DNA of 59,428 nucleotides, counting the filler. It is 5 parts of 5 records of this genome, joined end to end, with 100 filler letters (N's around TTAATTAATTAA, not from the genome) between each part and the next. Parts side by side here need not be neighbours in the genome. Positions count along the whole stretch, not along the records: positions 1 to 17,814 come from DRR723986_11713; 4 more parts are not named here. One strand, 5' to 3'. The translations under genes and the position numbers were made by a program. The notes beneath the pieces are model-generated. The model saw only the letters and a program-made list of their open reading frames with translations, was not told where the DNA came from and did no database searches. This document shows positions 1 to 59,428 of this stretch, one piece after another; within the stretch, counting starts at the first letter, position 1; every line of letters begins with the position of its first letter.

Positions 1-110
1 TCTACTGGCTTTGAAACTCAATGAGTCCAGCCCCTAGCCAGAGCCCTGTCTCTCTTCAAACCAACTTCTGGTGGCAGTGCCAGCCGGACTTCTGACGGCC
101 AAAGCGCCGC

Positions 111-1313
111 TTAGCCGGGTCGGGCCAGCTTTTCGATGCCCCGGTCGATGGACACTGCGATCACAAGCAGAAGGCCGGTTACGATCAGCCGCGCTTCGTT
201 CGCCACCCCCATTAAGTTGAGGCCGTTCGACACCGTGGCGATGATGAGCGCCCCGAAAAGCGCCCCCACGACCATTCCTCGCCCGCCGAATAGGCTCACG
301 CCACCAATCACGGCCGCCGCGATGCTTTCGAGCAGAAGTGCCCCGCCCCCGACTCCGCCGCCGGAGGACACCGACACGCCAAGCGACCTTGAGGCCGAGA
401 GGATGCCGCCGAAGGCCGCGAGGGCCCCGGCGATGGCGAAGGCAGTGATTTTGATCCGGTCGACCTTGATCCCAGCCCGGCGCGCGGCCTCGGCATTGTT
501 GCCGATGGCGTAGAGATAGGTGCCGAAGCGCGTTTCCGAGGCAATGTAGGACATGACCCCAAGCAGCGCGAGGAACAGGATCACCGGCATGGGCAGACCG
601 CGCTGGTTTTCGAGGAACACCAGAATCCCAATGAGAAACAGCGCCACGATGATGACGGGAACCAGTACCACGGTATTGAACGAGGCAGGCAGGCCAGACT
701 GCTGGCGGGACCGCCAGGTCGATCCCATGACAAGCGCGAACAGCATGACTGCGCACAGGACAAGCACCCAGGCCAGCGCGCCGGTCACATGGGTGGCCGC
801 AAGCTCATCCACGCCGGAATTCATCAGGTTGTAGCGCCCGGTGCGCGGCAGCAGCAACAGCTGGACGCCATTTAGAACCAGCCCCACACCAAGCGTCACC
901 ACGAAGGACGGCACCCCGATCAGTGTCACCCACCTTGCGGACGCGGCCCCGATCAACCCGCCAAGGACAACACCGCAAAAGATCGCCAGGGGAACGGGCA
1001 GGCCGAAATCCATGACCAGCTTCGCCATGAAAACGGAGGCCACGCCTGAGGTTGCCGCCACCGACAGGTCGATTTCCCCCGTCAGCAGTACGAAAACGAG
1101 GCCGAGCGCGATAATCCCCGTGACGGTGGACTGTACCAGCAGATTTGACAGGTTCCGGCTGGTCAGGAACACGTCCGACTGGGTCGCGAAGAACAGGAAC
1201 AGGGCCACGAGGCCAATTGCCACTGGCACGAAGCTGAGTTCATTGCCGAGGCGTTCGGTCAGCGACCGTTTTGGCATCGCCACGGGTGTCGGGGTGATGG
1301 TTGCGTCCGTCAT
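111..1313 (-). CDS. Sugar ABC transporter permease (CUT2, XylH/RbsC-like)
   Basis: Multi-TM protein with GEIDLSV, IPSF-like VPSFVVTLG and YAIGNNAEAARRAGI (EAA loop) motifs. Confidence 0.92.
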   Translation of the reverse strand: MTDATITPTPVAMPKRSLTERLGNELSFVPVAIGLVALFLFFATQSDVFLTSRNLSNLLVQSTVTGIIALGLVFVLLTGEIDLSVAATSGVASVFMAKLVMDFGLPVPLAIFCGVVLGGLIGAASARWVTLIGVPSFVVTLGVGLVLNGVQLLLLPRTGRYNLMNSGVDELAATHVTGALAWVLVLCAVMLFALVMGSTWRSRQQSGLPASFNTVVLVPVIIVALFLIGILVFLENQRGLPMPVILFLALLGVMSYIASETRFGTYLYAIGNNAEAARRAGIKVDRIKITAFAIAGALAAFGGILSASRSLGVSVSSGGGVGGGALLLESIAAAVIGGVSLFGGRGMVVGALFGALIIATVSNGLNLMGVANEARLIVTGLLLVIAVSIDRGIEKLARPG

Positions 1314-1327
1314 GTTCTGTCCTCGCC

Positions 1328-2092
1328 TCAGCCAGCCATGTTGACGGCTTCGTTGCCGCCCACCATCGCGTTAACCACCTGTTCGCCGGTCACGTCCTTG
1401 GAATTGAAACTGGCGGCGTTGCGCCCCAGTCGCAGCACTTCGATCCGGTCCGTGTTGTCCAGAACGAAGTGATGAATGTCATGGCTGATCACCAGAACCG
1501 CGAGCCCGTGAGAGGCAAGCTCGCGGACCAGGCCGCCGACCTGTTCTGCCGCCGAATGGCTCAGCGCCGCCGTCGGTTCATCGAGCAGCACCACCTTCGG
1601 CTCCCAGAGGATCGACCGGGCTATCGCAATATTCTGGCGCTGACCGCCTGACATGGCGCCCACGTTGCGGGTCAGCGAAATTGAATCCAGCCGCAGACGC
1701 CGCAACACTTCCTTTGCGCGCTTTTCCGAGGCTGCCCGCGAAACGCGGAAGCCCGTGTACCACGGCCCCGTCAGTTCGCGCCCAAGGAAGAGGTTCTGCA
1801 CCGCATCGAGATTGTCGCAAAGCGCCAGGTCCTGATAGACGGTCTGAACGCCCATCTGAGCAACCTCGGCAGGGTTCGAGACATGCACCTCCCGCCCCTC
1901 GAACAGGTACTTGCCGCTATCGGGCCGGTGTACGCCCGACATGACCTTGACCAGCGTCGATTTACCGGCGCCATTGTCCCCCACGAGGGCCACGACCTTT
2001 CCGGGTTCGAGATCGAGCGACACGTCGGTCAGCGCCTTGACGCCGCCGAAATGCTTGGTGATGCCGCGAAGGCTGAGGATGGGCTCTGTCAT
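1328..2092 (-). CDS. Sugar ABC transporter ATP-binding protein (single NBD)
   Basis: Walker A GDNGAGKS, signature MSGGQ, Walker B LLDEPT, ISH switch. Confidence 0.95.
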   Translation of the reverse strand: MTEPILSLRGITKHFGGVKALTDVSLDLEPGKVVALVGDNGAGKSTLVKVMSGVHRPDSGKYLFEGREVHVSNPAEVAQMGVQTVYQDLALCDNLDAVQNLFLGRELTGPWYTGFRVSRAASEKRAKEVLRRLRLDSISLTRNVGAMSGGQRQNIAIARSILWEPKVVLLDEPTAALSHSAAEQVGGLVRELASHGLAVLVISHDIHHFVLDNTDRIEVLRLGRNAASFNSKDVTGEQVVNAMVGGNEAVNMAG

Positions 2093-2119
2093 GGCTGCCT
2101 TTTCCGTAGTCGCGAGGCC

Positions 2120-2142
2120 GCCGACGGTGCTTCACCGCCGGC
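2120..2142. other. Intergenic stem-loop between the SBP and ATPase genes (possible mRNA stabiliser)
   Basis: GCCGACGGTG-CTT-CACCGCCGGC imperfect inverted repeat. Confidence 0.4.
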
Positions 2143-2165
2143 GACCGGGAGAAAACCCCAGAAGA

Positions 2166-3254
2166 TCAGAGGTTATCCATGCACAGTTGGCTTTCCTCGG
2201 CCCCCTGGCAGACTTCCTCCCAGGTGTAGATGCCAGCCTCGACCACGTCTGAGATATTGTCGAGCGTGACGTTGTTCACCGGCAAGAAGGCGGCAGGGAC
2301 CATCATGTAGTCATTGTCCACCTCGCCGTTCATCCACTGATCCGGCAACTCCTCGCCGTTCAGGATCGCAACCGCCATGTCGGCGGCGGCCTCGGCCATC
2401 ACCCGCAGGTCCTTGAAGACGGTGTTGTCCTGCCAGCCCTGCGCGATGAACTGCAACGCCTCGATGGTGGCGTCCTGGCCGCCGGTCACGACGATTTCGC
2501 CCGGCGCGTAGCCCTGGCTGATCAGTGCCGCGACCGAACCGCCGGTGGTGCCGTCATTCATGCCAAGGAACATGTCCACGCCGCCGCCCGTGCGAGTCAG
2601 GCAGTCCTCGGCGAAGGCCTGCGCCTGCACCGGATCCCAGTTGGGGGTGAAATCCTCGCAGACGATTTCCACGCGGCCCGATGCAATCAGCGGATCGAGA
2701 TACTCGTTCTGGCCCAGTTCATACTGGGTGGTGCCGTATTCGCCCTGGTTGCCCTTCACGCGGGCGATGCGGATCGTGCCCGCGGGCATCGCTTCGATCA
2801 GTTCAGCCGCACGCTGGCCCTGCGCCTGGCCCACGGCGCGCGCATTGAACAGCACATGCGCCTCGGCCTGGCCACCGATCGCGTCATGTTCATAGAGAAG
2901 CACCGGCACCCCGGCCTCTTCCGCGGCGCGCAGCGCCCCGGCGGACAGGTTCGCATCGGACGAGGTGTAGACGATCAGGTCTGCACCCTGCGCCAGCGCA
3001 TCCTCGACCAGCTGCTGCTGGCGGACCGGGTCGCCCTGACCGTTCTGCACGGTGACGGTCGCACCGGGCATACGCTCTTGCATCGCGGCGACGAAGAGCG
3101 GCGCATCGCGGCGTTCGAACCGGATGGTGGTGGAATTGGGCAGCATGAAGAAGATCTGCTCGCCATCGGCCAGTGCGGGCGCGGCGGCAAAAGCGGAGAT
3201 CGTCAGCGCCGCTGCGGCACTGGTATTGGTCAGGATTTTCGTTAGTTTGATCAC
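2166..3254 (-). CDS. Sugar ABC transporter substrate-binding protein (XylF/ChvE-like)
   Basis: GTG start after AGGGAGG, Ala-rich signal peptide (ALA), R-F-E-x-x-D, NDG and GQDA motifs of periplasmic binding protein type I. Confidence 0.9.
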   Translation of the reverse strand: MIKLTKILTNTSAAAALTISAFAAAPALADGEQIFFMLPNSTTIRFERRDAPLFVAAMQERMPGATVTVQNGQGDPVRQQQLVEDALAQGADLIVYTSSDANLSAGALRAAEEAGVPVLLYEHDAIGGQAEAHVLFNARAVGQAQGQRAAELIEAMPAGTIRIARVKGNQGEYGTTQYELGQNEYLDPLIASGRVEIVCEDFTPNWDPVQAQAFAEDCLTRTGGGVDMFLGMNDGTTGGSVAALISQGYAPGEIVVTGGQDATIEALQFIAQGWQDNTVFKDLRVMAEAAADMAVAILNGEELPDQWMNGEVDNDYMMVPAAFLPVNNVTLDNISDVVEAGIYTWEEVCQGAEESQLCMDNL

Positions 3255-3339
3255 GGTGGTCCTCCCTTGAAGTCGGTGACCCTGTCGGGTCTGTCAGGCC
3301 CCGGCCCCTCGCCGGTTCCAGTTCGGTATTCGCCTGCTC

Positions 3340-3392
3340 AGTCTAGGTCTGCCCTCCGGCCCGGTCGTGTCGAGTTATGTCCAACTTGGAAC
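3340..3392 (-). promoter_or_regulatory. Putative operator TGTCCA-ACT-TGGAAC (3378-3392) plus -10 TAGACT (3345-3340) for the SBP1 operon
   Basis: Motif recurs at five other sites in this contig; -10 lies 32 nt from the motif edge (9+6+17), although the -35 position (ACGACC) is poor. Confidence 0.6.
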
Positions 3393-3405
3393 AGAGACAC
3401 CGGGA

Positions 3406-4281
3406 TCAGGCCGGTTTTGTAGGCACCGGCGTTGCCTCGTAGCAGCCGATAACCCCTTGATCAAAATCGAGAACAGACCCGGTCATGATGCCGGATTCAT
3501 CACTGGCGAGATGCGCGATCCAGCGCGCGACCTCGTTCATGTTCAGAAGCCTTCCAGCGGGCAGTTGCCTGCCTACCTCCGCCTGCCAACCGTCGGGCAT
3601 GTCGTGGAACGTCTTTTGCGTGATGTCCTCGGCGGGGGTGTCCATCCACCCGATGGCGAGCGCATTCACCCGGATCCCGTCCCGCATCAGCGAAAACGCG
3701 GCGTTCTTCGTCGTGGCGACAAGGGCCGCCTTGGACGCGGCATAGACCGTGAGCATCGGAACCCCGCCATGGGCGGTGATCGTGGCCACGTTGACAATGC
3801 TTCCCGGCTTTCCCGCGTCGCGCCAGTGATTGGCCGCGTTCTGCATCAGGAAAAAGGGCGCACGCGCGTTGATCGCGAAAGTGCGTTCCCAAAGAGCCGC
3901 GTCGCCATCGAGGATTCCCCCCCGGTCAGTGATTCCGGCGGAGTTGACGAGGATGTCATAGCTGCCGAACTCGGCAATCGCGCGTTCGTGGATCGACTGG
4001 CAATCATCGAGGTTGGCAAGGTCAGCGCGATGGTAGACCACCCGCTGTTCCGGGGTGGACAGCACATCGGCCGCGGCCTGCCCCTCCGCCTCTTTCCGGC
4101 CTAGGATCAGGGCGCCCTTCAGACCGCGCCGCAGCATCAGCTTCACCGCCGTCAGGCCAAGCCCCTGCGTGGACCCGGTCACAACCGCGACCTTGCCCGC
4201 GAATTGCCGGTCTAGAGGAACGTCCTTGTCCGACGCCGCGTGATAGGCGGCACTGCCATAGGGGCTTTCATAGTCGGTCAT
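3406..4281 (-). CDS. Short-chain dehydrogenase/reductase (SDR)
   Basis: TGSTQGLG, LVNSAG and YAASK motifs. Confidence 0.92.
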   Translation of the reverse strand: MTDYESPYGSAAYHAASDKDVPLDRQFAGKVAVVTGSTQGLGLTAVKLMLRRGLKGALILGRKEAEGQAAADVLSTPEQRVVYHRADLANLDDCQSIHERAIAEFGSYDILVNSAGITDRGGILDGDAALWERTFAINARAPFFLMQNAANHWRDAGKPGSIVNVATITAHGGVPMLTVYAASKAALVATTKNAAFSLMRDGIRVNALAIGWMDTPAEDITQKTFHDMPDGWQAEVGRQLPAGRLLNMNEVARWIAHLASDESGIMTGSVLDFDQGVIGCYEATPVPTKPA

Positions 4282-5282
4282 GCGTAATTCACCTCCACCG
4301 GCTTGTTGGTCTGGTAGGACTTCAGGGCGGCCTCGGATAGCAGCAGCGCGCGCCGCCCGTCCTCGAAAGTGACATTTGGGGGCTTGCCCGCCGTCACCTG
4401 GTCGATGAAATCGCGAATCTCGGCCTCGTAGGCGGCACGGTAGCGCTCGATAAAGAAATAAAGCAGCTCATCCTTCGTCGCCGTCCCGCCTTCGGTGTAG
4501 CGCGACACTTCCGTCGGACGGTGGTTGTTGGACCGCACCATGCCCTTGGCCCCAAACGCCTCGACCCGCTGATCGTAGCCGTAGTTGGTGCGGCGCGAGT
4601 TGTTGATATGGCACAGCGCGCCCGACGCAGTGCGCATCACGATCATCGCGGTATCCACGTCATTAAGTTCCGCAAAGATCGGATCGACCCGGTTTGCGGC
4701 CATCGCGAAGACCTCGACCGGCTCTTCGCCCAGGACAAACCGGGCCATGTCCATGTCATGGATCGTGGTATCGCGAAACAGGCCGCCGCAGGCCTCCAGA
4801 ATGGCCCGGGGGGGAGGAGGCCCCGGGTCCCTGCTTGTGATGACAAGCAGTTCCAGCGCTCCGATCTCACCCGCTGCGACGGCTTTCTGCACGCCTGCGT
4901 GGCTGGGATCGAACCGCCGATTGAAACCAAGTTGAAGCGGAACGTCAAAGGCGGCCAGCTTCTCGCGGCACTCCTCGACCTTGTTGATATCGACGTCGAT
5001 CGGCTTTTCGCAAAGGATCGGTTTGCCCGCTTCGGCGGAACGCAGGATCATTTCCACATGGGTGTTGGTGGGCGAGGCGATCAGCACGGCGTCAACGTCG
5101 TCAGCGCCGAGCAGCCGGTCGAGATCCGTCGTAGCCTGTGCTCCCACGTCAGCGGCAGTGCGCTTGGCGCTGTCCTCGAACACGTCATAGCACCAGGTCA
5201 CACGGGCGTCGGGCTGCAATGCCACGAGCCGCGCATGCATGTCGCCGATCCGGCCTGTGCCAATTATTCCGAAGCGAAGCAT
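4278..5282 (-). CDS. iolG: Inositol 2-dehydrogenase-like Gfo/Idh/MocA oxidoreductase (IolG/IdhA type)
   Basis: GTGRIG, CEKP, GFNRRFDP, DTTIHD, INNSRRTNYGYDQR, FFIERY; start moved to ATG 5282 (RBS GAGGGAGG). Confidence 0.8.
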   Translation of the reverse strand: MLRFGIIGTGRIGDMHARLVALQPDARVTWCYDVFEDSAKRTAADVGAQATTDLDRLLGADDVDAVLIASPTNTHVEMILRSAEAGKPILCEKPIDVDINKVEECREKLAAFDVPLQLGFNRRFDPSHAGVQKAVAAGEIGALELLVITSRDPGPPPPRAILEACGGLFRDTTIHDMDMARFVLGEEPVEVFAMAANRVDPIFAELNDVDTAMIVMRTASGALCHINNSRRTNYGYDQRVEAFGAKGMVRSNNHRPTEVSRYTEGGTATKDELLYFFIERYRAAYEAEIRDFIDQVTAGKPPNVTFEDGRRALLLSEAALKSYQTNKPVEVNYA

Positions 5283-5314
5283 CCTGCCCCTCCCTCTTGT
5301 TCGCAATCGAGAAG

Positions 5315-5367
5315 AGTGTCGGGCGGGGGCGCGCAACAGACAACGTCATGTTTGTCCAGTTTGGAAT
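5315..5367 (-). promoter_or_regulatory. Operator TGTCCA-GTT-TGGAAT (5353-5367), 9 nt, then -35 TTGTCT / 17 nt / -10 GACACT for iolG-SDR
   Basis: Motif repeat plus sigma70-like spacing read directly from the sequence. Confidence 0.6.
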
Positions 5368-5447
5368 TCCTTCCAAGTGACGAGACCCCGGAAAGTGCTG
5401 TAACCTGAAACGAGCCGAGAAACCCGCATCATGAAGGGGGCCGATAT

Positions 5448-5462
5448 TGTCCAAAATGGAAT
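5448..5462. promoter_or_regulatory. Operator TGTCCA-AAA-TGGAAT at the 5' end of regulator 1 (possible autoregulation)
   Basis: Both half-sites identical to the 5353 site. Confidence 0.55.
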
Positions 5463-7189
5463 ACTCCGACTCTCAGCGCGTTCGCCCTGGCGGGTTCTTT
5501 TCCGACATGTCGAGACATGAACTCGATCGGTTCCTCGATTTCGTGAGCAGCTTCCTGGAGGAAACGCAAACGTGCCTTCGGCTGGATATTCCCTCTCGCG
5601 AGATCCCGATAATGGTTCAGTTGATGCGCTCTCATCTGCGCGGGCGGATGGAAACGCCATCCTCGCTCATCGACAGCTCCGGCATGGCGCGCGGCACGGC
5701 GCACCGTCTTATCGAAGACATGGTTATGCGTGGCCTGATCGCCAAGCGACCGCGAACGAAAAGCGGCAAGACCTTTTCCCTGCACCCGACACCAAGACTG
5801 ATCGAGTCGTGGCTGAACTACATACGCCGGATGAAGGCGCTGCTTGGCACGGTCTTCGGGCTTGATGAGGATACGGACTACTTTTTCGGTGCGTCCTACC
5901 TGTCGACCGCCGTCGTCGCTCCGTTGCCGGTCATGTCCAGAAAGCTTGCCCTGCCCGGTGGGCTTCGTGTGCTTTTGCACGCGGATGCCACGTTCATGGC
6001 CATGCAGAAACTGAAGCGGCAGTTCGAACTGCATTTCGGGGTGGAACTTTCGGTTCGGGCACTATCCATCGACCGGCTGCATGAAGAAATCCTGGAGGAC
6101 GTGACGCGCCCGGTTTCACGCTATGACATCGTCACCTGCGATCTGTGCTGGATGGAAGAGCTGATCCATGCGGGGGCGCTGCGCCCGATCGAGCAACTGG
6201 GGCGGGGAAGCTCTCTGTTGTACAAGGACTTTCACCCGGAAGCACTGTCCACGGCGCTGCGCGGCAGTACGCTTTATGGTCTTCCGGTCCAGACCACGCC
6301 GGAGCTTTTCATCTACCGCACCGACCTTTTCGCACAGACTGGCCTGACACCGCCGTCTTCTCTGGCTGAAATGCTCGACTGCGCGCGTGCTCTGCACCGA
6401 CCTGCGCTGGACCAGAGCGGGATTTGCTGGAATGGTGCGCGCGGAACGCCTGTTGGCACGACATTCATGATGCTTATGGCTGATCTGGGCCAGCCGGTGC
6501 TCAACCTTCCGCTTACCGGCGACGGGTTTCGCGACCAGGGGCTTGAGGAGGAGCACCTGGTCCCAATGCTGACCGAACCGAAGGCCCTTGAGGCGGCGGA
6601 ATTCTTGGTGGAGCTGTTGGCCTATTCCCCGCCCAATGTGTTGCAGATGTCATGGTACGAGCGTGCGAAGTGCTATGCAAAGGGGCAAGCCGCCATGGGT
6701 TACTGCTACACCCAGATTCTTCCCATTATCGAGAATGATCCAACGTCGCCCGCTTGCGGACGCACCGGCTACCTGCCGCACCCTTCCGGTCCGGGCCAAC
6801 GGCCGATTGCGCCATTGGGGGGGTGGAATATCTGTCTGCCCGCCAACATAAAGGACACGCGCTTCGAAGCCGTGAAGCATGCGGCGCAAACCCTTACTTC
6901 AGCCGCCGCAACGAAGCTTTACATCGAAAATGGCAGCCTCGTCAGTTCGCGGTTCAGCGTTTGCAACGATCCTGCTGTTGCCCGTGATCGCCCGGTTATC
7001 GCAACGGTCGACAAGCTGGCCCGCGCAGGGCAATTACAGACATGGCCCCGGCCTGCGGTGCCGCAGCTCAACACCCTGGTGCGCATCCTGGGCGAGGAGA
7101 TTCACACCATGCTGCTGCGCAACAAGAAACCGGGCGCCGCATTGCGCGACGCACAGGCTCGGTGTGAAAAGGCAATGGCAACAGGGTAA
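5456..7189 (+). CDS. Winged-helix DNA-binding domain fused to sugar solute-binding domain (putative one-component regulator 1)
   Basis: N-terminal wHTH (SSLIDSSGMARGTAHRLIEDMVMRGLIAKRPRTKSGKTFSLHPT) with no signal peptide; C-terminal SBP_bac_1/8-like domain (YDIV..DL.W, LYGLPVQ, YRTDLF). Start may be 5447, 5456 or 5507; 5507 aligns with the paralogue. Confidence 0.82.
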   Translation: MEYSDSQRVRPGGFFSDMSRHELDRFLDFVSSFLEETQTCLRLDIPSREIPIMVQLMRSHLRGRMETPSSLIDSSGMARGTAHRLIEDMVMRGLIAKRPRTKSGKTFSLHPTPRLIESWLNYIRRMKALLGTVFGLDEDTDYFFGASYLSTAVVAPLPVMSRKLALPGGLRVLLHADATFMAMQKLKRQFELHFGVELSVRALSIDRLHEEILEDVTRPVSRYDIVTCDLCWMEELIHAGALRPIEQLGRGSSLLYKDFHPEALSTALRGSTLYGLPVQTTPELFIYRTDLFAQTGLTPPSSLAEMLDCARALHRPALDQSGICWNGARGTPVGTTFMMLMADLGQPVLNLPLTGDGFRDQGLEEEHLVPMLTEPKALEAAEFLVELLAYSPPNVLQMSWYERAKCYAKGQAAMGYCYTQILPIIENDPTSPACGRTGYLPHPSGPGQRPIAPLGGWNICLPANIKDTRFEAVKHAAQTLTSAAATKLYIENGSLVSSRFSVCNDPAVARDRPVIATVDKLARAGQLQTWPRPAVPQLNTLVRILGEEIHTMLLRNKKPGAALRDAQARCEKAMATG

Positions 7190-7193
7190 GGCG

Positions 7194-8309
7194 CTACAGC
7201 GTCACCCATGCCCGATCCCGGTCGCTTTCCTGCATCGCCTCGATCGTGCGCTGCACCTGGTAGGCCTCTCGGAAATCTGGGCCACAGGTGCCTTGCCCCG
7301 CATGCGCCTTGAGGAGTTCCGCGACTTCGATGACCTTCAGGTCGTTGAACCCGAGGTGATGGCCCGGTGCCGGACAGAACGCGCCATAGGGCGGATGTGC
7401 GGGACCCGATTCGATGCGGGTGAACCCGCTGCGCCCCACGGTGTCGGACCAGAGCAGAAGTTCGTTCATGTGTTCCTGGCTGAAGGCGAGTGCGCCCTTT
7501 GTGCCGGTGATCTCCCAGGAAAGGTCCATCGTGCGGGCGGTAGCGGCCCAGTTCGCCTCGATGCTGCCCGCTGCGCCGTTTTCGAATCGCAGAAGGGCGT
7601 GGGTCATGTCGTCGACCTTCACGGGCGCGCGCTTGGCGCTGCCCGGGGAGACGGGTCGCGTGGGAAAAATCGTGCGGCAATCGGCCTGTACCTGGGTGAT
7701 CGGCCCGATCAGGAACCGCGCCATGGAGGTGATATGGCTGCCGATATCGGCCAGCGCGCCGCCGCCCGCCGGATCGGTGCGGAAGGAATGCGGTGCGTCG
7801 GGGCTCGCCATGTAGTTTTCCGCGTGCCGCCCGCGAAATCCGGTGACCTCACCGATTTCGCCCGCCGCGATGATCTCCCGCGCCAGTTTGATCATCGGGT
7901 TGCGCAGGAAGTTGAAGCCGACCAGCGTGGTGACACCTGCGGCCTCGGCGGCCTCGGTCATCTCCAGCGCCGAGGCAGCGGTGGTCGACAGCGGCTTTTC
8001 ACAATAGACGGTCTTACCCGCCGCGATGGCCGCCAGCGCAATCGGCGCGTGCAGGACATTGGGGGCAGTGATGGCGACGATGCCAACCTCGGGGTCATCG
8101 ACAAGGGCCTGCCAGTCGGACGTTGATCGTGCGAACCCAAGCGCCGCCGCGCCCCGCTTCGCGAGGTCTTCGGTGGCGTCCGCCAGAATGCTCAGTTTCG
8201 GTTCCAGCGGCAGGTCGAACAGCCCGCCCACGGCCCGAAAGGCATTGGCGTGGCACCGGCCCATGAAGCCGGACCCGACCAAACCGATCCCGATCTCCTG
8301 CTTACCCAT
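7194..8309 (-). CDS. Gfo/Idh/MocA oxidoreductase (subfamily resembling levoglucosan dehydrogenase and inositol-cluster dehydrogenases)
   Basis: GSGFMG, CEKP, GGGALADIGSH, VDD, GPAHPPY...GFNDLKVIE. Confidence 0.88.
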   Translation of the reverse strand: MGKQEIGIGLVGSGFMGRCHANAFRAVGGLFDLPLEPKLSILADATEDLAKRGAAALGFARSTSDWQALVDDPEVGIVAITAPNVLHAPIALAAIAAGKTVYCEKPLSTTAASALEMTEAAEAAGVTTLVGFNFLRNPMIKLAREIIAAGEIGEVTGFRGRHAENYMASPDAPHSFRTDPAGGGALADIGSHITSMARFLIGPITQVQADCRTIFPTRPVSPGSAKRAPVKVDDMTHALLRFENGAAGSIEANWAATARTMDLSWEITGTKGALAFSQEHMNELLLWSDTVGRSGFTRIESGPAHPPYGAFCPAPGHHLGFNDLKVIEVAELLKAHAGQGTCGPDFREAYQVQRTIEAMQESDRDRAWVTL

Positions 8310-8318
8310 GTCGTTCTC

Positions 8319-9827
8319 CTATTCCGCCGCTGGCCGTGCCAGGTGATGTGACACCGCGTCGATCAGGTTTTCCTCGGTCATCGCCTCGCCCTCGAATTCA
8401 CCGACGATCCGCCCCTCGGCCATGGCCAGCACCCGGTGGCTGACGCCCAGAACCTCGGGCATCTCCGACGAGATCACGATCACGGCAAGCCCCCGTTCCG
8501 CGAGGTTCGCGATCAGTGTGTGGATGGCCGATTTCGATCCCACGTCGATGCCCCGCGTGGGTTCATCGAGGATGATCAACTTCGGCCCGGCACACAGCCA
8601 TTTGGCCAGCACGAATTTCTGCTGGTTTCCGCCGGAAAGTGTGGCAACCGCCTGTTCCGGCCCCGTGGTCTTGATCGACAGCGCATCCTTGTATTCATCG
8701 AAAGTAGCGCGCTCTTTGGCCCGGTCCATGACGGTGTTCCTGGCATAGCTCGACAAGTGCGGCAGGGTGGTGTTCTCCAACCCGCCCATCATCAGGACCA
8801 GCCCCTGTTCCTTGCGGCTTTCGGGTACAAGCGCCATGCCGAGGTCAATCGCCTGCCTGGGTGTCGGCAGAGGAATGTCCCTGCCTTGCCAGTGCAGGGT
8901 GCCCCGGTCGGCCTTGCGGATGCCGAAGAGCGTTTCGACCACCTCTGACCGACCCGCGCCGACAAGCCCGTATAACCCCAGGACCTCGCCCTGCCGGACG
9001 GAGAAGCTTACATCCTCGAACTGGCCCTTCAGGCTGAGGCCATCAACGCGAAGAACCTCGTCCCCGAAACTGCTGTCGGCCTTGTGGAAATAGGCTTCAA
9101 GCGTGCGGCCGATCATCATGCGGGTGACGGCGGTGGCATCGGTTTCTTTCGTGGTCACAGTGCCCTGCACCTGGCCGTCGCGCAGCGCCGTGATGCAGTC
9201 GGTCAGTTCGAAGATTTCATCCATCTTGTGAGAGATATAGACGATCCCCACCCCCTGCGCCTGAAGCCCGCGGATGGTGGTGAAAAGCTGGTCCTTTTCC
9301 GTTTCGGTCAGCGAGGCCGTGGGTTCGTCGAAGATCACCACATTGGCGCTGAACGCCTGCGACCGGGCAATTTCCACCATCTGCTGCATGGCAACCGAGA
9401 GCGTGCCCACCCGGACATCCGGCCCGAACGAACATCCCAGAGCATCCAGCGCCGCCTGTGCATCGCGGCGCAGCTTGCGCTTGTTTAGCACGCCGAGCGC
9501 GTTGGTGGGCCAGGCACCGAGATAGATGTTCTCGGCCACCGAAAGTTCAGGCGACAGCGAGAGTTCCTGGTGAATGAGCAGGATACCCTTTTCCCGCGCG
9601 GCCAGCGGGTTGTCGATCTGCACGGGCTGGCCCTGGTATATGATCTCGCCCGCATCGGGGTGGTAGAGCCCGGCCAGCACCTTCATCAGCGTGGACTTGC
9701 CCGCCCCGTTTTCCCCCACAAGCGCGTGGACTTCACCCGGCCGCACGTCGAAGCTGACCTTGTCCAGCGCGATCACGCCGGGGAAGGTCTTGGTAATTCC
9801 GGAAAGGGTCAGGATTGGATCGGCCAT
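8319..9827 (-). CDS. Sugar ABC transporter ATP-binding protein (tandem NBD, RbsA-like)
   Basis: GENGAGKS, DEPT twice, LSGGNQQK, RGIDVG; start moved to ATG 9827 (RBS AGGAGG). Confidence 0.95.
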   Translation of the reverse strand: MADPILTLSGITKTFPGVIALDKVSFDVRPGEVHALVGENGAGKSTLMKVLAGLYHPDAGEIIYQGQPVQIDNPLAAREKGILLIHQELSLSPELSVAENIYLGAWPTNALGVLNKRKLRRDAQAALDALGCSFGPDVRVGTLSVAMQQMVEIARSQAFSANVVIFDEPTASLTETEKDQLFTTIRGLQAQGVGIVYISHKMDEIFELTDCITALRDGQVQGTVTTKETDATAVTRMMIGRTLEAYFHKADSSFGDEVLRVDGLSLKGQFEDVSFSVRQGEVLGLYGLVGAGRSEVVETLFGIRKADRGTLHWQGRDIPLPTPRQAIDLGMALVPESRKEQGLVLMMGGLENTTLPHLSSYARNTVMDRAKERATFDEYKDALSIKTTGPEQAVATLSGGNQQKFVLAKWLCAGPKLIILDEPTRGIDVGSKSAIHTLIANLAERGLAVIVISSEMPEVLGVSHRVLAMAEGRIVGEFEGEAMTEENLIDAVSHHLARPAAE

Positions 9828-9829
9828 GG

Positions 9830-10789
9830 TCATGCCTCCTGCCGGCTGAGCAGCTTGTCGATAAAGAGCGCGAGGACAAGCACGGCGCCCATCACCATCA
9901 GCTCGACATAATTCGGGGTATTGAGTAGGCGCAGCCCATTGCGCAGCACAGCCAGCGTCAGCACGCCGCCGATGGTCATCCACATGCTGCCGTAGCCGCC
10001 CTGCAACCGTGTGCCGCCAAGCACCACGGCGATGATCGTCCACAGCTCCCACACCTTGCCCGCATTTGGTTCCGCCGTGCCAAGACGCATGGACAGCAGG
10101 ATACCTGCAATGGCAGCAAGCGCGCCGCAGAGGGTGAAGTTGATGATCTTGTGGCGTTTGATGTTGATGCCTGCGTCATGGGCTGCATCGATATTGTCGC
10201 CGATGGCATAGGTCTCCCGCCCGTGGCGGGTGCTGGACAGGATCCACTGAAAGAACAGCGCCAGCCCGATGAAGATCATCGCGGTCAGGGAAACCGGGCC
10301 GAGATAGATTTCCGGGTAGTCCGTATAGCTGAAATCGCTGACCATAAGGGCGTCTTCATTGGTGTAGATGAAGACCAGCCCCCGGATGCCGATCAGCCCA
10401 CCAAGCGTGACGATGAAGGAGTGCATGCCCGAAAGCGCCACCAGCGTCCCGTTCAGAAAGCCGAGCGCGGCACCCGACAGGAAGCCCACGAAGACAGCGG
10501 GCCAGATGCCGATATGATCCTGCAACCCGATCGCCAGCGCCGAGGCCAGCGCAAGGATCGCGCCGACCGACAGGTCGATTTCCCCGTCGATCATCACCAT
10601 GGTCATACCGATGGCGAGGATGCCGATGAAGGCGGCCTGCGTCAGCACGTTGCCAAGGTTGTTGATGGTCAAGAAATACGGGCTGGAGGCGGAAAACACC
10701 ACGACGGTCAGCGCCAGGAACACCCAGATGTGGTTGCGCATGAGGATCCCCGCGATGGGGCTCCGGGGTCTGGTTGTTGCCACGCTCAT
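9830..10789 (-). CDS. Sugar ABC transporter permease
   Basis: GEIDLSVG, SFIVTLG, AVVLGGT; start 10789 overlaps the upstream stop (ATGA). Confidence 0.92.
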   Translation of the reverse strand: MSVATTRPRSPIAGILMRNHIWVFLALTVVVFSASSPYFLTINNLGNVLTQAAFIGILAIGMTMVMIDGEIDLSVGAILALASALAIGLQDHIGIWPAVFVGFLSGAALGFLNGTLVALSGMHSFIVTLGGLIGIRGLVFIYTNEDALMVSDFSYTDYPEIYLGPVSLTAMIFIGLALFFQWILSSTRHGRETYAIGDNIDAAHDAGINIKRHKIINFTLCGALAAIAGILLSMRLGTAEPNAGKVWELWTIIAVVLGGTRLQGGYGSMWMTIGGVLTLAVLRNGLRLLNTPNYVELMVMGAVLVLALFIDKLLSRQEA

Positions 10790-11739
10790 GCCAGGATCCT
10801 CCCGCGTTTGGCGCCCAGGTCGATCCAGACTGCCAGGATGATGACGGCCCAGGTAACGAGCCACTGCACGTAATAGGGAAAGCCGAGAAGCAGCAGTCCG
10901 TTCTGGATAAACCCGAGCATGGTGATGCCGAGGACCGTTCTCCAGATACTGCCCGACCCGCCGAGGAGTGACGTACCCCCAAGGATCACGCCCGCCAGAA
11001 CGGTCAGCTCATAGCCCTGCCCGATGGTGTTCTGTGCGCCCATTACCCGGCTACCCATGATGACCGCCGCAATGGCCGTGGTCAGGCCCGACAGAACATA
11101 GGCCCAGAAGACTGTCCACTTCGATGCGATCCCAGAAAAGCGGCTGGCGGTTTCGTTGCCGCCCACGGCAAAGACCTGGCGGCCGAAAATGGTGCGGTTC
11201 AAAACGAAGGCCGCAAGGGCTGCGGTCGCGAGGAAGATCAGCGCAGGCACAGGAATTCCGAACAGGTCATGCCGCCCGAACACCGCGAACCAAGTCGTCT
11301 GCGCATTCTGGACATTCACGTTCGACCCGCCCGAGTAGAACAGCACCAGACCTTGCAGGAACGACAGCATCGCCAGTGTCACGATCAGCGCGTTCAGCCC
11401 GACGAGCCCGACGAGAACCCCGTTGAACATGCCGATGCCGATCCCTGCCGCGAGCGTGATCAGAATGGCCACGGCGGGGCCGGACACGTTGTGCTGATCG
11501 ACGACGATCACCGTCAACAGGGTCAGGAGCGAGCCGACCGAGAGATCCAGCCGCCCGGTGATGACGACAAAGGTCACGCCCACGGCCATGACACCGGTGA
11601 TCGACACCTGCCTCAGCACGTCGAAAATATTGCCCGGCGTCAGGAAAGCATCGGCGCTGAGCGCCACGCCGAGCAGGAACAAGCCGAAACCCGCCAACAA
11701 TCCGTGCCGACGCAAGAACGCGCTCATCTCTGTCTGCAT
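10786..11739 (-). CDS. Sugar ABC transporter permease
   Basis: GRLDLSVG, FAVGGNETASRFSGI, GVILGGTSLLGG. Confidence 0.92.
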   Translation of the reverse strand: MQTEMSAFLRRHGLLAGFGLFLLGVALSADAFLTPGNIFDVLRQVSITGVMAVGVTFVVITGRLDLSVGSLLTLLTVIVVDQHNVSGPAVAILITLAAGIGIGMFNGVLVGLVGLNALIVTLAMLSFLQGLVLFYSGGSNVNVQNAQTTWFAVFGRHDLFGIPVPALIFLATAALAAFVLNRTIFGRQVFAVGGNETASRFSGIASKWTVFWAYVLSGLTTAIAAVIMGSRVMGAQNTIGQGYELTVLAGVILGGTSLLGGSGSIWRTVLGITMLGFIQNGLLLLGFPYYVQWLVTWAVIILAVWIDLGAKRGRILA

Positions 11740-11857
11740 TGTCTCGAATCCTCCCAGTTTCGGAGATTATGGGAAGGCTTCGACCGACAGACAGCGCCAA
11801 TAAATCCATTCTGGTTATTGCCGCGCAGGAATCGGCGCGCTGGCGGCGGATCAAGAA

Positions 11858-11909
11858 AATCAGATTTGGACATGTGGCGCGTTGAACGGCGGCGCGCTCC
11901 TCTCATGAT
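11858..11909 (+). promoter_or_regulatory. Operator AATCAG-ATT-TGGACA (11858-11872), 9 nt, then -35 TTGAAC / 16 nt / -10 CATGAT for SBP2
   Basis: Reverse complement TGTCCA-AAT-CTGATT matches the 14771 and 14820 sites. Confidence 0.6.
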
Positions 11910-11989
11910 CAGGGGTGTTGAAGGGGCGCAAGCCGCAGTGCCCCGTTGCCATCGGACAACCGTTGCGCGGCGCGAAAGGGAGGAAAGAC

Positions 11990-12982
11990 ATGACGAAGAA
12001 GATGATCAAGGGCCTTGGTCTTGCAGCAGTTGTTGCAATGACTGCCGGCATTGCCGTTGCGCAGGATGCGCCCGACTGGCTGGGCGGAGAGCTGCGTCAG
12101 CCACTGTCGGAAACACGGATCGGCATCACCGTGCTCTATCCTGGCTCCAACGCCTATCAGGCAATGTATGCGCAGGCAGCAGAGGAATATGCGGCCGAGC
12201 TTGGCATCCAGGCAACCGTGATGGACCCGCAGGGCGACCCGGCGGTGCAGTTCGACCAGATCCAGGACATGATTTCGCAGAACCCCGATGCGATCGTGGT
12301 CTGGCCGACCTCGCAAAACGCGCTGATCCCGGCGATTCGCCAGGCCGCACGCGCGGGTATCCCGGTGGTGACCTCGAATTCGCCCATCGGTGAAGCGGGC
12401 CGTCGCTACATCGTCGGCCACACCGGCCCGGATGACTGCCTTCAGGCCGAACAGTCCGCAGACATGCTGGCCGAGGCGCTTGGCGGCGAGGGCAACATCG
12501 TGATCGTCGAGGGCACGCCGGGCTACACCGTGTCGATCCTGCGCGGCAACTGCTTCCTCGACCGGATCGCAGATGAATACCCCGGAATCACCGTGCTCGA
12601 CAGCCAGACGGCGGAATGGAACCGCGAACGCGCCCAGACCGTGATGGAAACCTTCCTCACCCAGTATGGTGATCAGATCGACGGCGTTTATGCCTTCGAT
12701 GACGGCATGGGTCTTGGTGTGATCAGCGCACTGCAAGGCGCGGGCATGGAGCCCGGTCAGGTGGCGGTCGTGACCTGCAACCAGTTCGGCGAAGGCTGGG
12801 ATGCAATGCAGCAAGGCTGGCATCAGGGCTCGAACCAGCAATCGCCCATCGATGACGCGATCCTCGCCATCCAGACCGCGATTCGCGTTGCCAACGGCAT
12901 CGACGTGCCGGTCCTTCAGGGCATCGAAACCCCGATGGTGACGCCCGAGAACGTGACCGAGTTCGAACGCCCGACCTGGTGA
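11990..12982 (+). CDS. Sugar ABC transporter substrate-binding protein (RbsB-like)
   Basis: Signal peptide ending AVA-Q, GIPVV, W.RE.A, DD.MGLG, QSP motifs; start 11990 (RBS GGGAGG). Confidence 0.9.
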   Translation: MTKKMIKGLGLAAVVAMTAGIAVAQDAPDWLGGELRQPLSETRIGITVLYPGSNAYQAMYAQAAEEYAAELGIQATVMDPQGDPAVQFDQIQDMISQNPDAIVVWPTSQNALIPAIRQAARAGIPVVTSNSPIGEAGRRYIVGHTGPDDCLQAEQSADMLAEALGGEGNIVIVEGTPGYTVSILRGNCFLDRIADEYPGITVLDSQTAEWNRERAQTVMETFLTQYGDQIDGVYAFDDGMGLGVISALQGAGMEPGQVAVVTCNQFGEGWDAMQQGWHQGSNQQSPIDDAILAIQTAIRVANGIDVPVLQGIETPMVTPENVTEFERPTW

Positions 12983-13002
12983 TCAGGCATAGGAGAAGAG
13001 AG

Positions 13003-13030
13003 GGGCGCGCGGTGTCCAAACCGCGCGCCC
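13003..13030. terminator. Likely bidirectional intrinsic terminator between SBP2 and regulator 2
   Basis: GGGCGCGCGGT-N6-ACCGCGCGCCC perfect 11-bp stem between convergent genes. Confidence 0.7.
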
Positions 13031-13043
13031 GTTTCCTTTGGGG

Positions 13044-14747
13044 TCAGTAACGCCCGTTTTCACGCATGATCGCATCCACCCGTTTCTGTGCACGGGCGAG
13101 CGCGTCCTCGATACCGCAGTCACCGCACAGCATCCCGTAGATCTCTTCGCCCAGAACCGCGAGCATATCACTGAACTCCGGGATCGGCGGGCGCGGCCAT
13201 GTCTGCAGCACCCCCCGCCTTTCCATGGCGTCTACACGGCCTAGAAGGCTGCTCTTTGCCTGCACCTCTGGATCGGCGCTGGTAGAAAACCGCGGGCTGC
13301 TGAGGTTACCCGCCTGGACATACCACTTCAGAACCTCGGGGCGGGTCAGGTACTCCATGACACGCCAAGCAGCCCGTTCCCGCGCGGGAGAAAGCCCTTG
13401 CGGCAGTGCCAGCGAGAATCCCCCGATGGGCGACACCGTTCGCGCGCCCGGCCCGTGCGGATGGGGCGCGAAGGCTACGTTCTGATGTGCGGGCGATGTT
13501 TCGTTCAGTTCAAACGCGCGGGCGCGGACACTCCAGCCATAGCACATGGCTGCCTGCCCCTCTGTGAATAACCGAATCCGTCGGTCCCAGTCACACTTCA
13601 AACTGTCGGGATGTGCATAGCCCTGCAACTCCAGCAAGAATTCTGCCGTCGCGCGCGCAGTATCGCTGGTTAGCAGCGGGCGGTAATTCTCGCCCGAAAG
13701 CGTCGCGCAGTCGAATTCATCGCCCACACGAGGCAAGTCGATCACCGGCTGCCCGAAGCTGGCAAGCGTCTGGATGAAGGTATGCGCGACTGGCGTGCCA
13801 CGCTTGAAATTCATGACGATGCCGGACAGGTTCATTCGCGATCGATGCAGAAGCTTAGCAGCGAACAGCACGTCTTCGGTAGTTTCGGGAATGGACAAGC
13901 CAGCATCGGCAAAAAGGTCGGTCCTGCAGAACAGAAGCTCTGCTGTTGGCTGAATCGGCAGGGCATACTGCTTGCCCGCCCAGGCCGAGCCCTTGTAGGC
14001 GGCGGGATGAAAGTCGGACGGATTGAACCGGTTGCGGGCGATGATCTCATCCAATGGCTGAATCACGCCCTCTTCTGCCAGCTGTCCGATCCAGGGAAGG
14101 TCTACGGCGACCACGTCGTAGTGCGAACTCTCGCGCTGCGAATTGGACATGATTTCGGCATGCAGTTCGTCCAGCGAGAAGTTCACGACCTCCAGGTTCG
14201 TTCCCAGAAATCCGGCAAGTTCCTTAGAGCACTGGCGGATGGTCTCGAACGTGGGGTCAACGGGAAGCGCCAGCCGGATCGTGCGATCATAGCCAACCCC
14301 TTCGCGCATCGCGTTGGGATATGGCAGGATTCGCGAGGCCATGTAATAGCCACCGAAATAGAAATCCTCCATCGCGCCGTCGCCGTTGGCAAAGCCGAAC
14401 GTGTTGCCCACCATCGCCTTGAGTTGCATCGCGAAGCTCTCAACCTCTTCAATGAGCTTGCGGGTGGGGTGAAGCGAGAAAGACTTGCCGGTCTTTGACC
14501 GCGGCCGTTTGTGCAGAAACCCGGTTTCCACCAGTTCACTCACGCGGCGCATTGCGGTGCCATAGGGCACATCGGCGGCCATCGCGGCCGAGGTGATGGT
14601 CAGCGGTTTGCCCTCAAGGTGGCGCCGCATCGCAAAGGAGATGATGTTCCAGCGCGCATCCGTCACCGAAAGTTCGGTCCGCTTTTCCGCGATCATGCGG
14701 GTTTCGTCCATGAAGGACAGGATGCGCAGAAGTTCTTGCCGGGTCAT
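13044..14747 (-). CDS. Winged-helix DNA-binding domain fused to sugar solute-binding domain (putative one-component regulator 2)
   Basis: MTRQELLR start aligns with paralogue MSRHELDR; TITSAAMAADVPYGTAMRRVSELVETGFLHKRPRSKTGKSFSLHPT wHTH followed by SBP domain; shares RGTPV, GQPV..LP and LQTWPRP with regulator 1. Confidence 0.82.
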   Translation of the reverse strand: MTRQELLRILSFMDETRMIAEKRTELSVTDARWNIISFAMRRHLEGKPLTITSAAMAADVPYGTAMRRVSELVETGFLHKRPRSKTGKSFSLHPTRKLIEEVESFAMQLKAMVGNTFGFANGDGAMEDFYFGGYYMASRILPYPNAMREGVGYDRTIRLALPVDPTFETIRQCSKELAGFLGTNLEVVNFSLDELHAEIMSNSQRESSHYDVVAVDLPWIGQLAEEGVIQPLDEIIARNRFNPSDFHPAAYKGSAWAGKQYALPIQPTAELLFCRTDLFADAGLSIPETTEDVLFAAKLLHRSRMNLSGIVMNFKRGTPVAHTFIQTLASFGQPVIDLPRVGDEFDCATLSGENYRPLLTSDTARATAEFLLELQGYAHPDSLKCDWDRRIRLFTEGQAAMCYGWSVRARAFELNETSPAHQNVAFAPHPHGPGARTVSPIGGFSLALPQGLSPARERAAWRVMEYLTRPEVLKWYVQAGNLSSPRFSTSADPEVQAKSSLLGRVDAMERRGVLQTWPRPPIPEFSDMLAVLGEEIYGMLCGDCGIEDALARAQKRVDAIMRENGRY

Positions 14748-14770
14748 GTGGGCCCCATGCCTCTCGAAAA

Positions 14771-14873
14771 TATCCAATCCTGATAAATCACAGGCAGAGG
14801 CGGCGCAGCACAGCCATTTTGTCCAATCCTGACATTTGCGACGTTCCAGCCTGCCCATCCGCTGTGGAAGAGT
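14771..14873 (+). promoter_or_regulatory. Two operators, TATCCA-ATC-CTGATA (14771-14785) and TGTCCA-ATC-CTGACA (14820-14834); the second is followed 9 nt later by TTCCAG / 18 nt / AAGAGT
   Basis: 11-nt core TCCAATCCTGA directly repeated 49 nt apart in the divergent regulator 2 / GMC intergenic region. Confidence 0.6.
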
Positions 14874-14913
14874 TAGGCAAGGGGCCGCAGTCCGGGCGGT
14901 CGAGGAGGAACTG

Positions 14914-16515
14914 ATGACCGCTGAGACATATGATTTCATCGTGGTAGGGGCCGGATCGGCCGGCTGTGCCGTCGCCGGACGGCTTGCCGAGGCGGGGCAT
15001 TCCGTCCTGCTGCTGGAAGCAGGCGGGAAGGACCGTAATCCCTTCATCCATATCCCGCTCGGATATTCGCTGCTCTATGCCAATCCGGCCGTGAACTGGT
15101 GCTACACCAGCGCGCCAGAACCACACCTGAACGGGCGGCGCCTTTTCCAGCCTCGGGGTAAGGTTCTGGGCGGCACCGGGGCGATAAACGGCATGATTTA
15201 CATGCGCGGCCAACCGCAGGATTTCGATGGATGGGAGGCGGAGGGATGCACGGGCTGGGGCTGGAATGGGGTTCTACCCTATTTCAAGTCCTGCGAGGAT
15301 CAGGAACGCGGCGCGGACGCATTTCACGGAACCGGCGGTCCTGTTTCCGTTTCGGACATCCGAACCGAGCACACCCTCGGCGAAGCGTTTCATGCGGCGT
15401 CCGAAGCCTTGGGTGTTCCCCGAAACGACGATTTCAACGGCGCGGAGCAGGAGGGCACCGGCTACGTCCAGACCACGACGAAGAACGGCAAACGCTGGAG
15501 CACGGCAGCGGGCTATCTGCGCGGGCCCGCGAAACGGAACATCGACCTTCGCCTGCATGCGCTTGTGCAAAGCGTCAACCTTGACGGCAAGCGCGCCACG
15601 GGTGTGACATGGCGCGACAGAGCAGGCCAGCACATGGCGACAGCCCGGCGCGAAGTCATCCTGTCCGGCGGCACGTTCAATTCGCCCCAGCTTCTGCAAC
15701 TCTCCGGGATCGGGCCGGGTGCACTGCTGCAGGCGTACGGGATAGAGACACGGCACGCGCTGCCGGGAGTTGGCGAAAACCTGCAGGATCATTTCGGGAT
15801 CGGGGCGGAGTATCGATCGACTGTCCGCTCCACCGTCAATGATCTCTACAACAACAAGCTCAAGGGCGGGCTGCAGCTGCTGCGCTGGCTCTTATTCCGC
15901 ACCGGCCCTTTTGCCGATAACGGCAATTATTCCAACACCTTCATCCGATCCGGGCCGGATATCGACCGCCCCGACATGATGGTCACCTTCATGGCATGGT
16001 GCACCGATGAACAGCTCAAGCCGCACCCCTTCCCGGGCTTCACGATCCTTGCGGAGCACATGCGCCCTAGGTCACGCGGCCATGTGCGACTGACCGCGCG
16101 GGACCCGGGCACCGCGCCTGAAATCCAGTTCAATTTCTTCGCCGACGAGGAAGATCACCGCGCCGCACTGGCAGGGCTCAAGTTTGGCCGCAAGATCGCC
16201 CGGACCGCCCCGATGTCTGCCTGCGTGGACTACGAGCTTTCGCCTGGAAAGGACGTGCAGTCGGATGAGGACCTGCTGGCCTATTGCCGCCAGAGTGGCT
16301 TGTCCCTGTTGCATCCGGTCGGAACGTGCAAGATGGGCGTGGATGGAGCGGCAGTCGTTGATCCGCGCCTGAGAGTCCACGGCATCGACCGTCTTCGCGT
16401 GGCCGACGCCTCGATCATGCCGCGCATAGTGACGGGAAACACGAATGCAGCCTCGATCATGATCGGAGAAAAGGCGGCGGCGCTCATCCTGGAAGACCTG
16501 AAGGGAGCAGCATGA
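14914..16515 (+). CDS. GMC family FAD oxidoreductase (choline-dehydrogenase-like, substrate unknown)
   Basis: GAGSAG, RGKVLGG, VGENLQDH, HPVGTCKMG, GNTN; start 14914 (RBS GAGGAGG). Confidence 0.92.
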   Translation: MTAETYDFIVVGAGSAGCAVAGRLAEAGHSVLLLEAGGKDRNPFIHIPLGYSLLYANPAVNWCYTSAPEPHLNGRRLFQPRGKVLGGTGAINGMIYMRGQPQDFDGWEAEGCTGWGWNGVLPYFKSCEDQERGADAFHGTGGPVSVSDIRTEHTLGEAFHAASEALGVPRNDDFNGAEQEGTGYVQTTTKNGKRWSTAAGYLRGPAKRNIDLRLHALVQSVNLDGKRATGVTWRDRAGQHMATARREVILSGGTFNSPQLLQLSGIGPGALLQAYGIETRHALPGVGENLQDHFGIGAEYRSTVRSTVNDLYNNKLKGGLQLLRWLLFRTGPFADNGNYSNTFIRSGPDIDRPDMMVTFMAWCTDEQLKPHPFPGFTILAEHMRPRSRGHVRLTARDPGTAPEIQFNFFADEEDHRAALAGLKFGRKIARTAPMSACVDYELSPGKDVQSDEDLLAYCRQSGLSLLHPVGTCKMGVDGAAVVDPRLRVHGIDRLRVADASIMPRIVTGNTNAASIMIGEKAAALILEDLKGAA

Positions 16516-17522
16516 TGGACACGATCGGGATCGCGCTGATGGGCAGTGGCCGAATGGCGCATGTCTACGGGCCGAAGATCAATGCGCATCCCGGGCTGAG
16601 GCTTGAGGTCATGTTCAACCCGCGCCTGTCGTCCGCGGAAAAGGTTGCCGCGCAATATGGTGGGCGCCCGATGGACGACCTCGATGCCATGCTCGCCGAT
16701 CCCGGCGTGGACGCGGTAGTGATTGCGACACCTACGGACACACACGTGGAGTATATCGAGCGCGTCGCGGCAGCGGGAAAACCGATCTACTGTGAAAAAC
16801 CGCTCGATCAGTCGCTGGAGCGCGTGACGCGGGCCATGCAGGCACTTGAAGACCACCCGGTACCGTTCATGCTCGGCTTCAACCGCCGGTTCGATCCCGA
16901 TAACGCGATGCTACAAAGGGCGGTGAAATCGGGTGAGATCGGTCTGCTGAATATGCTGATGAGCTGGAGCCGGGAACCCGCCCCGCCGCCGATCGACTAT
17001 GTCCGCGCCTCGGGCGGATATTTCGTGGATGCCACGATCCACGACATCGATCTTCTGTGCTGGATTGCCGGGGAACGGCCCGTTCAGGTTTATGCTGAAG
17101 GCAGCTGCCGGTTCGATCCCCAGATCGGAGCGGAGGGCGATTTTGACCTCACGATGACGACGCTGAAGATGCCATCGGGCGCATTGGTGCACATCAACAA
17201 TTCGCGGGCCTGTGCCTATGGATTCGATCAGCGGCTGGAAGCTTTTGGCGAAAAAGGCATGGTGCAGACCCGCAACCATCGCGATGATACGCTTGTCCGG
17301 TGGGACGGAACGGCGACGGAGGCAAGAAAGCCGCTGAAGCACTTCTTTCTCGAGCGCTACGACCAGTCGTTCTACAATGCATTGGACGAATTTCATGCCG
17401 CGTTGACTGAGGGGCGAGCGCCGTCCAGCACAGCCGAGGACGGGTGCGCCGCCCTAGCCATCGCTCTGGCCTGCACTCAAGCCGCGACTGAAGGGCGAGC
17501 AATACAGCCCAGCTACTTGTAG
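16512..17522 (+). CDS. Second IolG/IdhA-type Gfo/Idh/MocA dehydrogenase
   Basis: GSGRMA, CEKP, GFNRRFDP, DATIHD, INNSRACAYGFDQR, FFLERY. Confidence 0.85.
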   Translation: MMDTIGIALMGSGRMAHVYGPKINAHPGLRLEVMFNPRLSSAEKVAAQYGGRPMDDLDAMLADPGVDAVVIATPTDTHVEYIERVAAAGKPIYCEKPLDQSLERVTRAMQALEDHPVPFMLGFNRRFDPDNAMLQRAVKSGEIGLLNMLMSWSREPAPPPIDYVRASGGYFVDATIHDIDLLCWIAGERPVQVYAEGSCRFDPQIGAEGDFDLTMTTLKMPSGALVHINNSRACAYGFDQRLEAFGEKGMVQTRNHRDDTLVRWDGTATEARKPLKHFFLERYDQSFYNALDEFHAALTEGRAPSSTAEDGCAALAIALACTQAATEGRAIQPSYL

Positions 17523-17814
17523 TGGGAGGTCTGATCAACGCCTTCGACAGCGCTGAGGTTCCGGCTTGACTGCCGTCTGTGGCAACCGAGGTACCGTTTC
17601 CAGCGATTTTCGTGCCATTTGGGCCGCCAGAGCGGCGGTTTAGTCGATTTTGGACGGACTACGCATCATACCGCGAGCCTCCTTCGCATCAGGAACAGGT
17701 TGCCGAGGGCAAACAGCATTATAAGAGGGACTAGCCTGCATTTCGCGCGCTGACGAGGTACCTGCTCGAAGAGGAGATCCACGTATGAGGATCCACAGAG
17801 ACCTGCCGGACCGA

Positions 17815-17914
17815 NNNNNNNNNNNNNNNNNNNNNNNNNNNNNNNNNNNNNNNNNNNNTTAATTAATTAANNNNNNNNNNNNNNNNNNNNNNNNNNNNNN
17901 NNNNNNNNNNNNNN
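17815..17914. other. Artificial contig spacer
   Basis: 44 N + TTAATTAATTAA (stops in all six frames) + 44 N. Confidence 0.99.
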
Positions 17915-20092
17915 ACCATCGACTATGTCGTCACCAAGATCCCGCGCTTTGCGTTCGAGAAATACAAGGGCACCGAGCCGGTCCTGACGACCGCCATGAA
18001 ATCGGTCGGCGAAGCCATGGCCATCGGCCGGAACTTCAAGGAAAGCTTCCAGAAGGCGCTGAACTCGCTGGAGACCGGCCTGTCCGGTCTGAACGAGATG
18101 GAATTCGAGGACGAAACGAAGCTGCGCGCGGCCCTCGCGATCCAGTCACCCGACCGCATACGCGTTGTCGCCCAGGCCTTCCGCTCCGGCCTCAGCGTGG
18201 ACGAAATCTACGCCATCACCTCCATCGACAAATGGTTCCTGCGCCAGTTCGAGGAAATCGTCGCTGCGGAAAACAAGATCCGTTCGCAGGGCCTGCCGGA
18301 CGACGCCTACGCGCTGACCGACATCAAGGCCATGGGCTTCTCCGACAAACGCCTCGCCGAACTGACCGGCAAGACCGAACAGGCGGTACGCGACCAGCGT
18401 CATGCTCTGGATGTGCGCCCGGTCTACAAGCGCATCGACACCTGCGCCGCCGAATTCGCAGCGAAGACGCCTTACCTGTACTCCACCTATGAGCATCCGC
18501 TGTTCGGCCAGGACAAGCCGGACTGTGAATCCCTGCCCACCGCACGGGAAAAGGTCGTGATCCTGGGTGGCGGACCGAACCGGATCGGCCAGGGCATCGA
18601 ATTCGATTATTGCTGCTGTCACGCAGCCTTCGCGATGGAAGAGCTCGGCGTCGAGTCGATCATGGTGAACTGCAACCCGGAAACAGTGTCCACGGACTAT
18701 GATACGTCCGACCGCCTGTACTTCGAACCGCTGACCGATGAACACGTGCTCGAGATCATCAACAAGGAAAGCGGCACCGGCCACCTGCGCGGCGTGATTG
18801 TCCAGTTCGGCGGACAAACACCGCTGAAACTTGCCAGTCCGCTGCACCGGCAGAACATCCCGATCCTGGGCACAAGTCCCGAGTCGATCGACCTCGCCGA
18901 AGACCGCGAACAGTTTGCTGCCTTGCTCGACAAGCTCGGCATCCAGCAAGCGCCGTCCCGGACCGCCAGAAGTGTGGATGAAGCTCAGATCAAGGCGAAC
19001 GAAATCGGTTACCCGGTCATGCTGCGCCCGAGCTTCGTGCTCGGCGGCCGCGCCATGGAAATCGCACGCGATGACGACGACCTGCGCAAGTTCGCAGCCG
19101 AGGCGCTTCAGGTATCCGGCGATGCCTCGCTCTTTATCGACCGCTACCTGTCCGATGCGACCGAAGTGGATGTCGATGCGATCTGCGATGGCGAAAATGT
19201 CCACGTCGCAGGCATCATGGAGCATATTGAGGAAGCCGGCGTCCACTCCGGCGACTCTGCCTGTGCCCTGCCGCCCTTCACGCTTTCCCCTGCCCTTCAG
19301 GGCCGGCTGGCCGAGCAAACGATCGCGCTTGCACGCGAACTGAAAGTACGTGGCCTGATCAATATCCAGTTTGCCGTGAAAGACGACGAGATCTACGTTC
19401 TGGAAGCGAACCCGCGCGCCAGCCGGACGGTCCCGTTCGTCGCCAAGGCTGTCGGTGCGCCGATTGCCGGCATCGCGGCGAAGGTCATGGCCGGCGAGAA
19501 GCTGACGGAATTCGACCTGACCCACGCCCACCCCCGCCGGGTCGCCGTGAAGGAAGCGGTCTTCCCGTTTGCCCGGTTCCCGGGTGTCGATCCGCAACTG
19601 GGGCCTGAGATGCGGTCGACCGGCGAAGTCATGGGCTGGGACGATGATTTCGGTACCGCCTTCCTCAAGAGCCAGATGGGCTGCGGCGTCATTCTGCCGA
19701 CCGAGGGCGCCGTGTTCATCTCGGTGAAGGATTCGGACAAGACCGGCGTTATCGAAGCAGCCCGCGACCTTGTTGAGCTTGGCTTCACCCTTGTCGCCAC
19801 GTCAGGTACCGCGGCTCACCTGGAAGCAGAAGGCCTGCCCGTCCGGGCCATCAACAAGGTCAATGAAGGCCAGCCCCACATTGTGGATGCCATGATCAAT
19901 GGCGAAATTCAGCTCGTGTTCAATACGACCGAAGGTGCAACATCCATTGCAGATAGCGCCTCGATCCGGCGGACAGCCGTGGCCCGCAAGATCCCCTACT
20001 ACACGACGCTGGCGGCTTCGATCGCCTCGGTTCGTGCGATCTCCAGCATGACGTCGCGGGAAATCTCCGTACGCGCCTTGCAATCGGCGTGA
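17915..20092 (+). CDS. carB: Carbamoyl-phosphate synthase large subunit (5'-truncated)
   Basis: [38 protein letters not shown]-terminal MGS domain. Confidence 0.98.
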
Positions 20093-20159
20093 CAACTCCC
20101 ACTTGACGACGTTCACATTTGCGACAACGATTTTCGCCCAATTACAGAGGTGACACCCT

Positions 20160-20633
20160 ATGGAACGCATTCCCATGACCGCAGAAGGCCATGCTGCGCT
20201 TCAAGCTGAGCTCAAGAACCTCAAATCGGTTGAGCGCCCGAACATCATCGCGGCGATCGCTGAGGCGCGTGCGCACGGCGACCTGTCCGAGAATGCCGAA
20301 TACCATGCCGCCAAGGAGAAGCAGAGCTTCATCGAAGGCCGTATCAGCGAACTGGACGACAAGCTCGCCCGTGCAGACGTGATCGATGTCTCCAAACTGA
20401 CCGGCGGCAAAATCCGCTTCGGCGCAACGGTGTCTCTGATCGACGTCGATTCCGAAGAGGAATCTTCCTACAAGATCGTCGGTGACGATGAGGCGAACGT
20501 GAAAGAAGGCAAGATTTCCATCTCTTCCCCGATTGCCCGGGCCCTGATCGGCAAGGAAGAAGGCGACGAAGCCGAAGTCGCGGCACCTGCCGGGGCGCGC
20601 GCCTACGAAATCGTCAAAGTCGAGTATTTGTAA
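20160..20633 (+). CDS. greA: Transcription elongation factor GreA
   Basis: [29 protein letters not shown]. Confidence 0.98.
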
Positions 20634-21710
20634 ATGTCGGGGCCGGGATCGCTCGGACCCTCAGTCTGGGCGGTCTCTGACGGCCGCGCAGGCAACGCTG
20701 CCCAGGTGCGCGCAATCGTGCAGGCATTGGGCGAGACACGCCGCTGGATGAAGATCGGGCATGTTCCAGGGGAAGCGCACCGCGCCGAACCGATCGTCCT
20801 GACACCACGTATGCCCTGGACCTGGCTGCCGGCAGACAATTGGCCTTCGCCACTTTCCGCGCTACCTGCTGACCAGCGCGCTGTACTACAAGCCCCCTGG
20901 CCGACCGTCTGGATCGCCGCAGGCCGCCGGTCTGCCGCTTTTACCCGTGCTGTGCGTGAATGGTCCGGCGGGCGCACACTGACCGTCCAGATTCTTGATC
21001 CACATATTCCGCCGGACAATTTCGACCTTCTTGTGACGCCCAAGCATGACGGCGTGACGGGCCCGAACGTGATCCAGACGGTTGGTTCCCCCTCCTATTT
21101 TTCTCCGCATGCGATTGAAGAGGCAGCGCAGGCCTTTGCGGACCTCGCGGACGAACGCGGCAAAAGCGCCATTGTCGTCCTGGGTGGCAATAGCAAATCC
21201 CACACCTTTACAGAAGCGGCAGCCGATCGGCTCGTCGCCCAGCTGCGCGAGCTTGCCAGAAAAGGCTGGCGCCTGCGGATGACGGCGTCCCGGCGCACGC
21301 CTGATCCGATCCGGGCGCGGTTCCGCCGGCTGGCTGATGAGATCGGTGCAATGTTCTGGTCGGGCACGGAGGATGGCCCGAACCCCTATATCGCCTGGCT
21401 CACCTTCTCCGATGTCGCCATCGTCACGGAAGACAGCGCCAACATGCTTTCGGACGCGACCTGGCATGGCCTTCCCCTGCATATTGCAAAACTGGAAGGG
21501 CGGTCCGACAAATTCGACAAATTGCACGAAAGCCTGATTGCGCACGGTGCGGCGCGCTGGTTTGACGGCACGCTGGAAACCTGGACCTACGCGCCTCTGC
21601 GCGAAGCAGACCGGGTCGCCGACGCCATTGTCGATAGACTTCTGGAGCGCTACCCGCAGCCCGATATGGGGCAATCAAACTTGGTTGCCGCGCCCGATTG
21701 GCTGAGTTGA
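20634..21710 (+). CDS. ELM1 / DUF1022 family protein
   Basis: SDGRAG, AAGRR, QILDP, FDL...P.HD, SRRTP, NPY, VTEDSANM motifs. Confidence 0.85.
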   Translation: MSGPGSLGPSVWAVSDGRAGNAAQVRAIVQALGETRRWMKIGHVPGEAHRAEPIVLTPRMPWTWLPADNWPSPLSALPADQRAVLQAPWPTVWIAAGRRSAAFTRAVREWSGGRTLTVQILDPHIPPDNFDLLVTPKHDGVTGPNVIQTVGSPSYFSPHAIEEAAQAFADLADERGKSAIVVLGGNSKSHTFTEAAADRLVAQLRELARKGWRLRMTASRRTPDPIRARFRRLADEIGAMFWSGTEDGPNPYIAWLTFSDVAIVTEDSANMLSDATWHGLPLHIAKLEGRSDKFDKLHESLIAHGAARWFDGTLETWTYAPLREADRVADAIVDRLLERYPQPDMGQSNLVAAPDWLS

Positions 21711-21783
21711 TCGCGCCAGCCCCGCTTTTTCTTGCGTTTTGAATTTCCCTGAGGCCTTATGTCCCTGACTTTGGGGACAAGGT

Positions 21784-22515
21784 ATGGCGCGCGACATCGA
21801 GCCACTTCGCCAGTTTTTCCGGGATTGCCGTGACGCGGCAACGCTCCTGGACCTCCGCACTGCTGCAGCAAACTATTATCAAACAACCCATGTCGTGATG
21901 GCCAGCTACATGCATTATCCGCCGGTCGGCGCCCGTGATTTCGATGGGCAGATCCGGGTCGGAGAGTTTGGTTATCCGGAAAGCTGGCGGGAAACCTATC
22001 TCGCGGAAGAGCTGCATCTGTGCGACCCGCTGGCCCGCAGGGCCGTGAATTTCACCCGTCCCTATTTCTGGACCGAAGCCCCGCAATTGCCGAACCTGAC
22101 ATTGGACGAACGCGAATATCTTCAGCGCGTCGCCGCGCAGAATATGGGCGAAGGGATCGGTATCCCCCTGTTCGGTCCCGCCGGGCGAAACGGTTACGCC
22201 GCGCTGGGTTTCGGCCAGGCAGAACGCCCGCCCGCGGATGAAGTGCTTGAACTGCAGGCCGCAGCCCAGATGGGTCATCTGGCCTATTGCCGCCTGCTGC
22301 TGAAGGATCTTCCTAACGGCACCGTCCTGTCTGCCCGCGAACGCGAAATCCTGCGATGGGTCGCGCGTGGGCGAACCAATTCGCAGATTGCGGAAGTTCT
22401 CCAGCTGTCACGGAATACGGTCGAAACCTATATCCGGCGTTGTTTTGAGAAGCTCGACGTGAACGACCGGGTCTCCGCGGCTCTGCGGGGCATCGCGCTC
22501 GGCATGGTCGACTGA
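21784..22515 (+). CDS. LuxR-family regulator with autoinducer-binding domain (LuxR solo)
   Basis: YPESWRETY, CDP, YFW, G motif; C-terminal LSAREREILRWVARG HTH; no adjacent luxI. Confidence 0.88.
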   Translation: MARDIEPLRQFFRDCRDAATLLDLRTAAANYYQTTHVVMASYMHYPPVGARDFDGQIRVGEFGYPESWRETYLAEELHLCDPLARRAVNFTRPYFWTEAPQLPNLTLDEREYLQRVAAQNMGEGIGIPLFGPAGRNGYAALGFGQAERPPADEVLELQAAAQMGHLAYCRLLLKDLPNGTVLSAREREILRWVARGRTNSQIAEVLQLSRNTVETYIRRCFEKLDVNDRVSAALRGIALGMVD

Positions 22516-22522
22516 CAGCCTG

Positions 22523-23707
22523 TCAGGCTGCGGCGACGCGGTCATCTGCCGGGATGGCCTTCAGGATAAATCCGCCGCCAAGGATGCGCGTGCCACCGTC
22601 AGGATCGTACAGCACCGCTGCCTGTCCGCGTGCAACACCTTCTTCCGGCGCGTCGAACCAGATAACCGGCGTGCCGTCATGCCAGCCCAGCCGTCCCGGT
22701 ACAGGCGGCCGTGTGGACCGCACACGGACGAGCACAGGGGCGCCCGCATCGGCAGCAGACTCAAGGCTACCGGCCCCAATCCAGTTCAACTCTTCGAGCA
22801 GCAGGCCGGATGTCATCAGCGCTTCACGCGGGCCAACGACAACGCGGCGGTTCGGCGCGTCGATCTTCACAACAAACAACGGCTCCCCAGTGGCGACACC
22901 AAGGCCGCGGCGCTGGCCGATCGTGTAGTGGATGACGCCATTATGCTCGCCCAGCACACGTCCATCGAGATGCACGATCTCCCCGCCGCGCCCGGCCCCG
23001 GGACGCAGTTTCTCAACGACATTCGCATACGACCCTTCCGGCACGAAACAGATGTCCTGGCTGTCCGGCTTCGAGGCAACTGGCAGGTTGAACCGGTCAG
23101 CCAGTTCCCGCACTTCCGTCTTCGGCAGGTCGCCCAAAGGAAAGCGCAGGAAATCCAGCTGCTCGCGGGTTGTCGCAAACAGGAAGTAGGACTGATCGCG
23201 CGACGCATCTGCCGCGCGGTGCAGTTCCGGTCCATCTGCGCCATCCGAACGGCGGATATAATGTCCCGTCGCGAGGCAGTCCGCACCAAGGTCTTTCGCC
23301 GTTTTCAGGAGGTCTGAGAATTTGACCGTCTGATTGCAGCGGATACAGGGGATCGGCGTCGAACCGGCGAGGTATGTGTCGGCGAAATCCTCCATCACCT
23401 GCTCGCGGAACTTCGACTCGAAATCCAGCACATAATGCGGAATGCCGATCATGTCGGCGACGTTCCGCGCATCATGGATGTCCTGCCCTGCGCAACAGGC
23501 GCCTTTCTTCTCGATGGCGGCGCCGTGATCGTACAGCTGCAGCGTGATGCCAATGACATCATAGCCTTCAGCCTTCAGCATGGCAGCCACCACGGAACTG
23601 TCGACCCCGCCTGACATGGCGGCGACAACGCGGGTATCAGCCGGCGCTTTTGCGAATCCAAGGGAATTGACGCCGCCTGTCCAGGCAGCCGTTTTCGTAT
23701 CGGTCAT
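22523..23707 (-). CDS. mnmA: tRNA-specific 2-thiouridylase
   Basis: [40 protein letters not shown]. Confidence 0.97.
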
Positions 23708-23799
23708 CTCTCACTCCCACCGGGTTCAAGGCCCGGAGCAGCCAAGGTTGAGGCGCGCATATAGCGGCTGGATGACCAAAGGTGAAGGGCCGGGCCTGC

Positions 23800-24645
23800 T
23801 CAGGCTGCCGAGGTGGCCGTTTTTGGAGTACCGTCCGAGGCGATCCAGGTGCCGCGGAAATCGCGTGACGGCTCCAGCTGGTTCGTCAGGCCGATCAGGC
23901 TCTCGCCCTGCCCCAGAATGACCAGACCGCTCGGCATCAGCTGGGCGGCGAGCGAGTCAGCAACGCGGCTGCGGGCCGATCGGTCCATGCCTGACAGCAC
24001 GTTGCGGCACAGGATGACATCGAACTTGCCAAGCCCGCCGGCGCTCTCGAGCAGATTGTGCTGGCGGAAGCTGACCTTGCTGCGCAGGGCCTCGGAGATT
24101 TCCCACTGCCCGCTGTCGGTGCGGGTGAAGTGGTGCAAAAGGCGGTGAATGGAGAGGCCCTTCTGGACTTCGTAATGTCCATAGCGCCCGGCCCGGGCCC
24201 GCTCTGTGGCCGTTTTGCAAAGGTCGGTAGAGAGGATCTCGATCTTGGCTCCGCGCAGGGCGGGAGGCAGGTCGTCCTCAAGCAGCATCGCCAGCGAATA
24301 AGCTTCCTGCCCTGTGGAGCCACCGGCAATCCAGACTTTCACCCGGCCGGTATTCCCGGCCTTGAGACGCATGGGCAGGATATCGTTGACCAGGCGGTGC
24401 AGCGTATCGCGTTCCCGGAAGAACCACGTGTCCTTTGACACAAGCGCTGCGGCACATTCTGCAGCAAACACTGGATTTGCGCGGGATTTCAGGCAATGGA
24501 CCAGATCGTCCAGCGAGCCAAAGCCTTCCCGGCGCGCAATCGGCGCCAGACGGGCTTCGATCAGATAGGATTTCGATCGCGGAATCGCCTGACCCGACCC
24601 TTTCAGGGCCAGGTCTGCCAACTCGTTGAACACCCCATCCTGCAT
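23800..24645 (-). CDS. cheR: CheR-family chemotaxis methyltransferase (divergent motifs)
   Basis: FFRE, STGQEAYS, STDL, HNLL, FDVILCRNVL. Confidence 0.85.
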   Translation of the reverse strand: MQDGVFNELADLALKGSGQAIPRSKSYLIEARLAPIARREGFGSLDDLVHCLKSRANPVFAAECAAALVSKDTWFFRERDTLHRLVNDILPMRLKAGNTGRVKVWIAGGSTGQEAYSLAMLLEDDLPPALRGAKIEILSTDLCKTATERARAGRYGHYEVQKGLSIHRLLHHFTRTDSGQWEISEALRSKVSFRQHNLLESAGGLGKFDVILCRNVLSGMDRSARSRVADSLAAQLMPSGLVILGQGESLIGLTNQLEPSRDFRGTWIASDGTPKTATSAA

Positions 24646-24703
24646 AATTGGCTCCGGTCCCGGGCTGATGCGCTCGCAAAAGTTACCGGTACAGCAAGGA
24701 TTA

Positions 24704-24718
24704 TTAAGAAATACTTAG
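24704..24718. promoter_or_regulatory. Possible CtrA site upstream of cheR
   Basis: TTAA-GAAATAC-TTAG, one mismatch from TTAA-N7-TTAA. Confidence 0.35.
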
Positions 24719-25080
24719 ATCAACCCGACTTCGGCGAACTTGCTTTCAAGAATCTCTGCGTCGAACGGCTTCATAATAAACTCATCGGCACCGGATCGTA
24801 GCGCCTCGCCGACATGTTCTGCATCATTCTCGATCGAGCAGAACATGACAACCGGCTTTTTACCACCCTCTTCCCGCCGCAGGGCGCGCAGGAAATCGAG
24901 GCCGTTCATCACGGGCATGTTCCAGTCCAGCAGGACAGCCTCGGGCATCTGCTTGCGGCAGATATCCAGAGCTTCCGAGCCATTTCCTGCTTCGACCACT
25001 TCGAAGCGCAGATCCTTGATGATACGGGCCGCAACTTTCCGCACCACGCGGGAATCGTCGACTATCAGGCACGTTTTCAT
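24715..25080 (-). CDS. cheY: Single-domain response regulator, CheY-like
   Basis: MKTCLIVDDS, LLDWNMP, MKPF; start moved to 25080. Confidence 0.85.
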   Translation of the reverse strand: MKTCLIVDDSRVVRKVAARIIKDLRFEVVEAGNGSEALDICRKQMPEAVLLDWNMPVMNGLDFLRALRREEGGKKPVVMFCSIENDAEHVGEALRSGADEFIMKPFDAEILESKFAEVGLI

Positions 25081-25166
25081 GAACCTTTTCCCAACTGGAA
25101 TTCGATCTCCGGACGCTCGCCGAAGTGTCTTAACAAAATCTTTCAACGCCCGTCCGGCGAGCAGGC

Positions 25167-25814
25167 TCAGCCTTCGGCGCGCAGCCCCGCGGCCATGAAG
25201 ATCACCTGACCGTCACTCGCCTTGGCGGTAAACTCGCCTTCGAGGCCGTCACAGATCATCTTTGCAAACAGCGGCTGAATGTTTTCGGCCCGCCAGCCTT
25301 CAGCCGGATCGGTACCTTCGATTGCCGCAGTCACTTCTTCCTTGAGGCGGGCACGATCCCCTTTTGCCGTCAGCGTGATCGTCAGGCCGCCCGTTTCGCT
25401 GCGAATGCGGACGCTGACCACACCGCCGCGCGGCAGGGATTCCACCGCCAACATGACGAGATTCATCATCAGGCGAACATGAGAGAAGCTCAGATGGTCC
25501 GCCTGAAGGTCCCACTCGACGCTCGGCTTGTGGCTACTGACGAAAGCGTCGGTAATCTTGCGGGCTTCATGAATATCCGCCGCACCGGCATTCAGACCGA
25601 TGGACCCGAAGGCGTAGCGCAAAAACTGGATGCGCGCGGCGGCTTTTTCCGCCCCGTCATGCAGCAGGGCTTCTGCCTGTGCCTTCATTTCATGGTCGCC
25701 CGGCTCGTCAATCAGATCGAGTGCATTGGTGACCGAGGAAATCGGCGAGACAAGGTCGTGGCAGATGCGCGACGCAATGAACGCAGACAGGCGCGCAGGA
25801 TCGATCGATGACAT
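25167..25814 (-). CDS. chpT: Histidine phosphotransferase ChpT
   Basis: SRICHDLVSP, RIQFLRYAFG, LPRGG degenerate CA domain; start MSSIDP at 25814. Confidence 0.9.
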   Translation of the reverse strand: MSSIDPARLSAFIASRICHDLVSPISSVTNALDLIDEPGDHEMKAQAEALLHDGAEKAAARIQFLRYAFGSIGLNAGAADIHEARKITDAFVSSHKPSVEWDLQADHLSFSHVRLMMNLVMLAVESLPRGGVVSVRIRSETGGLTITLTAKGDRARLKEEVTAAIEGTDPAEGWRAENIQPLFAKMICDGLEGEFTAKASDGQVIFMAAGLRAEG

Positions 25815-25916
25815 GGTCAGCCCTGTAGAAAATAGTGTGACAACGGCGGCAGGATTGGGTGCTCCGCCGTTTGTGTCAATCAAAGCTGCGTGAAGATACC
25901 GTCACAGCTGCAGGGG

Positions 25917-26156
25917 TCACAGGGGTGGGTCGTCCGGCCGATCGATATCGTCGTGTCCATGACGGGCCGAGTAAAATGTCAGGAAAAACAGGCCGCCGGA
26001 TAAGCCAACGGTCAGCACCGCGCCGATTATATAGGCAGCCCAGCCATGCCCGCTGATCCCGTCGCTGCCGCCCATCCAGAAACGTGGCATGACAGCAAGC
26101 ACCACAGCCAGGACAGCGATGCAGGCGAATATGACGGCGATGGCTTTACGAGACAT
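25917..26156 (-). CDS. Small two-TM membrane protein
   Basis: Two hydrophobic segments and FYSARHGHDD tail. Confidence 0.65.
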   Translation of the reverse strand: MSRKAIAVIFACIAVLAVVLAVMPRFWMGGSDGISGHGWAAYIIGAVLTVGLSGGLFFLTFYSARHGHDDIDRPDDPPL

Positions 26157-26199
26157 GCCCCTACCCTAAAGCCGAAGCCGGGCCGGGCAAGTCACGATG

Positions 26200-26547
26200 T
26201 CACTTGCGTTTCCAGACGCCGGACTCGTCCATGTAGTACTCGCCGGCATCCAGCTTCTCGATCTGCTTCTCACCGGTCAGGCGGGCGACTTGCGCAGGCG
26301 TCGTCCCCGTCTGGGCAGCGACTTCGGCATATTTGGCCGCGCGGCGGTTGTTGATCTCATTGACCTTTCGGACGAGGGCCGGATCGGCGGCGCTCACAAC
26401 ACCCAGAAGGCCGTCGATGGTTTCACCCACCTGGCCGGAATCTATGGCGGCATCGATCACGGGGTCGCCCGCAAAAGCGGCAGGCGCCACCGCAAAGGAT
26501 GCGATGGCGAATAAGGAGGCGGCGGCGAAAGTGCGAAGGGATGTCAT
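26200..26547 (-). CDS. ydbL: YdbL / DUF1318 family periplasmic protein
   Basis: Signal peptide, G.VGE..DGLLG, IN..R...Y, G.W motifs; downstream of ynbE. Confidence 0.85.
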   Translation of the reverse strand: MTSLRTFAAASLFAIASFAVAPAAFAGDPVIDAAIDSGQVGETIDGLLGVVSAADPALVRKVNEINNRRAAKYAEVAAQTGTTPAQVARLTGEKQIEKLDAGEYYMDESGVWKRK

Positions 26548-26566
26548 GAAATGTCTCCTCTCTTCG

Positions 26567-26752
26567 CTAGAACAGATCCGGGTTGTCCGCGATCAGTTCC
26601 TCGACTTCCTTGTCGAGGATGATGCGCACTTCCTGGGTGATATTGAGATCGATCTTTATCGGCTTGTCCGACGGTTCGATCTTTATCGTATGCGTGCAGG
26701 CAGCCAGGATAGCAAATCCGGCGCCGGCAAGGAGTGTGTTTCGAAGGGTCAT
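26567..26752 (-). CDS. ynbE: YnbE family lipoprotein
   Basis: Lipobox LAAC, DKPI.I.LNI..EV, C-terminal DLF. Confidence 0.88.
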   Translation of the reverse strand: MTLRNTLLAGAGFAILAACTHTIKIEPSDKPIKIDLNITQEVRIILDKEVEELIADNPDLF

Positions 26753-26829
26753 GGGCGTGGCGGCCTCCTTGAAGCTTGCGCCACCATGCCATGGCCCGGC
26801 TTAACGTCAATCAAGGACATGGTTGTCCC

Positions 26830-29800
26830 CTATTCATCTTCGGCGATTTTCAGCCCGCGGTCCGTCAGCACTTCCTCAACCACGAAATCGGTAAGCTTCT
26901 GCTGATTGGTGTAGAACTGGCTGGACCGGAAGAGTTCCGCCAGCGCCGAATCCACAGCGATGTTGAATTCAAAGGGCTGGCCCTTCACGATATGGGCGTT
27001 CGCCCCATAGGTAATGTCGTTCCGGCTCTTGCCAGCCAGTTTCAGCGTGATCTTCACCCGGTCTGTCAAATCCCCGTCCAGCCCGACCTCGAGCACCGTG
27101 AAGTCGAAATCCTTCAGCGCCTCGAATGCCAGGCGAACATTGGCGTCGGACTGGGCCGCAGAATCTGCGGCATCTCCCAGATAGGCAACCCGGCCGCCGC
27201 TATCGTCCGCAAACAGTCGCGCATCACGAACCAGGACTTTCGTCCGTTCCACATCGATCGGGAACCGGCCAGACACTGTGCCTTCTGCCTCGATCTTGGG
27301 AAGCTTCAGGATACGGACGAGCTCGGCCAGATCGATCGCATCTGCCGTCACTTCGACATGCTGCGCTTCGGCGCCAAGGGCCCAGTCAAACGGGGCCAGC
27401 GCCAGCGTGCCGCCCGCAAAGGGAAAGGCCGCAGAGTCTACCGCCAGGACTTTCCCGCCTGAAAACGCAAACACGATCCGGCCTTCGCGAAGCGGAACGC
27501 CGGGGTTCATGCCGCCAACCGTCAGCACCTGGCTCGGATCGGTGGAGAGCGTGAACAGATCCGCAAAGTGAACCTGCCCATTCACATTCTCCACCCGCCC
27601 GAGGCGTGTCGTCTGAAATCCGAAGTCCGTGACGGACACATCCGCGGTGCCAGCCAGACGCCCGCCATCTATCTTCACATCGGAAGAGGCTTCCATCTGG
27701 CCTGCTGCATCGGTGTAGACCCCGCGCAAACGCTCCGACAGCATGACGGGCTGCAATCCGCCTTTCTTGAATTCCAACACACGCGTGGCGACCCGCGCCG
27801 TGCCGTCGAGCGTCAGCACATTGATATCTGCCGTGATGTCGCCGACCGGCACATCATTGGCTTTCAGGCGTAGCGGACCACTGAGCGCCAATTGCCACTC
27901 ATGCATTTGCGCCGTCAGATCAGAGACGAGCGGCTGATAGACCGGGTCATCCCGGAAATCGCGGATCAGGACCGATCCACCTGCGAGGTCTCCGGACAAG
28001 CCGCCAGAACCGATTTCGCCATCGAAACTGATTTCCTTTGCGGTCACCTTTGCCGGGATCAGTGTTCCGCCAAACACCGTATTGCCCAGCGTCGCGGCAA
28101 GCGCAGGCACTTTGCCTTTGGCCGTCACAAGGCGGACATGAGGGTTTGCCGCCTCAATCGACAGTGTCCGGTCTCCGATATCCATTGGAAGGGAGAGGTC
28201 AGGCGAGGAAAGCGACAGGGTGAAGCCTTTACGCACCGACCAATCGATCGCGGCATTCGTCAGGTTGAGCTCACCGGTCACCGATTTGGATTCAAATGGC
28301 CAGGACAATCTGCCAAGGGAGGCTGTACCGGAGGCATTCCCGTTCCCGGGCTTCATGAACGCGCCTTTGCGCGGACAGAGGTTGAGCTTGTTCGGCTGGA
28401 ACATCACGCCGCCAAGCTTCACGCCTTGCGTATCAAACCGAAGGCATGGCTCATTCACCGGCTCAACGCGAAGCCCCTCTTCCCGGCTGATCACCTGGAT
28501 TGTGCCGCTCAGCCGAGAGTCGGAGAGCTCAATCCCGAACACGGGTCCGGACAGCGACACCCAACCGCCTGCGTTTACGCTCAGATCGTCTGGTTTCGAG
28601 CTGACTCTTAGTGATGAGAGATCCATGCCAAACCGTGTTCCGCTCACGGACCAAGGGGACAGATCCACTGAACGCGCATCAATGAGCAAGCCGCTGCTTC
28701 CAAATGCCAGTGAGTTGAGGTCTGCAGACAGTCGTGGCGCGCCGCCGCCATTCAGGGACAGTTCACCGCCAATGGAGGCCATTCCGCCATGCAGACTGAA
28801 CCAGGGCTTGTCCGTCCGCTGAGACGACACCGACAAAGCCAGACCACTCGCCGCCTTAAGCGACGCAGTATCCTGCGCATCGAGCGTAAATTTTCCTTCG
28901 CGCACTGTCATACCGACCTGCGCCTCAGCGTCGAAATCAGACAGCGCCCGGCTCAAGGCCGCTCGCAAACTGTCACCATGCGCCGTCAGGGGAGACGGCA
29001 GTTTCACGCGGCTGAGCGGGCCCTCTGTAAATGTTTCTGTCAGGACAGCATCTGTGGCGGCGACCCGGCCAAAGAAGCGGACACCCTCCGCTTCCGTCCA
29101 GGCAACTTCGCCTTCCGCGGACAGGTCACCCGCCTTGCCTTGCGGCATCGAGAGATCCGTCAGGGAAAAATCCGTTGGCCCGGCAATCGTGCCGTCTGTT
29201 TTGCGCAATGAGGCTTCGACAAGGGCCCTGCCAGCGGAATAGCCGCGCCACCCCGATTTCCCGGATTCCAGTTGAATGTCTGCCTCGGTCAATGCGTCGA
29301 GCAGCGCCTCTGGCGTCGCATCGGTCACCCGGTCCAGTAGCGCATGACCACTTGTCTCGAGGCCGAAGAGCGCAAAGTCCGCGCCGGAGGCTTCCGTTAT
29401 CCGCCCCTCCCAGACCAGTCGCGCGGGCGCCTCTTCGTCAACACCTGACTCGATGGTCGCCACCAATTGCGCATCGGTCAGGCTCACATCATCAGTGCGC
29501 ATTTCTTCGAGGGTGAGAGTCACCCGGCCTTCCAACTGGCCATTGCGCGCAACAAGATCCGCAACACCGCCAGACCAGCGAAGGTATCCCTGCGGCTCGT
29601 CCAGATGGGCAGGATTCAACACGATGGAGGCTGTGGCATCCTTCAGGAAAAAACCACTCGCCGAGACACTGGCGCCGACCTCACCGGCGCTCGTCCGGAT
29701 CAGGATACGTCCATCGCGAATATCGACCGCCGGAAGCGCGCCCCCGCTACCACTGCCACCAGACGGCACCAGCCGCTCAAGCCCGTAAAAGCCGATTTGT

Positions 29801-30183
29801 CCGTCAGCAAGCGCCCCGCGGACGACGGGCGCTTCCAGCTCAACGCCAGCGACACGCGGCGTGAAAAACCCAGGCCACGCCAGCCGGACACGCGCCCCAG
29901 GCGCTTCGAAGGCCGTCTGGCCCTGCCCTTTTATGGTAAGATCGCTGATCGCAGCGCCATCGAGCCCCAGCTCGTCAAACCGGGCCGAACAGGCGAGATT
30001 CCGTCCGGCGCACCAGTCAGCCAGTACCTGCCCGGCAATGCTTTTCCGCATCACCCAGCCAGCAATCAGGCCGAACAGTACCAGCAGCACAGTCCCTGCC
30101 AGCACACGACGTACCCAGCGCGCACGCGCCGATGGCGCCTTGCGGGCTGTTTTGCTAAAATCTCCGTCATCTGCCTGCGTCAC
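26830..30183 (-). CDS. ydbH: YdbH (AsmA-like) intermembrane bridge protein
   Basis: N-terminal TM helix, long beta-rich body, C-terminal PFAGG...G.VSG..P, AL..F.F..L; heads ydbH-ynbE-ydbL. Confidence 0.82.
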   Translation of the reverse strand: MTQADDGDFSKTARKAPSARARWVRRVLAGTVLLVLFGLIAGWVMRKSIAGQVLADWCAGRNLACSARFDELGLDGAAISDLTIKGQGQTAFEAPGARVRLAWPGFFTPRVAGVELEAPVVRGALADGQIGFYGLERLVPSGGSGSGGALPAVDIRDGRILIRTSAGEVGASVSASGFFLKDATASIVLNPAHLDEPQGYLRWSGGVADLVARNGQLEGRVTLTLEEMRTDDVSLTDAQLVATIESGVDEEAPARLVWEGRITEASGADFALFGLETSGHALLDRVTDATPEALLDALTEADIQLESGKSGWRGYSAGRALVEASLRKTDGTIAGPTDFSLTDLSMPQGKAGDLSAEGEVAWTEAEGVRFFGRVAATDAVLTETFTEGPLSRVKLPSPLTAHGDSLRAALSRALSDFDAEAQVGMTVREGKFTLDAQDTASLKAASGLALSVSSQRTDKPWFSLHGGMASIGGELSLNGGGAPRLSADLNSLAFGSSGLLIDARSVDLSPWSVSGTRFGMDLSSLRVSSKPDDLSVNAGGWVSLSGPVFGIELSDSRLSGTIQVISREEGLRVEPVNEPCLRFDTQGVKLGGVMFQPNKLNLCPRKGAFMKPGNGNASGTASLGRLSWPFESKSVTGELNLTNAAIDWSVRKGFTLSLSSPDLSLPMDIGDRTLSIEAANPHVRLVTAKGKVPALAATLGNTVFGGTLIPAKVTAKEISFDGEIGSGGLSGDLAGGSVLIRDFRDDPVYQPLVSDLTAQMHEWQLALSGPLRLKANDVPVGDITADINVLTLDGTARVATRVLEFKKGGLQPVMLSERLRGVYTDAAGQMEASSDVKIDGGRLAGTADVSVTDFGFQTTRLGRVENVNGQVHFADLFTLSTDPSQVLTVGGMNPGVPLREGRIVFAFSGGKVLAVDSAAFPFAGGTLALAPFDWALGAEAQHVEVTADAIDLAELVRILKLPKIEAEGTVSGRFPIDVERTKVLVRDARLFADDSGGRVAYLGDAADSAAQSDANVRLAFEALKDFDFTVLEVGLDGDLTDRVKITLKLAGKSRNDITYGANAHIVKGQPFEFNIAVDSALAELFRSSQFYTNQQKLTDFVVEEVLTDRGLKIAEDE

Positions 30184-30372
30184 TGACTCATCCGGCTTGC
30201 GTCCGGCTCGCTGTGGAAATTAGAATCTTGCCTGAAAGGGGAATTCCTTTCCGGCCTTGTTTCAAAAGCCTTAATAGGCAAAGGCGATAACAATTTGGCG
30301 AATAAACGTCCGTCTGCATGGGATTTGCAGGCAGAATGCCAGGGTGGCGAACAAAATGGAGGGGCTTGCAGC

Positions 30373-31746
30373 ATGCAAGACACTCAACAGACGACCGGAC
30401 CCCAGGCGCCAGCGCGCACGACTCTTTCGCATGGCGCGAAGAGCCTTGTCGCGCTGCTGGTACTGGGTACAGGCTCGGCCCTTGTGGGCCTGCTGATCGC
30501 CGGACCGAACGGCCAGAACGGGCCGGGCGTCGCAGAAGCGGCCCCTGCCCCACCGCCGCTGGCGACGACCCTGCTGACCGCCACAGACATTGAGCCACCC
30601 GCAGCGCCGCTGCAGACGGCGACCGGCACGCTTGCCCGCCGCGAGACGCTGACCGGCCTCGTCCAACGCCTCGGTGCCCCCGCGAACGAAGCGGCCAGCG
30701 CCCTTCAGACCCTTTACGACCAGGACCTGATCGATCCGCGGCGACTTCTGCCAGGTCTCGAAGCCGAAGTGTTCCTGGATGACGGGCATCTCAGCGCCCT
30801 TAACGTGAAAGCAGAGGCTGGCCGGAACCTGTTCATCAAGCGTAGCTCGGACGGCGGATGGACCGCCGCAGCCCTGAACGCCCGCCTGACTCCGCAATAT
30901 CACCGCGTCGGAGCCCCGATCGAAACCTCGATCTATGAAACGGCATTGAACCTCGGCGCAGGGGACCAGCAAGTCGTCGACTTCGCCTCCGTCTTCGCCT
31001 ACGACGTTGACTTCCAACGCGAAATTCACCCAGGCGACTCCTTCGAAATGGTGTACGAGACGTACACCGATGAGGCCGGGCACCCGGTGAAGACCGGCAA
31101 CCTGATCTACGCCGCCCTCAACGGCCAGGCCCTGACGCGCAGCTTCTACCGCTTTACGCCCGCAGACGATGGCGAGACCGATTACTTCGATTTCAATGGC
31201 GAAAGCGCCACGAAATTCCTCATGAAGACGCCGATCAACGGCGCGCGGCTTTCCTCTTCCTTCGGGAATCGCGTCCATCCGATTTCCGGCTATACCCGCC
31301 TGCACAAGGGTACGGACTTCGCTGCACCGACCGGCACACCTGTCTATGCGGCCGGGAACGGCACGGTCGAATGGGCCGCCCGCCGCGGAGGCTATGGCAA
31401 CTACATCATCGTGCGCCACGCCAATGGCTACAAAACGGCTTATGCCCACCTGTCGCGCTATGCCCGCGGCCTGCGCAAGGGACGCCGTGTGCGCCAGGGC
31501 GAAATCATTGGTTATGTCGGATCAACAGGTGCCTCCACCGGACCACACCTGCACTATGAGGTGTACATCAATGCCAAGCCGGTGAACGCGATGAAGCTGA
31601 AACTGCCCACCGGCCGCAAACTGGCGGAGACGCCGCTCATGATGGACGAGTTCCTGAAGGCCCGTGACGAGATCGACACCATTCGTGCCGAAGAGGGCGC
31701 GTCCCTGCTCAGCGTCTCGCTGCCAATGAACCCGCCCTCCCCCTGA
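30373..31746 (+). CDS. M23 family peptidoglycan endopeptidase (MepM-like)
   Basis: HKGTD, YAHL, STGPHLHYE zinc motifs; N-terminal TM; start uncertain (30295 or 30373). Confidence 0.92.
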   Translation: MQDTQQTTGPQAPARTTLSHGAKSLVALLVLGTGSALVGLLIAGPNGQNGPGVAEAAPAPPPLATTLLTATDIEPPAAPLQTATGTLARRETLTGLVQRLGAPANEAASALQTLYDQDLIDPRRLLPGLEAEVFLDDGHLSALNVKAEAGRNLFIKRSSDGGWTAAALNARLTPQYHRVGAPIETSIYETALNLGAGDQQVVDFASVFAYDVDFQREIHPGDSFEMVYETYTDEAGHPVKTGNLIYAALNGQALTRSFYRFTPADDGETDYFDFNGESATKFLMKTPINGARLSSSFGNRVHPISGYTRLHKGTDFAAPTGTPVYAAGNGTVEWAARRGGYGNYIIVRHANGYKTAYAHLSRYARGLRKGRRVRQGEIIGYVGSTGASTGPHLHYEVYINAKPVNAMKLKLPTGRKLAETPLMMDEFLKARDEIDTIRAEEGASLLSVSLPMNPPSP

Positions 31747-31774
31747 GGCACAGCAAACCCGCAGGCTAAAATGC

Positions 31775-31803
31775 AAACGGCGCAGGTTTCCCTGCGCCGT
31801 TTC
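31775..31803. terminator. Bidirectional intrinsic terminator
   Basis: AAACGGCGCAGG-TTTC-CCTGCGCCGTTT between convergent genes. Confidence 0.8.
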
Positions 31804-31821
31804 CGTTTGATGTGACGTTGC

Positions 31822-33277
31822 TTAGTTCAAAACAGCTGCGCCCTTGGCGAAGTCGTTGGGGACGCCATTGATGGAGAGCTGGTCGCCTTCCACGCCGATC
31901 TTGATGGTTTCGCCATCATGGATCCGGCCTTCCAGAAGCAGCCGGGCCAGCGGGTCCTGAAGCTCCTTCTGGATCACCCGCTTCAACGGACGGGCGCCAT
32001 AGACCGGGTCATAACCGCGGGCGGCCAGCCAGTTGCGGGCGTCGAGGCTGAGCTCCAGCTTCATCTTCCGGTCCTTCAGCAGACCTTCGAGGCGCTCCAT
32101 CTGGATGTCGACGATGTGGTCGATCTCGCCGCGGCCCAGCCGTTTGAAGAAGACGATCTCGTCGATCCGGTTGATGAACTCCGGACGGAAGTGCGCCCGG
32201 ATGGCCCCCATCACCGCATCTTTCGCACTCTCGGAGATGTCGCCTTCCTCACCTGAGGCCAGCGCATCGGCGCCGAGGTTCGACGTCATGATGATGATCG
32301 TGTTCTTGAAGTCCACGGTCCGGCCCTGGCCATCCGTCAGGCGACCATCGTCGAGCACCTGTAGCAGCGTGTTGAACAGGTCCGGGTGGGCCTTCTCGAC
32401 CTCGTCGAACAGCACGACCTGGTAAGGACGCCGGCGGACCGCCTCGGTCAGTACGCCGCCTTCATCATAGCCGACATAGCCGGGAGGCGCGCCGATCAGG
32501 CGGGCCACGGAGTGCTTCTCCGAGAACTCCGACATGTCGAGCCGCAGGATGGCCGTGTCGTCGTCGAACATGAATTCGGCGAGCGCCTTGGTCAGCTCCG
32601 TCTTACCGACACCGGTCGGACCGACAAACAGGAACGAGCCGATCGGACGATTCGGATCCTGCAGGCCGGCACGCGCGCGGCGCACGGCATTCGACACCGC
32701 TTCAAGTGCCGGGTCCTGGCCGACAACCCGCTTGCGCAGGGCGTCTTCCATTTTCAGCAGCTTCTCACGCTCGCCTTCCATCATCTTGTCGACAGGAATA
32801 CCCGTCCACTTCGAGACCACGGCCGCGATGTCTTCGGGCTTCACAACTTCGGAGACGACTCCGCCGCCGCCATCTTCGCTGCTCTCGGTTTCCCGGATCA
32901 GTTTTTCCAGCTGCGGAATGGTCGCGAACTTGAGCTCGGACGCCTTGGCGAGATCGCCCTGGCGCTGGGCTTCGGCCATTTCGGCATAGGCCCGGTCCAG
33001 CTGCTCCTTCGCGGTGGCAGCGCCTTTCAGCTTGTTCTTTTCCGCGCTCCAGGCCGTCGTCAGTTCGTCAGAATGCGCCTGCAGTTCTGCAATCTCTTCT
33101 TCAAGCGTATTCAGGCGCTCTTTGGAGGCTGCGTCCTTTTCTTTCTTCAGCGCTTCGGCTTCGATCTTCAGCTGCAACAGACGCCGGTCGATCTCGTCCA
33201 GTTCTTCCGGCTTGGAGTCCACCTGCATGCGCAGGCGCGAAGCGGCTTCGTCCATCAGGTCGATGGCCTTGTCCGGC
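31822..33277 (-). CDS. clpB: Chaperone ClpB (5'-truncated)
   Basis: PDKAIDLMDEAAS, coiled-coil M domain, GPTGVGKTEL, GAPPGYVGY, GARPLKR. Confidence 0.97.
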
Positions 33278-33377
33278 NNNNNNNNNNNNNNNNNNNNNNN
33301 NNNNNNNNNNNNNNNNNNNNNTTAATTAATTAANNNNNNNNNNNNNNNNNNNNNNNNNNNNNNNNNNNNNNNNNNNN
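33278..33377. other. Artificial contig spacer
   Basis: N44-TTAATTAATTAA-N44. Confidence 0.99.
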
Positions 33378-33756
33378 TGGCGGCGGCGCATTCTCCGGCA
33401 AGGACCCCTCCAAGGTCGACCGTTCGGCAGCCTATGCCGGCCGCTACGTGGCCAAGAACATCGTCGCTGCAGGGCTGGCGGATCGCTGTGAAATCCAGGT
33501 GTCCTACGCCATCGGCGTCGCCGAACCGACATCGATCTCGGTCAATACCTTCGGCACCGGCAAACTGGGTGACAGCCACATCGCGGACCTGGTGCGCGAA
33601 CATTTCGACCTGCGCCCCAAGGGCCTGATCGCCATGCTCGACCTGAAGCGGCCTATCTATCGCAAGACCGCGGCCTACGGACACTTCGGCCGGGACGACA
33701 CCGACTTCACCTGGGAAAGAACCGACAAGGCAGACATCCTGAAAGCCGTCCTCTAA
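33378..33756 (+). CDS. metK: S-adenosylmethionine synthetase (5'-truncated)
   Basis: [36 protein letters not shown]. Confidence 0.97.
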
Positions 33757-33834
33757 GTGGAGCGGCAACTTCTTAACTTTGAACCAGCATCACCAACATA
33801 GAACCGGCCTGGTGCCGACCAAGGGAATAGCATT

Positions 33835-35226
33835 ATGAGCACTGCAGAGAAAATCGAGACCACACAGGACTACAAGGTAGCCGACATCTCCCTCGCGGAG
33901 TGGGGCCGCCGGGAACTGGATATCGCCGAGGGCGAAATGCCGGCACTGATGGCGCTGCGGGAGAAGTACCGCGATCACCAGCCGCTGGCGGGCGCGAAAA
34001 TCCTGGGCTGTATTCACATGACCATCCAGACCGGCGTACTCATCGAGACGCTGATCGAACTGGGAGCGGAAGTGCGCTGGTCCTCCTGCAACATCTTTTC
34101 CACCCAGGACCACGCCGCTGCGGCCATCGCCGCCGCCGGCGTACCGGTGTTCGCCTGGAAGGGTGAGACCGAGGAGGAGTACGACTGGTGCATCGAGCAG
34201 ACCATCCTCAAGGACGGCCAACCCTGGGACGCCAACATGGTGCTTGACGACGGTGGCGACCTGACCGGCATGCTCCACGCCAACTATCCCGCGATGCTGG
34301 ACAAGATCCACGGCATCACCGAAGAGACCACCACCGGCGTCCATCGCCTGCTGGAAATGCTGGAGAAAGGCACCCTGAAAGTGCCGGCGGTTAACGTCAA
34401 TGACTCGGTAACCAAGTCAAAGAACGACAACAAGTACGGCTGCCGCCACAGCCTGAATGACGCGATCAAGCGCGCCACCGACCACCTGCTGGCCGGCAAG
34501 AAAGCACTGGTCATCGGCTACGGCGACGTGGGCAAGGGTTCCGCCCAGTCCCTGCGCCAGGAAGGCATGATCGTACGGATTACCGAAATCGACCCGATCT
34601 GCGCCATGCAGGCCTGCATGGATGGCTATGAAGTGGTTTCGCCTTACATCGACGGTATCAACGACGGTACCGGCAACAACATCGACAAGGCGCTGCTGCA
34701 GAACACTGACCTTATCGTCACCACCACGGGCAACTTCAACGTGTGTAACGAGCACATGCTGAACGCGCTTAAGAGCGGTGCTGTGGTGTGCAACATCGGC
34801 CACTTCGATAATGAGATCGATACCGCCTACATGCGCCGCAACTGGGAGTGGGAAGAGGTCAAGCCGCAGGTCCACAAGATCTATCGTGACCAGGCCGCCA
34901 ACGACCATTTGCTGCTGCTGTCCGAGGGTCGCCTGGTCAACCTGGGTAACGCCACGGGTCACCCGTCGCGGATCATGGATGGCTCCTTCGCCAACCAGGT
35001 GCTGGCCCAGATCTACCTGTACGAGCGCAAGTTCGCCAACCTGGAAGCGGAGCTGAAGCCCGGCGCGCTGGCGGTTGAGGTGCTGCCCAAGAAGCTCGAC
35101 GAGGAAGTCGCAGCGCACATGGTCTCCGGCTTTGGCGGTGTCCTGACCCGGCTGACCCCGGAGCAGGCCGAGTACATCAATGTGCCGGTGAACGGCCCGT
35201 TCAAGCCAGACGCCTACAAGTACTGA
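33835..35226 (+). CDS. ahcY: Adenosylhomocysteinase
   Basis: [44 protein letters not shown]. Confidence 0.98.
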
Positions 35227-35235
35227 GGTAAACCC

Positions 35236-36075
35236 ATGAGCGGTGGCAAGGATCACATCAGCTTCGAGTTTTTCCCGCCGAACACTGTGGCCGGTGCGGA
35301 GAAGCTGGTGTCAGAAACCGTCCCGGCGCTGAACGCCCTGGGTCCGGAGTTTTTCTCCGTGACCTACGGCGCCGGCGGATCGACCCGGGACAAAACCCTC
35401 GGCGTGGTCAGCGCAGTAAAGGATATCGGTGCCAACGTGGCGCCGCACCTGAGCTTCGGTGCCGATGACGAGGACATGATCGCCGGACTGTTGAAAACCT
35501 ACCAGGAGCGCGGCATTGACCGGGTCGTCGCCCTGCGCGGTGACCTGCCCTCCGGGATGGGTGGCACGGGCCAGATGGTCTACGCCAACGAACTGGTGGC
35601 CTTCATCCGGGAGCATACCGGCGATCACTTCACCATTTCGGTCGCCGCCTACCCGGAGATCCATCCGCAGGCGGAAAGCTATGACCGGGATATTCATTTC
35701 CTGAAAGGCAAGTTCGACGCCGGAGCGGACAACGCCATCACCCAGTATTTCTTCAACGTCGAGTCCTACTTCTACTTCATGGACCAGTGCGCGGCAGCTG
35801 GCATCGACAAACCCATCTACGCCGGGATCATGCCGATTACCAATTTCGGCAACCTGGCCCGCTTCTCGAAAAACTGCGGCGCGGAAATTCCGCGCTGGAT
35901 CTGCCAGCGCATCGAAGGTTTCGGTGACGATCAGGAGAGCGTGCTGCGCTTCGGCATCGACGTGGTAACCCAGCTCTGCCAGACCCTGCTGGACAACGGC
36001 GCACCGGGCATCCACTTCTACACCATGAACCAGGTGGAGCCGACCCGGCAAATCTGCAAGCAGCTGGGCCTCTAG
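35236..36075 (+). CDS. metF: 5,10-methylenetetrahydrofolate reductase
   Basis: SFEFFPP, SVTYGAGG, ALRGD, YPE.HP, ITQYFF, HFYTMN. Confidence 0.97.
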   Translation: MSGGKDHISFEFFPPNTVAGAEKLVSETVPALNALGPEFFSVTYGAGGSTRDKTLGVVSAVKDIGANVAPHLSFGADDEDMIAGLLKTYQERGIDRVVALRGDLPSGMGGTGQMVYANELVAFIREHTGDHFTISVAAYPEIHPQAESYDRDIHFLKGKFDAGADNAITQYFFNVESYFYFMDQCAAAGIDKPIYAGIMPITNFGNLARFSKNCGAEIPRWICQRIEGFGDDQESVLRFGIDVVTQLCQTLLDNGAPGIHFYTMNQVEPTRQICKQLGL

Positions 36076-36084
36076 GCCAGCACC

Positions 36085-36819
36085 GTGCGAATCCCGCGCA
36101 TCTTCAGCGAAACCGAACTGGCCCCGGCCAGTCGGGTGCAGCTGGAGGCGGCTCCAAGCCAGCATCTGGTGCGAGTCCTGCGCCTGCAGGCCGGAGACCC
36201 GGTGATCCTGTTCGACGGCCGGGGCGGCGAATACCCGGCCACCATTGTTGACGCCGACAAGCGCGCCACGGTAGTCGAGACCGCGTCACATGATCCGGTG
36301 GAACGGGAGTCGCCTCTGCAGGTACACCTGGGCATCGGCATCTCCCGTGGCGACCGGATGGACTGGATCGTGCAGAAGTCTACCGAGCTGGGCGTCGCCC
36401 GGATCACCCCCCTGATCAGCGAACGCACGGAGGTGCGCCTCAAGGGCGAGCGCGAGGAGCGCAAGCGGCTGCACTGGCAACAGGTCGCCAACAGCGCCTG
36501 CGAGCAGTGTTTCCGCAACCGGGTTCCGGTGGTGGCTTCAGCAGCCCCGCTGGATAGCTGGCTGGGCAGCGTCGATGCCGAGGCGAAATTCGTTCTCCAT
36601 CATCGCGCCGACGCGCTGGACGCCGGTTCGCAGGCCCCCTCTACGGTAGCACTGCTGGTGGGCCCGGAAGGCGGGCTAAGTGACGCTGAAATCAAGGCAG
36701 CTGAGCAGCAGGGCTTTCAGTCGCTGCGACTCGGGCCGCGCGTCCTGCGCACCGAAACCGCACCCCTGGTTGCCCTGTCCCTGTTGCAGGCACGCTGGGG
36801 CGACCTGTCAGTGGGCTGA
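36085..36819 (+). CDS. rsmE: 16S rRNA m3U1498 methyltransferase
   Basis: HLVRVLRL, QKSTELG, GPEGG, LGPRVLRTETA. Confidence 0.97.
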   Translation: MRIPRIFSETELAPASRVQLEAAPSQHLVRVLRLQAGDPVILFDGRGGEYPATIVDADKRATVVETASHDPVERESPLQVHLGIGISRGDRMDWIVQKSTELGVARITPLISERTEVRLKGEREERKRLHWQQVANSACEQCFRNRVPVVASAAPLDSWLGSVDAEAKFVLHHRADALDAGSQAPSTVALLVGPEGGLSDAEIKAAEQQGFQSLRLGPRVLRTETAPLVALSLLQARWGDLSVG

Positions 36820-36831
36820 ACCCACCGGCAG

Positions 36832-38079
36832 CTAACGCGCCAACCAGCGGGCGTGACTCCACTCCAGGAAGTCCGCCGCGGCATTCACCACGTGGTCCGT
36901 CCTCACCGAATGGAAGATTTCGAAGGCGTGCTGCGCGCCCGGCAGTTCTGCATAGACCACGGCCTGCTCGGACTCGGCCTGCAGCGCGGCGGCAAAGCTG
37001 CGCGCTTCCTCCACCCAGACCAGCGAGTCATGCGTGCCCTGGAGGACAAAGAAGGGTGGCGCATCCCGGCGCACCCGGGACAGCGGAGACGCATCGTCCC
37101 ACAAGTCCCGGTTGTCGACCTTGGAGCACTGCATCACATTCTTGCCGATCACCTCGTCCATCGACATGGACGGACGAATGGCATGGCGGTCGAGGAAATC
37201 GTACACCCCGTAAAACGGCACCGCCGCCTGCAAGCTGGTATCGGCGGTCTCAAAGCCCGGCTGCCACTCGGGCAGGTTGGGGGTGAGTGCGGCCAACGCG
37301 GTGAGGTGACCGCCGGCAGAGCCACCGGTTATGGCAATGAAATCCGGGTTGCCCCCGTATTCGGCGATGTGCTCGCGGATCCAGGCGATCGACTTCTTGA
37401 CGTCGATGATATGCGCAGGGAAAGCGGCTTTCGGGCTCAAGCGGTAATTGATCGCCACGCAGATCCAGCCGCGCTGGGCCATGTGGTACATCAGCGGCTT
37501 GCCCTGTTGCTCTTTCTCCCCAATCATCCAGGCGCCGCCGTGTACCTGCAGCAATACCGGAAATCCCCCTTCCCGGGGCTGGACCGGCTGGTAGATATCC
37601 AGCTGGTTGCGCTTGCCAGCATCGCCGTATTCCAGGTGCCGGTGCTGGCGGACACCCTCCCGCGGAAACCTGAAGGGCTGCAGCCAGCTGCCGGAGCGGA
37701 TCTCATCAAGCAACAGCGGGCGCCGCTCGGCGGGAATCTCATCGCGGTAGTTATCGCCGAGATCTCGACGCAGGGCGGCGCGCAGGAACACGGGGGTATC
37801 CATGGCCTGCACGTGCAGATACACCAGCCCCAACCAGGACAAGGCGAATACCGCCAGTCCGCACTGCGCCAGCGGGTCTTCAAACAGGCCGGCCACGCCC
37901 AGCACCGCGGTTAATCCAAGCTGCAGCATCAGGTGAATGAGGGCCAACTCGCCGGTGAGCCAGCCCAGCAGGAAATACAGCGGCACCAGCCAGTAAAGTT
38001 GCCGTGCCTTGATCACCGCTGCGGCGGTGCCGATGGCGCTGAAGATGGCCAGCGCAAAATAGATGCCTGCAAAGCTCAC
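36832..38079 (-). CDS. Membrane-anchored alpha/beta hydrolase (HSL-like esterase)
   Basis: HGGAW, GGSAGGH, GTHD, QHAF; about 3 N-terminal TM helices; start uncertain (GTG 38079 chosen). Confidence 0.85.
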   Translation of the reverse strand: MSFAGIYFALAIFSAIGTAAAVIKARQLYWLVPLYFLLGWLTGELALIHLMLQLGLTAVLGVAGLFEDPLAQCGLAVFALSWLGLVYLHVQAMDTPVFLRAALRRDLGDNYRDEIPAERRPLLLDEIRSGSWLQPFRFPREGVRQHRHLEYGDAGKRNQLDIYQPVQPREGGFPVLLQVHGGAWMIGEKEQQGKPLMYHMAQRGWICVAINYRLSPKAAFPAHIIDVKKSIAWIREHIAEYGGNPDFIAITGGSAGGHLTALAALTPNLPEWQPGFETADTSLQAAVPFYGVYDFLDRHAIRPSMSMDEVIGKNVMQCSKVDNRDLWDDASPLSRVRRDAPPFFVLQGTHDSLVWVEEARSFAAALQAESEQAVVYAELPGAQHAFEIFHSVRTDHVVNAAADFLEWSHARWLAR

Positions 38080-38211
38080 AACAATGGCTGCTCCGTGTCG
38101 ATCAGGGTGGGTATTCTTATCAGAGATGGACCCCGGGGGATAGTCCCGCTGCTTGCGCGCCAATCAGCCATTGCGTAACGTAACGGACCCGATCCAGCGC
38201 GAGTCTGCACA

Positions 38212-39171
38212 ATGACCATCAAGCTCGGGGTGGTGATGGATCCCATCGACCGCCTCAACTACAAGAAAGACAGCACCCTTGCCATGCTGTGGGCAGCACA
38301 GGCCCGTGACTGGCAGCTTTTCTATATGGAGCAGGCAGACCTGTATCTGGAACAGGGCGTCGCTCGCGCTCGCATGGCACAGCTTACCGTGTTCCACGAT
38401 CCGGACAGCTGGTACAACCTGGGCGATTTCGAGCACCGGGATCTGGCCGAGCTGGACGTCATCCTGATGCGCAAGGACCCCCCTTTCGACAACGAGTACG
38501 TGTACACAACCTATATCCTTGAAGCTGCCGAGCGCCTGGGCACGCTGATCGTAAACCGCTGCCAGAGCTTGCGTGACTGCAATGAAAAAGTCTTTGCCAC
38601 CCAGTTTCCCCAGTGCTGCCCACCCGTGCTGGTGACCGCAGACAATGACCGCCTGAAGGCCTTTCACCTGCAGCACGAGGACGTTATCTTCAAGCCGCTG
38701 GACGGCATGGGCGGATCTTCGATCTTCCGGGTCAAACCCAGGGACCCGAACCTGAATGTCATCCTGGAAACCCTTACCGATTTCGGCCGGCGCACGATCA
38801 TGGCGCAGCGCTTTATCCCGGAAATCGTAGAGGGTGATAAACGCATTCTCATGCTGCATGGCAAGCCGGTGCCTTACTGCCTGGCACGGGTTCCGCTGTC
38901 CGGTGAGACTCGCGGCAACCTCGCTGCAGGCGGCGCCGGGAGGGCCCAGCCCCTGAGCGAACAGGACCGGTGGATCGCGGAGCAGGTAGGCCCGACCCTG
39001 GTGGAGAAGGGCCTGCTGTTCGTCGGGCTGGACGTTATCGGCGACTACCTGACCGAGATCAACGTTACCAGCCCCACCTGCATCCGGGAGCTGGACAGCG
39101 CCTATGATCTGGACATCGGTGGCCAACTGATGGATTGTATCAGCGAGGAACTGAAGCACCGGAGCGGATGA
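38212..39171 (+). CDS. gshB: Glutathione synthetase
   Basis: MDPI..KKDST, MRKDPP, KPLDGMGG, RGNLAAGG, EINVTSPT. Confidence 0.98.
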   Translation: MTIKLGVVMDPIDRLNYKKDSTLAMLWAAQARDWQLFYMEQADLYLEQGVARARMAQLTVFHDPDSWYNLGDFEHRDLAELDVILMRKDPPFDNEYVYTTYILEAAERLGTLIVNRCQSLRDCNEKVFATQFPQCCPPVLVTADNDRLKAFHLQHEDVIFKPLDGMGGSSIFRVKPRDPNLNVILETLTDFGRRTIMAQRFIPEIVEGDKRILMLHGKPVPYCLARVPLSGETRGNLAAGGAGRAQPLSEQDRWIAEQVGPTLVEKGLLFVGLDVIGDYLTEINVTSPTCIRELDSAYDLDIGGQLMDCISEELKHRSG

Positions 39172-39174
39172 CAG

Positions 39175-40044
39175 TTGTATTACGTCGGGACAGAGCGTGA
39201 GTCTAATCAGCGCCTGATGTACGCGGTCGGCCTGGCCGCTGCCGTCCACGCTGCGTTTATTCTCGGCGTCGGCTTTGATGTCGACGACAGCATCAGCTAT
39301 TCACCGCAAATCGAGGTCACTCTCGCGCGCAAGCCCAGTGACCTGGCGCCCGATGAGGCGCGCCACGTGGCCCAGTCTAACCAGGTAGGCAGTGGTGAGG
39401 AGGCCTCCGACGACCGGGTGACCAGCGCAGCCAATGTTCCACTGTCAATGCCCGCCCAGACCCTGGACAGCCCGGCCCTGGAACAGCGGGAGACACCCGA
39501 CGCTGCCAGCGAATCCGCCGTGCTGACTCGCTCCGCCAGCGACCGACGTGTGAGCGATCAGCCGCAGGAGCTGGAATCCCGAGCCACCAATCTGCTGGGC
39601 ATCAGCCCCGAGGTGGACCAGTTGACCCGTGAACTGGCAAGTCTCGAGGCATCCCTGGACGAGCAGACCCAGGCCATCTCGAGCCGGCCACGGGTCAAGC
39701 GCCTCACCTCGGTATCGGCCAAGGAAGCAGTTGATGCTGCCTATCTGCACGACTGGCGCCAGCGGGTCGAGGCGGTGGGCAACAAGTACTATCCAGAGGC
39801 CTCCCTGCGCTACGGTATCTACGGCAGCCTGCGTCTGCTGGTGGTGATCCGTTATGATGGTAGCCTGGAGGATATCCGGGTACTCTCTTCCTCCGGTTAT
39901 GCCGTGCTGGACGATGCGGCTGTCAAGATTGTGCGCATGGCCGCGCCGTTTGCGCCGTTCCCGGCGGAATTGCGCGAGACTGCAGACAAGCTGGAAATCA
40001 TCCGCACATGGCAATTTGAGGAAAACGAGCTAAGCTCAGGCTAA
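39175..40044 (+). CDS. TonB-family protein (TonB3-like)
   Basis: N-terminal TM with His; C-terminal SSGYAVLD.AA...APFAPFP; conserved position between gshB and yqgE. Confidence 0.82.
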   Translation: MYYVGTERESNQRLMYAVGLAAAVHAAFILGVGFDVDDSISYSPQIEVTLARKPSDLAPDEARHVAQSNQVGSGEEASDDRVTSAANVPLSMPAQTLDSPALEQRETPDAASESAVLTRSASDRRVSDQPQELESRATNLLGISPEVDQLTRELASLEASLDEQTQAISSRPRVKRLTSVSAKEAVDAAYLHDWRQRVEAVGNKYYPEASLRYGIYGSLRLLVVIRYDGSLEDIRVLSSSGYAVLDDAAVKIVRMAAPFAPFPAELRETADKLEIIRTWQFEENELSSG

Positions 40045-40073
40045 CAGAGCAATACAAGCCGATACAGTGAACA

Positions 40074-40664
40074 ATGCCTGCCCTTATTCCCGCCAAATCG
40101 TCACGCGCGAGCGATTGCCTTCGTAATCACTTCCTGCTCGCCATGCCGACCCTGCGCGAGGGGATTTTTTCCCACAGCATTACCTATATCTGCGAACACG
40201 GCGAAAGCGGGGCCATGGGCATCGTGATCAACCAGCCGCTGGAACTGACCGTGGCGGAAATCTTCGACCACCTGGAGATTAAGACGCGCAAGGACTTTTC
40301 CGATATGCCAGTCATGGCCGGTGGTCCGGTGCAGATTGATCACGGTTTTGTACTCCACCGCGGTAGCGATGCGGAGTGGGAGGCCAGTATCAAGGTCACC
40401 GATGAAATCACCCTGACCACCTCCCGGGACGTGCTGCGCGCCATCGCCAATGGCGGGGGTCCGGAAGACAAGCTGATCGCCCTGGGGTATGCGGGCTGGT
40501 CGCCCGGGCAACTTGAACAGGAACTCGCCAGTAACAGCTGGCTGACCCTGCCCGCCGACAGCGACATCATCTTTACCACGCCCTGTGAAAGCCGACTCAG
40601 CGCCGCCGCCGCGCAATTGGGCATCGATATGAACCTGATTTCCGGGCAGGCGGGCCACGCCTGA
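40074..40664 (+). CDS. yqgE: YqgE/AlgH family protein
   Basis: LLAMP, GAMGIVIN, GGPV, GYAGW..GQLE.E, GHA end. Confidence 0.95.
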   Translation: MPALIPAKSSRASDCLRNHFLLAMPTLREGIFSHSITYICEHGESGAMGIVINQPLELTVAEIFDHLEIKTRKDFSDMPVMAGGPVQIDHGFVLHRGSDAEWEASIKVTDEITLTTSRDVLRAIANGGGPEDKLIALGYAGWSPGQLEQELASNSWLTLPADSDIIFTTPCESRLSAAAAQLGIDMNLISGQAGHA

Positions 40665-40700
40665 TCCTGTCACCATCCCGAGCCCAGCAGGTCCTGCGCC

Positions 40701-41129
40701 TTGACCACCGATAATCGTACCGTACTCGCCTTCGACTTCGGCTTGCGCCAGATCGGTGTGGCGGTGGGCAATTGCCTGCTCCGCAGCAGCCAGGCGCTGG
40801 CGATCGTCCGCGCCCGGGATGGCATTCCCGACTGGCCGGGCATCGAGCAACTTATCGCGGAATGGCAACCCCAGTTGCTGGTGGTGGGGGACCCGCTGAA
40901 CATGGACGGCAGCGGCAGCGAGCTCGGCGAGCGCGCGCACAAATTCGCCCGCCGCCTGCACGGACGTTTCGGCTTACCGGTGGAAATGGCCGATGAGCGC
41001 CTGACCAGTTTCGAAGCCAAGGAAACCAGCCGCGAACGCGGCCACCGGGGAGACTACAAAAAAGACCCGGTAGACAGCCTGGCGGCGGAATTGATCCTGC
41101 GCAGTTGGATGGACGCGGCCGGAGACTAA
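40701..41129 (+). CDS. yqgF: YqgF/RuvX pre-16S rRNA nuclease
   Basis: AFDFG..IGVAVG, VVG.P, DERLTS, D..AA. Confidence 0.95.
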   Translation: MTTDNRTVLAFDFGLRQIGVAVGNCLLRSSQALAIVRARDGIPDWPGIEQLIAEWQPQLLVVGDPLNMDGSGSELGERAHKFARRLHGRFGLPVEMADERLTSFEAKETSRERGHRGDYKKDPVDSLAAELILRSWMDAAGD

Positions 41130-42265
41130 CGCCCCAGGTATTGGCCGCGTTTGTCGTCCTCATCGAAGGTCAGGCCCATGCCGTCGTCAAAAGCGACCTT
41201 GCCCTTCTCAAACATCTTGAGCGCCAGGCGCACGTCGTTGGCGGAGTCCGCGTAGCGGATCGCGTCCTCGTGGCTGATGAGGCCTTCCTTGTAAGCCTTG
41301 ATCAGGGACTGGTCCAGGGTCTGCATGCCTTCCTCGGTGGACTTGGCCATCAGCTCCTTGATCAGGTGTACCTCACCCTTGCGGATGTAGTCCGCTACCA
41401 GCGGTGAATTGAGCAGGACCTCCACCACAGGCGTGCGACCCTTGCCGTCTTTCCGTGGGATAAGCTGCTGGGCCACCATCGACTTGAGGTTCAGGGACAG
41501 GTCCATCCACACCTGGTTGTGCTGTTCCGGCGGGAAGAAACTCTGGATACGATCCAGGGCCTGGTTGGCATTGTTGGCGTGCAGGGTGCACAGGCACAGG
41601 TGCCCGGTCTCGGCGAAGGTCAGCGCCTGCAGCATGGTTTCCGCAGTACGCACCTCACCGATAAGAATCACGTCCGGCGCCTGGCGCAGGGTGTTCTTCA
41701 GGGCCACGTCGAAGGAGTCGGTATCCATCCCGACCTCACGCTGGGTAATGATGCAGCCCGCGTGCTCGTGAATGTATTCGATCGGGTCCTCGATGCTGAT
41801 GATGTGGCCGCGACTGTTCTGGTTGCGATAACCCACCATTGCCGCCAGCGAGGTCGACTTACCGGTACCGGTGGCACCGACAAAGATAATCAGGCCGCGC
41901 TTGGTCATCGACAGATTCTTGATGATCTGTGGCAGCCCGAGTTCATCAATGGTCGGGATGTCGGTGTTAATCCGGCGCACTACCAGCCCGGCTTTACCGC
42001 GCTGCACGAAGGCGCTGGCACGAAACCGGCCCAGGCCTTCACGGGCCAGGGCGAAGTTGCACTCGTGATGTTCCGCGAATTCCTTACGCTGCGCCTCAGA
42101 CATGGTTGAAAGCACGAGGAGCTTGGCTTGTTCGTCGGTCAGCACACTTTCGCTCATCGGGTAGATCTCGCCATCCACCTTGATTGCCGGTGCCGCCCCG
42201 GCAGCGATAAACCCGTCCGATGCGCCTTCCTTGACTACCCGCTGCAACAAATCTTCTATCTGCAT
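41126..42265 (-). CDS. pilU: Type IV pilus retraction ATPase PilU
   Basis: GATGTGKST, IEDPIE, LRQAPDVILIGE, TLHANNANQA. Confidence 0.95.
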   Translation of the reverse strand: MQIEDLLQRVVKEGASDGFIAAGAAPAIKVDGEIYPMSESVLTDEQAKLLVLSTMSEAQRKEFAEHHECNFALAREGLGRFRASAFVQRGKAGLVVRRINTDIPTIDELGLPQIIKNLSMTKRGLIIFVGATGTGKSTSLAAMVGYRNQNSRGHIISIEDPIEYIHEHAGCIITQREVGMDTDSFDVALKNTLRQAPDVILIGEVRTAETMLQALTFAETGHLCLCTLHANNANQALDRIQSFFPPEQHNQVWMDLSLNLKSMVAQQLIPRKDGKGRTPVVEVLLNSPLVADYIRKGEVHLIKELMAKSTEEGMQTLDQSLIKAYKEGLISHEDAIRYADSANDVRLALKMFEKGKVAFDDGMGLTFDEDDKRGQYLGR

Positions 42266-42310
42266 GGTACTGCCTCCTGTAGGTCCGGCCGGACCGGGGT
42301 CTTACCGTCT

Positions 42311-43196
42311 CTAGAAATTCTCCGGGCTGCGCGCCTTCTCGCGCGCGATATCTCGGGTGATGATGCGTTTTTCCACCAGCTCCTGCAGGCACTGGTCCAT
42401 GGTCTGCATGCCCATTGCATGGCCGGTCTGGATGGCAGAGTACATCTGGGCCACCTTGTCTTCGCGGATCAGGTTACGAATCGCCGGCGTGCCGCGCATG
42501 ATTTCATGGGCCGCCACCCGGCCGCCGGTGGCGCGCTTGAGCAGGGTCTGTGAGATAACGGCCATCAGTGATTCAGACAGCATGGAGCGCACCATGGATT
42601 TCTCCGCTGCCGGGAACACGTCGACCACCCGGTCGATAGTCTTGGCAGCCGAGGTGGTGTGCAGGGTGCCAAAGACCAGGTGGCCGGTTTCAGCCGCAGT
42701 CAGCGCCAGGCGGATGGTTTCCAGGTCGCGCATCTCGCCAACCAGGATAATATCGGGGTCTTCGCGCAGCGCGGAGCGCAGGGCCTCGGCAAAGCCGAGG
42801 GTATCGCGATGCACCTCGCGCTGGTTGATCAGGCACTTCTTGCTCTCGTGCACAAATTCGATCGGGTCCTCGATGGTCAGCACGTGCTCGTACTTGTTAT
42901 CATTGATGTAGTCCATCATCGCCGCGAGGGTAGTGGACTTGCCCGAGCCGGTCGGCCCGGTGACCAGTACCAGACCCCGGGGCATCATCGAGATATCCCG
43001 GAATACCTGGCCCATGCCCAGGTCATCCATGGTCAGGACCTTCGAGGGAATGGTACGGAATACACCGCCGGCACCGCGGTTCTGGTTAAACGCGTTGACC
43101 CGGAAACGGGCTACCCCGGGCACTTCGAAGGAGAAGTCGGTCTCGAGGAATTCCTCGTAATCCTTACGCTGCTTGTCGTTCATGATGTCGTAGATA
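42311..43196 (-). CDS. pilT: Type IV pilus retraction ATPase PilT (5'-truncated)
   Basis: GPTGSGKST, LREDPD, AIRNLIRE, GMQT. Confidence 0.97.
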
Positions 43197-43296
43197 NNNN
43201 NNNNNNNNNNNNNNNNNNNNNNNNNNNNNNNNNNNNNNNNTTAATTAATTAANNNNNNNNNNNNNNNNNNNNNNNNNNNNNNNNNNNNNNNNNNNN
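43197..43296. other. Artificial contig spacer
   Basis: N44-TTAATTAATTAA-N44. Confidence 0.99.
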
Positions 43297-44577
<1,281 letters not shown>

Positions 44578-44606
44578 ATTGCCTTCAGTCCTGCGCAACC
44601 GCCTTT

Positions 44607-45242
44607 TCAAGCGTTGCCATTATCGCTGCTTGCCCCGGAGGAGTAGCGAAAACGCTCCAGGTCACGCACCCGCGACAGGAAGTTTTCGCTCGCCTGCCCC
44701 GCAAGCAGTGCAGCATGTATCACATTTGACCGGCCCAATGCCAAATCCAATTGGTCCGAATCGAACAAACGGACGATTTGGCATCCGTTTGCGTGTTCCT
44801 GAGTGCCGGCAGCCAGTGCCGCCAGCTTCCTTACCCCGTCTTCTGCAGCGTCCGAGGCATGGACCAGCCCGGCGACATCTTCCTGCCGCAGAGCTGCTTC
44901 AACTTTCGCATATCCCGTTACCAGCTCGCCGGCCTTGCGCGTCATGGAGAGCGCTTGCAGCGCCGATCGTTCCATGAGCGCATCAACCCGATCCGCCAGT
45001 CCCGGCTCGACAGAGGCTTCCCCTTTAAAACCCCTGCCGAAGACCTTTTTCCGGTCCTTTTCGGCAACAGCCACGACTTCTTTCGTGGCGGTTATCCAAA
45101 CACCACGCCCTGGAAGAACCCGCTTCAGATCCGGAACCACCTCGCCTTGCGGGTCGAGGACGAACCGGATCAGCGCACTGACGGGCTGAACCTCCCGGGT
45201 CACGGCACATTGCCGTTCGGTCGGCTCACTCTTCCTGGGCAC
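44607..45242 (-). CDS. YlxR/DUF448 + L7Ae-like RNA-binding protein
   Basis: ER.C.VTR, IRFV..P, PGRG.W; between nusA and infB. Confidence 0.9.
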
Positions 45243-45382
45243 GCTGCCACTCCTTTAGATCAACCTGCTTTCCGGTGCGAACACCTTCGGCGCAGAAAAG
45301 TTGATCGAACTTGCGAATTCGAAGCTGCCGATCGGCCGGGGCCAGACCGGAAGCCTCATACAGGAGGCTTTTGCCTCTCTCG

Positions 45383-47038
45383 TTACCCGTTCAGGATCGC
45401 GCCGCCCTGCGGCTCTTCTCCAACGGTCTCGGCCATTTCGGCCTCGTCTTCTTCTTCGGCTTCTTCTGCCTCAGCCTGAGCTGCGAGTTCTTCCTCGGTG
45501 ATCCAGCCGGCGGCCAGACGGGCGGCCATCACGACGTTTTCCGCTTCAGCGCGGGACATGTCGAATTCCGAAAGAGCACCTTCGAAGCGCTTGGTTTCGC
45601 CGTCCTTGCGTTCGGTCCAGCCGACGAGATCGTCAGCAGCGCAACCGGCGAGGTCTTCCATCGTCTTGATGTCGTCCTTGCCCAAGGCAACCAGCATAGC
45701 CGTTGTCAGGCCATCAATCGACCTCAAGTCGTCGGCAACACCGAGCGAAATACGCTCTTCGTCGAGTTTTGCTTCCAGTTCGGCCAGGTAATCCCGCGCA
45801 CGTGCCTGGATTTCGACGGCGGTGTCGTCGTCGAAGCCTTCGATCATGGAGATCTCATCGAGCTCCACATAGGCAACTTCCTCAACCGAGGTAAAGCCTT
45901 CGGTCGCCAGCAACTGTCCGACCATCTCGTCCACGTTGAGGGCTTCCATGAACAGCTGCGAGCGCTCCAGGAATTCCTTCTGGCGGCGGTCGCTTTCTTC
46001 CTGCTCGGTCATGATGTCGATGGCCCAGCCGGTCAGCTGTGAGGCCAGACGCACGTTCTGGCCGCGGCGGCCGATCGCCAGAGATAGTTGGTCATCGGGA
46101 ACGACAACTTCAATACGTTCGGCGTCTTCGTCCAGAACAACCTTGGCAACTTCGGCCGGCTGCAGGGCGTTGACGATGAAGGTTGCCGCTTCTTCGTTCC
46201 ACGGGATGATGTCGATCTTTTCGCCCTGGAGCTCGCCAACAACGGCCTGGACGCGGCTGCCGCGCATACCCACGCAGGCGCCAACCGGGTCGATAGAGCT
46301 GTCCTTGGAGATCACGGCGATCTTCGCGCGCGAACCCGGGTCACGGGCAACGGACTTGATCTCGATGACGCCGTCGTAGATTTCCGGAACTTCCTGGGCA
46401 AACAGCTTCGCCATGAACTGCGGATGCGTGCGCGACAGGAAGATCTGCGGGCCGCGCTGTTCGCGGCGAACGTCGTAAATGATGGCGCGGATGCGGTCGC
46501 CCGTGCGGAAGATTTCGCGCGGGATCAGCTCGTCGCGGCGGACGATGCCTTCGCCGCGGCCAAGATCGACGATGACGTTGCCGTATTCGGCGCGCTTGAC
46601 GACACCGTTGACGACTTCGCCGACGCGGTCCTTGAATTCTTCGTACTGACGGTCACGCTCGGCTTCGCGCACTTTCTGCACGATAACCTGCTTGGCGGAC
46701 TGGGCGGCGATACGGCCGAAATCGAGCGGCGGCAGCGGCTCGGCAATGAAGTCGCCGATGCTGGCTTCCGGATTGCGGGCCTGTGCATCATCAAGAGAGA
46801 TGTCGGTGGAAACGTTCTCGACAGTGTCTACGACCTGAAGCAGGCGCTGCAAACGGATCTCGCCGGTCTTCGGATTGATTTCGGCGCGGACTTCCGTTTC
46901 CGTACCATAGCGGGAGCGGGCTGCCTTCTGGATCGCGTCTTCCATTGCATTGATGACGATCATCCGGTCGATGGATTTTTCCCGTGCGACCGCGTCAGCG
47001 ATTTGCAGCAGTTCCAGCCGGTTCGCGCTGATTGCCAT
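45383..47038 (-). CDS. nusA: Transcription factor NusA
   Basis: FGRIAAQSAKQV, ARDPGSRAK, GACVGMRGSR; start moved to 47038. Confidence 0.98.
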   Translation of the reverse strand: MAISANRLELLQIADAVAREKSIDRMIVINAMEDAIQKAARSRYGTETEVRAEINPKTGEIRLQRLLQVVDTVENVSTDISLDDAQARNPEASIGDFIAEPLPPLDFGRIAAQSAKQVIVQKVREAERDRQYEEFKDRVGEVVNGVVKRAEYGNVIVDLGRGEGIVRRDELIPREIFRTGDRIRAIIYDVRREQRGPQIFLSRTHPQFMAKLFAQEVPEIYDGVIEIKSVARDPGSRAKIAVISKDSSIDPVGACVGMRGSRVQAVVGELQGEKIDIIPWNEEAATFIVNALQPAEVAKVVLDEDAERIEVVVPDDQLSLAIGRRGQNVRLASQLTGWAIDIMTEQEESDRRQKEFLERSQLFMEALNVDEMVGQLLATEGFTSVEEVAYVELDEISMIEGFDDDTAVEIQARARDYLAELEAKLDEERISLGVADDLRSIDGLTTAMLVALGKDDIKTMEDLAGCAADDLVGWTERKDGETKRFEGALSEFDMSRAEAENVVMAARLAAGWITEEELAAQAEAEEAEEEDEAEMAETVGEEPQGGAILNG

Positions 47039-47105
47039 ATTCCACTCCTCTTGCGCCAAGGATCGGTTCGGGCGCGTTCTTCTTCTTTCCCTTAGAGCCT
47101 GTGGC

Positions 47106-47699
47106 TCAGTTGGGCATGTTGTCCTGCGACAGCTCGTCATCCTGGCCACGGGCGGCAAGCGCCGCCTTTTCCGCCTGAAGAGCTGCGGTAATCAAGTCAT
47201 CGGTCAGAACCAGCTTGGCTTCGCCGATGTTCTCCAGCGGCAGCGCCACGGTGTCCTCTTCGCCTTCCCGCACATCGGGCAGCCGAAGGTTAGCCTTGCC
47301 GTCTTCCGCGCCGAGGAGCTTGCCCCGGAATCGCTTGCGGCCATCCAGCATGACGGCCATCTCGACCTTCAGCTCATGGCCGGCCCAGCGATTGAAATCG
47401 CCGGCCCGCACGAGCGGACGGTCGATACCTGGAGATGAAACTTCTAGATGATATGCCCGGTTGATCGGGTCTTCGACGTCGAGCGCAGGCGACACGGCCC
47501 GGCTGATGGTTTCGCAGTCTTCGACCGTCATGGTGCCGTCCGGGCGCTCCGCCATGATCTGCAGGGTGCAGCCGTTCTGAGCACTGATCTTCGTACGCAC
47601 CAGTCGGTAGCCGAGGTCCTCGATGACCGGCTCCACAATTGCGGCAACACGGGCATCAAGACCCTGTTCCGTCACAATTCTCGGTTCGTGTGCGCTCAC
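47106..47699 (-). CDS. rimP: Ribosome maturation factor RimP
   Basis: [12 protein letters not shown]. Confidence 0.97.
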
Positions 47700-47809
47700 A
47701 CTTGGCTCCTGTTGGCGGCCGTTACCGGCTCTTGAGCATCAGATGCACCTGATTGTCGATTTACATAGGGCAGTCCTGCTCGAACTCGTTGGTTTCCGGT
47801 TATGTAAGC

Positions 47810-47841
47810 AAAAAAGAGCGGGTCCCCGGCGGGCCCACTCT
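47810..47841 (-). promoter_or_regulatory. rimP leader terminator/attenuator hairpin
   Basis: AGAGTGGGCCC-GCCGG-GGACCCGCTCT-TTTTT about 110 nt upstream of rimP, as in the known rimP leader. Confidence 0.75.
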
Positions 47842-48000
47842 CAAAGTGCTCAGATAAGCCGTTTGAGGTGAAACACGGGCTGTATAACGCCAAAGGGGGC
47901 AAAAAGGCAAGAGGCCGGGCCAAATTCCTCAAAGAAGTTAGCGCCAGTCCGGAATCCCCCGATAAACGGCAGCAAACGCGCCGTTCTCCGCGATGTGCCG

Positions 48001-48687
48001 CTACACCCTGCAGAAAGTCAGGTACCGTCCGATACGCCCCTCGCGGATGGCCTTCGCCTCGTAGCGTGTACTTGGCCAGCCCTCCCAGGGTGTTTTCCAG
48101 TCGGACGCTGTTTCCGCCGCCCATTCGAACGCCGCATGGTCGCGGCAATGGCGCAGTGTCCAGTCGACGTAGGTATCGATGTCGCTGGCAAAACGGAACT
48201 CGTGGCCGGGCTTGATGGCCCGGGCATAGCGATCGAGATTCTGTTCGTTGATGAACCGGCGCTTCCAATGGCGCTTTTTCGGCCAGGGATCCGGATAGAG
48301 CTGATAGGCTAGGTCGAGACTTGCCTCGGGCAACCAGTCCAGAACATTGACGGCATCATCATCGTAAAGGCGGATATTGCGGAACCCCTCCCCCACGACG
48401 GCATTCACGGCCTTGGCCATGCTGCCGACGAAAGGTTCGACGCCAATGAAGCCGACACGCGGATTGGTTCTGGCCCGGTGAAGCAGATGCTCACCGCCGC
48501 CAAAACCGACCTCCAGACACACCTCGTCGACATCCGCGTCAAAGAGGGTCTTCAGATCCTCCGGAGCGGGTGTTGCCAGGTCCAGCGCCAGGCGCGGCAG
48601 TTCGTTTTCCATCAGCGCCTCACGGCGCGGGCTCAACGGCTTGCCCTTGCGGCGGCCGTAAAAGGAACCTTCGTAGCGGTCAGTCAT
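48001..48687 (-). CDS. trmB: tRNA (guanine-N7) methyltransferase
   Basis: [31 protein letters not shown]. Confidence 0.97.
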
Positions 48688-48705
48688 AATTCAACTTCAA
48701 AACGA

Positions 48706-48734
48706 CAGATCGCCGGCACTGAACCGGCGATCTG
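48706..48734 (-). terminator. Hairpin between metK and trmB
   Basis: CAGATCGCCGG-N7-CCGGCGATCTG followed by TCGTTTT on the minus strand. Confidence 0.55.
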
Positions 48735-48767
48735 CTTCACTTCTTCCATGTTCAGCGTAGGCGCAGC

Positions 48768-49158
48768 TTATCCCGCAAGCGGGCGCAGCGCGTCAACCAG
48801 ATCCGTCTTTTCCCAGCTGAAGCCGCCATCGGCCTCAGGTTCACGGCCGAAGTGGCCGTAAGCGGCGGTGCGCTCATAGATCGGGTTGTTCAGCTTCAGG
48901 TGCTGGCGAATGCCGCGCGGGCTGAGGCCCATGACATCGCGCAACGCTTTTTCCAGCTTGGCTTCATCGCAACGGCCGGTGCCATGCAGGTCGACGTAGA
49001 CCGACAGCGGCTCCGGAACGCCGATGGCGTAGGAAAGCTGAATGGTGCAGCGGTCGGACAGATCGGCTGCAACGACGTTCTTGGCAAGATAGCGCGCCGC
49101 GTAGGCTGCCGAACGGTCCACCTTGGTCGGGTCCTTGCCGGAGAATGCGCCGCCGCCA
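48768..49158 (-). CDS. metK: S-adenosylmethionine synthetase (5'-truncated)
   Basis: [32 protein letters not shown]. Confidence 0.97.
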
Positions 49159-49258
49159 NNNNNNNNNNNNNNNNNNNNNNNNNNNNNNNNNNNNNNNNNN
49201 NNTTAATTAATTAANNNNNNNNNNNNNNNNNNNNNNNNNNNNNNNNNNNNNNNNNNNN
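49159..49258. other. Artificial contig spacer
   Basis: N44-TTAATTAATTAA-N44. Confidence 0.99.
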
Positions 49259-49318
49259 GTACATGGTGATTTCGAAACCGAAACGCATGTCAACGAATGA
49301 TGGTGTAGTCCACTGCAT
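49259..49318 (-). CDS. pqqA: PQQ precursor peptide PqqA (3'-truncated; not in ORF track)
   Basis: Manual translation MQWTTPSFVDMRFGFEITMY with W..P and E-x3-Y motifs; RBS AAGGAGG. Confidence 0.95.
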
Positions 49319-49415
49319 AAAAAATCCTCCTTTTGCTTTATTGAAATGCACCTTGGCTCACGGCTAGGGTGAAGAACTTGGCTTGCGCCGTTTTGTTCGT
49401 CCTCAGAGTGTAAAT

Positions 49416-49431
49416 AGCAATTCCCGTGCCT
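49416..49431 (-). promoter_or_regulatory. sigma54 -24/-12 promoter of pqqA
   Basis: AGGCACGGGAATTGCT (GG-N10-GC). Confidence 0.8.
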
Positions 49432-49485
49432 TAGGGGGCCGTCTGTCGGTATTTTTGTAATGTGGAAAATGTGCGCTGGAGTTGA

Positions 49486-49520
49486 TGTTTCAGTTGTTCA
49501 AACTGTTGCAGTTTGAAACA
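49486..49520. promoter_or_regulatory. Putative enhancer (UAS) for pqqA
   Basis: TGTTGCA-GTT-TGAAACA (49504-49520) plus adjacent TGTTTCA half-site (49486). Confidence 0.65.
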
Positions 49521-49526
49521 CCCAGC

Positions 49527-49558
49527 AAAAAGGCGCGAACCTTTTGAGTTCGCGCCTT
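49527..49558 (-). terminator. Intrinsic terminator of the porin gene
   Basis: AAGGCGCGAAC-N7-GTTCGCGCCTT-TTT. Confidence 0.8.
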
Positions 49559-49589
49559 AGGACAATCGTTAACGGAGGGTGGTTAACGA

Positions 49590-50825
49590 TTAGAAGAACA
49601 AGATCGCGCCGACTGCGATTGTGTCTGATTCGGCATCGACTGGAGCCGCTAATGTGCGCTGGAACTTCATCTTGTTGGTGATGTACTCACCGGCCAGCGT
49701 GAGGCTAGGTGTTAGGCTGTGATAAACGCCAACAACCATTTGCTGGTTCTCATCCAGAATACCGGCCGCGTTAGCAGCAGGAGTTCCAAAGCTGCCCACT
49801 GTGTCGTTGCTGGTTGCATCCAGTGTTGAAACTCCGTAGTTGATACCAAATTTGGTATTGCCCACTTTGTATGTCGCTTGCAGCAAATAGCCCTGTGAGT
49901 CACGTTCTTGACCCAATGCGTCTGCACCACCCAGGCCAATCACGCCTGTTCCCAGACCTTCACCCGAGAAGTAATTACCTACCAAGCCCAAATTGCCGAA
50001 GTTCAATGCAGTACCTGCTTCAAAACCATTGATGTCGCTTTGGTTTGCGGCTGTGTCACGCGACTGGTTAATTAGCGCTGCCCACAGTTTACCGCTGGTA
50101 CCCAGACTGTAGGTCGCCATGCCTTGGAAACCAGTGTCGCGTGATCCGTTCGCGCCCACTGCGGCTGTACCTTGGATTGGTTGAAATACGCCGCCGCTCA
50201 ATGTCAAATTGCCCATTGCAGGCGCGGTATACGTCATTTGTGGTTGGAACTGGGTGTAAATGTAGCCCTGACCAATGCCGCCCAGCGTAGTGTTGATAGC
50301 ACCATTAAGGCCTGCACCACCGCCCACTGCAAGCAGAGACATGTCATTCAAAATTGCGTTCTGACCGAACAATCCGATATCGCGACCGAACTTGAATGTG
50401 CCTAGTGATTCATTGCCAAAAGTCAGGAATACACGGCGGTTGTCGCCTACTGACTGACCGCGTCCACCAGAGAATGTTCCGTCGTCAACTGAAGTACCTG
50501 GGTCGATTGAAATTGTGCCGCTGATGTCATAGCCCTGTTGCTTGGTTTTTGCGGTGAACACGATAAAACCTGGCAACAAACCATTTTGTACGTTGTTAGT
50601 GTCCTGTCCGGTTCCTGCCAATCCACACACGTTCAGTGCGGTGCCATTGGCCACGACTGCGCCCGCGCCACCTGACCCAATGTTGTCGCAGCTTGTGCTG
50701 GTGTAGTAAGCGTTTACCGAGCCGGAAATGTCCATTTCCCACTCGCCGGCCTTGAAGCCGATCGCGTGTGCCGAGGTCCCCATTGCTGCCAAGATGGAAG
50801 CTGCTACTAATTTTTTGCTGATCAT
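49590..50825 (-). CDS. Outer-membrane porin
   Basis: Signal peptide (AHA), amphipathic beta strands, C-terminal aromatic FF. Confidence 0.85.
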   Translation of the reverse strand: MISKKLVAASILAAMGTSAHAIGFKAGEWEMDISGSVNAYYTSTSCDNIGSGGAGAVVANGTALNVCGLAGTGQDTNNVQNGLLPGFIVFTAKTKQQGYDISGTISIDPGTSVDDGTFSGGRGQSVGDNRRVFLTFGNESLGTFKFGRDIGLFGQNAILNDMSLLAVGGGAGLNGAINTTLGGIGQGYIYTQFQPQMTYTAPAMGNLTLSGGVFQPIQGTAAVGANGSRDTGFQGMATYSLGTSGKLWAALINQSRDTAANQSDINGFEAGTALNFGNLGLVGNYFSGEGLGTGVIGLGGADALGQERDSQGYLLQATYKVGNTKFGINYGVSTLDATSNDTVGSFGTPAANAAGILDENQQMVVGVYHSLTPSLTLAGEYITNKMKFQRTLAAPVDAESDTIAVGAILFF

Positions 50826-50924
50826 AAGATCAACCCTCCAGTTTTAGTTTTTAAAGGTTGTTGCTTGTTTGTCTTCTAAAGCTCGCCAACACACCGCAGA
50901 GTAGCGCTGGCGTGATGGGACTAG

Positions 50925-50940
50925 GGCAAAAGACATGCCA
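50925..50940 (-). promoter_or_regulatory. sigma54 -24/-12 promoter of the porin
   Basis: TGGCATGTCTTTTGCC. Confidence 0.75.
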
Positions 50941-50945
50941 GTATT

Positions 50946-50958
50946 TAAGTTATTGATT
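50946..50958 (-). promoter_or_regulatory. IHF binding site
   Basis: AATCAATAACTTA is an exact WATCAA-N4-TTR match with an AT-rich flank, just upstream of the -24 element. Confidence 0.65.
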
Positions 50959-51108
50959 TTATTGAAATAAATAAAAATGTAGAGCTTTTGATGACAGGAT
51001 GAGGCAGTGCAGTTGCTTTGCGCCAGGCGGTGCGCTTTGAAACAGGATTGTGTGTGGCTGGAGCAGGTGGATGACAGTTTTGTGACAGCTGTTCAGGTGT
51101 TTTGTGCC

Positions 51109-51140
51109 AAAAAAAACCACCCGGTAATCGGGTGGTTTTT
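51109..51140. terminator. Intrinsic terminator downstream of the sigma54 activator
   Basis: AAAAACCACCCG-GTAAT-CGGGTGGTTTTT with an 8-U tail on the minus strand. Confidence 0.85.
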
Positions 51141-51176
51141 AGTTGCAATGTGCAGCTTGGTGCTATGTATTATTGG

Positions 51177-53585
51177 CTACTTCGAATTCAAGCGTCTATA
51201 AATGGTATTCCGGGAAATTCCCAGCATTCTCGCAGCAGCACTCACGTTGCCTCTGCAGGTTTCCAAGGCGTCCTGAATTGCTCGCGATTCCAAATCGTCC
51301 AGGTTAATCGGGTTGTCCACTGGAGCCCTCGCAGTGGCTTGGCGTGAGCCCAGATAACCTTGGGCACGGGCATCATAGGCCCGTGTGTCGTAGCTGTCTT
51401 CCCTGAAGCGTGGCGCCTGTGGCAGCGTCTCCGCCAGTTCTTCACGATTGGCGAGCTTCTGACTGTGCGTCCAGTTGTCAAATCGACCTTCCCTGAATTT
51501 GCTGAAGGTTTGATCCAGGCCGCTGCCCTTGGGTGTTGCCCCTGGCCGATGATGAACCTGCACTTCAAATGCGCTGGCTCGGCTTTTTGGGGGAAAAGCG
51601 GGTGCGTTGTTGCGAGGCGGAGCCGCAATTTTGGTTTGCATTGAGAAATTGCTGCGAACACTGAATTGAGGGCGCGTACTGGCCACTGGTGCGCTAGCAG
51701 GTGCGGTGTGAAGATTTTCTTCGGGTTGAGCCGGCGCCTGATCCGCTTGTCTGGTTTTGTTGTCCAGTCGCAAAGCGTGCCATTCGTCGAGGAAGTCATC
51801 GGGCAGGTGATCCCACTCAATGGTCTCTGCTTCATCCGTCATTACGCTGGCTGTGCGCAAAATATTCGTCAGCTGGCGAATATTGCCTGGCCATGCGTGA
51901 GTCGTGAATGCCTTCATCACCTCAGGTGATACTCGTACGCGTGGATTGTGCGATTCATTCTCCAGAATTCGATGAATGATTTTCTGCAAGTCGGTTCGCT
52001 CACGCAAGGCCGGGATTCGTACCACCAAACCATGCAAACGGTAATACAAGTCTTCGCGGAAGTGTCCCGTTGCAATTTGATCGCGCAGATTGCGGTGTGT
52101 GGCGCAAATGACTTGCAAGTTCACTGGAATGCTTTTTTGGCTACCCAGCGGCGTCACCACTCTTTCCTGCAAAACCCTCAACAATCGGGCTTGCAGCGAA
52201 ATTGGCATGTCTCCGATTTCATCGAGGAACAGGGTTCCGCCATTCGCCTGGAGAATTCGACCTTGTGATCCTTTCTTCTTCGCTCCAGTGAAGGCGCCAT
52301 CCTCGTATCCGAAAAGCTCGGACTCAATCAGGGTTTCCGGTATTGATGCACAATTCACAGCCACAAAGGGCTTGTCCGCGCGTGGTGAATCGTTGTGGAT
52401 GGCCTGTGCCAGAATTTCTTTGCCTGTGCCGGTCTCGCCAAGAATCAGGATGGGAATGTCCTTGTCGATGACTTTTCCCACTTTTTCGATGATTTTTGCC
52501 ACTTGGGGGTCGCCTGTATTCAGATACTTCAGGCTGGAGAGGTGATGGCTTTTTTGACAATGTGCATTTGCTTTCTGGGGGGCTGGTGCATGGTTTTGAA
52601 CCACGGCCGCTTCAGAGTTGTTTTTCACCAAACCCACAGAGTCAAAAATTTTGCCGCGGCCTACACTGCCCAAGCTTGCACGTGCGGTAACCTGGTTGCC
52701 ATTGTGCAAACACAGAATGAGTGGAATGGGGTTGCAGGTTCGGTAGTGGTCAATCAGCGCCGACAAAGGCATGCCGAACAGCGAACTGAATGTATGACTT
52801 TTCAGTGCATTGGCGGACATGCCGAATTGCACCATGGCTGCACGGTTGGCCGCAAGGAATTTGCCCGCAGGCGAGAAGGCTGCGGCACCTTCCACCACAG
52901 ATCCCAGAAACTCTCCGCGCTGGTGAAACTGAACAATAATTGCGTCCTGAAACGAGCTGTTGAACAGATGGTTTTCAATCATCTGCGCCGACATTCGCAC
53001 CAAGCCCATGGTGTGGCGGTGGTAGCTGCGGTAGTCGCCGGTTACATCCAGCACGCCGAAGGCCACACCGTTCGGATCAAAAATTGGCGCCGCCGAACAA
53101 GTCAGGAACCGATTCACATCCAGAAAGTGGTCCTGGCCATGAACCACAGTGGGCAGCTCTTCAATCAGCGCAGTACCAATCGCATTGGTGCCCTTGTGTT
53201 CTTCACTCCAGGTAACTCCAGGAGCAAGGGCGACTTTCTGTGCTTTGACCAAAAAGTCGTCATCGCCGAGCGATTCAATAATGGTTCCGCTGGCATCGGT
53301 CAGCAGCACCATGCTGTGTGTATTGACCACCTGCTCGTACAGGGTTTCCATGAAGGGCAGGGCACACGACTTCAACCGGTTGTTTTTCTCGATTAACTCT
53401 TTCAGCGCGCTGCTGGGCGGCGGGGCCATGTCTACCTTGGAAGTGGTGTCCAAGCCTGCTGCTGTGGAGCGCTGGTGTGCACGTCGGATAAATTCCAGGT
53501 GTCCCTCTGTACCTGGGTCGATCAGTTCAATCACTTGGGCGTTGGATGCGAGGCTGCCGCCATCCCGCTCGGATAAGAATGCCAT
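51177..53585 (-). CDS. sigma54-dependent activator, AcoR type (GAF-PAS-AAA+-Fis HTH)
   Basis: WSE...GTNAIGTAL GAF motif, GETGTGKE, GAFTGA, FLDEIGDM, FREDLYYRL, WPGNIRQL, GNVSAAARMLGISRNTIYR. Confidence 0.93.
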   Translation of the reverse strand: MAFLSERDGGSLASNAQVIELIDPGTEGHLEFIRRAHQRSTAAGLDTTSKVDMAPPPSSALKELIEKNNRLKSCALPFMETLYEQVVNTHSMVLLTDASGTIIESLGDDDFLVKAQKVALAPGVTWSEEHKGTNAIGTALIEELPTVVHGQDHFLDVNRFLTCSAAPIFDPNGVAFGVLDVTGDYRSYHRHTMGLVRMSAQMIENHLFNSSFQDAIIVQFHQRGEFLGSVVEGAAAFSPAGKFLAANRAAMVQFGMSANALKSHTFSSLFGMPLSALIDHYRTCNPIPLILCLHNGNQVTARASLGSVGRGKIFDSVGLVKNNSEAAVVQNHAPAPQKANAHCQKSHHLSSLKYLNTGDPQVAKIIEKVGKVIDKDIPILILGETGTGKEILAQAIHNDSPRADKPFVAVNCASIPETLIESELFGYEDGAFTGAKKKGSQGRILQANGGTLFLDEIGDMPISLQARLLRVLQERVVTPLGSQKSIPVNLQVICATHRNLRDQIATGHFREDLYYRLHGLVVRIPALRERTDLQKIIHRILENESHNPRVRVSPEVMKAFTTHAWPGNIRQLTNILRTASVMTDEAETIEWDHLPDDFLDEWHALRLDNKTRQADQAPAQPEENLHTAPASAPVASTRPQFSVRSNFSMQTKIAAPPRNNAPAFPPKSRASAFEVQVHHRPGATPKGSGLDQTFSKFREGRFDNWTHSQKLANREELAETLPQAPRFREDSYDTRAYDARAQGYLGSRQATARAPVDNPINLDDLESRAIQDALETCRGNVSAAARMLGISRNTIYRRLNSK

Positions 53586-53696
53586 CCATGTCTCCTGCTT
53601 CTAGTGGTGCTGCGTTTTATAGGTATGTTTTTGGGTGCAACTTGAAGCGCTGAATATTTTTGTTTCTATTGGTGATTCAGCTGCCATGTTACTCAA

Positions 53697-53712
53697 TGCA
53701 AGCACTGTGCCA
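53697..53712 (-). promoter_or_regulatory. sigma54 -24/-12 promoter of the activator gene itself
   Basis: TGGCACAGTGCTTGCA, full consensus. Confidence 0.8.
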
Positions 53713-53725
53713 ACTCAATTCAATG

Positions 53726-53742
53726 TGTTTCAGAATGAAACA
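53726..53742. promoter_or_regulatory. Perfect palindromic UAS
   Basis: TGTTTCA-GAA-TGAAACA in the divergent intergenic region. Confidence 0.7.
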
Positions 53743-53840
53743 CCTTTTGATGAAAAGTAGCACAGATTACTCAACGAGGCCATAGAGTTCGCCATATGTC
53801 ACAATTGGTAAAACTAATTCACAAATACGAATGAATAGGG

Positions 53841-53856
53841 TGGCATGGGGATTGCA
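53841..53856 (+). promoter_or_regulatory. sigma54 -24/-12 promoter of the cytochrome c550 unit
   Basis: TGGCATGGGGATTGCA. Confidence 0.8.
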
Positions 53857-53900
53857 ACGACTATCGCGTGTTGATCATTCTTAGAAATACAGGAGTTGTG

Positions 53901-54356
53901 ATGTTAGTTCGTAAAGCCCTAGTGGCAACCATTTTTTCAATTGCTGCCTCGGTGGCGATGGCCCATGGTGACGTAACCCCGCAGGTTGTGGATGTGTCCA
54001 CCCTCAAGCCGCTGGGCGATGACATGCTGGAAACCAATCCCTACACCGGCGACAAGGAAGCAATTCGCGTGGGTAGCTCTGCATACAACCAGAACTGTGC
54101 GCGCTGTCATGGTCTTGAGGCAGTCAGTGGAGGCATTTCTCCCGACCTTCGCAAAATGAACACCGAATGCGATTCCTTCGCGGGCAAAAAAGCCAAAGAA
54201 CAATGCAAGGTGGAAATTGATACTTATTACCGCAACTCGGTGCTGGGTGGCAAGGTGCGTGGTGACAGGGTTTACATGCCAGCTTTCGCCGGCATTTTGA
54301 GCCAAGAGGCCATTTGGGCGATCAAGGCCTACGTCGAAACCCGCAAGTACGAGTAA
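53901..54356 (+). CDS. pedF: Cytochrome c550 (PedF/ExaB-like acceptor of PQQ alcohol dehydrogenase)
   Basis: AHGDVTPQ.VD, G.SAYNQNCARCHGLEA.SGGI.PDLR, YMP.F, QEA.WA; RBS AGGAG. Confidence 0.88.
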   Translation: MLVRKALVATIFSIAASVAMAHGDVTPQVVDVSTLKPLGDDMLETNPYTGDKEAIRVGSSAYNQNCARCHGLEAVSGGISPDLRKMNTECDSFAGKKAKEQCKVEIDTYYRNSVLGGKVRGDRVYMPAFAGILSQEAIWAIKAYVETRKYE

Positions 54357-54470
54357 TCACTGGCGCGGCTCTACAGGGTGGGTCGGCGAACTGAGATGCC
54401 GCCCCCTCTGCCTCATCGAATATCTATTCAGAATAAAAGTGCATCCGAGGCACTACCATCAGGAGACCTT

Positions 54471-55343
54471 ATGAATGCTTTCAATTCGAAGTGCAAATCC
54501 CCGTTGATTAAATGGTTGGGTGCAGTTGCGCTGGGCTTTTCAATTCAGTTCGGCGCGGCTGCCCAAGAACTTAGCGATTGGGCCAAAGTACAGGCCTCAG
54601 GCGTGCTGACTGTCGCCGTTTACAATTATTTGGCACCCTATTCTCACGAAGGCAAGGGGATTGACGTGGATATCGCCAAAGCCCTGGCGGCCAAGTTGGG
54701 CCTGGGTTTGCGGGTGCGTCCATTTACGGAAGATGAAGAGTTTTCGGATGACATCCGAAATATGGTGACCCGTGGCCACTACCTGGCCGGGGCGCCGGCA
54801 GATGTTTTGATGCACGCGCCAGTGGATGCGTACATCATGCAGAAAGAAGATCAGGCGCTGTTCTTCTCTCCCTATACCCGGGACGATATTTTCGTGGCGC
54901 GTAACATCAAGAAGTTGCCCACGCTGGACAGCCTGAAACCTTTTTCAGAGGCCGGTAACAAGATAGGCGCCGAAGCGGCAGCCCTGCCCAGCATTATGTT
55001 GGCAGGGGCGGATGGTGCCGCTTATGCGGACAACCTTGTGAACTTCAAAACCCCGAAGGAGGCCGTGGATGCCATGGTCAATGGCGAACTGGTGGCCGTC
55101 ATGGCGACCAAAGCCGAGCTGGAGTGGGCTTTGCACCAGCATCCAGACAAGAAGGCAGATTATTTCGTATCCAAAGTTCCGCACAATTCTCTGCCACCCA
55201 AGGGTTGGGCTGTGGGCATGGCCACCAAGAAAAGCAACAAGGAATTGGCTGAAAAACTTACTGTGGCCATGAATGAGCTGAAGGAGAGTGGTGAGCTGGA
55301 GAAGATTTTCGCGAACTATGGCGTGAAGTACATGAGGCCATGA
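54471..55343 (+). CDS. Periplasmic binding protein family 3 (PedG/MoxJ-like quinoprotein accessory)
   Basis: Signal peptide, L.VAVY...PYS, GIDVDIAKALA, DD.RN....GHYL, GELEKIF..YGV; follows cytochrome c550. Confidence 0.8.
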   Translation: MNAFNSKCKSPLIKWLGAVALGFSIQFGAAAQELSDWAKVQASGVLTVAVYNYLAPYSHEGKGIDVDIAKALAAKLGLGLRVRPFTEDEEFSDDIRNMVTRGHYLAGAPADVLMHAPVDAYIMQKEDQALFFSPYTRDDIFVARNIKKLPTLDSLKPFSEAGNKIGAEAAALPSIMLAGADGAAYADNLVNFKTPKEAVDAMVNGELVAVMATKAELEWALHQHPDKKADYFVSKVPHNSLPPKGWAVGMATKKSNKELAEKLTVAMNELKESGELEKIFANYGVKYMRP

Positions 55344-55370
55344 CTCAGTGTTGAGGCCTGACAAGCTGTG

Positions 55371-55400
55371 AAGGCCCTGCAATCCTGCGGGGCTTTTTTT
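55371..55400 (+). terminator. Intrinsic terminator
   Basis: GCCCTGCA-ATCC-TGCGGGGC followed by a T run. Confidence 0.75.
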
Positions 55401-55411
55401 CATGGGACAGT

Positions 55412-55449
55412 TGTTCCATTTTGAAACAGCTGTGTTGCATCGGGAAAAC
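55412..55449. promoter_or_regulatory. Putative UAS for the aor operon
   Basis: TGTTCCA-TTT-TGAAACA (55412-55428) plus weaker TGTTGCA-TCG-GGAAAAC. Confidence 0.65.
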
Positions 55450-55508
55450 CCCGACCTCCGAAAGTCGGGAAACTGTTGCCGGGATCGGTCGAAATTCTGT
55501 TTTTAAGT

Positions 55509-55524
55509 TGGCAGGCTTATTGCA
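55509..55524 (+). promoter_or_regulatory. sigma54 -24/-12 promoter of the aor operon
   Basis: TGGCAGGCTTATTGCA. Confidence 0.8.
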
Positions 55525-55582
55525 TAACACGATGAGTATGTAGTGCCTAAAACAAATAACCAAAGAAGCGAGGAACAACGGG

Positions 55583-56056
55583 ATGCAAAAATCTCTTCAC
55601 ATCACGCCTGACAAATGTACAGGCTGCCTTCAGTGTGAAATGGCATGTAGCTATGAAAACTACCAGGTGTTCAACACCTCACTGTCGCGAATCAAGGTAT
55701 TCGATTTCCATCACACCGGCAAAAAAGTGCCCTACACCTGTACACAGTGCGATGAGGCCTGGTGTATGCACGCTTGCCCGGTAGAAGCAATCACCATGGA
55801 CAAAACCAACGGTGTGAAAGTGGTGTCTGAGGACACCTGCGTGGGTTGCAAGGTGTGCACCATTGCGTGTCCGTTTGGTACGGTCAATTACGTTCAGGAA
55901 ACTGGCAAGGTACAAAAGTGCGACCTGTGCGGCGGAGACCCCGCTTGTGCTACTGCCTGCCCAACTGGCGCAATCACTTATGTGGATGCCAACTGGACTG
56001 GTTTGGACAAGATGAAGCAGTGGGCCGAGAAGCTGAGCAACCAGGCTCACGCGTAA
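55583..56056 (+). CDS. aorA: 4x[4Fe-4S] polyferredoxin subunit (AorA-like)
   Basis: Four Cys motifs: CTGCLQCEMAC, CTQC...C...CP, CVGCKVCTIACP, CDLC...C...CP. Confidence 0.88.
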   Translation: MQKSLHITPDKCTGCLQCEMACSYENYQVFNTSLSRIKVFDFHHTGKKVPYTCTQCDEAWCMHACPVEAITMDKTNGVKVVSEDTCVGCKVCTIACPFGTVNYVQETGKVQKCDLCGGDPACATACPTGAITYVDANWTGLDKMKQWAEKLSNQAHA

Positions 56057-56099
56057 CTCGTTGACCATTGAATAGAACAGAGAGAAGGGAGTAATACAA

Positions 56100-57947
56100 A
56101 TGGCATGGACCGGTAAAGTACTGCGCGTGAACCTGACTGCAGGCACCTGCACGACCGAAGACTTGAGAATGGATTGGGCGAAAAGCTACCTTGGCCAGCG
56201 TGGTTTGGCTACCAAGTACTTCGTGGAAGAAGTGAATGCGAAAGTGGATCCACTTTCACCTGAGAACAAGATTATTTATGCAACTGGCCCGCTGACAGGC
56301 ACCATGGCCTCCACTGGCGGCCGCTATTCAGTGATTACCAAAGGCCCATTGACAGGTGCAATCGCCTGCTCGAACTCAGGCGGCTACTTTGGCAATGAAT
56401 TGAAGAGCGCTGGCTGGGATATGGTGATCATGGAAGGCAAGTCACCCAAGCCGGTGTACCTGCTGATCGAAAACGAAAATGCCAAGTTGATGGACGCTTC
56501 AGACCTGTGGGGCAAGAGCGTGTGGGACACCGAGCCTGCCATCAAAACAAAGCACCAAGACCCGCTGATGCGTGTGTGTTCAATCGGCAAGGCTGGTGAA
56601 AACCAGGTGTTGTACGCCGCCATTGTGAACGACTTGCACCGTGCAGCTGGTCGCTCAGGCGTGGGTGCCGTCATGGGTTCCAAAAACGTCAAAGCGATTG
56701 CAGTGCGTGGTACCAAAGGCGTTGGCAACATTTCCAACCCCAAGGAGTTCATGAAGGTCACCTACGAGAAGAAAAAGATTCTCGCCGAGAATGCCGTGAC
56801 TGGTACTGGCCTGCCCACCTATGGCACCCAGGTGTTGATGAACGTGATCAATGAAATGGGTGCCATGCCCACCAACAACCACCGCGATGTTCAGTTCGAT
56901 GGCGCCAAGGATATTTCCGGCGAAAAAATGCATGAACCCCGCAAAACAGACGGCAAGGCCAACCTGGTGACCAACCAGGCCTGTTTTGGTTGCACGATTG
57001 CTTGCGGTCGCATCTCCAAAATTGATGAAACCCACTTCACCGTGGAAAACAAGCCGCAGTACCATGGTGCGTCCGGCGGTCTGGAATACGAAGCTGCATG
57101 GGCCTTGGGATCATCAAACGGTGTAAACGACCTGGAAGCGCTCACTTACGTGAACTTCCTGTGCAACGAACACGGCATTGACCCAATTTCTTTGGGTGCC
57201 ACAGTGTCAGCCGTGATGGAATTGTATGAAATGGGTGTGTTGACCGAAGCGCAACTGGGTTGCAAGGCCCCGTTTGGTTCAGCCGAGGCGCTGGTGAAAT
57301 TGAGTGAAGACACCTGCAACGGCGTTGGTTTCGGCGTGGAAATTGGCCAGGGCTCCAAGCGCCTGACTGCCAAATATGGCCACCCCGAATTGTCGATGAG
57401 CGTAAAGGGTCAGGAATTCCCGGCCTACGACTCTCGCGGTATTCAGGGTATGGGTTTGGCGTATGCCACTTCCAACCGCGGTGCCTGCCACTTGCGTGGT
57501 TACACCGTAGCATCGGAAGTGCTGGGTATTCCGGTTAAAACCGACCCATTGACCACCGACGGCAAGCCCGCTTTGGTCAAGGCGTTTCAGGATGCCACCG
57601 CTGTGTTTGACTCAGCCGGTATTTGCGTGTTCACCAGCTTTGCCTGGACACTGGCTGACGTGCAGCCTCAGGTGGCTGCTGCCTGTGGGGACGAGTTCGA
57701 CATGGCCAATCTTGAAACCATGGGTGAGCGCATCTGGAACATGGAGCGCCAGTTCAACCTGGAAGCCGGTTTCACCAAAGCCGATGACGATCTGCCCGCA
57801 CGTTTGAAGAAAGACGCCGCGAAAGTGGGGCCCGCCAAAGGCTTGGTCAACGGCATCGACAAAATGCTGCCTGAGTACTTCGAGCTGCGTGGCTGGGACA
57901 CCGAGGGTCGCCCAACGGCTGCAACACTGGAGCGCTTGGGGCTATGA
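56100..57947 (+). CDS. aorB: Tungsten-family aldehyde oxidoreductase catalytic subunit (AorB-like)
   Basis: PLTG....SNSGG, AAGRSGVGAVMGSKNVKAI, CFGCTIACGR, EYE, YATSNRGACH, DSAGIC. Confidence 0.93.
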   Translation: MAWTGKVLRVNLTAGTCTTEDLRMDWAKSYLGQRGLATKYFVEEVNAKVDPLSPENKIIYATGPLTGTMASTGGRYSVITKGPLTGAIACSNSGGYFGNELKSAGWDMVIMEGKSPKPVYLLIENENAKLMDASDLWGKSVWDTEPAIKTKHQDPLMRVCSIGKAGENQVLYAAIVNDLHRAAGRSGVGAVMGSKNVKAIAVRGTKGVGNISNPKEFMKVTYEKKKILAENAVTGTGLPTYGTQVLMNVINEMGAMPTNNHRDVQFDGAKDISGEKMHEPRKTDGKANLVTNQACFGCTIACGRISKIDETHFTVENKPQYHGASGGLEYEAAWALGSSNGVNDLEALTYVNFLCNEHGIDPISLGATVSAVMELYEMGVLTEAQLGCKAPFGSAEALVKLSEDTCNGVGFGVEIGQGSKRLTAKYGHPELSMSVKGQEFPAYDSRGIQGMGLAYATSNRGACHLRGYTVASEVLGIPVKTDPLTTDGKPALVKAFQDATAVFDSAGICVFTSFAWTLADVQPQVAAACGDEFDMANLETMGERIWNMERQFNLEAGFTKADDDLPARLKKDAAKVGPAKGLVNGIDKMLPEYFELRGWDTEGRPTAATLERLGL

Positions 57948-59317
57948 CTGTAACCACTCCAACACGGCACGTTATCTTGGGTAACGGGCCTGCGGGGGTG
58001 GTCGCTGCCGAGCAAATTCGCAAGCAGCGGCCTCGCGATTCGATCGTGATGGTGGGTGCCGAACCGGAACCACCATACTCCCGCATGGCTATTCCTTACT
58101 TGCTGATTGGCAAAGTGGGCGAGAAGGGCACTTACCTTCGCAAAGACCCCGACCATTTCAAGAAGCAGGATATTCAGGAAATACGCGCCCGCGCCACCAA
58201 GCTGGACACGGCAGGTAAGAAAGTTCACCTGGACAATGGCGATGTACTGGAATACGACAAGTTGCTGATTGCAACTGGCGCACGGCCAATTTCACCACCC
58301 ATTCCCGGTGTGAATTTGCCCGGCGTACACCCTTGCTGGACACTTGAGAATGCACGGCAGATTATCGAGCTGGCCAAGCCCGGATCGCGCGTGTTGCAAA
58401 TGGGTGCGGGTTTTATCGGTTGCATCATCATGGAAGCGCTGGCCCTGCGCGGTGTCAAGCTGACTGTGGTTGAAATGGGCAATCGCATGGTGCCCCGCAT
58501 GATGACCGAAGGTGCAGGTTCCATGATTCGTGACTGGTGCATCAAGAAAGGTGTGGACGTGCATTGTTCCACCCGAGTGGAGGCCATTGAAGTGGGCAGC
58601 CAGGCCGAGCAGCAGAGCTTGATTGCAAAGATCGGTTCTGCCATCGGGTTTGGCACCGCAGTGGCTGCCAAAGACGGTGCGCCCTTGCGGGTGAAGTTGT
58701 CCAACGGTGAAACGCTTGAAGTTGACCTGGTGATTTCTGCCACTGGCGTGAAGCCCAATCTGGACTTTCTGGAAGGCAGCGGCTTGCAAATGGATCAGGG
58801 TTTGTTGGTGGACGATCACATGCAAACCAACATCAAAGATGTGTATGCCGCAGGCGACGTAGCCCAGGTGCGCGATTTCTCCACCGGTGAGAAAACCGTG
58901 AACATGATTCAACCTGCTGCCGCCGATGATGCCCGAATTGCTGCGCAAAACATGATGGGGCAAGGCACTACCACACAAGGCAGTCTGGCCATGAACGTGC
59001 TGGACACGCTGGGCTTGATTGCTGCCTCTTTTGGGCAGTGGTGGGGCGCTGAAGGTGGGCAAAGCGTTGAATTGCAAAACAAGGACGAATTCACCTACCT
59101 GCGTTTGGAATTTTTTGGCGATGTGCTGATTGGTGCAACCAGTTTGGGGCTAACGAACCATGTTGGCGTCATGCGGGGTCTGATTCAGGGCAAAATCCAT
59201 TTGGGCGAATGGAAAGATCATTTGCTCGAAGATCCAACCCGATTAATGGAAGCCTACCTGGCTTGCGCTCAGTCACAAAGTACATGGAAATTACCTTCAA
59301 GCTCTTTGCAACACTGA
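57944..59317 (+). CDS. aorC: FAD/NAD oxidoreductase subunit (AorC-like)
   Basis: GNGPAG, PYSR, LLIATG, GAGFIG, YAAGD; ATGA overlap with aorB. Confidence 0.87.
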   Translation: MTVTTPTRHVILGNGPAGVVAAEQIRKQRPRDSIVMVGAEPEPPYSRMAIPYLLIGKVGEKGTYLRKDPDHFKKQDIQEIRARATKLDTAGKKVHLDNGDVLEYDKLLIATGARPISPPIPGVNLPGVHPCWTLENARQIIELAKPGSRVLQMGAGFIGCIIMEALALRGVKLTVVEMGNRMVPRMMTEGAGSMIRDWCIKKGVDVHCSTRVEAIEVGSQAEQQSLIAKIGSAIGFGTAVAAKDGAPLRVKLSNGETLEVDLVISATGVKPNLDFLEGSGLQMDQGLLVDDHMQTNIKDVYAAGDVAQVRDFSTGEKTVNMIQPAAADDARIAAQNMMGQGTTTQGSLAMNVLDTLGLIAASFGQWWGAEGGQSVELQNKDEFTYLRLEFFGDVLIGATSLGLTNHVGVMRGLIQGKIHLGEWKDHLLEDPTRLMEAYLACAQSQSTWKLPSSSLQH

Positions 59318-59428
59318 CCGACTATTTGCCGACGAACCGTGTGGACAACGCGGTTCGTCTTCAGATTAAAGATGGCAGTACCGTGCAGCAAATTATTGAC
59401 CAGTTTCATCTTCCGGAGAAACTTACCC
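59284..59428 (+). CDS. MoaD/ThiS-family sulfur carrier (3'-truncated; not in ORF track)
   Basis: Manual translation MEITFKLFATLTDYLPTNRVDNAVRLQIKDGSTVQQIIDQFHLPEKLT (KLFA.L beta-grasp start); C-terminal GG lies beyond the window. Confidence 0.8.
   Translation, partial: MEITFKLFATLTDYLPTNRVDNAVRLQIKDGSTVQQIIDQFHLPEKLT

What the first reader, a model, noticed from the sequence alone, without database searches (positions are those of the whole stretch)
5456..14747. Pair of winged-helix / solute-binding-protein fusion regulators: candidate uncharacterised one-component family
Seen: two ~570-aa paralogues (5456-7189 and 13044-14747) with no signal peptide. Each has a ~120-aa N-terminal wHTH (shared KRPR[TS]K[ST]GK[TS]FSLHPT wing), an aromatic linker (DYFFGASY / DFYFGGYY) and a complete MalE-like SBP domain. 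Each is transcribed divergently from a catabolic operon. Known: SgrR fuses an HTH to a family-5 SBP and LacI uses a type-I PBP fold, but I know of no characterised regulator with this wHTH plus a family-1 sugar SBP. Pipelines would likely label these 'extracellular solute-binding protein'. From memory, the wHTH resembles small stand-alone alphaproteobacterial proteins with a D..W..........G....S......VP..TA.R pattern. Inference: a transporter binding domain repurposed as a cytoplasmic ligand sensor. Both local ABC systems already have their own type-I SBP, so these are unlikely to be transport subunits.
Basis: partly seen in the sequence, partly recalled or inferred. Interest (0 to 1): 0.82.

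Follow-up and report, generated by a model that had tools for sequence, protein, structure and literature searches.

The report
Sugar-binding-protein-headed gene activators
Two genes that databases label as exported sugar-uptake proteins most likely encode cytoplasmic gene switches, in which a DNA-binding head is fused to a whole transporter-type sugar sensor, and their conserved DNA site sits where an activator, not a repressor, would bind.

Summary
Observation confirmed. Both proteins (36% identical) join a MarR-like winged helix to a complete MalE-type (SBP_bac_1) domain and lack a signal-peptide-like stretch. The family is widespread (58 of 301 genomes in the Nioella family; rhizobial and Paraburkholderia plasmids) and always named 'solute-binding protein' where named. 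A 15-bp palindrome, WRTCCA-N3-TGGAYW, precedes operon-first genes, follows operon rearrangements (gfo: 5 of 5 operon-first, 0 of 60 internal), and genome-wide 15 of 21 exact matches in family-bearing genomes lie within 300 nt upstream of a family gene. A -10-like hexamer starts 32-34 nt after it (gmc 60 of 65, sbp2 39 of 40), putting it near -52, upstream of -35: activator geometry. The two paralogues carry different recognition helices and different site variants. Targets are inositol/cyclitol uptake and oxidation genes; the ligand is unknown. Nothing is shown experimentally. Precedents exist (SgrR, LysR, GntR+SBP_bac_1 fusions), so this is a new variant, not a new principle; ten literature searches found no description. 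This scan noted the family twice before on other DNA (one with an operator). The window is a concatenation of unrelated contigs; the finding lies on a Nioella-like one.

The parts
5447..7189 (+). Regulator 1 (REG1): MarR-like wHTH + linker + SBP_bac_1 domain; start TTG 5447 or ATG 5456; recognition helix begins RGTAHR
13044..14747 (-). Regulator 2 (REG2): same architecture, 567 aa; recognition helix begins YGTAMR
14820..14834 (.). Main REG2-type operator (TGTCCA-ATC-CTGACA) shared by the divergent REG2 and gmc promoters; -10-like AAGAGT with TGn at 14868-14873 toward gmc
14771..14785 (.). Second REG2-type site 24 nt before the REG2 start; candidate autorepression site
   Evidence: sites centred 10-40 nt before the start occur 21 times among the REG2 upstream regions
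11858..11872 (.). Operator for the sbp2 promoter; -35-like TTGAAC 11882-11887, -10-like CATGAT 11904-11909
11803..11817 (.). Operator for the perm3-perm2-atp2-gfo operon (- strand); -10-like CATAAT at 11766-11771
5353..5367 (.). REG1-type operator (TGTCCA-GTT-TGGAAT) shared by the divergent iolG1 and REG1 promoters; toward REG1 -35-like GTGACG 5377-5382 and -10-like TAACCT 5401-5406
5448..5462 (.). Site-like match over the REG1 start codon; present at this place in only 2 of 11 loci, so possibly coincidental
3378..3392 (.). REG1-type operator before sbp1-atp1-perm1; -10-like TAGACT at 3340-3345 on the - strand
4278..5282 (-). iolG1, inositol 2-dehydrogenase (TIGR04380 414 bits, cut-off 355); predicted REG1 target
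3406..4281 (-). SDR oxidoreductase (PRK06198 subfamily, over cut-off); predicted REG1 target
111..3254 (-). CUT2-type ABC importer 1: Peripla_BP_4 SBP (2166-3254, XylF-like, below cut-off), ATPase (1328-2092), permease (111-1313); predicted REG1 target
7194..8309 (-). gfo: Gfo/Idh/MocA dehydrogenase, best solved relative scyllo-inositol/L-glucose dehydrogenase 5YA8 (E 5e-89); predicted REG2 target
8319..11739 (-). CUT2-type ABC importer 2: two permeases and a two-domain ATPase; predicted REG2 target
11990..12982 (+). sbp2: exported Peripla_BP_4 binding protein of importer 2; predicted REG2 target
14914..16515 (+). gmc: GMC flavin oxidoreductase (choline-dehydrogenase-like, 569 bits, below the 605 cut-off); predicted REG2 target
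16512..17522 (+). iolG2, inositol 2-dehydrogenase (TIGR04380 358 bits, cut-off 355); predicted REG2 target
17815..17914 (.). N-spacer with six-frame stops: end of the contig that holds the finding; DNA beyond is unrelated

Best explanation
REG1 and REG2 are cytoplasmic one-component transcription factors of an undescribed family. A dimer (inferred from the palindromic site) binds a 15-bp site through two MarR-like winged helices; the MalE-type domain, captured once from an exported SBP and stripped of its signal peptide, binds a small polyol inside the cell, most likely an inositol, inosose or related cyclitol made or imported by the target genes. The site is centred about 52 nt before the inferred transcription start, just upstream of a weak -35, so the ligand-bound protein most likely activates (recruits RNA polymerase) rather than blocks it; one site serves both arms of a divergent promoter, and a second site near the regulator's own start may damp its expression. 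REG2 controls gmc-iolG2, sbp2 and perm-perm-ATPase-gfo; REG1 controls iolG1-SDR and importer 1, each through its own site variant. Shown here: domain folds (predicted), family, synteny, site conservation, site-to-promoter spacing. Inferred: dimerisation, direct binding, activation, ligand class, paralogue specificity.
For: Fold: N-domain matches MarR-type wHTH chains (Foldseek 9 hits at E<=0.001; VIA Z up to 9.8, rmsd 3.1, 87 aligned); C-domain matches polyol/sugar SBPs (5IAI target TM 0.92). Export signal: strong uncharged hydrophobic 10-mer (KD>=2.3, cut chosen after seeing the data) in 0 of 36 fusions vs 30 of 33 stand-alone SBPs; at the preset 1.5 cut 9 of 36 vs 33 of 33. Single origin: 35 fused SBP domains split from 32 nearest stand-alone SBPs, FastTree support 1.0. 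Site: >=10 bits before gmc 68 of 68, REG2 68 of 69, perm3 42 of 42, sbp2 41 of 41, REG1 11 of 11, iolG1 7 of 7, against 0-3 in resampled controls; internal genes iolG2 1 of 66, atp2 2 of 41, sdr 0 of 7. Held-out: gfo 5 of 5 when operon-first, 0 of 60 when co-transcribed; 11 of 14 plasmid loci with 27-41% identical members, variant palindromes at the expected place in the other 3; 15 of 21 exact genome-wide matches in family-bearing genomes within 300 nt upstream of a family gene. Geometry: -10-like hexamer at +32..34 in gmc 60 of 65, sbp2 39 of 40, perm3 25 of 41, REG1 9 of 10, iolG1 6 of 7, gfo 5 of 5, REG2 28 of 62; 29 of 44 held-out site-directions vs 3-13 at other offsets. Paralogues: REG1-side sites all GGAAY-type (23 of 23 counts), REG2-side never, with RGTAHR vs YGTAMR helices. 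Pocket residues D164, F167, W219, G443, R519 kept in 29-35 of 36.
Against: No experiment: binding, start sites, ligand and direction of control are untested. The matrix was trained on REG1, REG2, perm3, sbp2, iolG1 and sbp1 regions, so those counts (and gmc, same intergenic DNA) are circular, and related genomes are not independent. A -35-like hexamer is clear only for sbp2, iolG1 and REG1 (3.7-4.0 of 6 matches); for gmc, REG2, perm3, gfo it is 1.8-2.2. A second held-out set was less sharp (21 of 33 at +32..34 vs up to 17 elsewhere). The strict pattern also occurs 46 times in 35 of 243 genomes without a detected member (control pattern 19 times); 28 of 40 inspected lie inside long ORFs, 12 do not. 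24 of 41 perm2 'upstream' hits are a coding coincidence inside perm3. One REG2-bearing genome (G404) has no over-cut-off iolB, which weakens the inositol-feeder reading there.
Confidence: 0.6

Rival explanations
1. Same regulator, same site, but it acts as a ligand-released repressor (as most MarR- and sugar-sensing regulators do), blocking the UP-element region or acting through tandem sites.
For: MarR-like head; second sites close to the REG2 start; tandem sites about 21 nt apart in the Phaeobacter-type clade; REG2's own promoter shows the +32..34 spacing in only 28 of 62.
Against: The site lies wholly upstream of the -35 position at a fixed spacing (three-base window) in seven promoter classes and in distant clades; steric repressors need no such phasing and usually overlap the core promoter (general knowledge).
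Confidence: 0.25
2. The proteins are regulators, but the palindrome is read by another factor (for example IolR or a global sugar regulator).
For: Targets are inositol genes, known to be under IolR in alphaproteobacteria (PMC2597717, passages); the strict pattern occurs in 35 of 243 genomes without a detected member.
Against: The IolR motif GGAA-N6-TTCC has the opposite arrangement and none of 39 matches (<=1 mismatch) falls in the four intergenic regions; the site follows the family into unrelated gene contexts (acetoin-dehydrogenase-like island, hydroxyquinol cluster) and varies with the recognition helix; no other regulator gene was recognisable among the 60 most common neighbour clusters (read by eye from N-termini).
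Confidence: 0.08
3. The proteins are not transcription factors: transport subunits, cytoplasmic ligand buffers, or misannotated/fused pseudogenes.
For: All database names call them solute-binding proteins; HTH Pfam hits are below cut-off.
Against: No export signal; both local importers are CUT2-type with their own SBP; all 75 N-domain matches in 301 genomes lie in open frames of 561 aa or more; conserved length 567 aa and invariant recognition-helix/wing residues.
Confidence: 0.05

Closest known systems
SgrR family (wHTH + SBP_bac_5; description recalled, paper not obtainable)
   Same: Cytoplasmic regulator built from an N-terminal DNA-binding domain and a full ABC-type solute-binding domain; recalled to activate a divergent target and repress itself.
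   Different: Uses a family-5 (peptide/nickel) SBP and an SgrR_N head; neither Pfam model hits these proteins.
LysR-type regulators
   Same: Winged HTH N-terminal to a type-II periplasmic-binding-fold effector domain; divergent gene layout (PMC8694067, passages).
   Different: LTTR effector domain is the small core without the C-terminal tail and shows no large closing motion (same paper); here the domain is a ~410-aa MalE-class SBP with its tail; no HTH_1/LysR_substrate hit.
GntR + SBP_bac_1 fusion proteins (ESM Atlas clusters in Chloroflexota, Bacillota, Actinomycetota)
   Same: HTH fused to the same Pfam SBP family; feature score 0.91-0.92.
   Different: GntR head, 437-497 aa; no GntR hit in the window proteins; no paper holding both 'GntR' and 'PF01547' found.
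MarR-family regulators
   Same: Fold of the DNA-binding head; palindromic site.
   Different: Only 13-22% identity, no Pfam MarR hit for the whole proteins, one C-terminal helix rather than the dimerisation pair, and ligand sensing moved to a separate 410-aa domain.
Polyol/sugar SBPs of CUT1 importers (Arad_9887, PDB 5IAI; trehalose/maltose-binding protein 1EU8)
   Same: Fold and pocket motifs of the C-terminal domain.
   Different: Exported, stand-alone, paired with MalF/G-type permeases.
IolR (RpiR family) of alphaproteobacteria
   Same: Controls inositol uptake and dehydrogenase genes (PMC2597717, passages).
   Different: Unrelated protein, repressor, motif GGAA-N6-TTCC, absent from these intergenic regions.

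Membership tests
SBP_bac_1 / MalE-type solute-binding domain | Pfam PF01547 over cut-off and type-II PBP fold | tested here: met
   57.2 and 86.5 bits, cut-off 26; 5IAI target TM 0.92
ABC importer binding subunit (CUT1) | N-terminal Sec/Tat/lipoprotein signal | tested here: not met
   no uncharged 10-mer in the first 45 aa of either protein; hydropathy heuristic only
ABC importer binding subunit (CUT1) | Cognate BPD_transp_1 permeases next to it | tested here: not met
   all three permeases on the contig are BPD_transp_2; not scanned across all related loci
MarR family | Winged-helix DNA-binding fold | tested here: met
MarR family | Pfam MarR/MarR_2 over cut-off, single ~140-aa domain with ligand pocket at the dimer interface | tested here: not met
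   no MarR model at E<=0.1 for the two whole proteins; 567-580 aa two-domain chain
SgrR family | SgrR_N head plus SBP_bac_5 domain | tested here: not met
   neither model listed at E<=0.1
LysR family | HTH_1 plus LysR_substrate, about 300 aa | tested here: not met
   neither model listed
LacI/GalR family | LacI HTH plus type-I PBP fold | tested here: not met
   no LacI or Peripla_BP hit; fold is type II
GntR + SBP_bac_1 fusions | PF00392 head | tested here: not met
   no GntR hit for the window proteins
One-component transcription factor | Conserved cis site that co-occurs with the gene | tested here: met
One-component transcription factor | Direct, ligand-modulated DNA binding | not testable with these tools
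   needs EMSA/footprint and ligand assays
One-component transcription factor | Dimer or higher oligomer | not tested
   no complex model was obtained; inferred only from the palindromic site
Class I-type activator | Site upstream of -35 at a fixed distance from the core promoter | tested here: inconclusive
   -10-like hexamer at +32..34, but start sites are inferred, not mapped

The most novel reading that the evidence does not exclude
An undescribed, widespread family of activators in which the full hinge-closing motion of a MalE-class transporter domain, not a small LysR/LacI-type rearrangement, switches on RNA-polymerase recruitment from a site at about -52; its members have diversified pocket and recognition helix together, so that each (REG1 and REG2 side by side, with orthogonal operators) reports a different rare cyclitol and marks an unassigned catabolic pathway.
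Probability: 0.4. Interest if true: 0.72.

Novelty: new variant of a known kind. Interest (0 to 1): 0.6.

Why it matters
About one in five genomes sampled from the Nioella family (58 of 301) carries a regulator that annotation files as an exported transport protein, so it is invisible to regulon reconstructions. The predicted site and promoter geometry make DNA binding and activation testable with one EMSA and one reporter. Because the sensor is a full SBP, the thermal-shift screens used for transporter SBPs should name the inducer and so point to the substrates of several unassigned pathways (this inositol-like oxidation island, an acetoin-dehydrogenase-like island, a dehydrogenase plus hydroxyquinol cluster). 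It would also be a natural example of coupling SBP closure to transcription, useful as a biosensor scaffold.

Tried and rejected
Own genome: none held; the nearest genome G001 has no member at E<=1e-70 and probably matches the other contigs. Class-wide search found 1 of 400 genomes, a floor since at most 3 candidates per genome were scored. Stand-alone wHTH relatives: 13 hits and 32 hits among short proteins, by name and contig length mostly fragments of the fusion (not checked one by one); word-index searches would miss distant ones; the Atlas lists 118-164-aa MarR-like clusters at 0.90-0.92, a lead only. First rigid pattern TGTCCA-N3-TGGACA under-counted REG2-type sites and was replaced by a matrix. 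E. coli-type promoter scan found 2 sites, below the shuffle mean of 3.4, none at these promoters. IolR motif rejected. Family search around G074 returned a single genome. Metagenome locus scan did not run for lack of a conserved stretch. No homodimer model was obtained, so the oligomeric state stays open. No RNA holder listed. Literature: ten searches (listings and abstract starts only) showed no paper on this family; passages read in PMC8694067, PMC2597717 and PMC9007349 (nothing relevant); the S. meliloti IolR and SgrR papers were not held. Subscription journals, RegPrecise-type databases and supplements were not seen, so a prediction there cannot be excluded.
Full report
Observation. Both ORFs exist as described and are 36% identical end to end. 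Each passes the Pfam cut-offs for SBP_bac_1 and SBP_bac_8 from about residue 180 on, has only sub-threshold HTH_IclR hits at the N-terminus and no NCBIfam hit. Orthologues suggest that gene 1 (REG1) starts at TTG 5447. The window is a concatenation: N-spacers at 17815-17914, 33278-33377, 43197-43296 and 49159-49258. Only bases 1-17814 belong with the finding; 5480-17486 is about 84% identical and colinear with four Nioella genomes.

Anatomy. The AlphaFold2 model of gene 2 (REG2), built on 69 sequences, has mean pLDDT 92 and pTM 0.84: two helices, a helix-turn-helix, a two-strand wing and a long helix in residues 3-116, a less certain linker, then the SBP. The whole model matches CUT1-type sugar/polyol SBPs (5IAI, target TM 0.92, rmsd 2.7; 1EU8). 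The 130-residue head, folded alone (pLDDT 76), matches MarR-type winged helices (9 Foldseek hits at E<=0.001; VIA Z 9.8-7.8 over wHTH chains), at 13-22% identity, so the fold is clear and the family is not. A hydropathy heuristic finds no signal-like stretch in either window protein; at the preset cut 9 of 36 fusions against 33 of 33 stand-alone SBPs score, at a stricter cut chosen afterwards 0 of 36 against 30 of 33. Pocket positions that align with the sugar-contacting motifs of 1EU8/5IAI (alignment; their role recalled) are kept: D164 30, F167 31, W219 33, G443 35, R519 29 of 36, while neighbours vary by clade. A tree of SBP domains separates 35 fusions from the 32 nearest stand-alone SBPs with support 1.0 (one fusion and one stand-alone row left out as partial), consistent with one fusion event; it is not rooted independently.

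Family. 571 proteins at E<=1e-20 among 7983 scored, the best 120 nearly all 567 aa and named only as binding proteins. Among the best 150 representatives at 50% identity, 34 span both domains; named members come from Polaromonas, Agrobacterium and Aureimonas. 34 of 38 plasmid records hit over at least 80% of the length. In 301 genomes of the Nioella family 58 carry the N-domain and all 75 matches lie in open frames of 561 aa or more. Close gmc orthologues occur in 11 of the same 301 genomes, all 11 among the 58. Across 76 loci REG2 stays with gmc, iolG2, gfo and one of two alternative CUT2 importers; REG1 is present in 10 of them at over 55% identity.

Operator. A palindrome seen by eye in the window was turned into a matrix from the regions before REG1, REG2, perm3, sbp2, iolG1 and sbp1 (82 unique sites). 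Counts for those genes and gmc are near complete but circular. Held-out tests: (a) gfo has the site in 5 of 5 loci where it heads an operon and 0 of 60 where it is co-transcribed (three rows flagged 'first' by the script are co-transcribed); (b) 14 plasmid loci that I chose from the 34 full-length hits, 27-41% identical and in different gene contexts, have it in adjacent intergenic DNA in 11, and the other three (Paraburkholderia, Shinella, Loktanella) show weaker variant palindromes there, along with altered recognition helices; (c) the strict pattern WRTCCAWWWTGGAYW occurs 67 times in 52 of 301 genomes; 21 of these are in family-bearing genomes and 15 of the 21 lie 162-246 nt upstream of a family gene, 2 more within 7 kb; (d) 11 of 20 further loci have a site within 400 nt upstream, and in most others a site lies further up, about 1 kb or at an operon head. 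Against: 46 matches fall in 35 genomes with no detected member (reversed-pattern control 19); of 40 inspected 28 are inside long ORFs and 12 are not. The 24 of 41 hits before perm2 are a codon coincidence inside perm3. In a complete Nioella chromosome 4 of 5 matches to a looser pattern lie in this island, so the regulon is local. The IolR motif (PMC2597717, passages) is absent from all four intergenic regions.

Activator geometry. Anchored on the site, a hexamer with A at 2 and T at 6 begins 32-34 nt downstream in gmc 60 of 65, sbp2 39 of 40, perm3 25 of 41, REG1 9 of 10, iolG1 6 of 7, gfo 5 of 5, sbp1 3 of 3 and REG2 28 of 62 unique sequences, against at most 10 at other offsets. A -35-like hexamer begins at +10 for sbp2 (TTG in 40 of 40), iolG1 and REG1 and is weak for the rest. 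In 44 hand-picked site-directions from distant clades the count is 29 at +32..34 against 3-13 elsewhere; a second set is less sharp, 21 of 33 against up to 17. In the window 6 of 7 distal site-directions fit. If that hexamer is the -10 element, the site spans about -59 to -45. A site wholly upstream of a weak -35 at a fixed phase is what an activator contacting RNA polymerase needs (general knowledge); this is inference, start sites are not mapped.

Two paralogues. Sites on the REG1 side always carry a GGAAY half (11, 9 and 3 counts, partly the same site), those on the REG2 side never do and mostly carry CTGA; the recognition helix starts RGTAHR in 10 of 11 REG1 and YGTAMR in 52 of 71 REG2 rows, unmatched rows included. 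Shared ancestry could give the same pattern, so paralogue specificity is a prediction.

Targets and ligand. Two inositol 2-dehydrogenases over the TIGR04380 cut-off, a dehydrogenase closest to scyllo-inositol dehydrogenase, an SDR, a GMC flavoenzyme and two CUT2 importers, with no kinase or ring-cleavage gene: an uptake-and-oxidation feeder for inositol isomers or derivatives. iolB passes cut-off elsewhere in 3 of 4 REG2-bearing genomes tested. The ligand is therefore most likely a cyclitol or inosose; not shown.

Comparison and novelty. It works like SgrR or a LysR regulator (DNA-binding head plus periplasmic-binding fold, divergent layout) but fails their membership tests. GntR+SBP_bac_1 fusions exist in databases, so reuse of this SBP family as a sensor is not unique. 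Ten searches of the open library found no description; subscription papers and supplements were not seen. Earlier notes of this scan report the same family on two other genomes, one with an operator; my note of the palindrome precedes both, and the listings do not mention activator geometry or paralogue-specific sites. Verdict: real, a new variant of one-component regulators; regulator about 0.9, activator about 0.6; interest 0.6.

Noticed in passing
window 17815-17914, 33278-33377, 43197-43296, 49159-49258: N44-spacer-N44 joints with six-frame stops: the window is five joined contigs. carB after 17915 lacks its N-terminal part. The second contig (carB, greA, mnmA, cheR, chpT-like) looks Hyphomonas-like from recall only, whereas the first is Nioella-like, so the assembly may mix organisms.
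   Followed up: partly
L081, L082, L088, L089, L091 (rhizobial plasmids): A clade of the family sits with several dehydrogenases, YciI, an intradiol dioxygenase and (in three of them) maleylacetate reductase: possibly cyclitol oxidation, aromatisation to hydroxyquinol and ring cleavage. The operator precedes these operons in four of the five.
   Followed up: partly
L078, L084-L087 (Phaeobacter, Pacificitalea, Marinovum, Tritonibacter plasmids): The commonest clade controls an island with a CUT2 importer, SDRs, ThuA-like protein, an M24 hydrolase and an acetoin-dehydrogenase-like complex; tandem operators about 21 nt apart.
   Followed up: partly
L008, L014, L015, L019, L021 and about 20 other loci: The REG2 island has swapped its ABC importer for a different one (about 30% identity SBP, single-domain ATPase) while keeping gmc, iolG2 and gfo.
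   Followed up: no
P0252 (505 aa): Family wHTH begins at about residue 247, after a long N-terminal part with no Pfam hit: a different fusion or a misassembly.
   Followed up: no
window 13003-13030: 11-bp G+C-rich hairpin between the convergent sbp2 and REG2 genes, usable as a bidirectional terminator.
   Followed up: no
ESM Atlas hits: Many clusters of GntR + SBP_bac_1 fusions in Chloroflexota, Bacillota and Actinomycetota, apparently a parallel, also undescribed, reuse of the same SBP family.
   Followed up: no
window 48001-59428: G+C falls to 0.51-0.55 from about 0.61, roughly matching the last contig joint.
   Followed up: no
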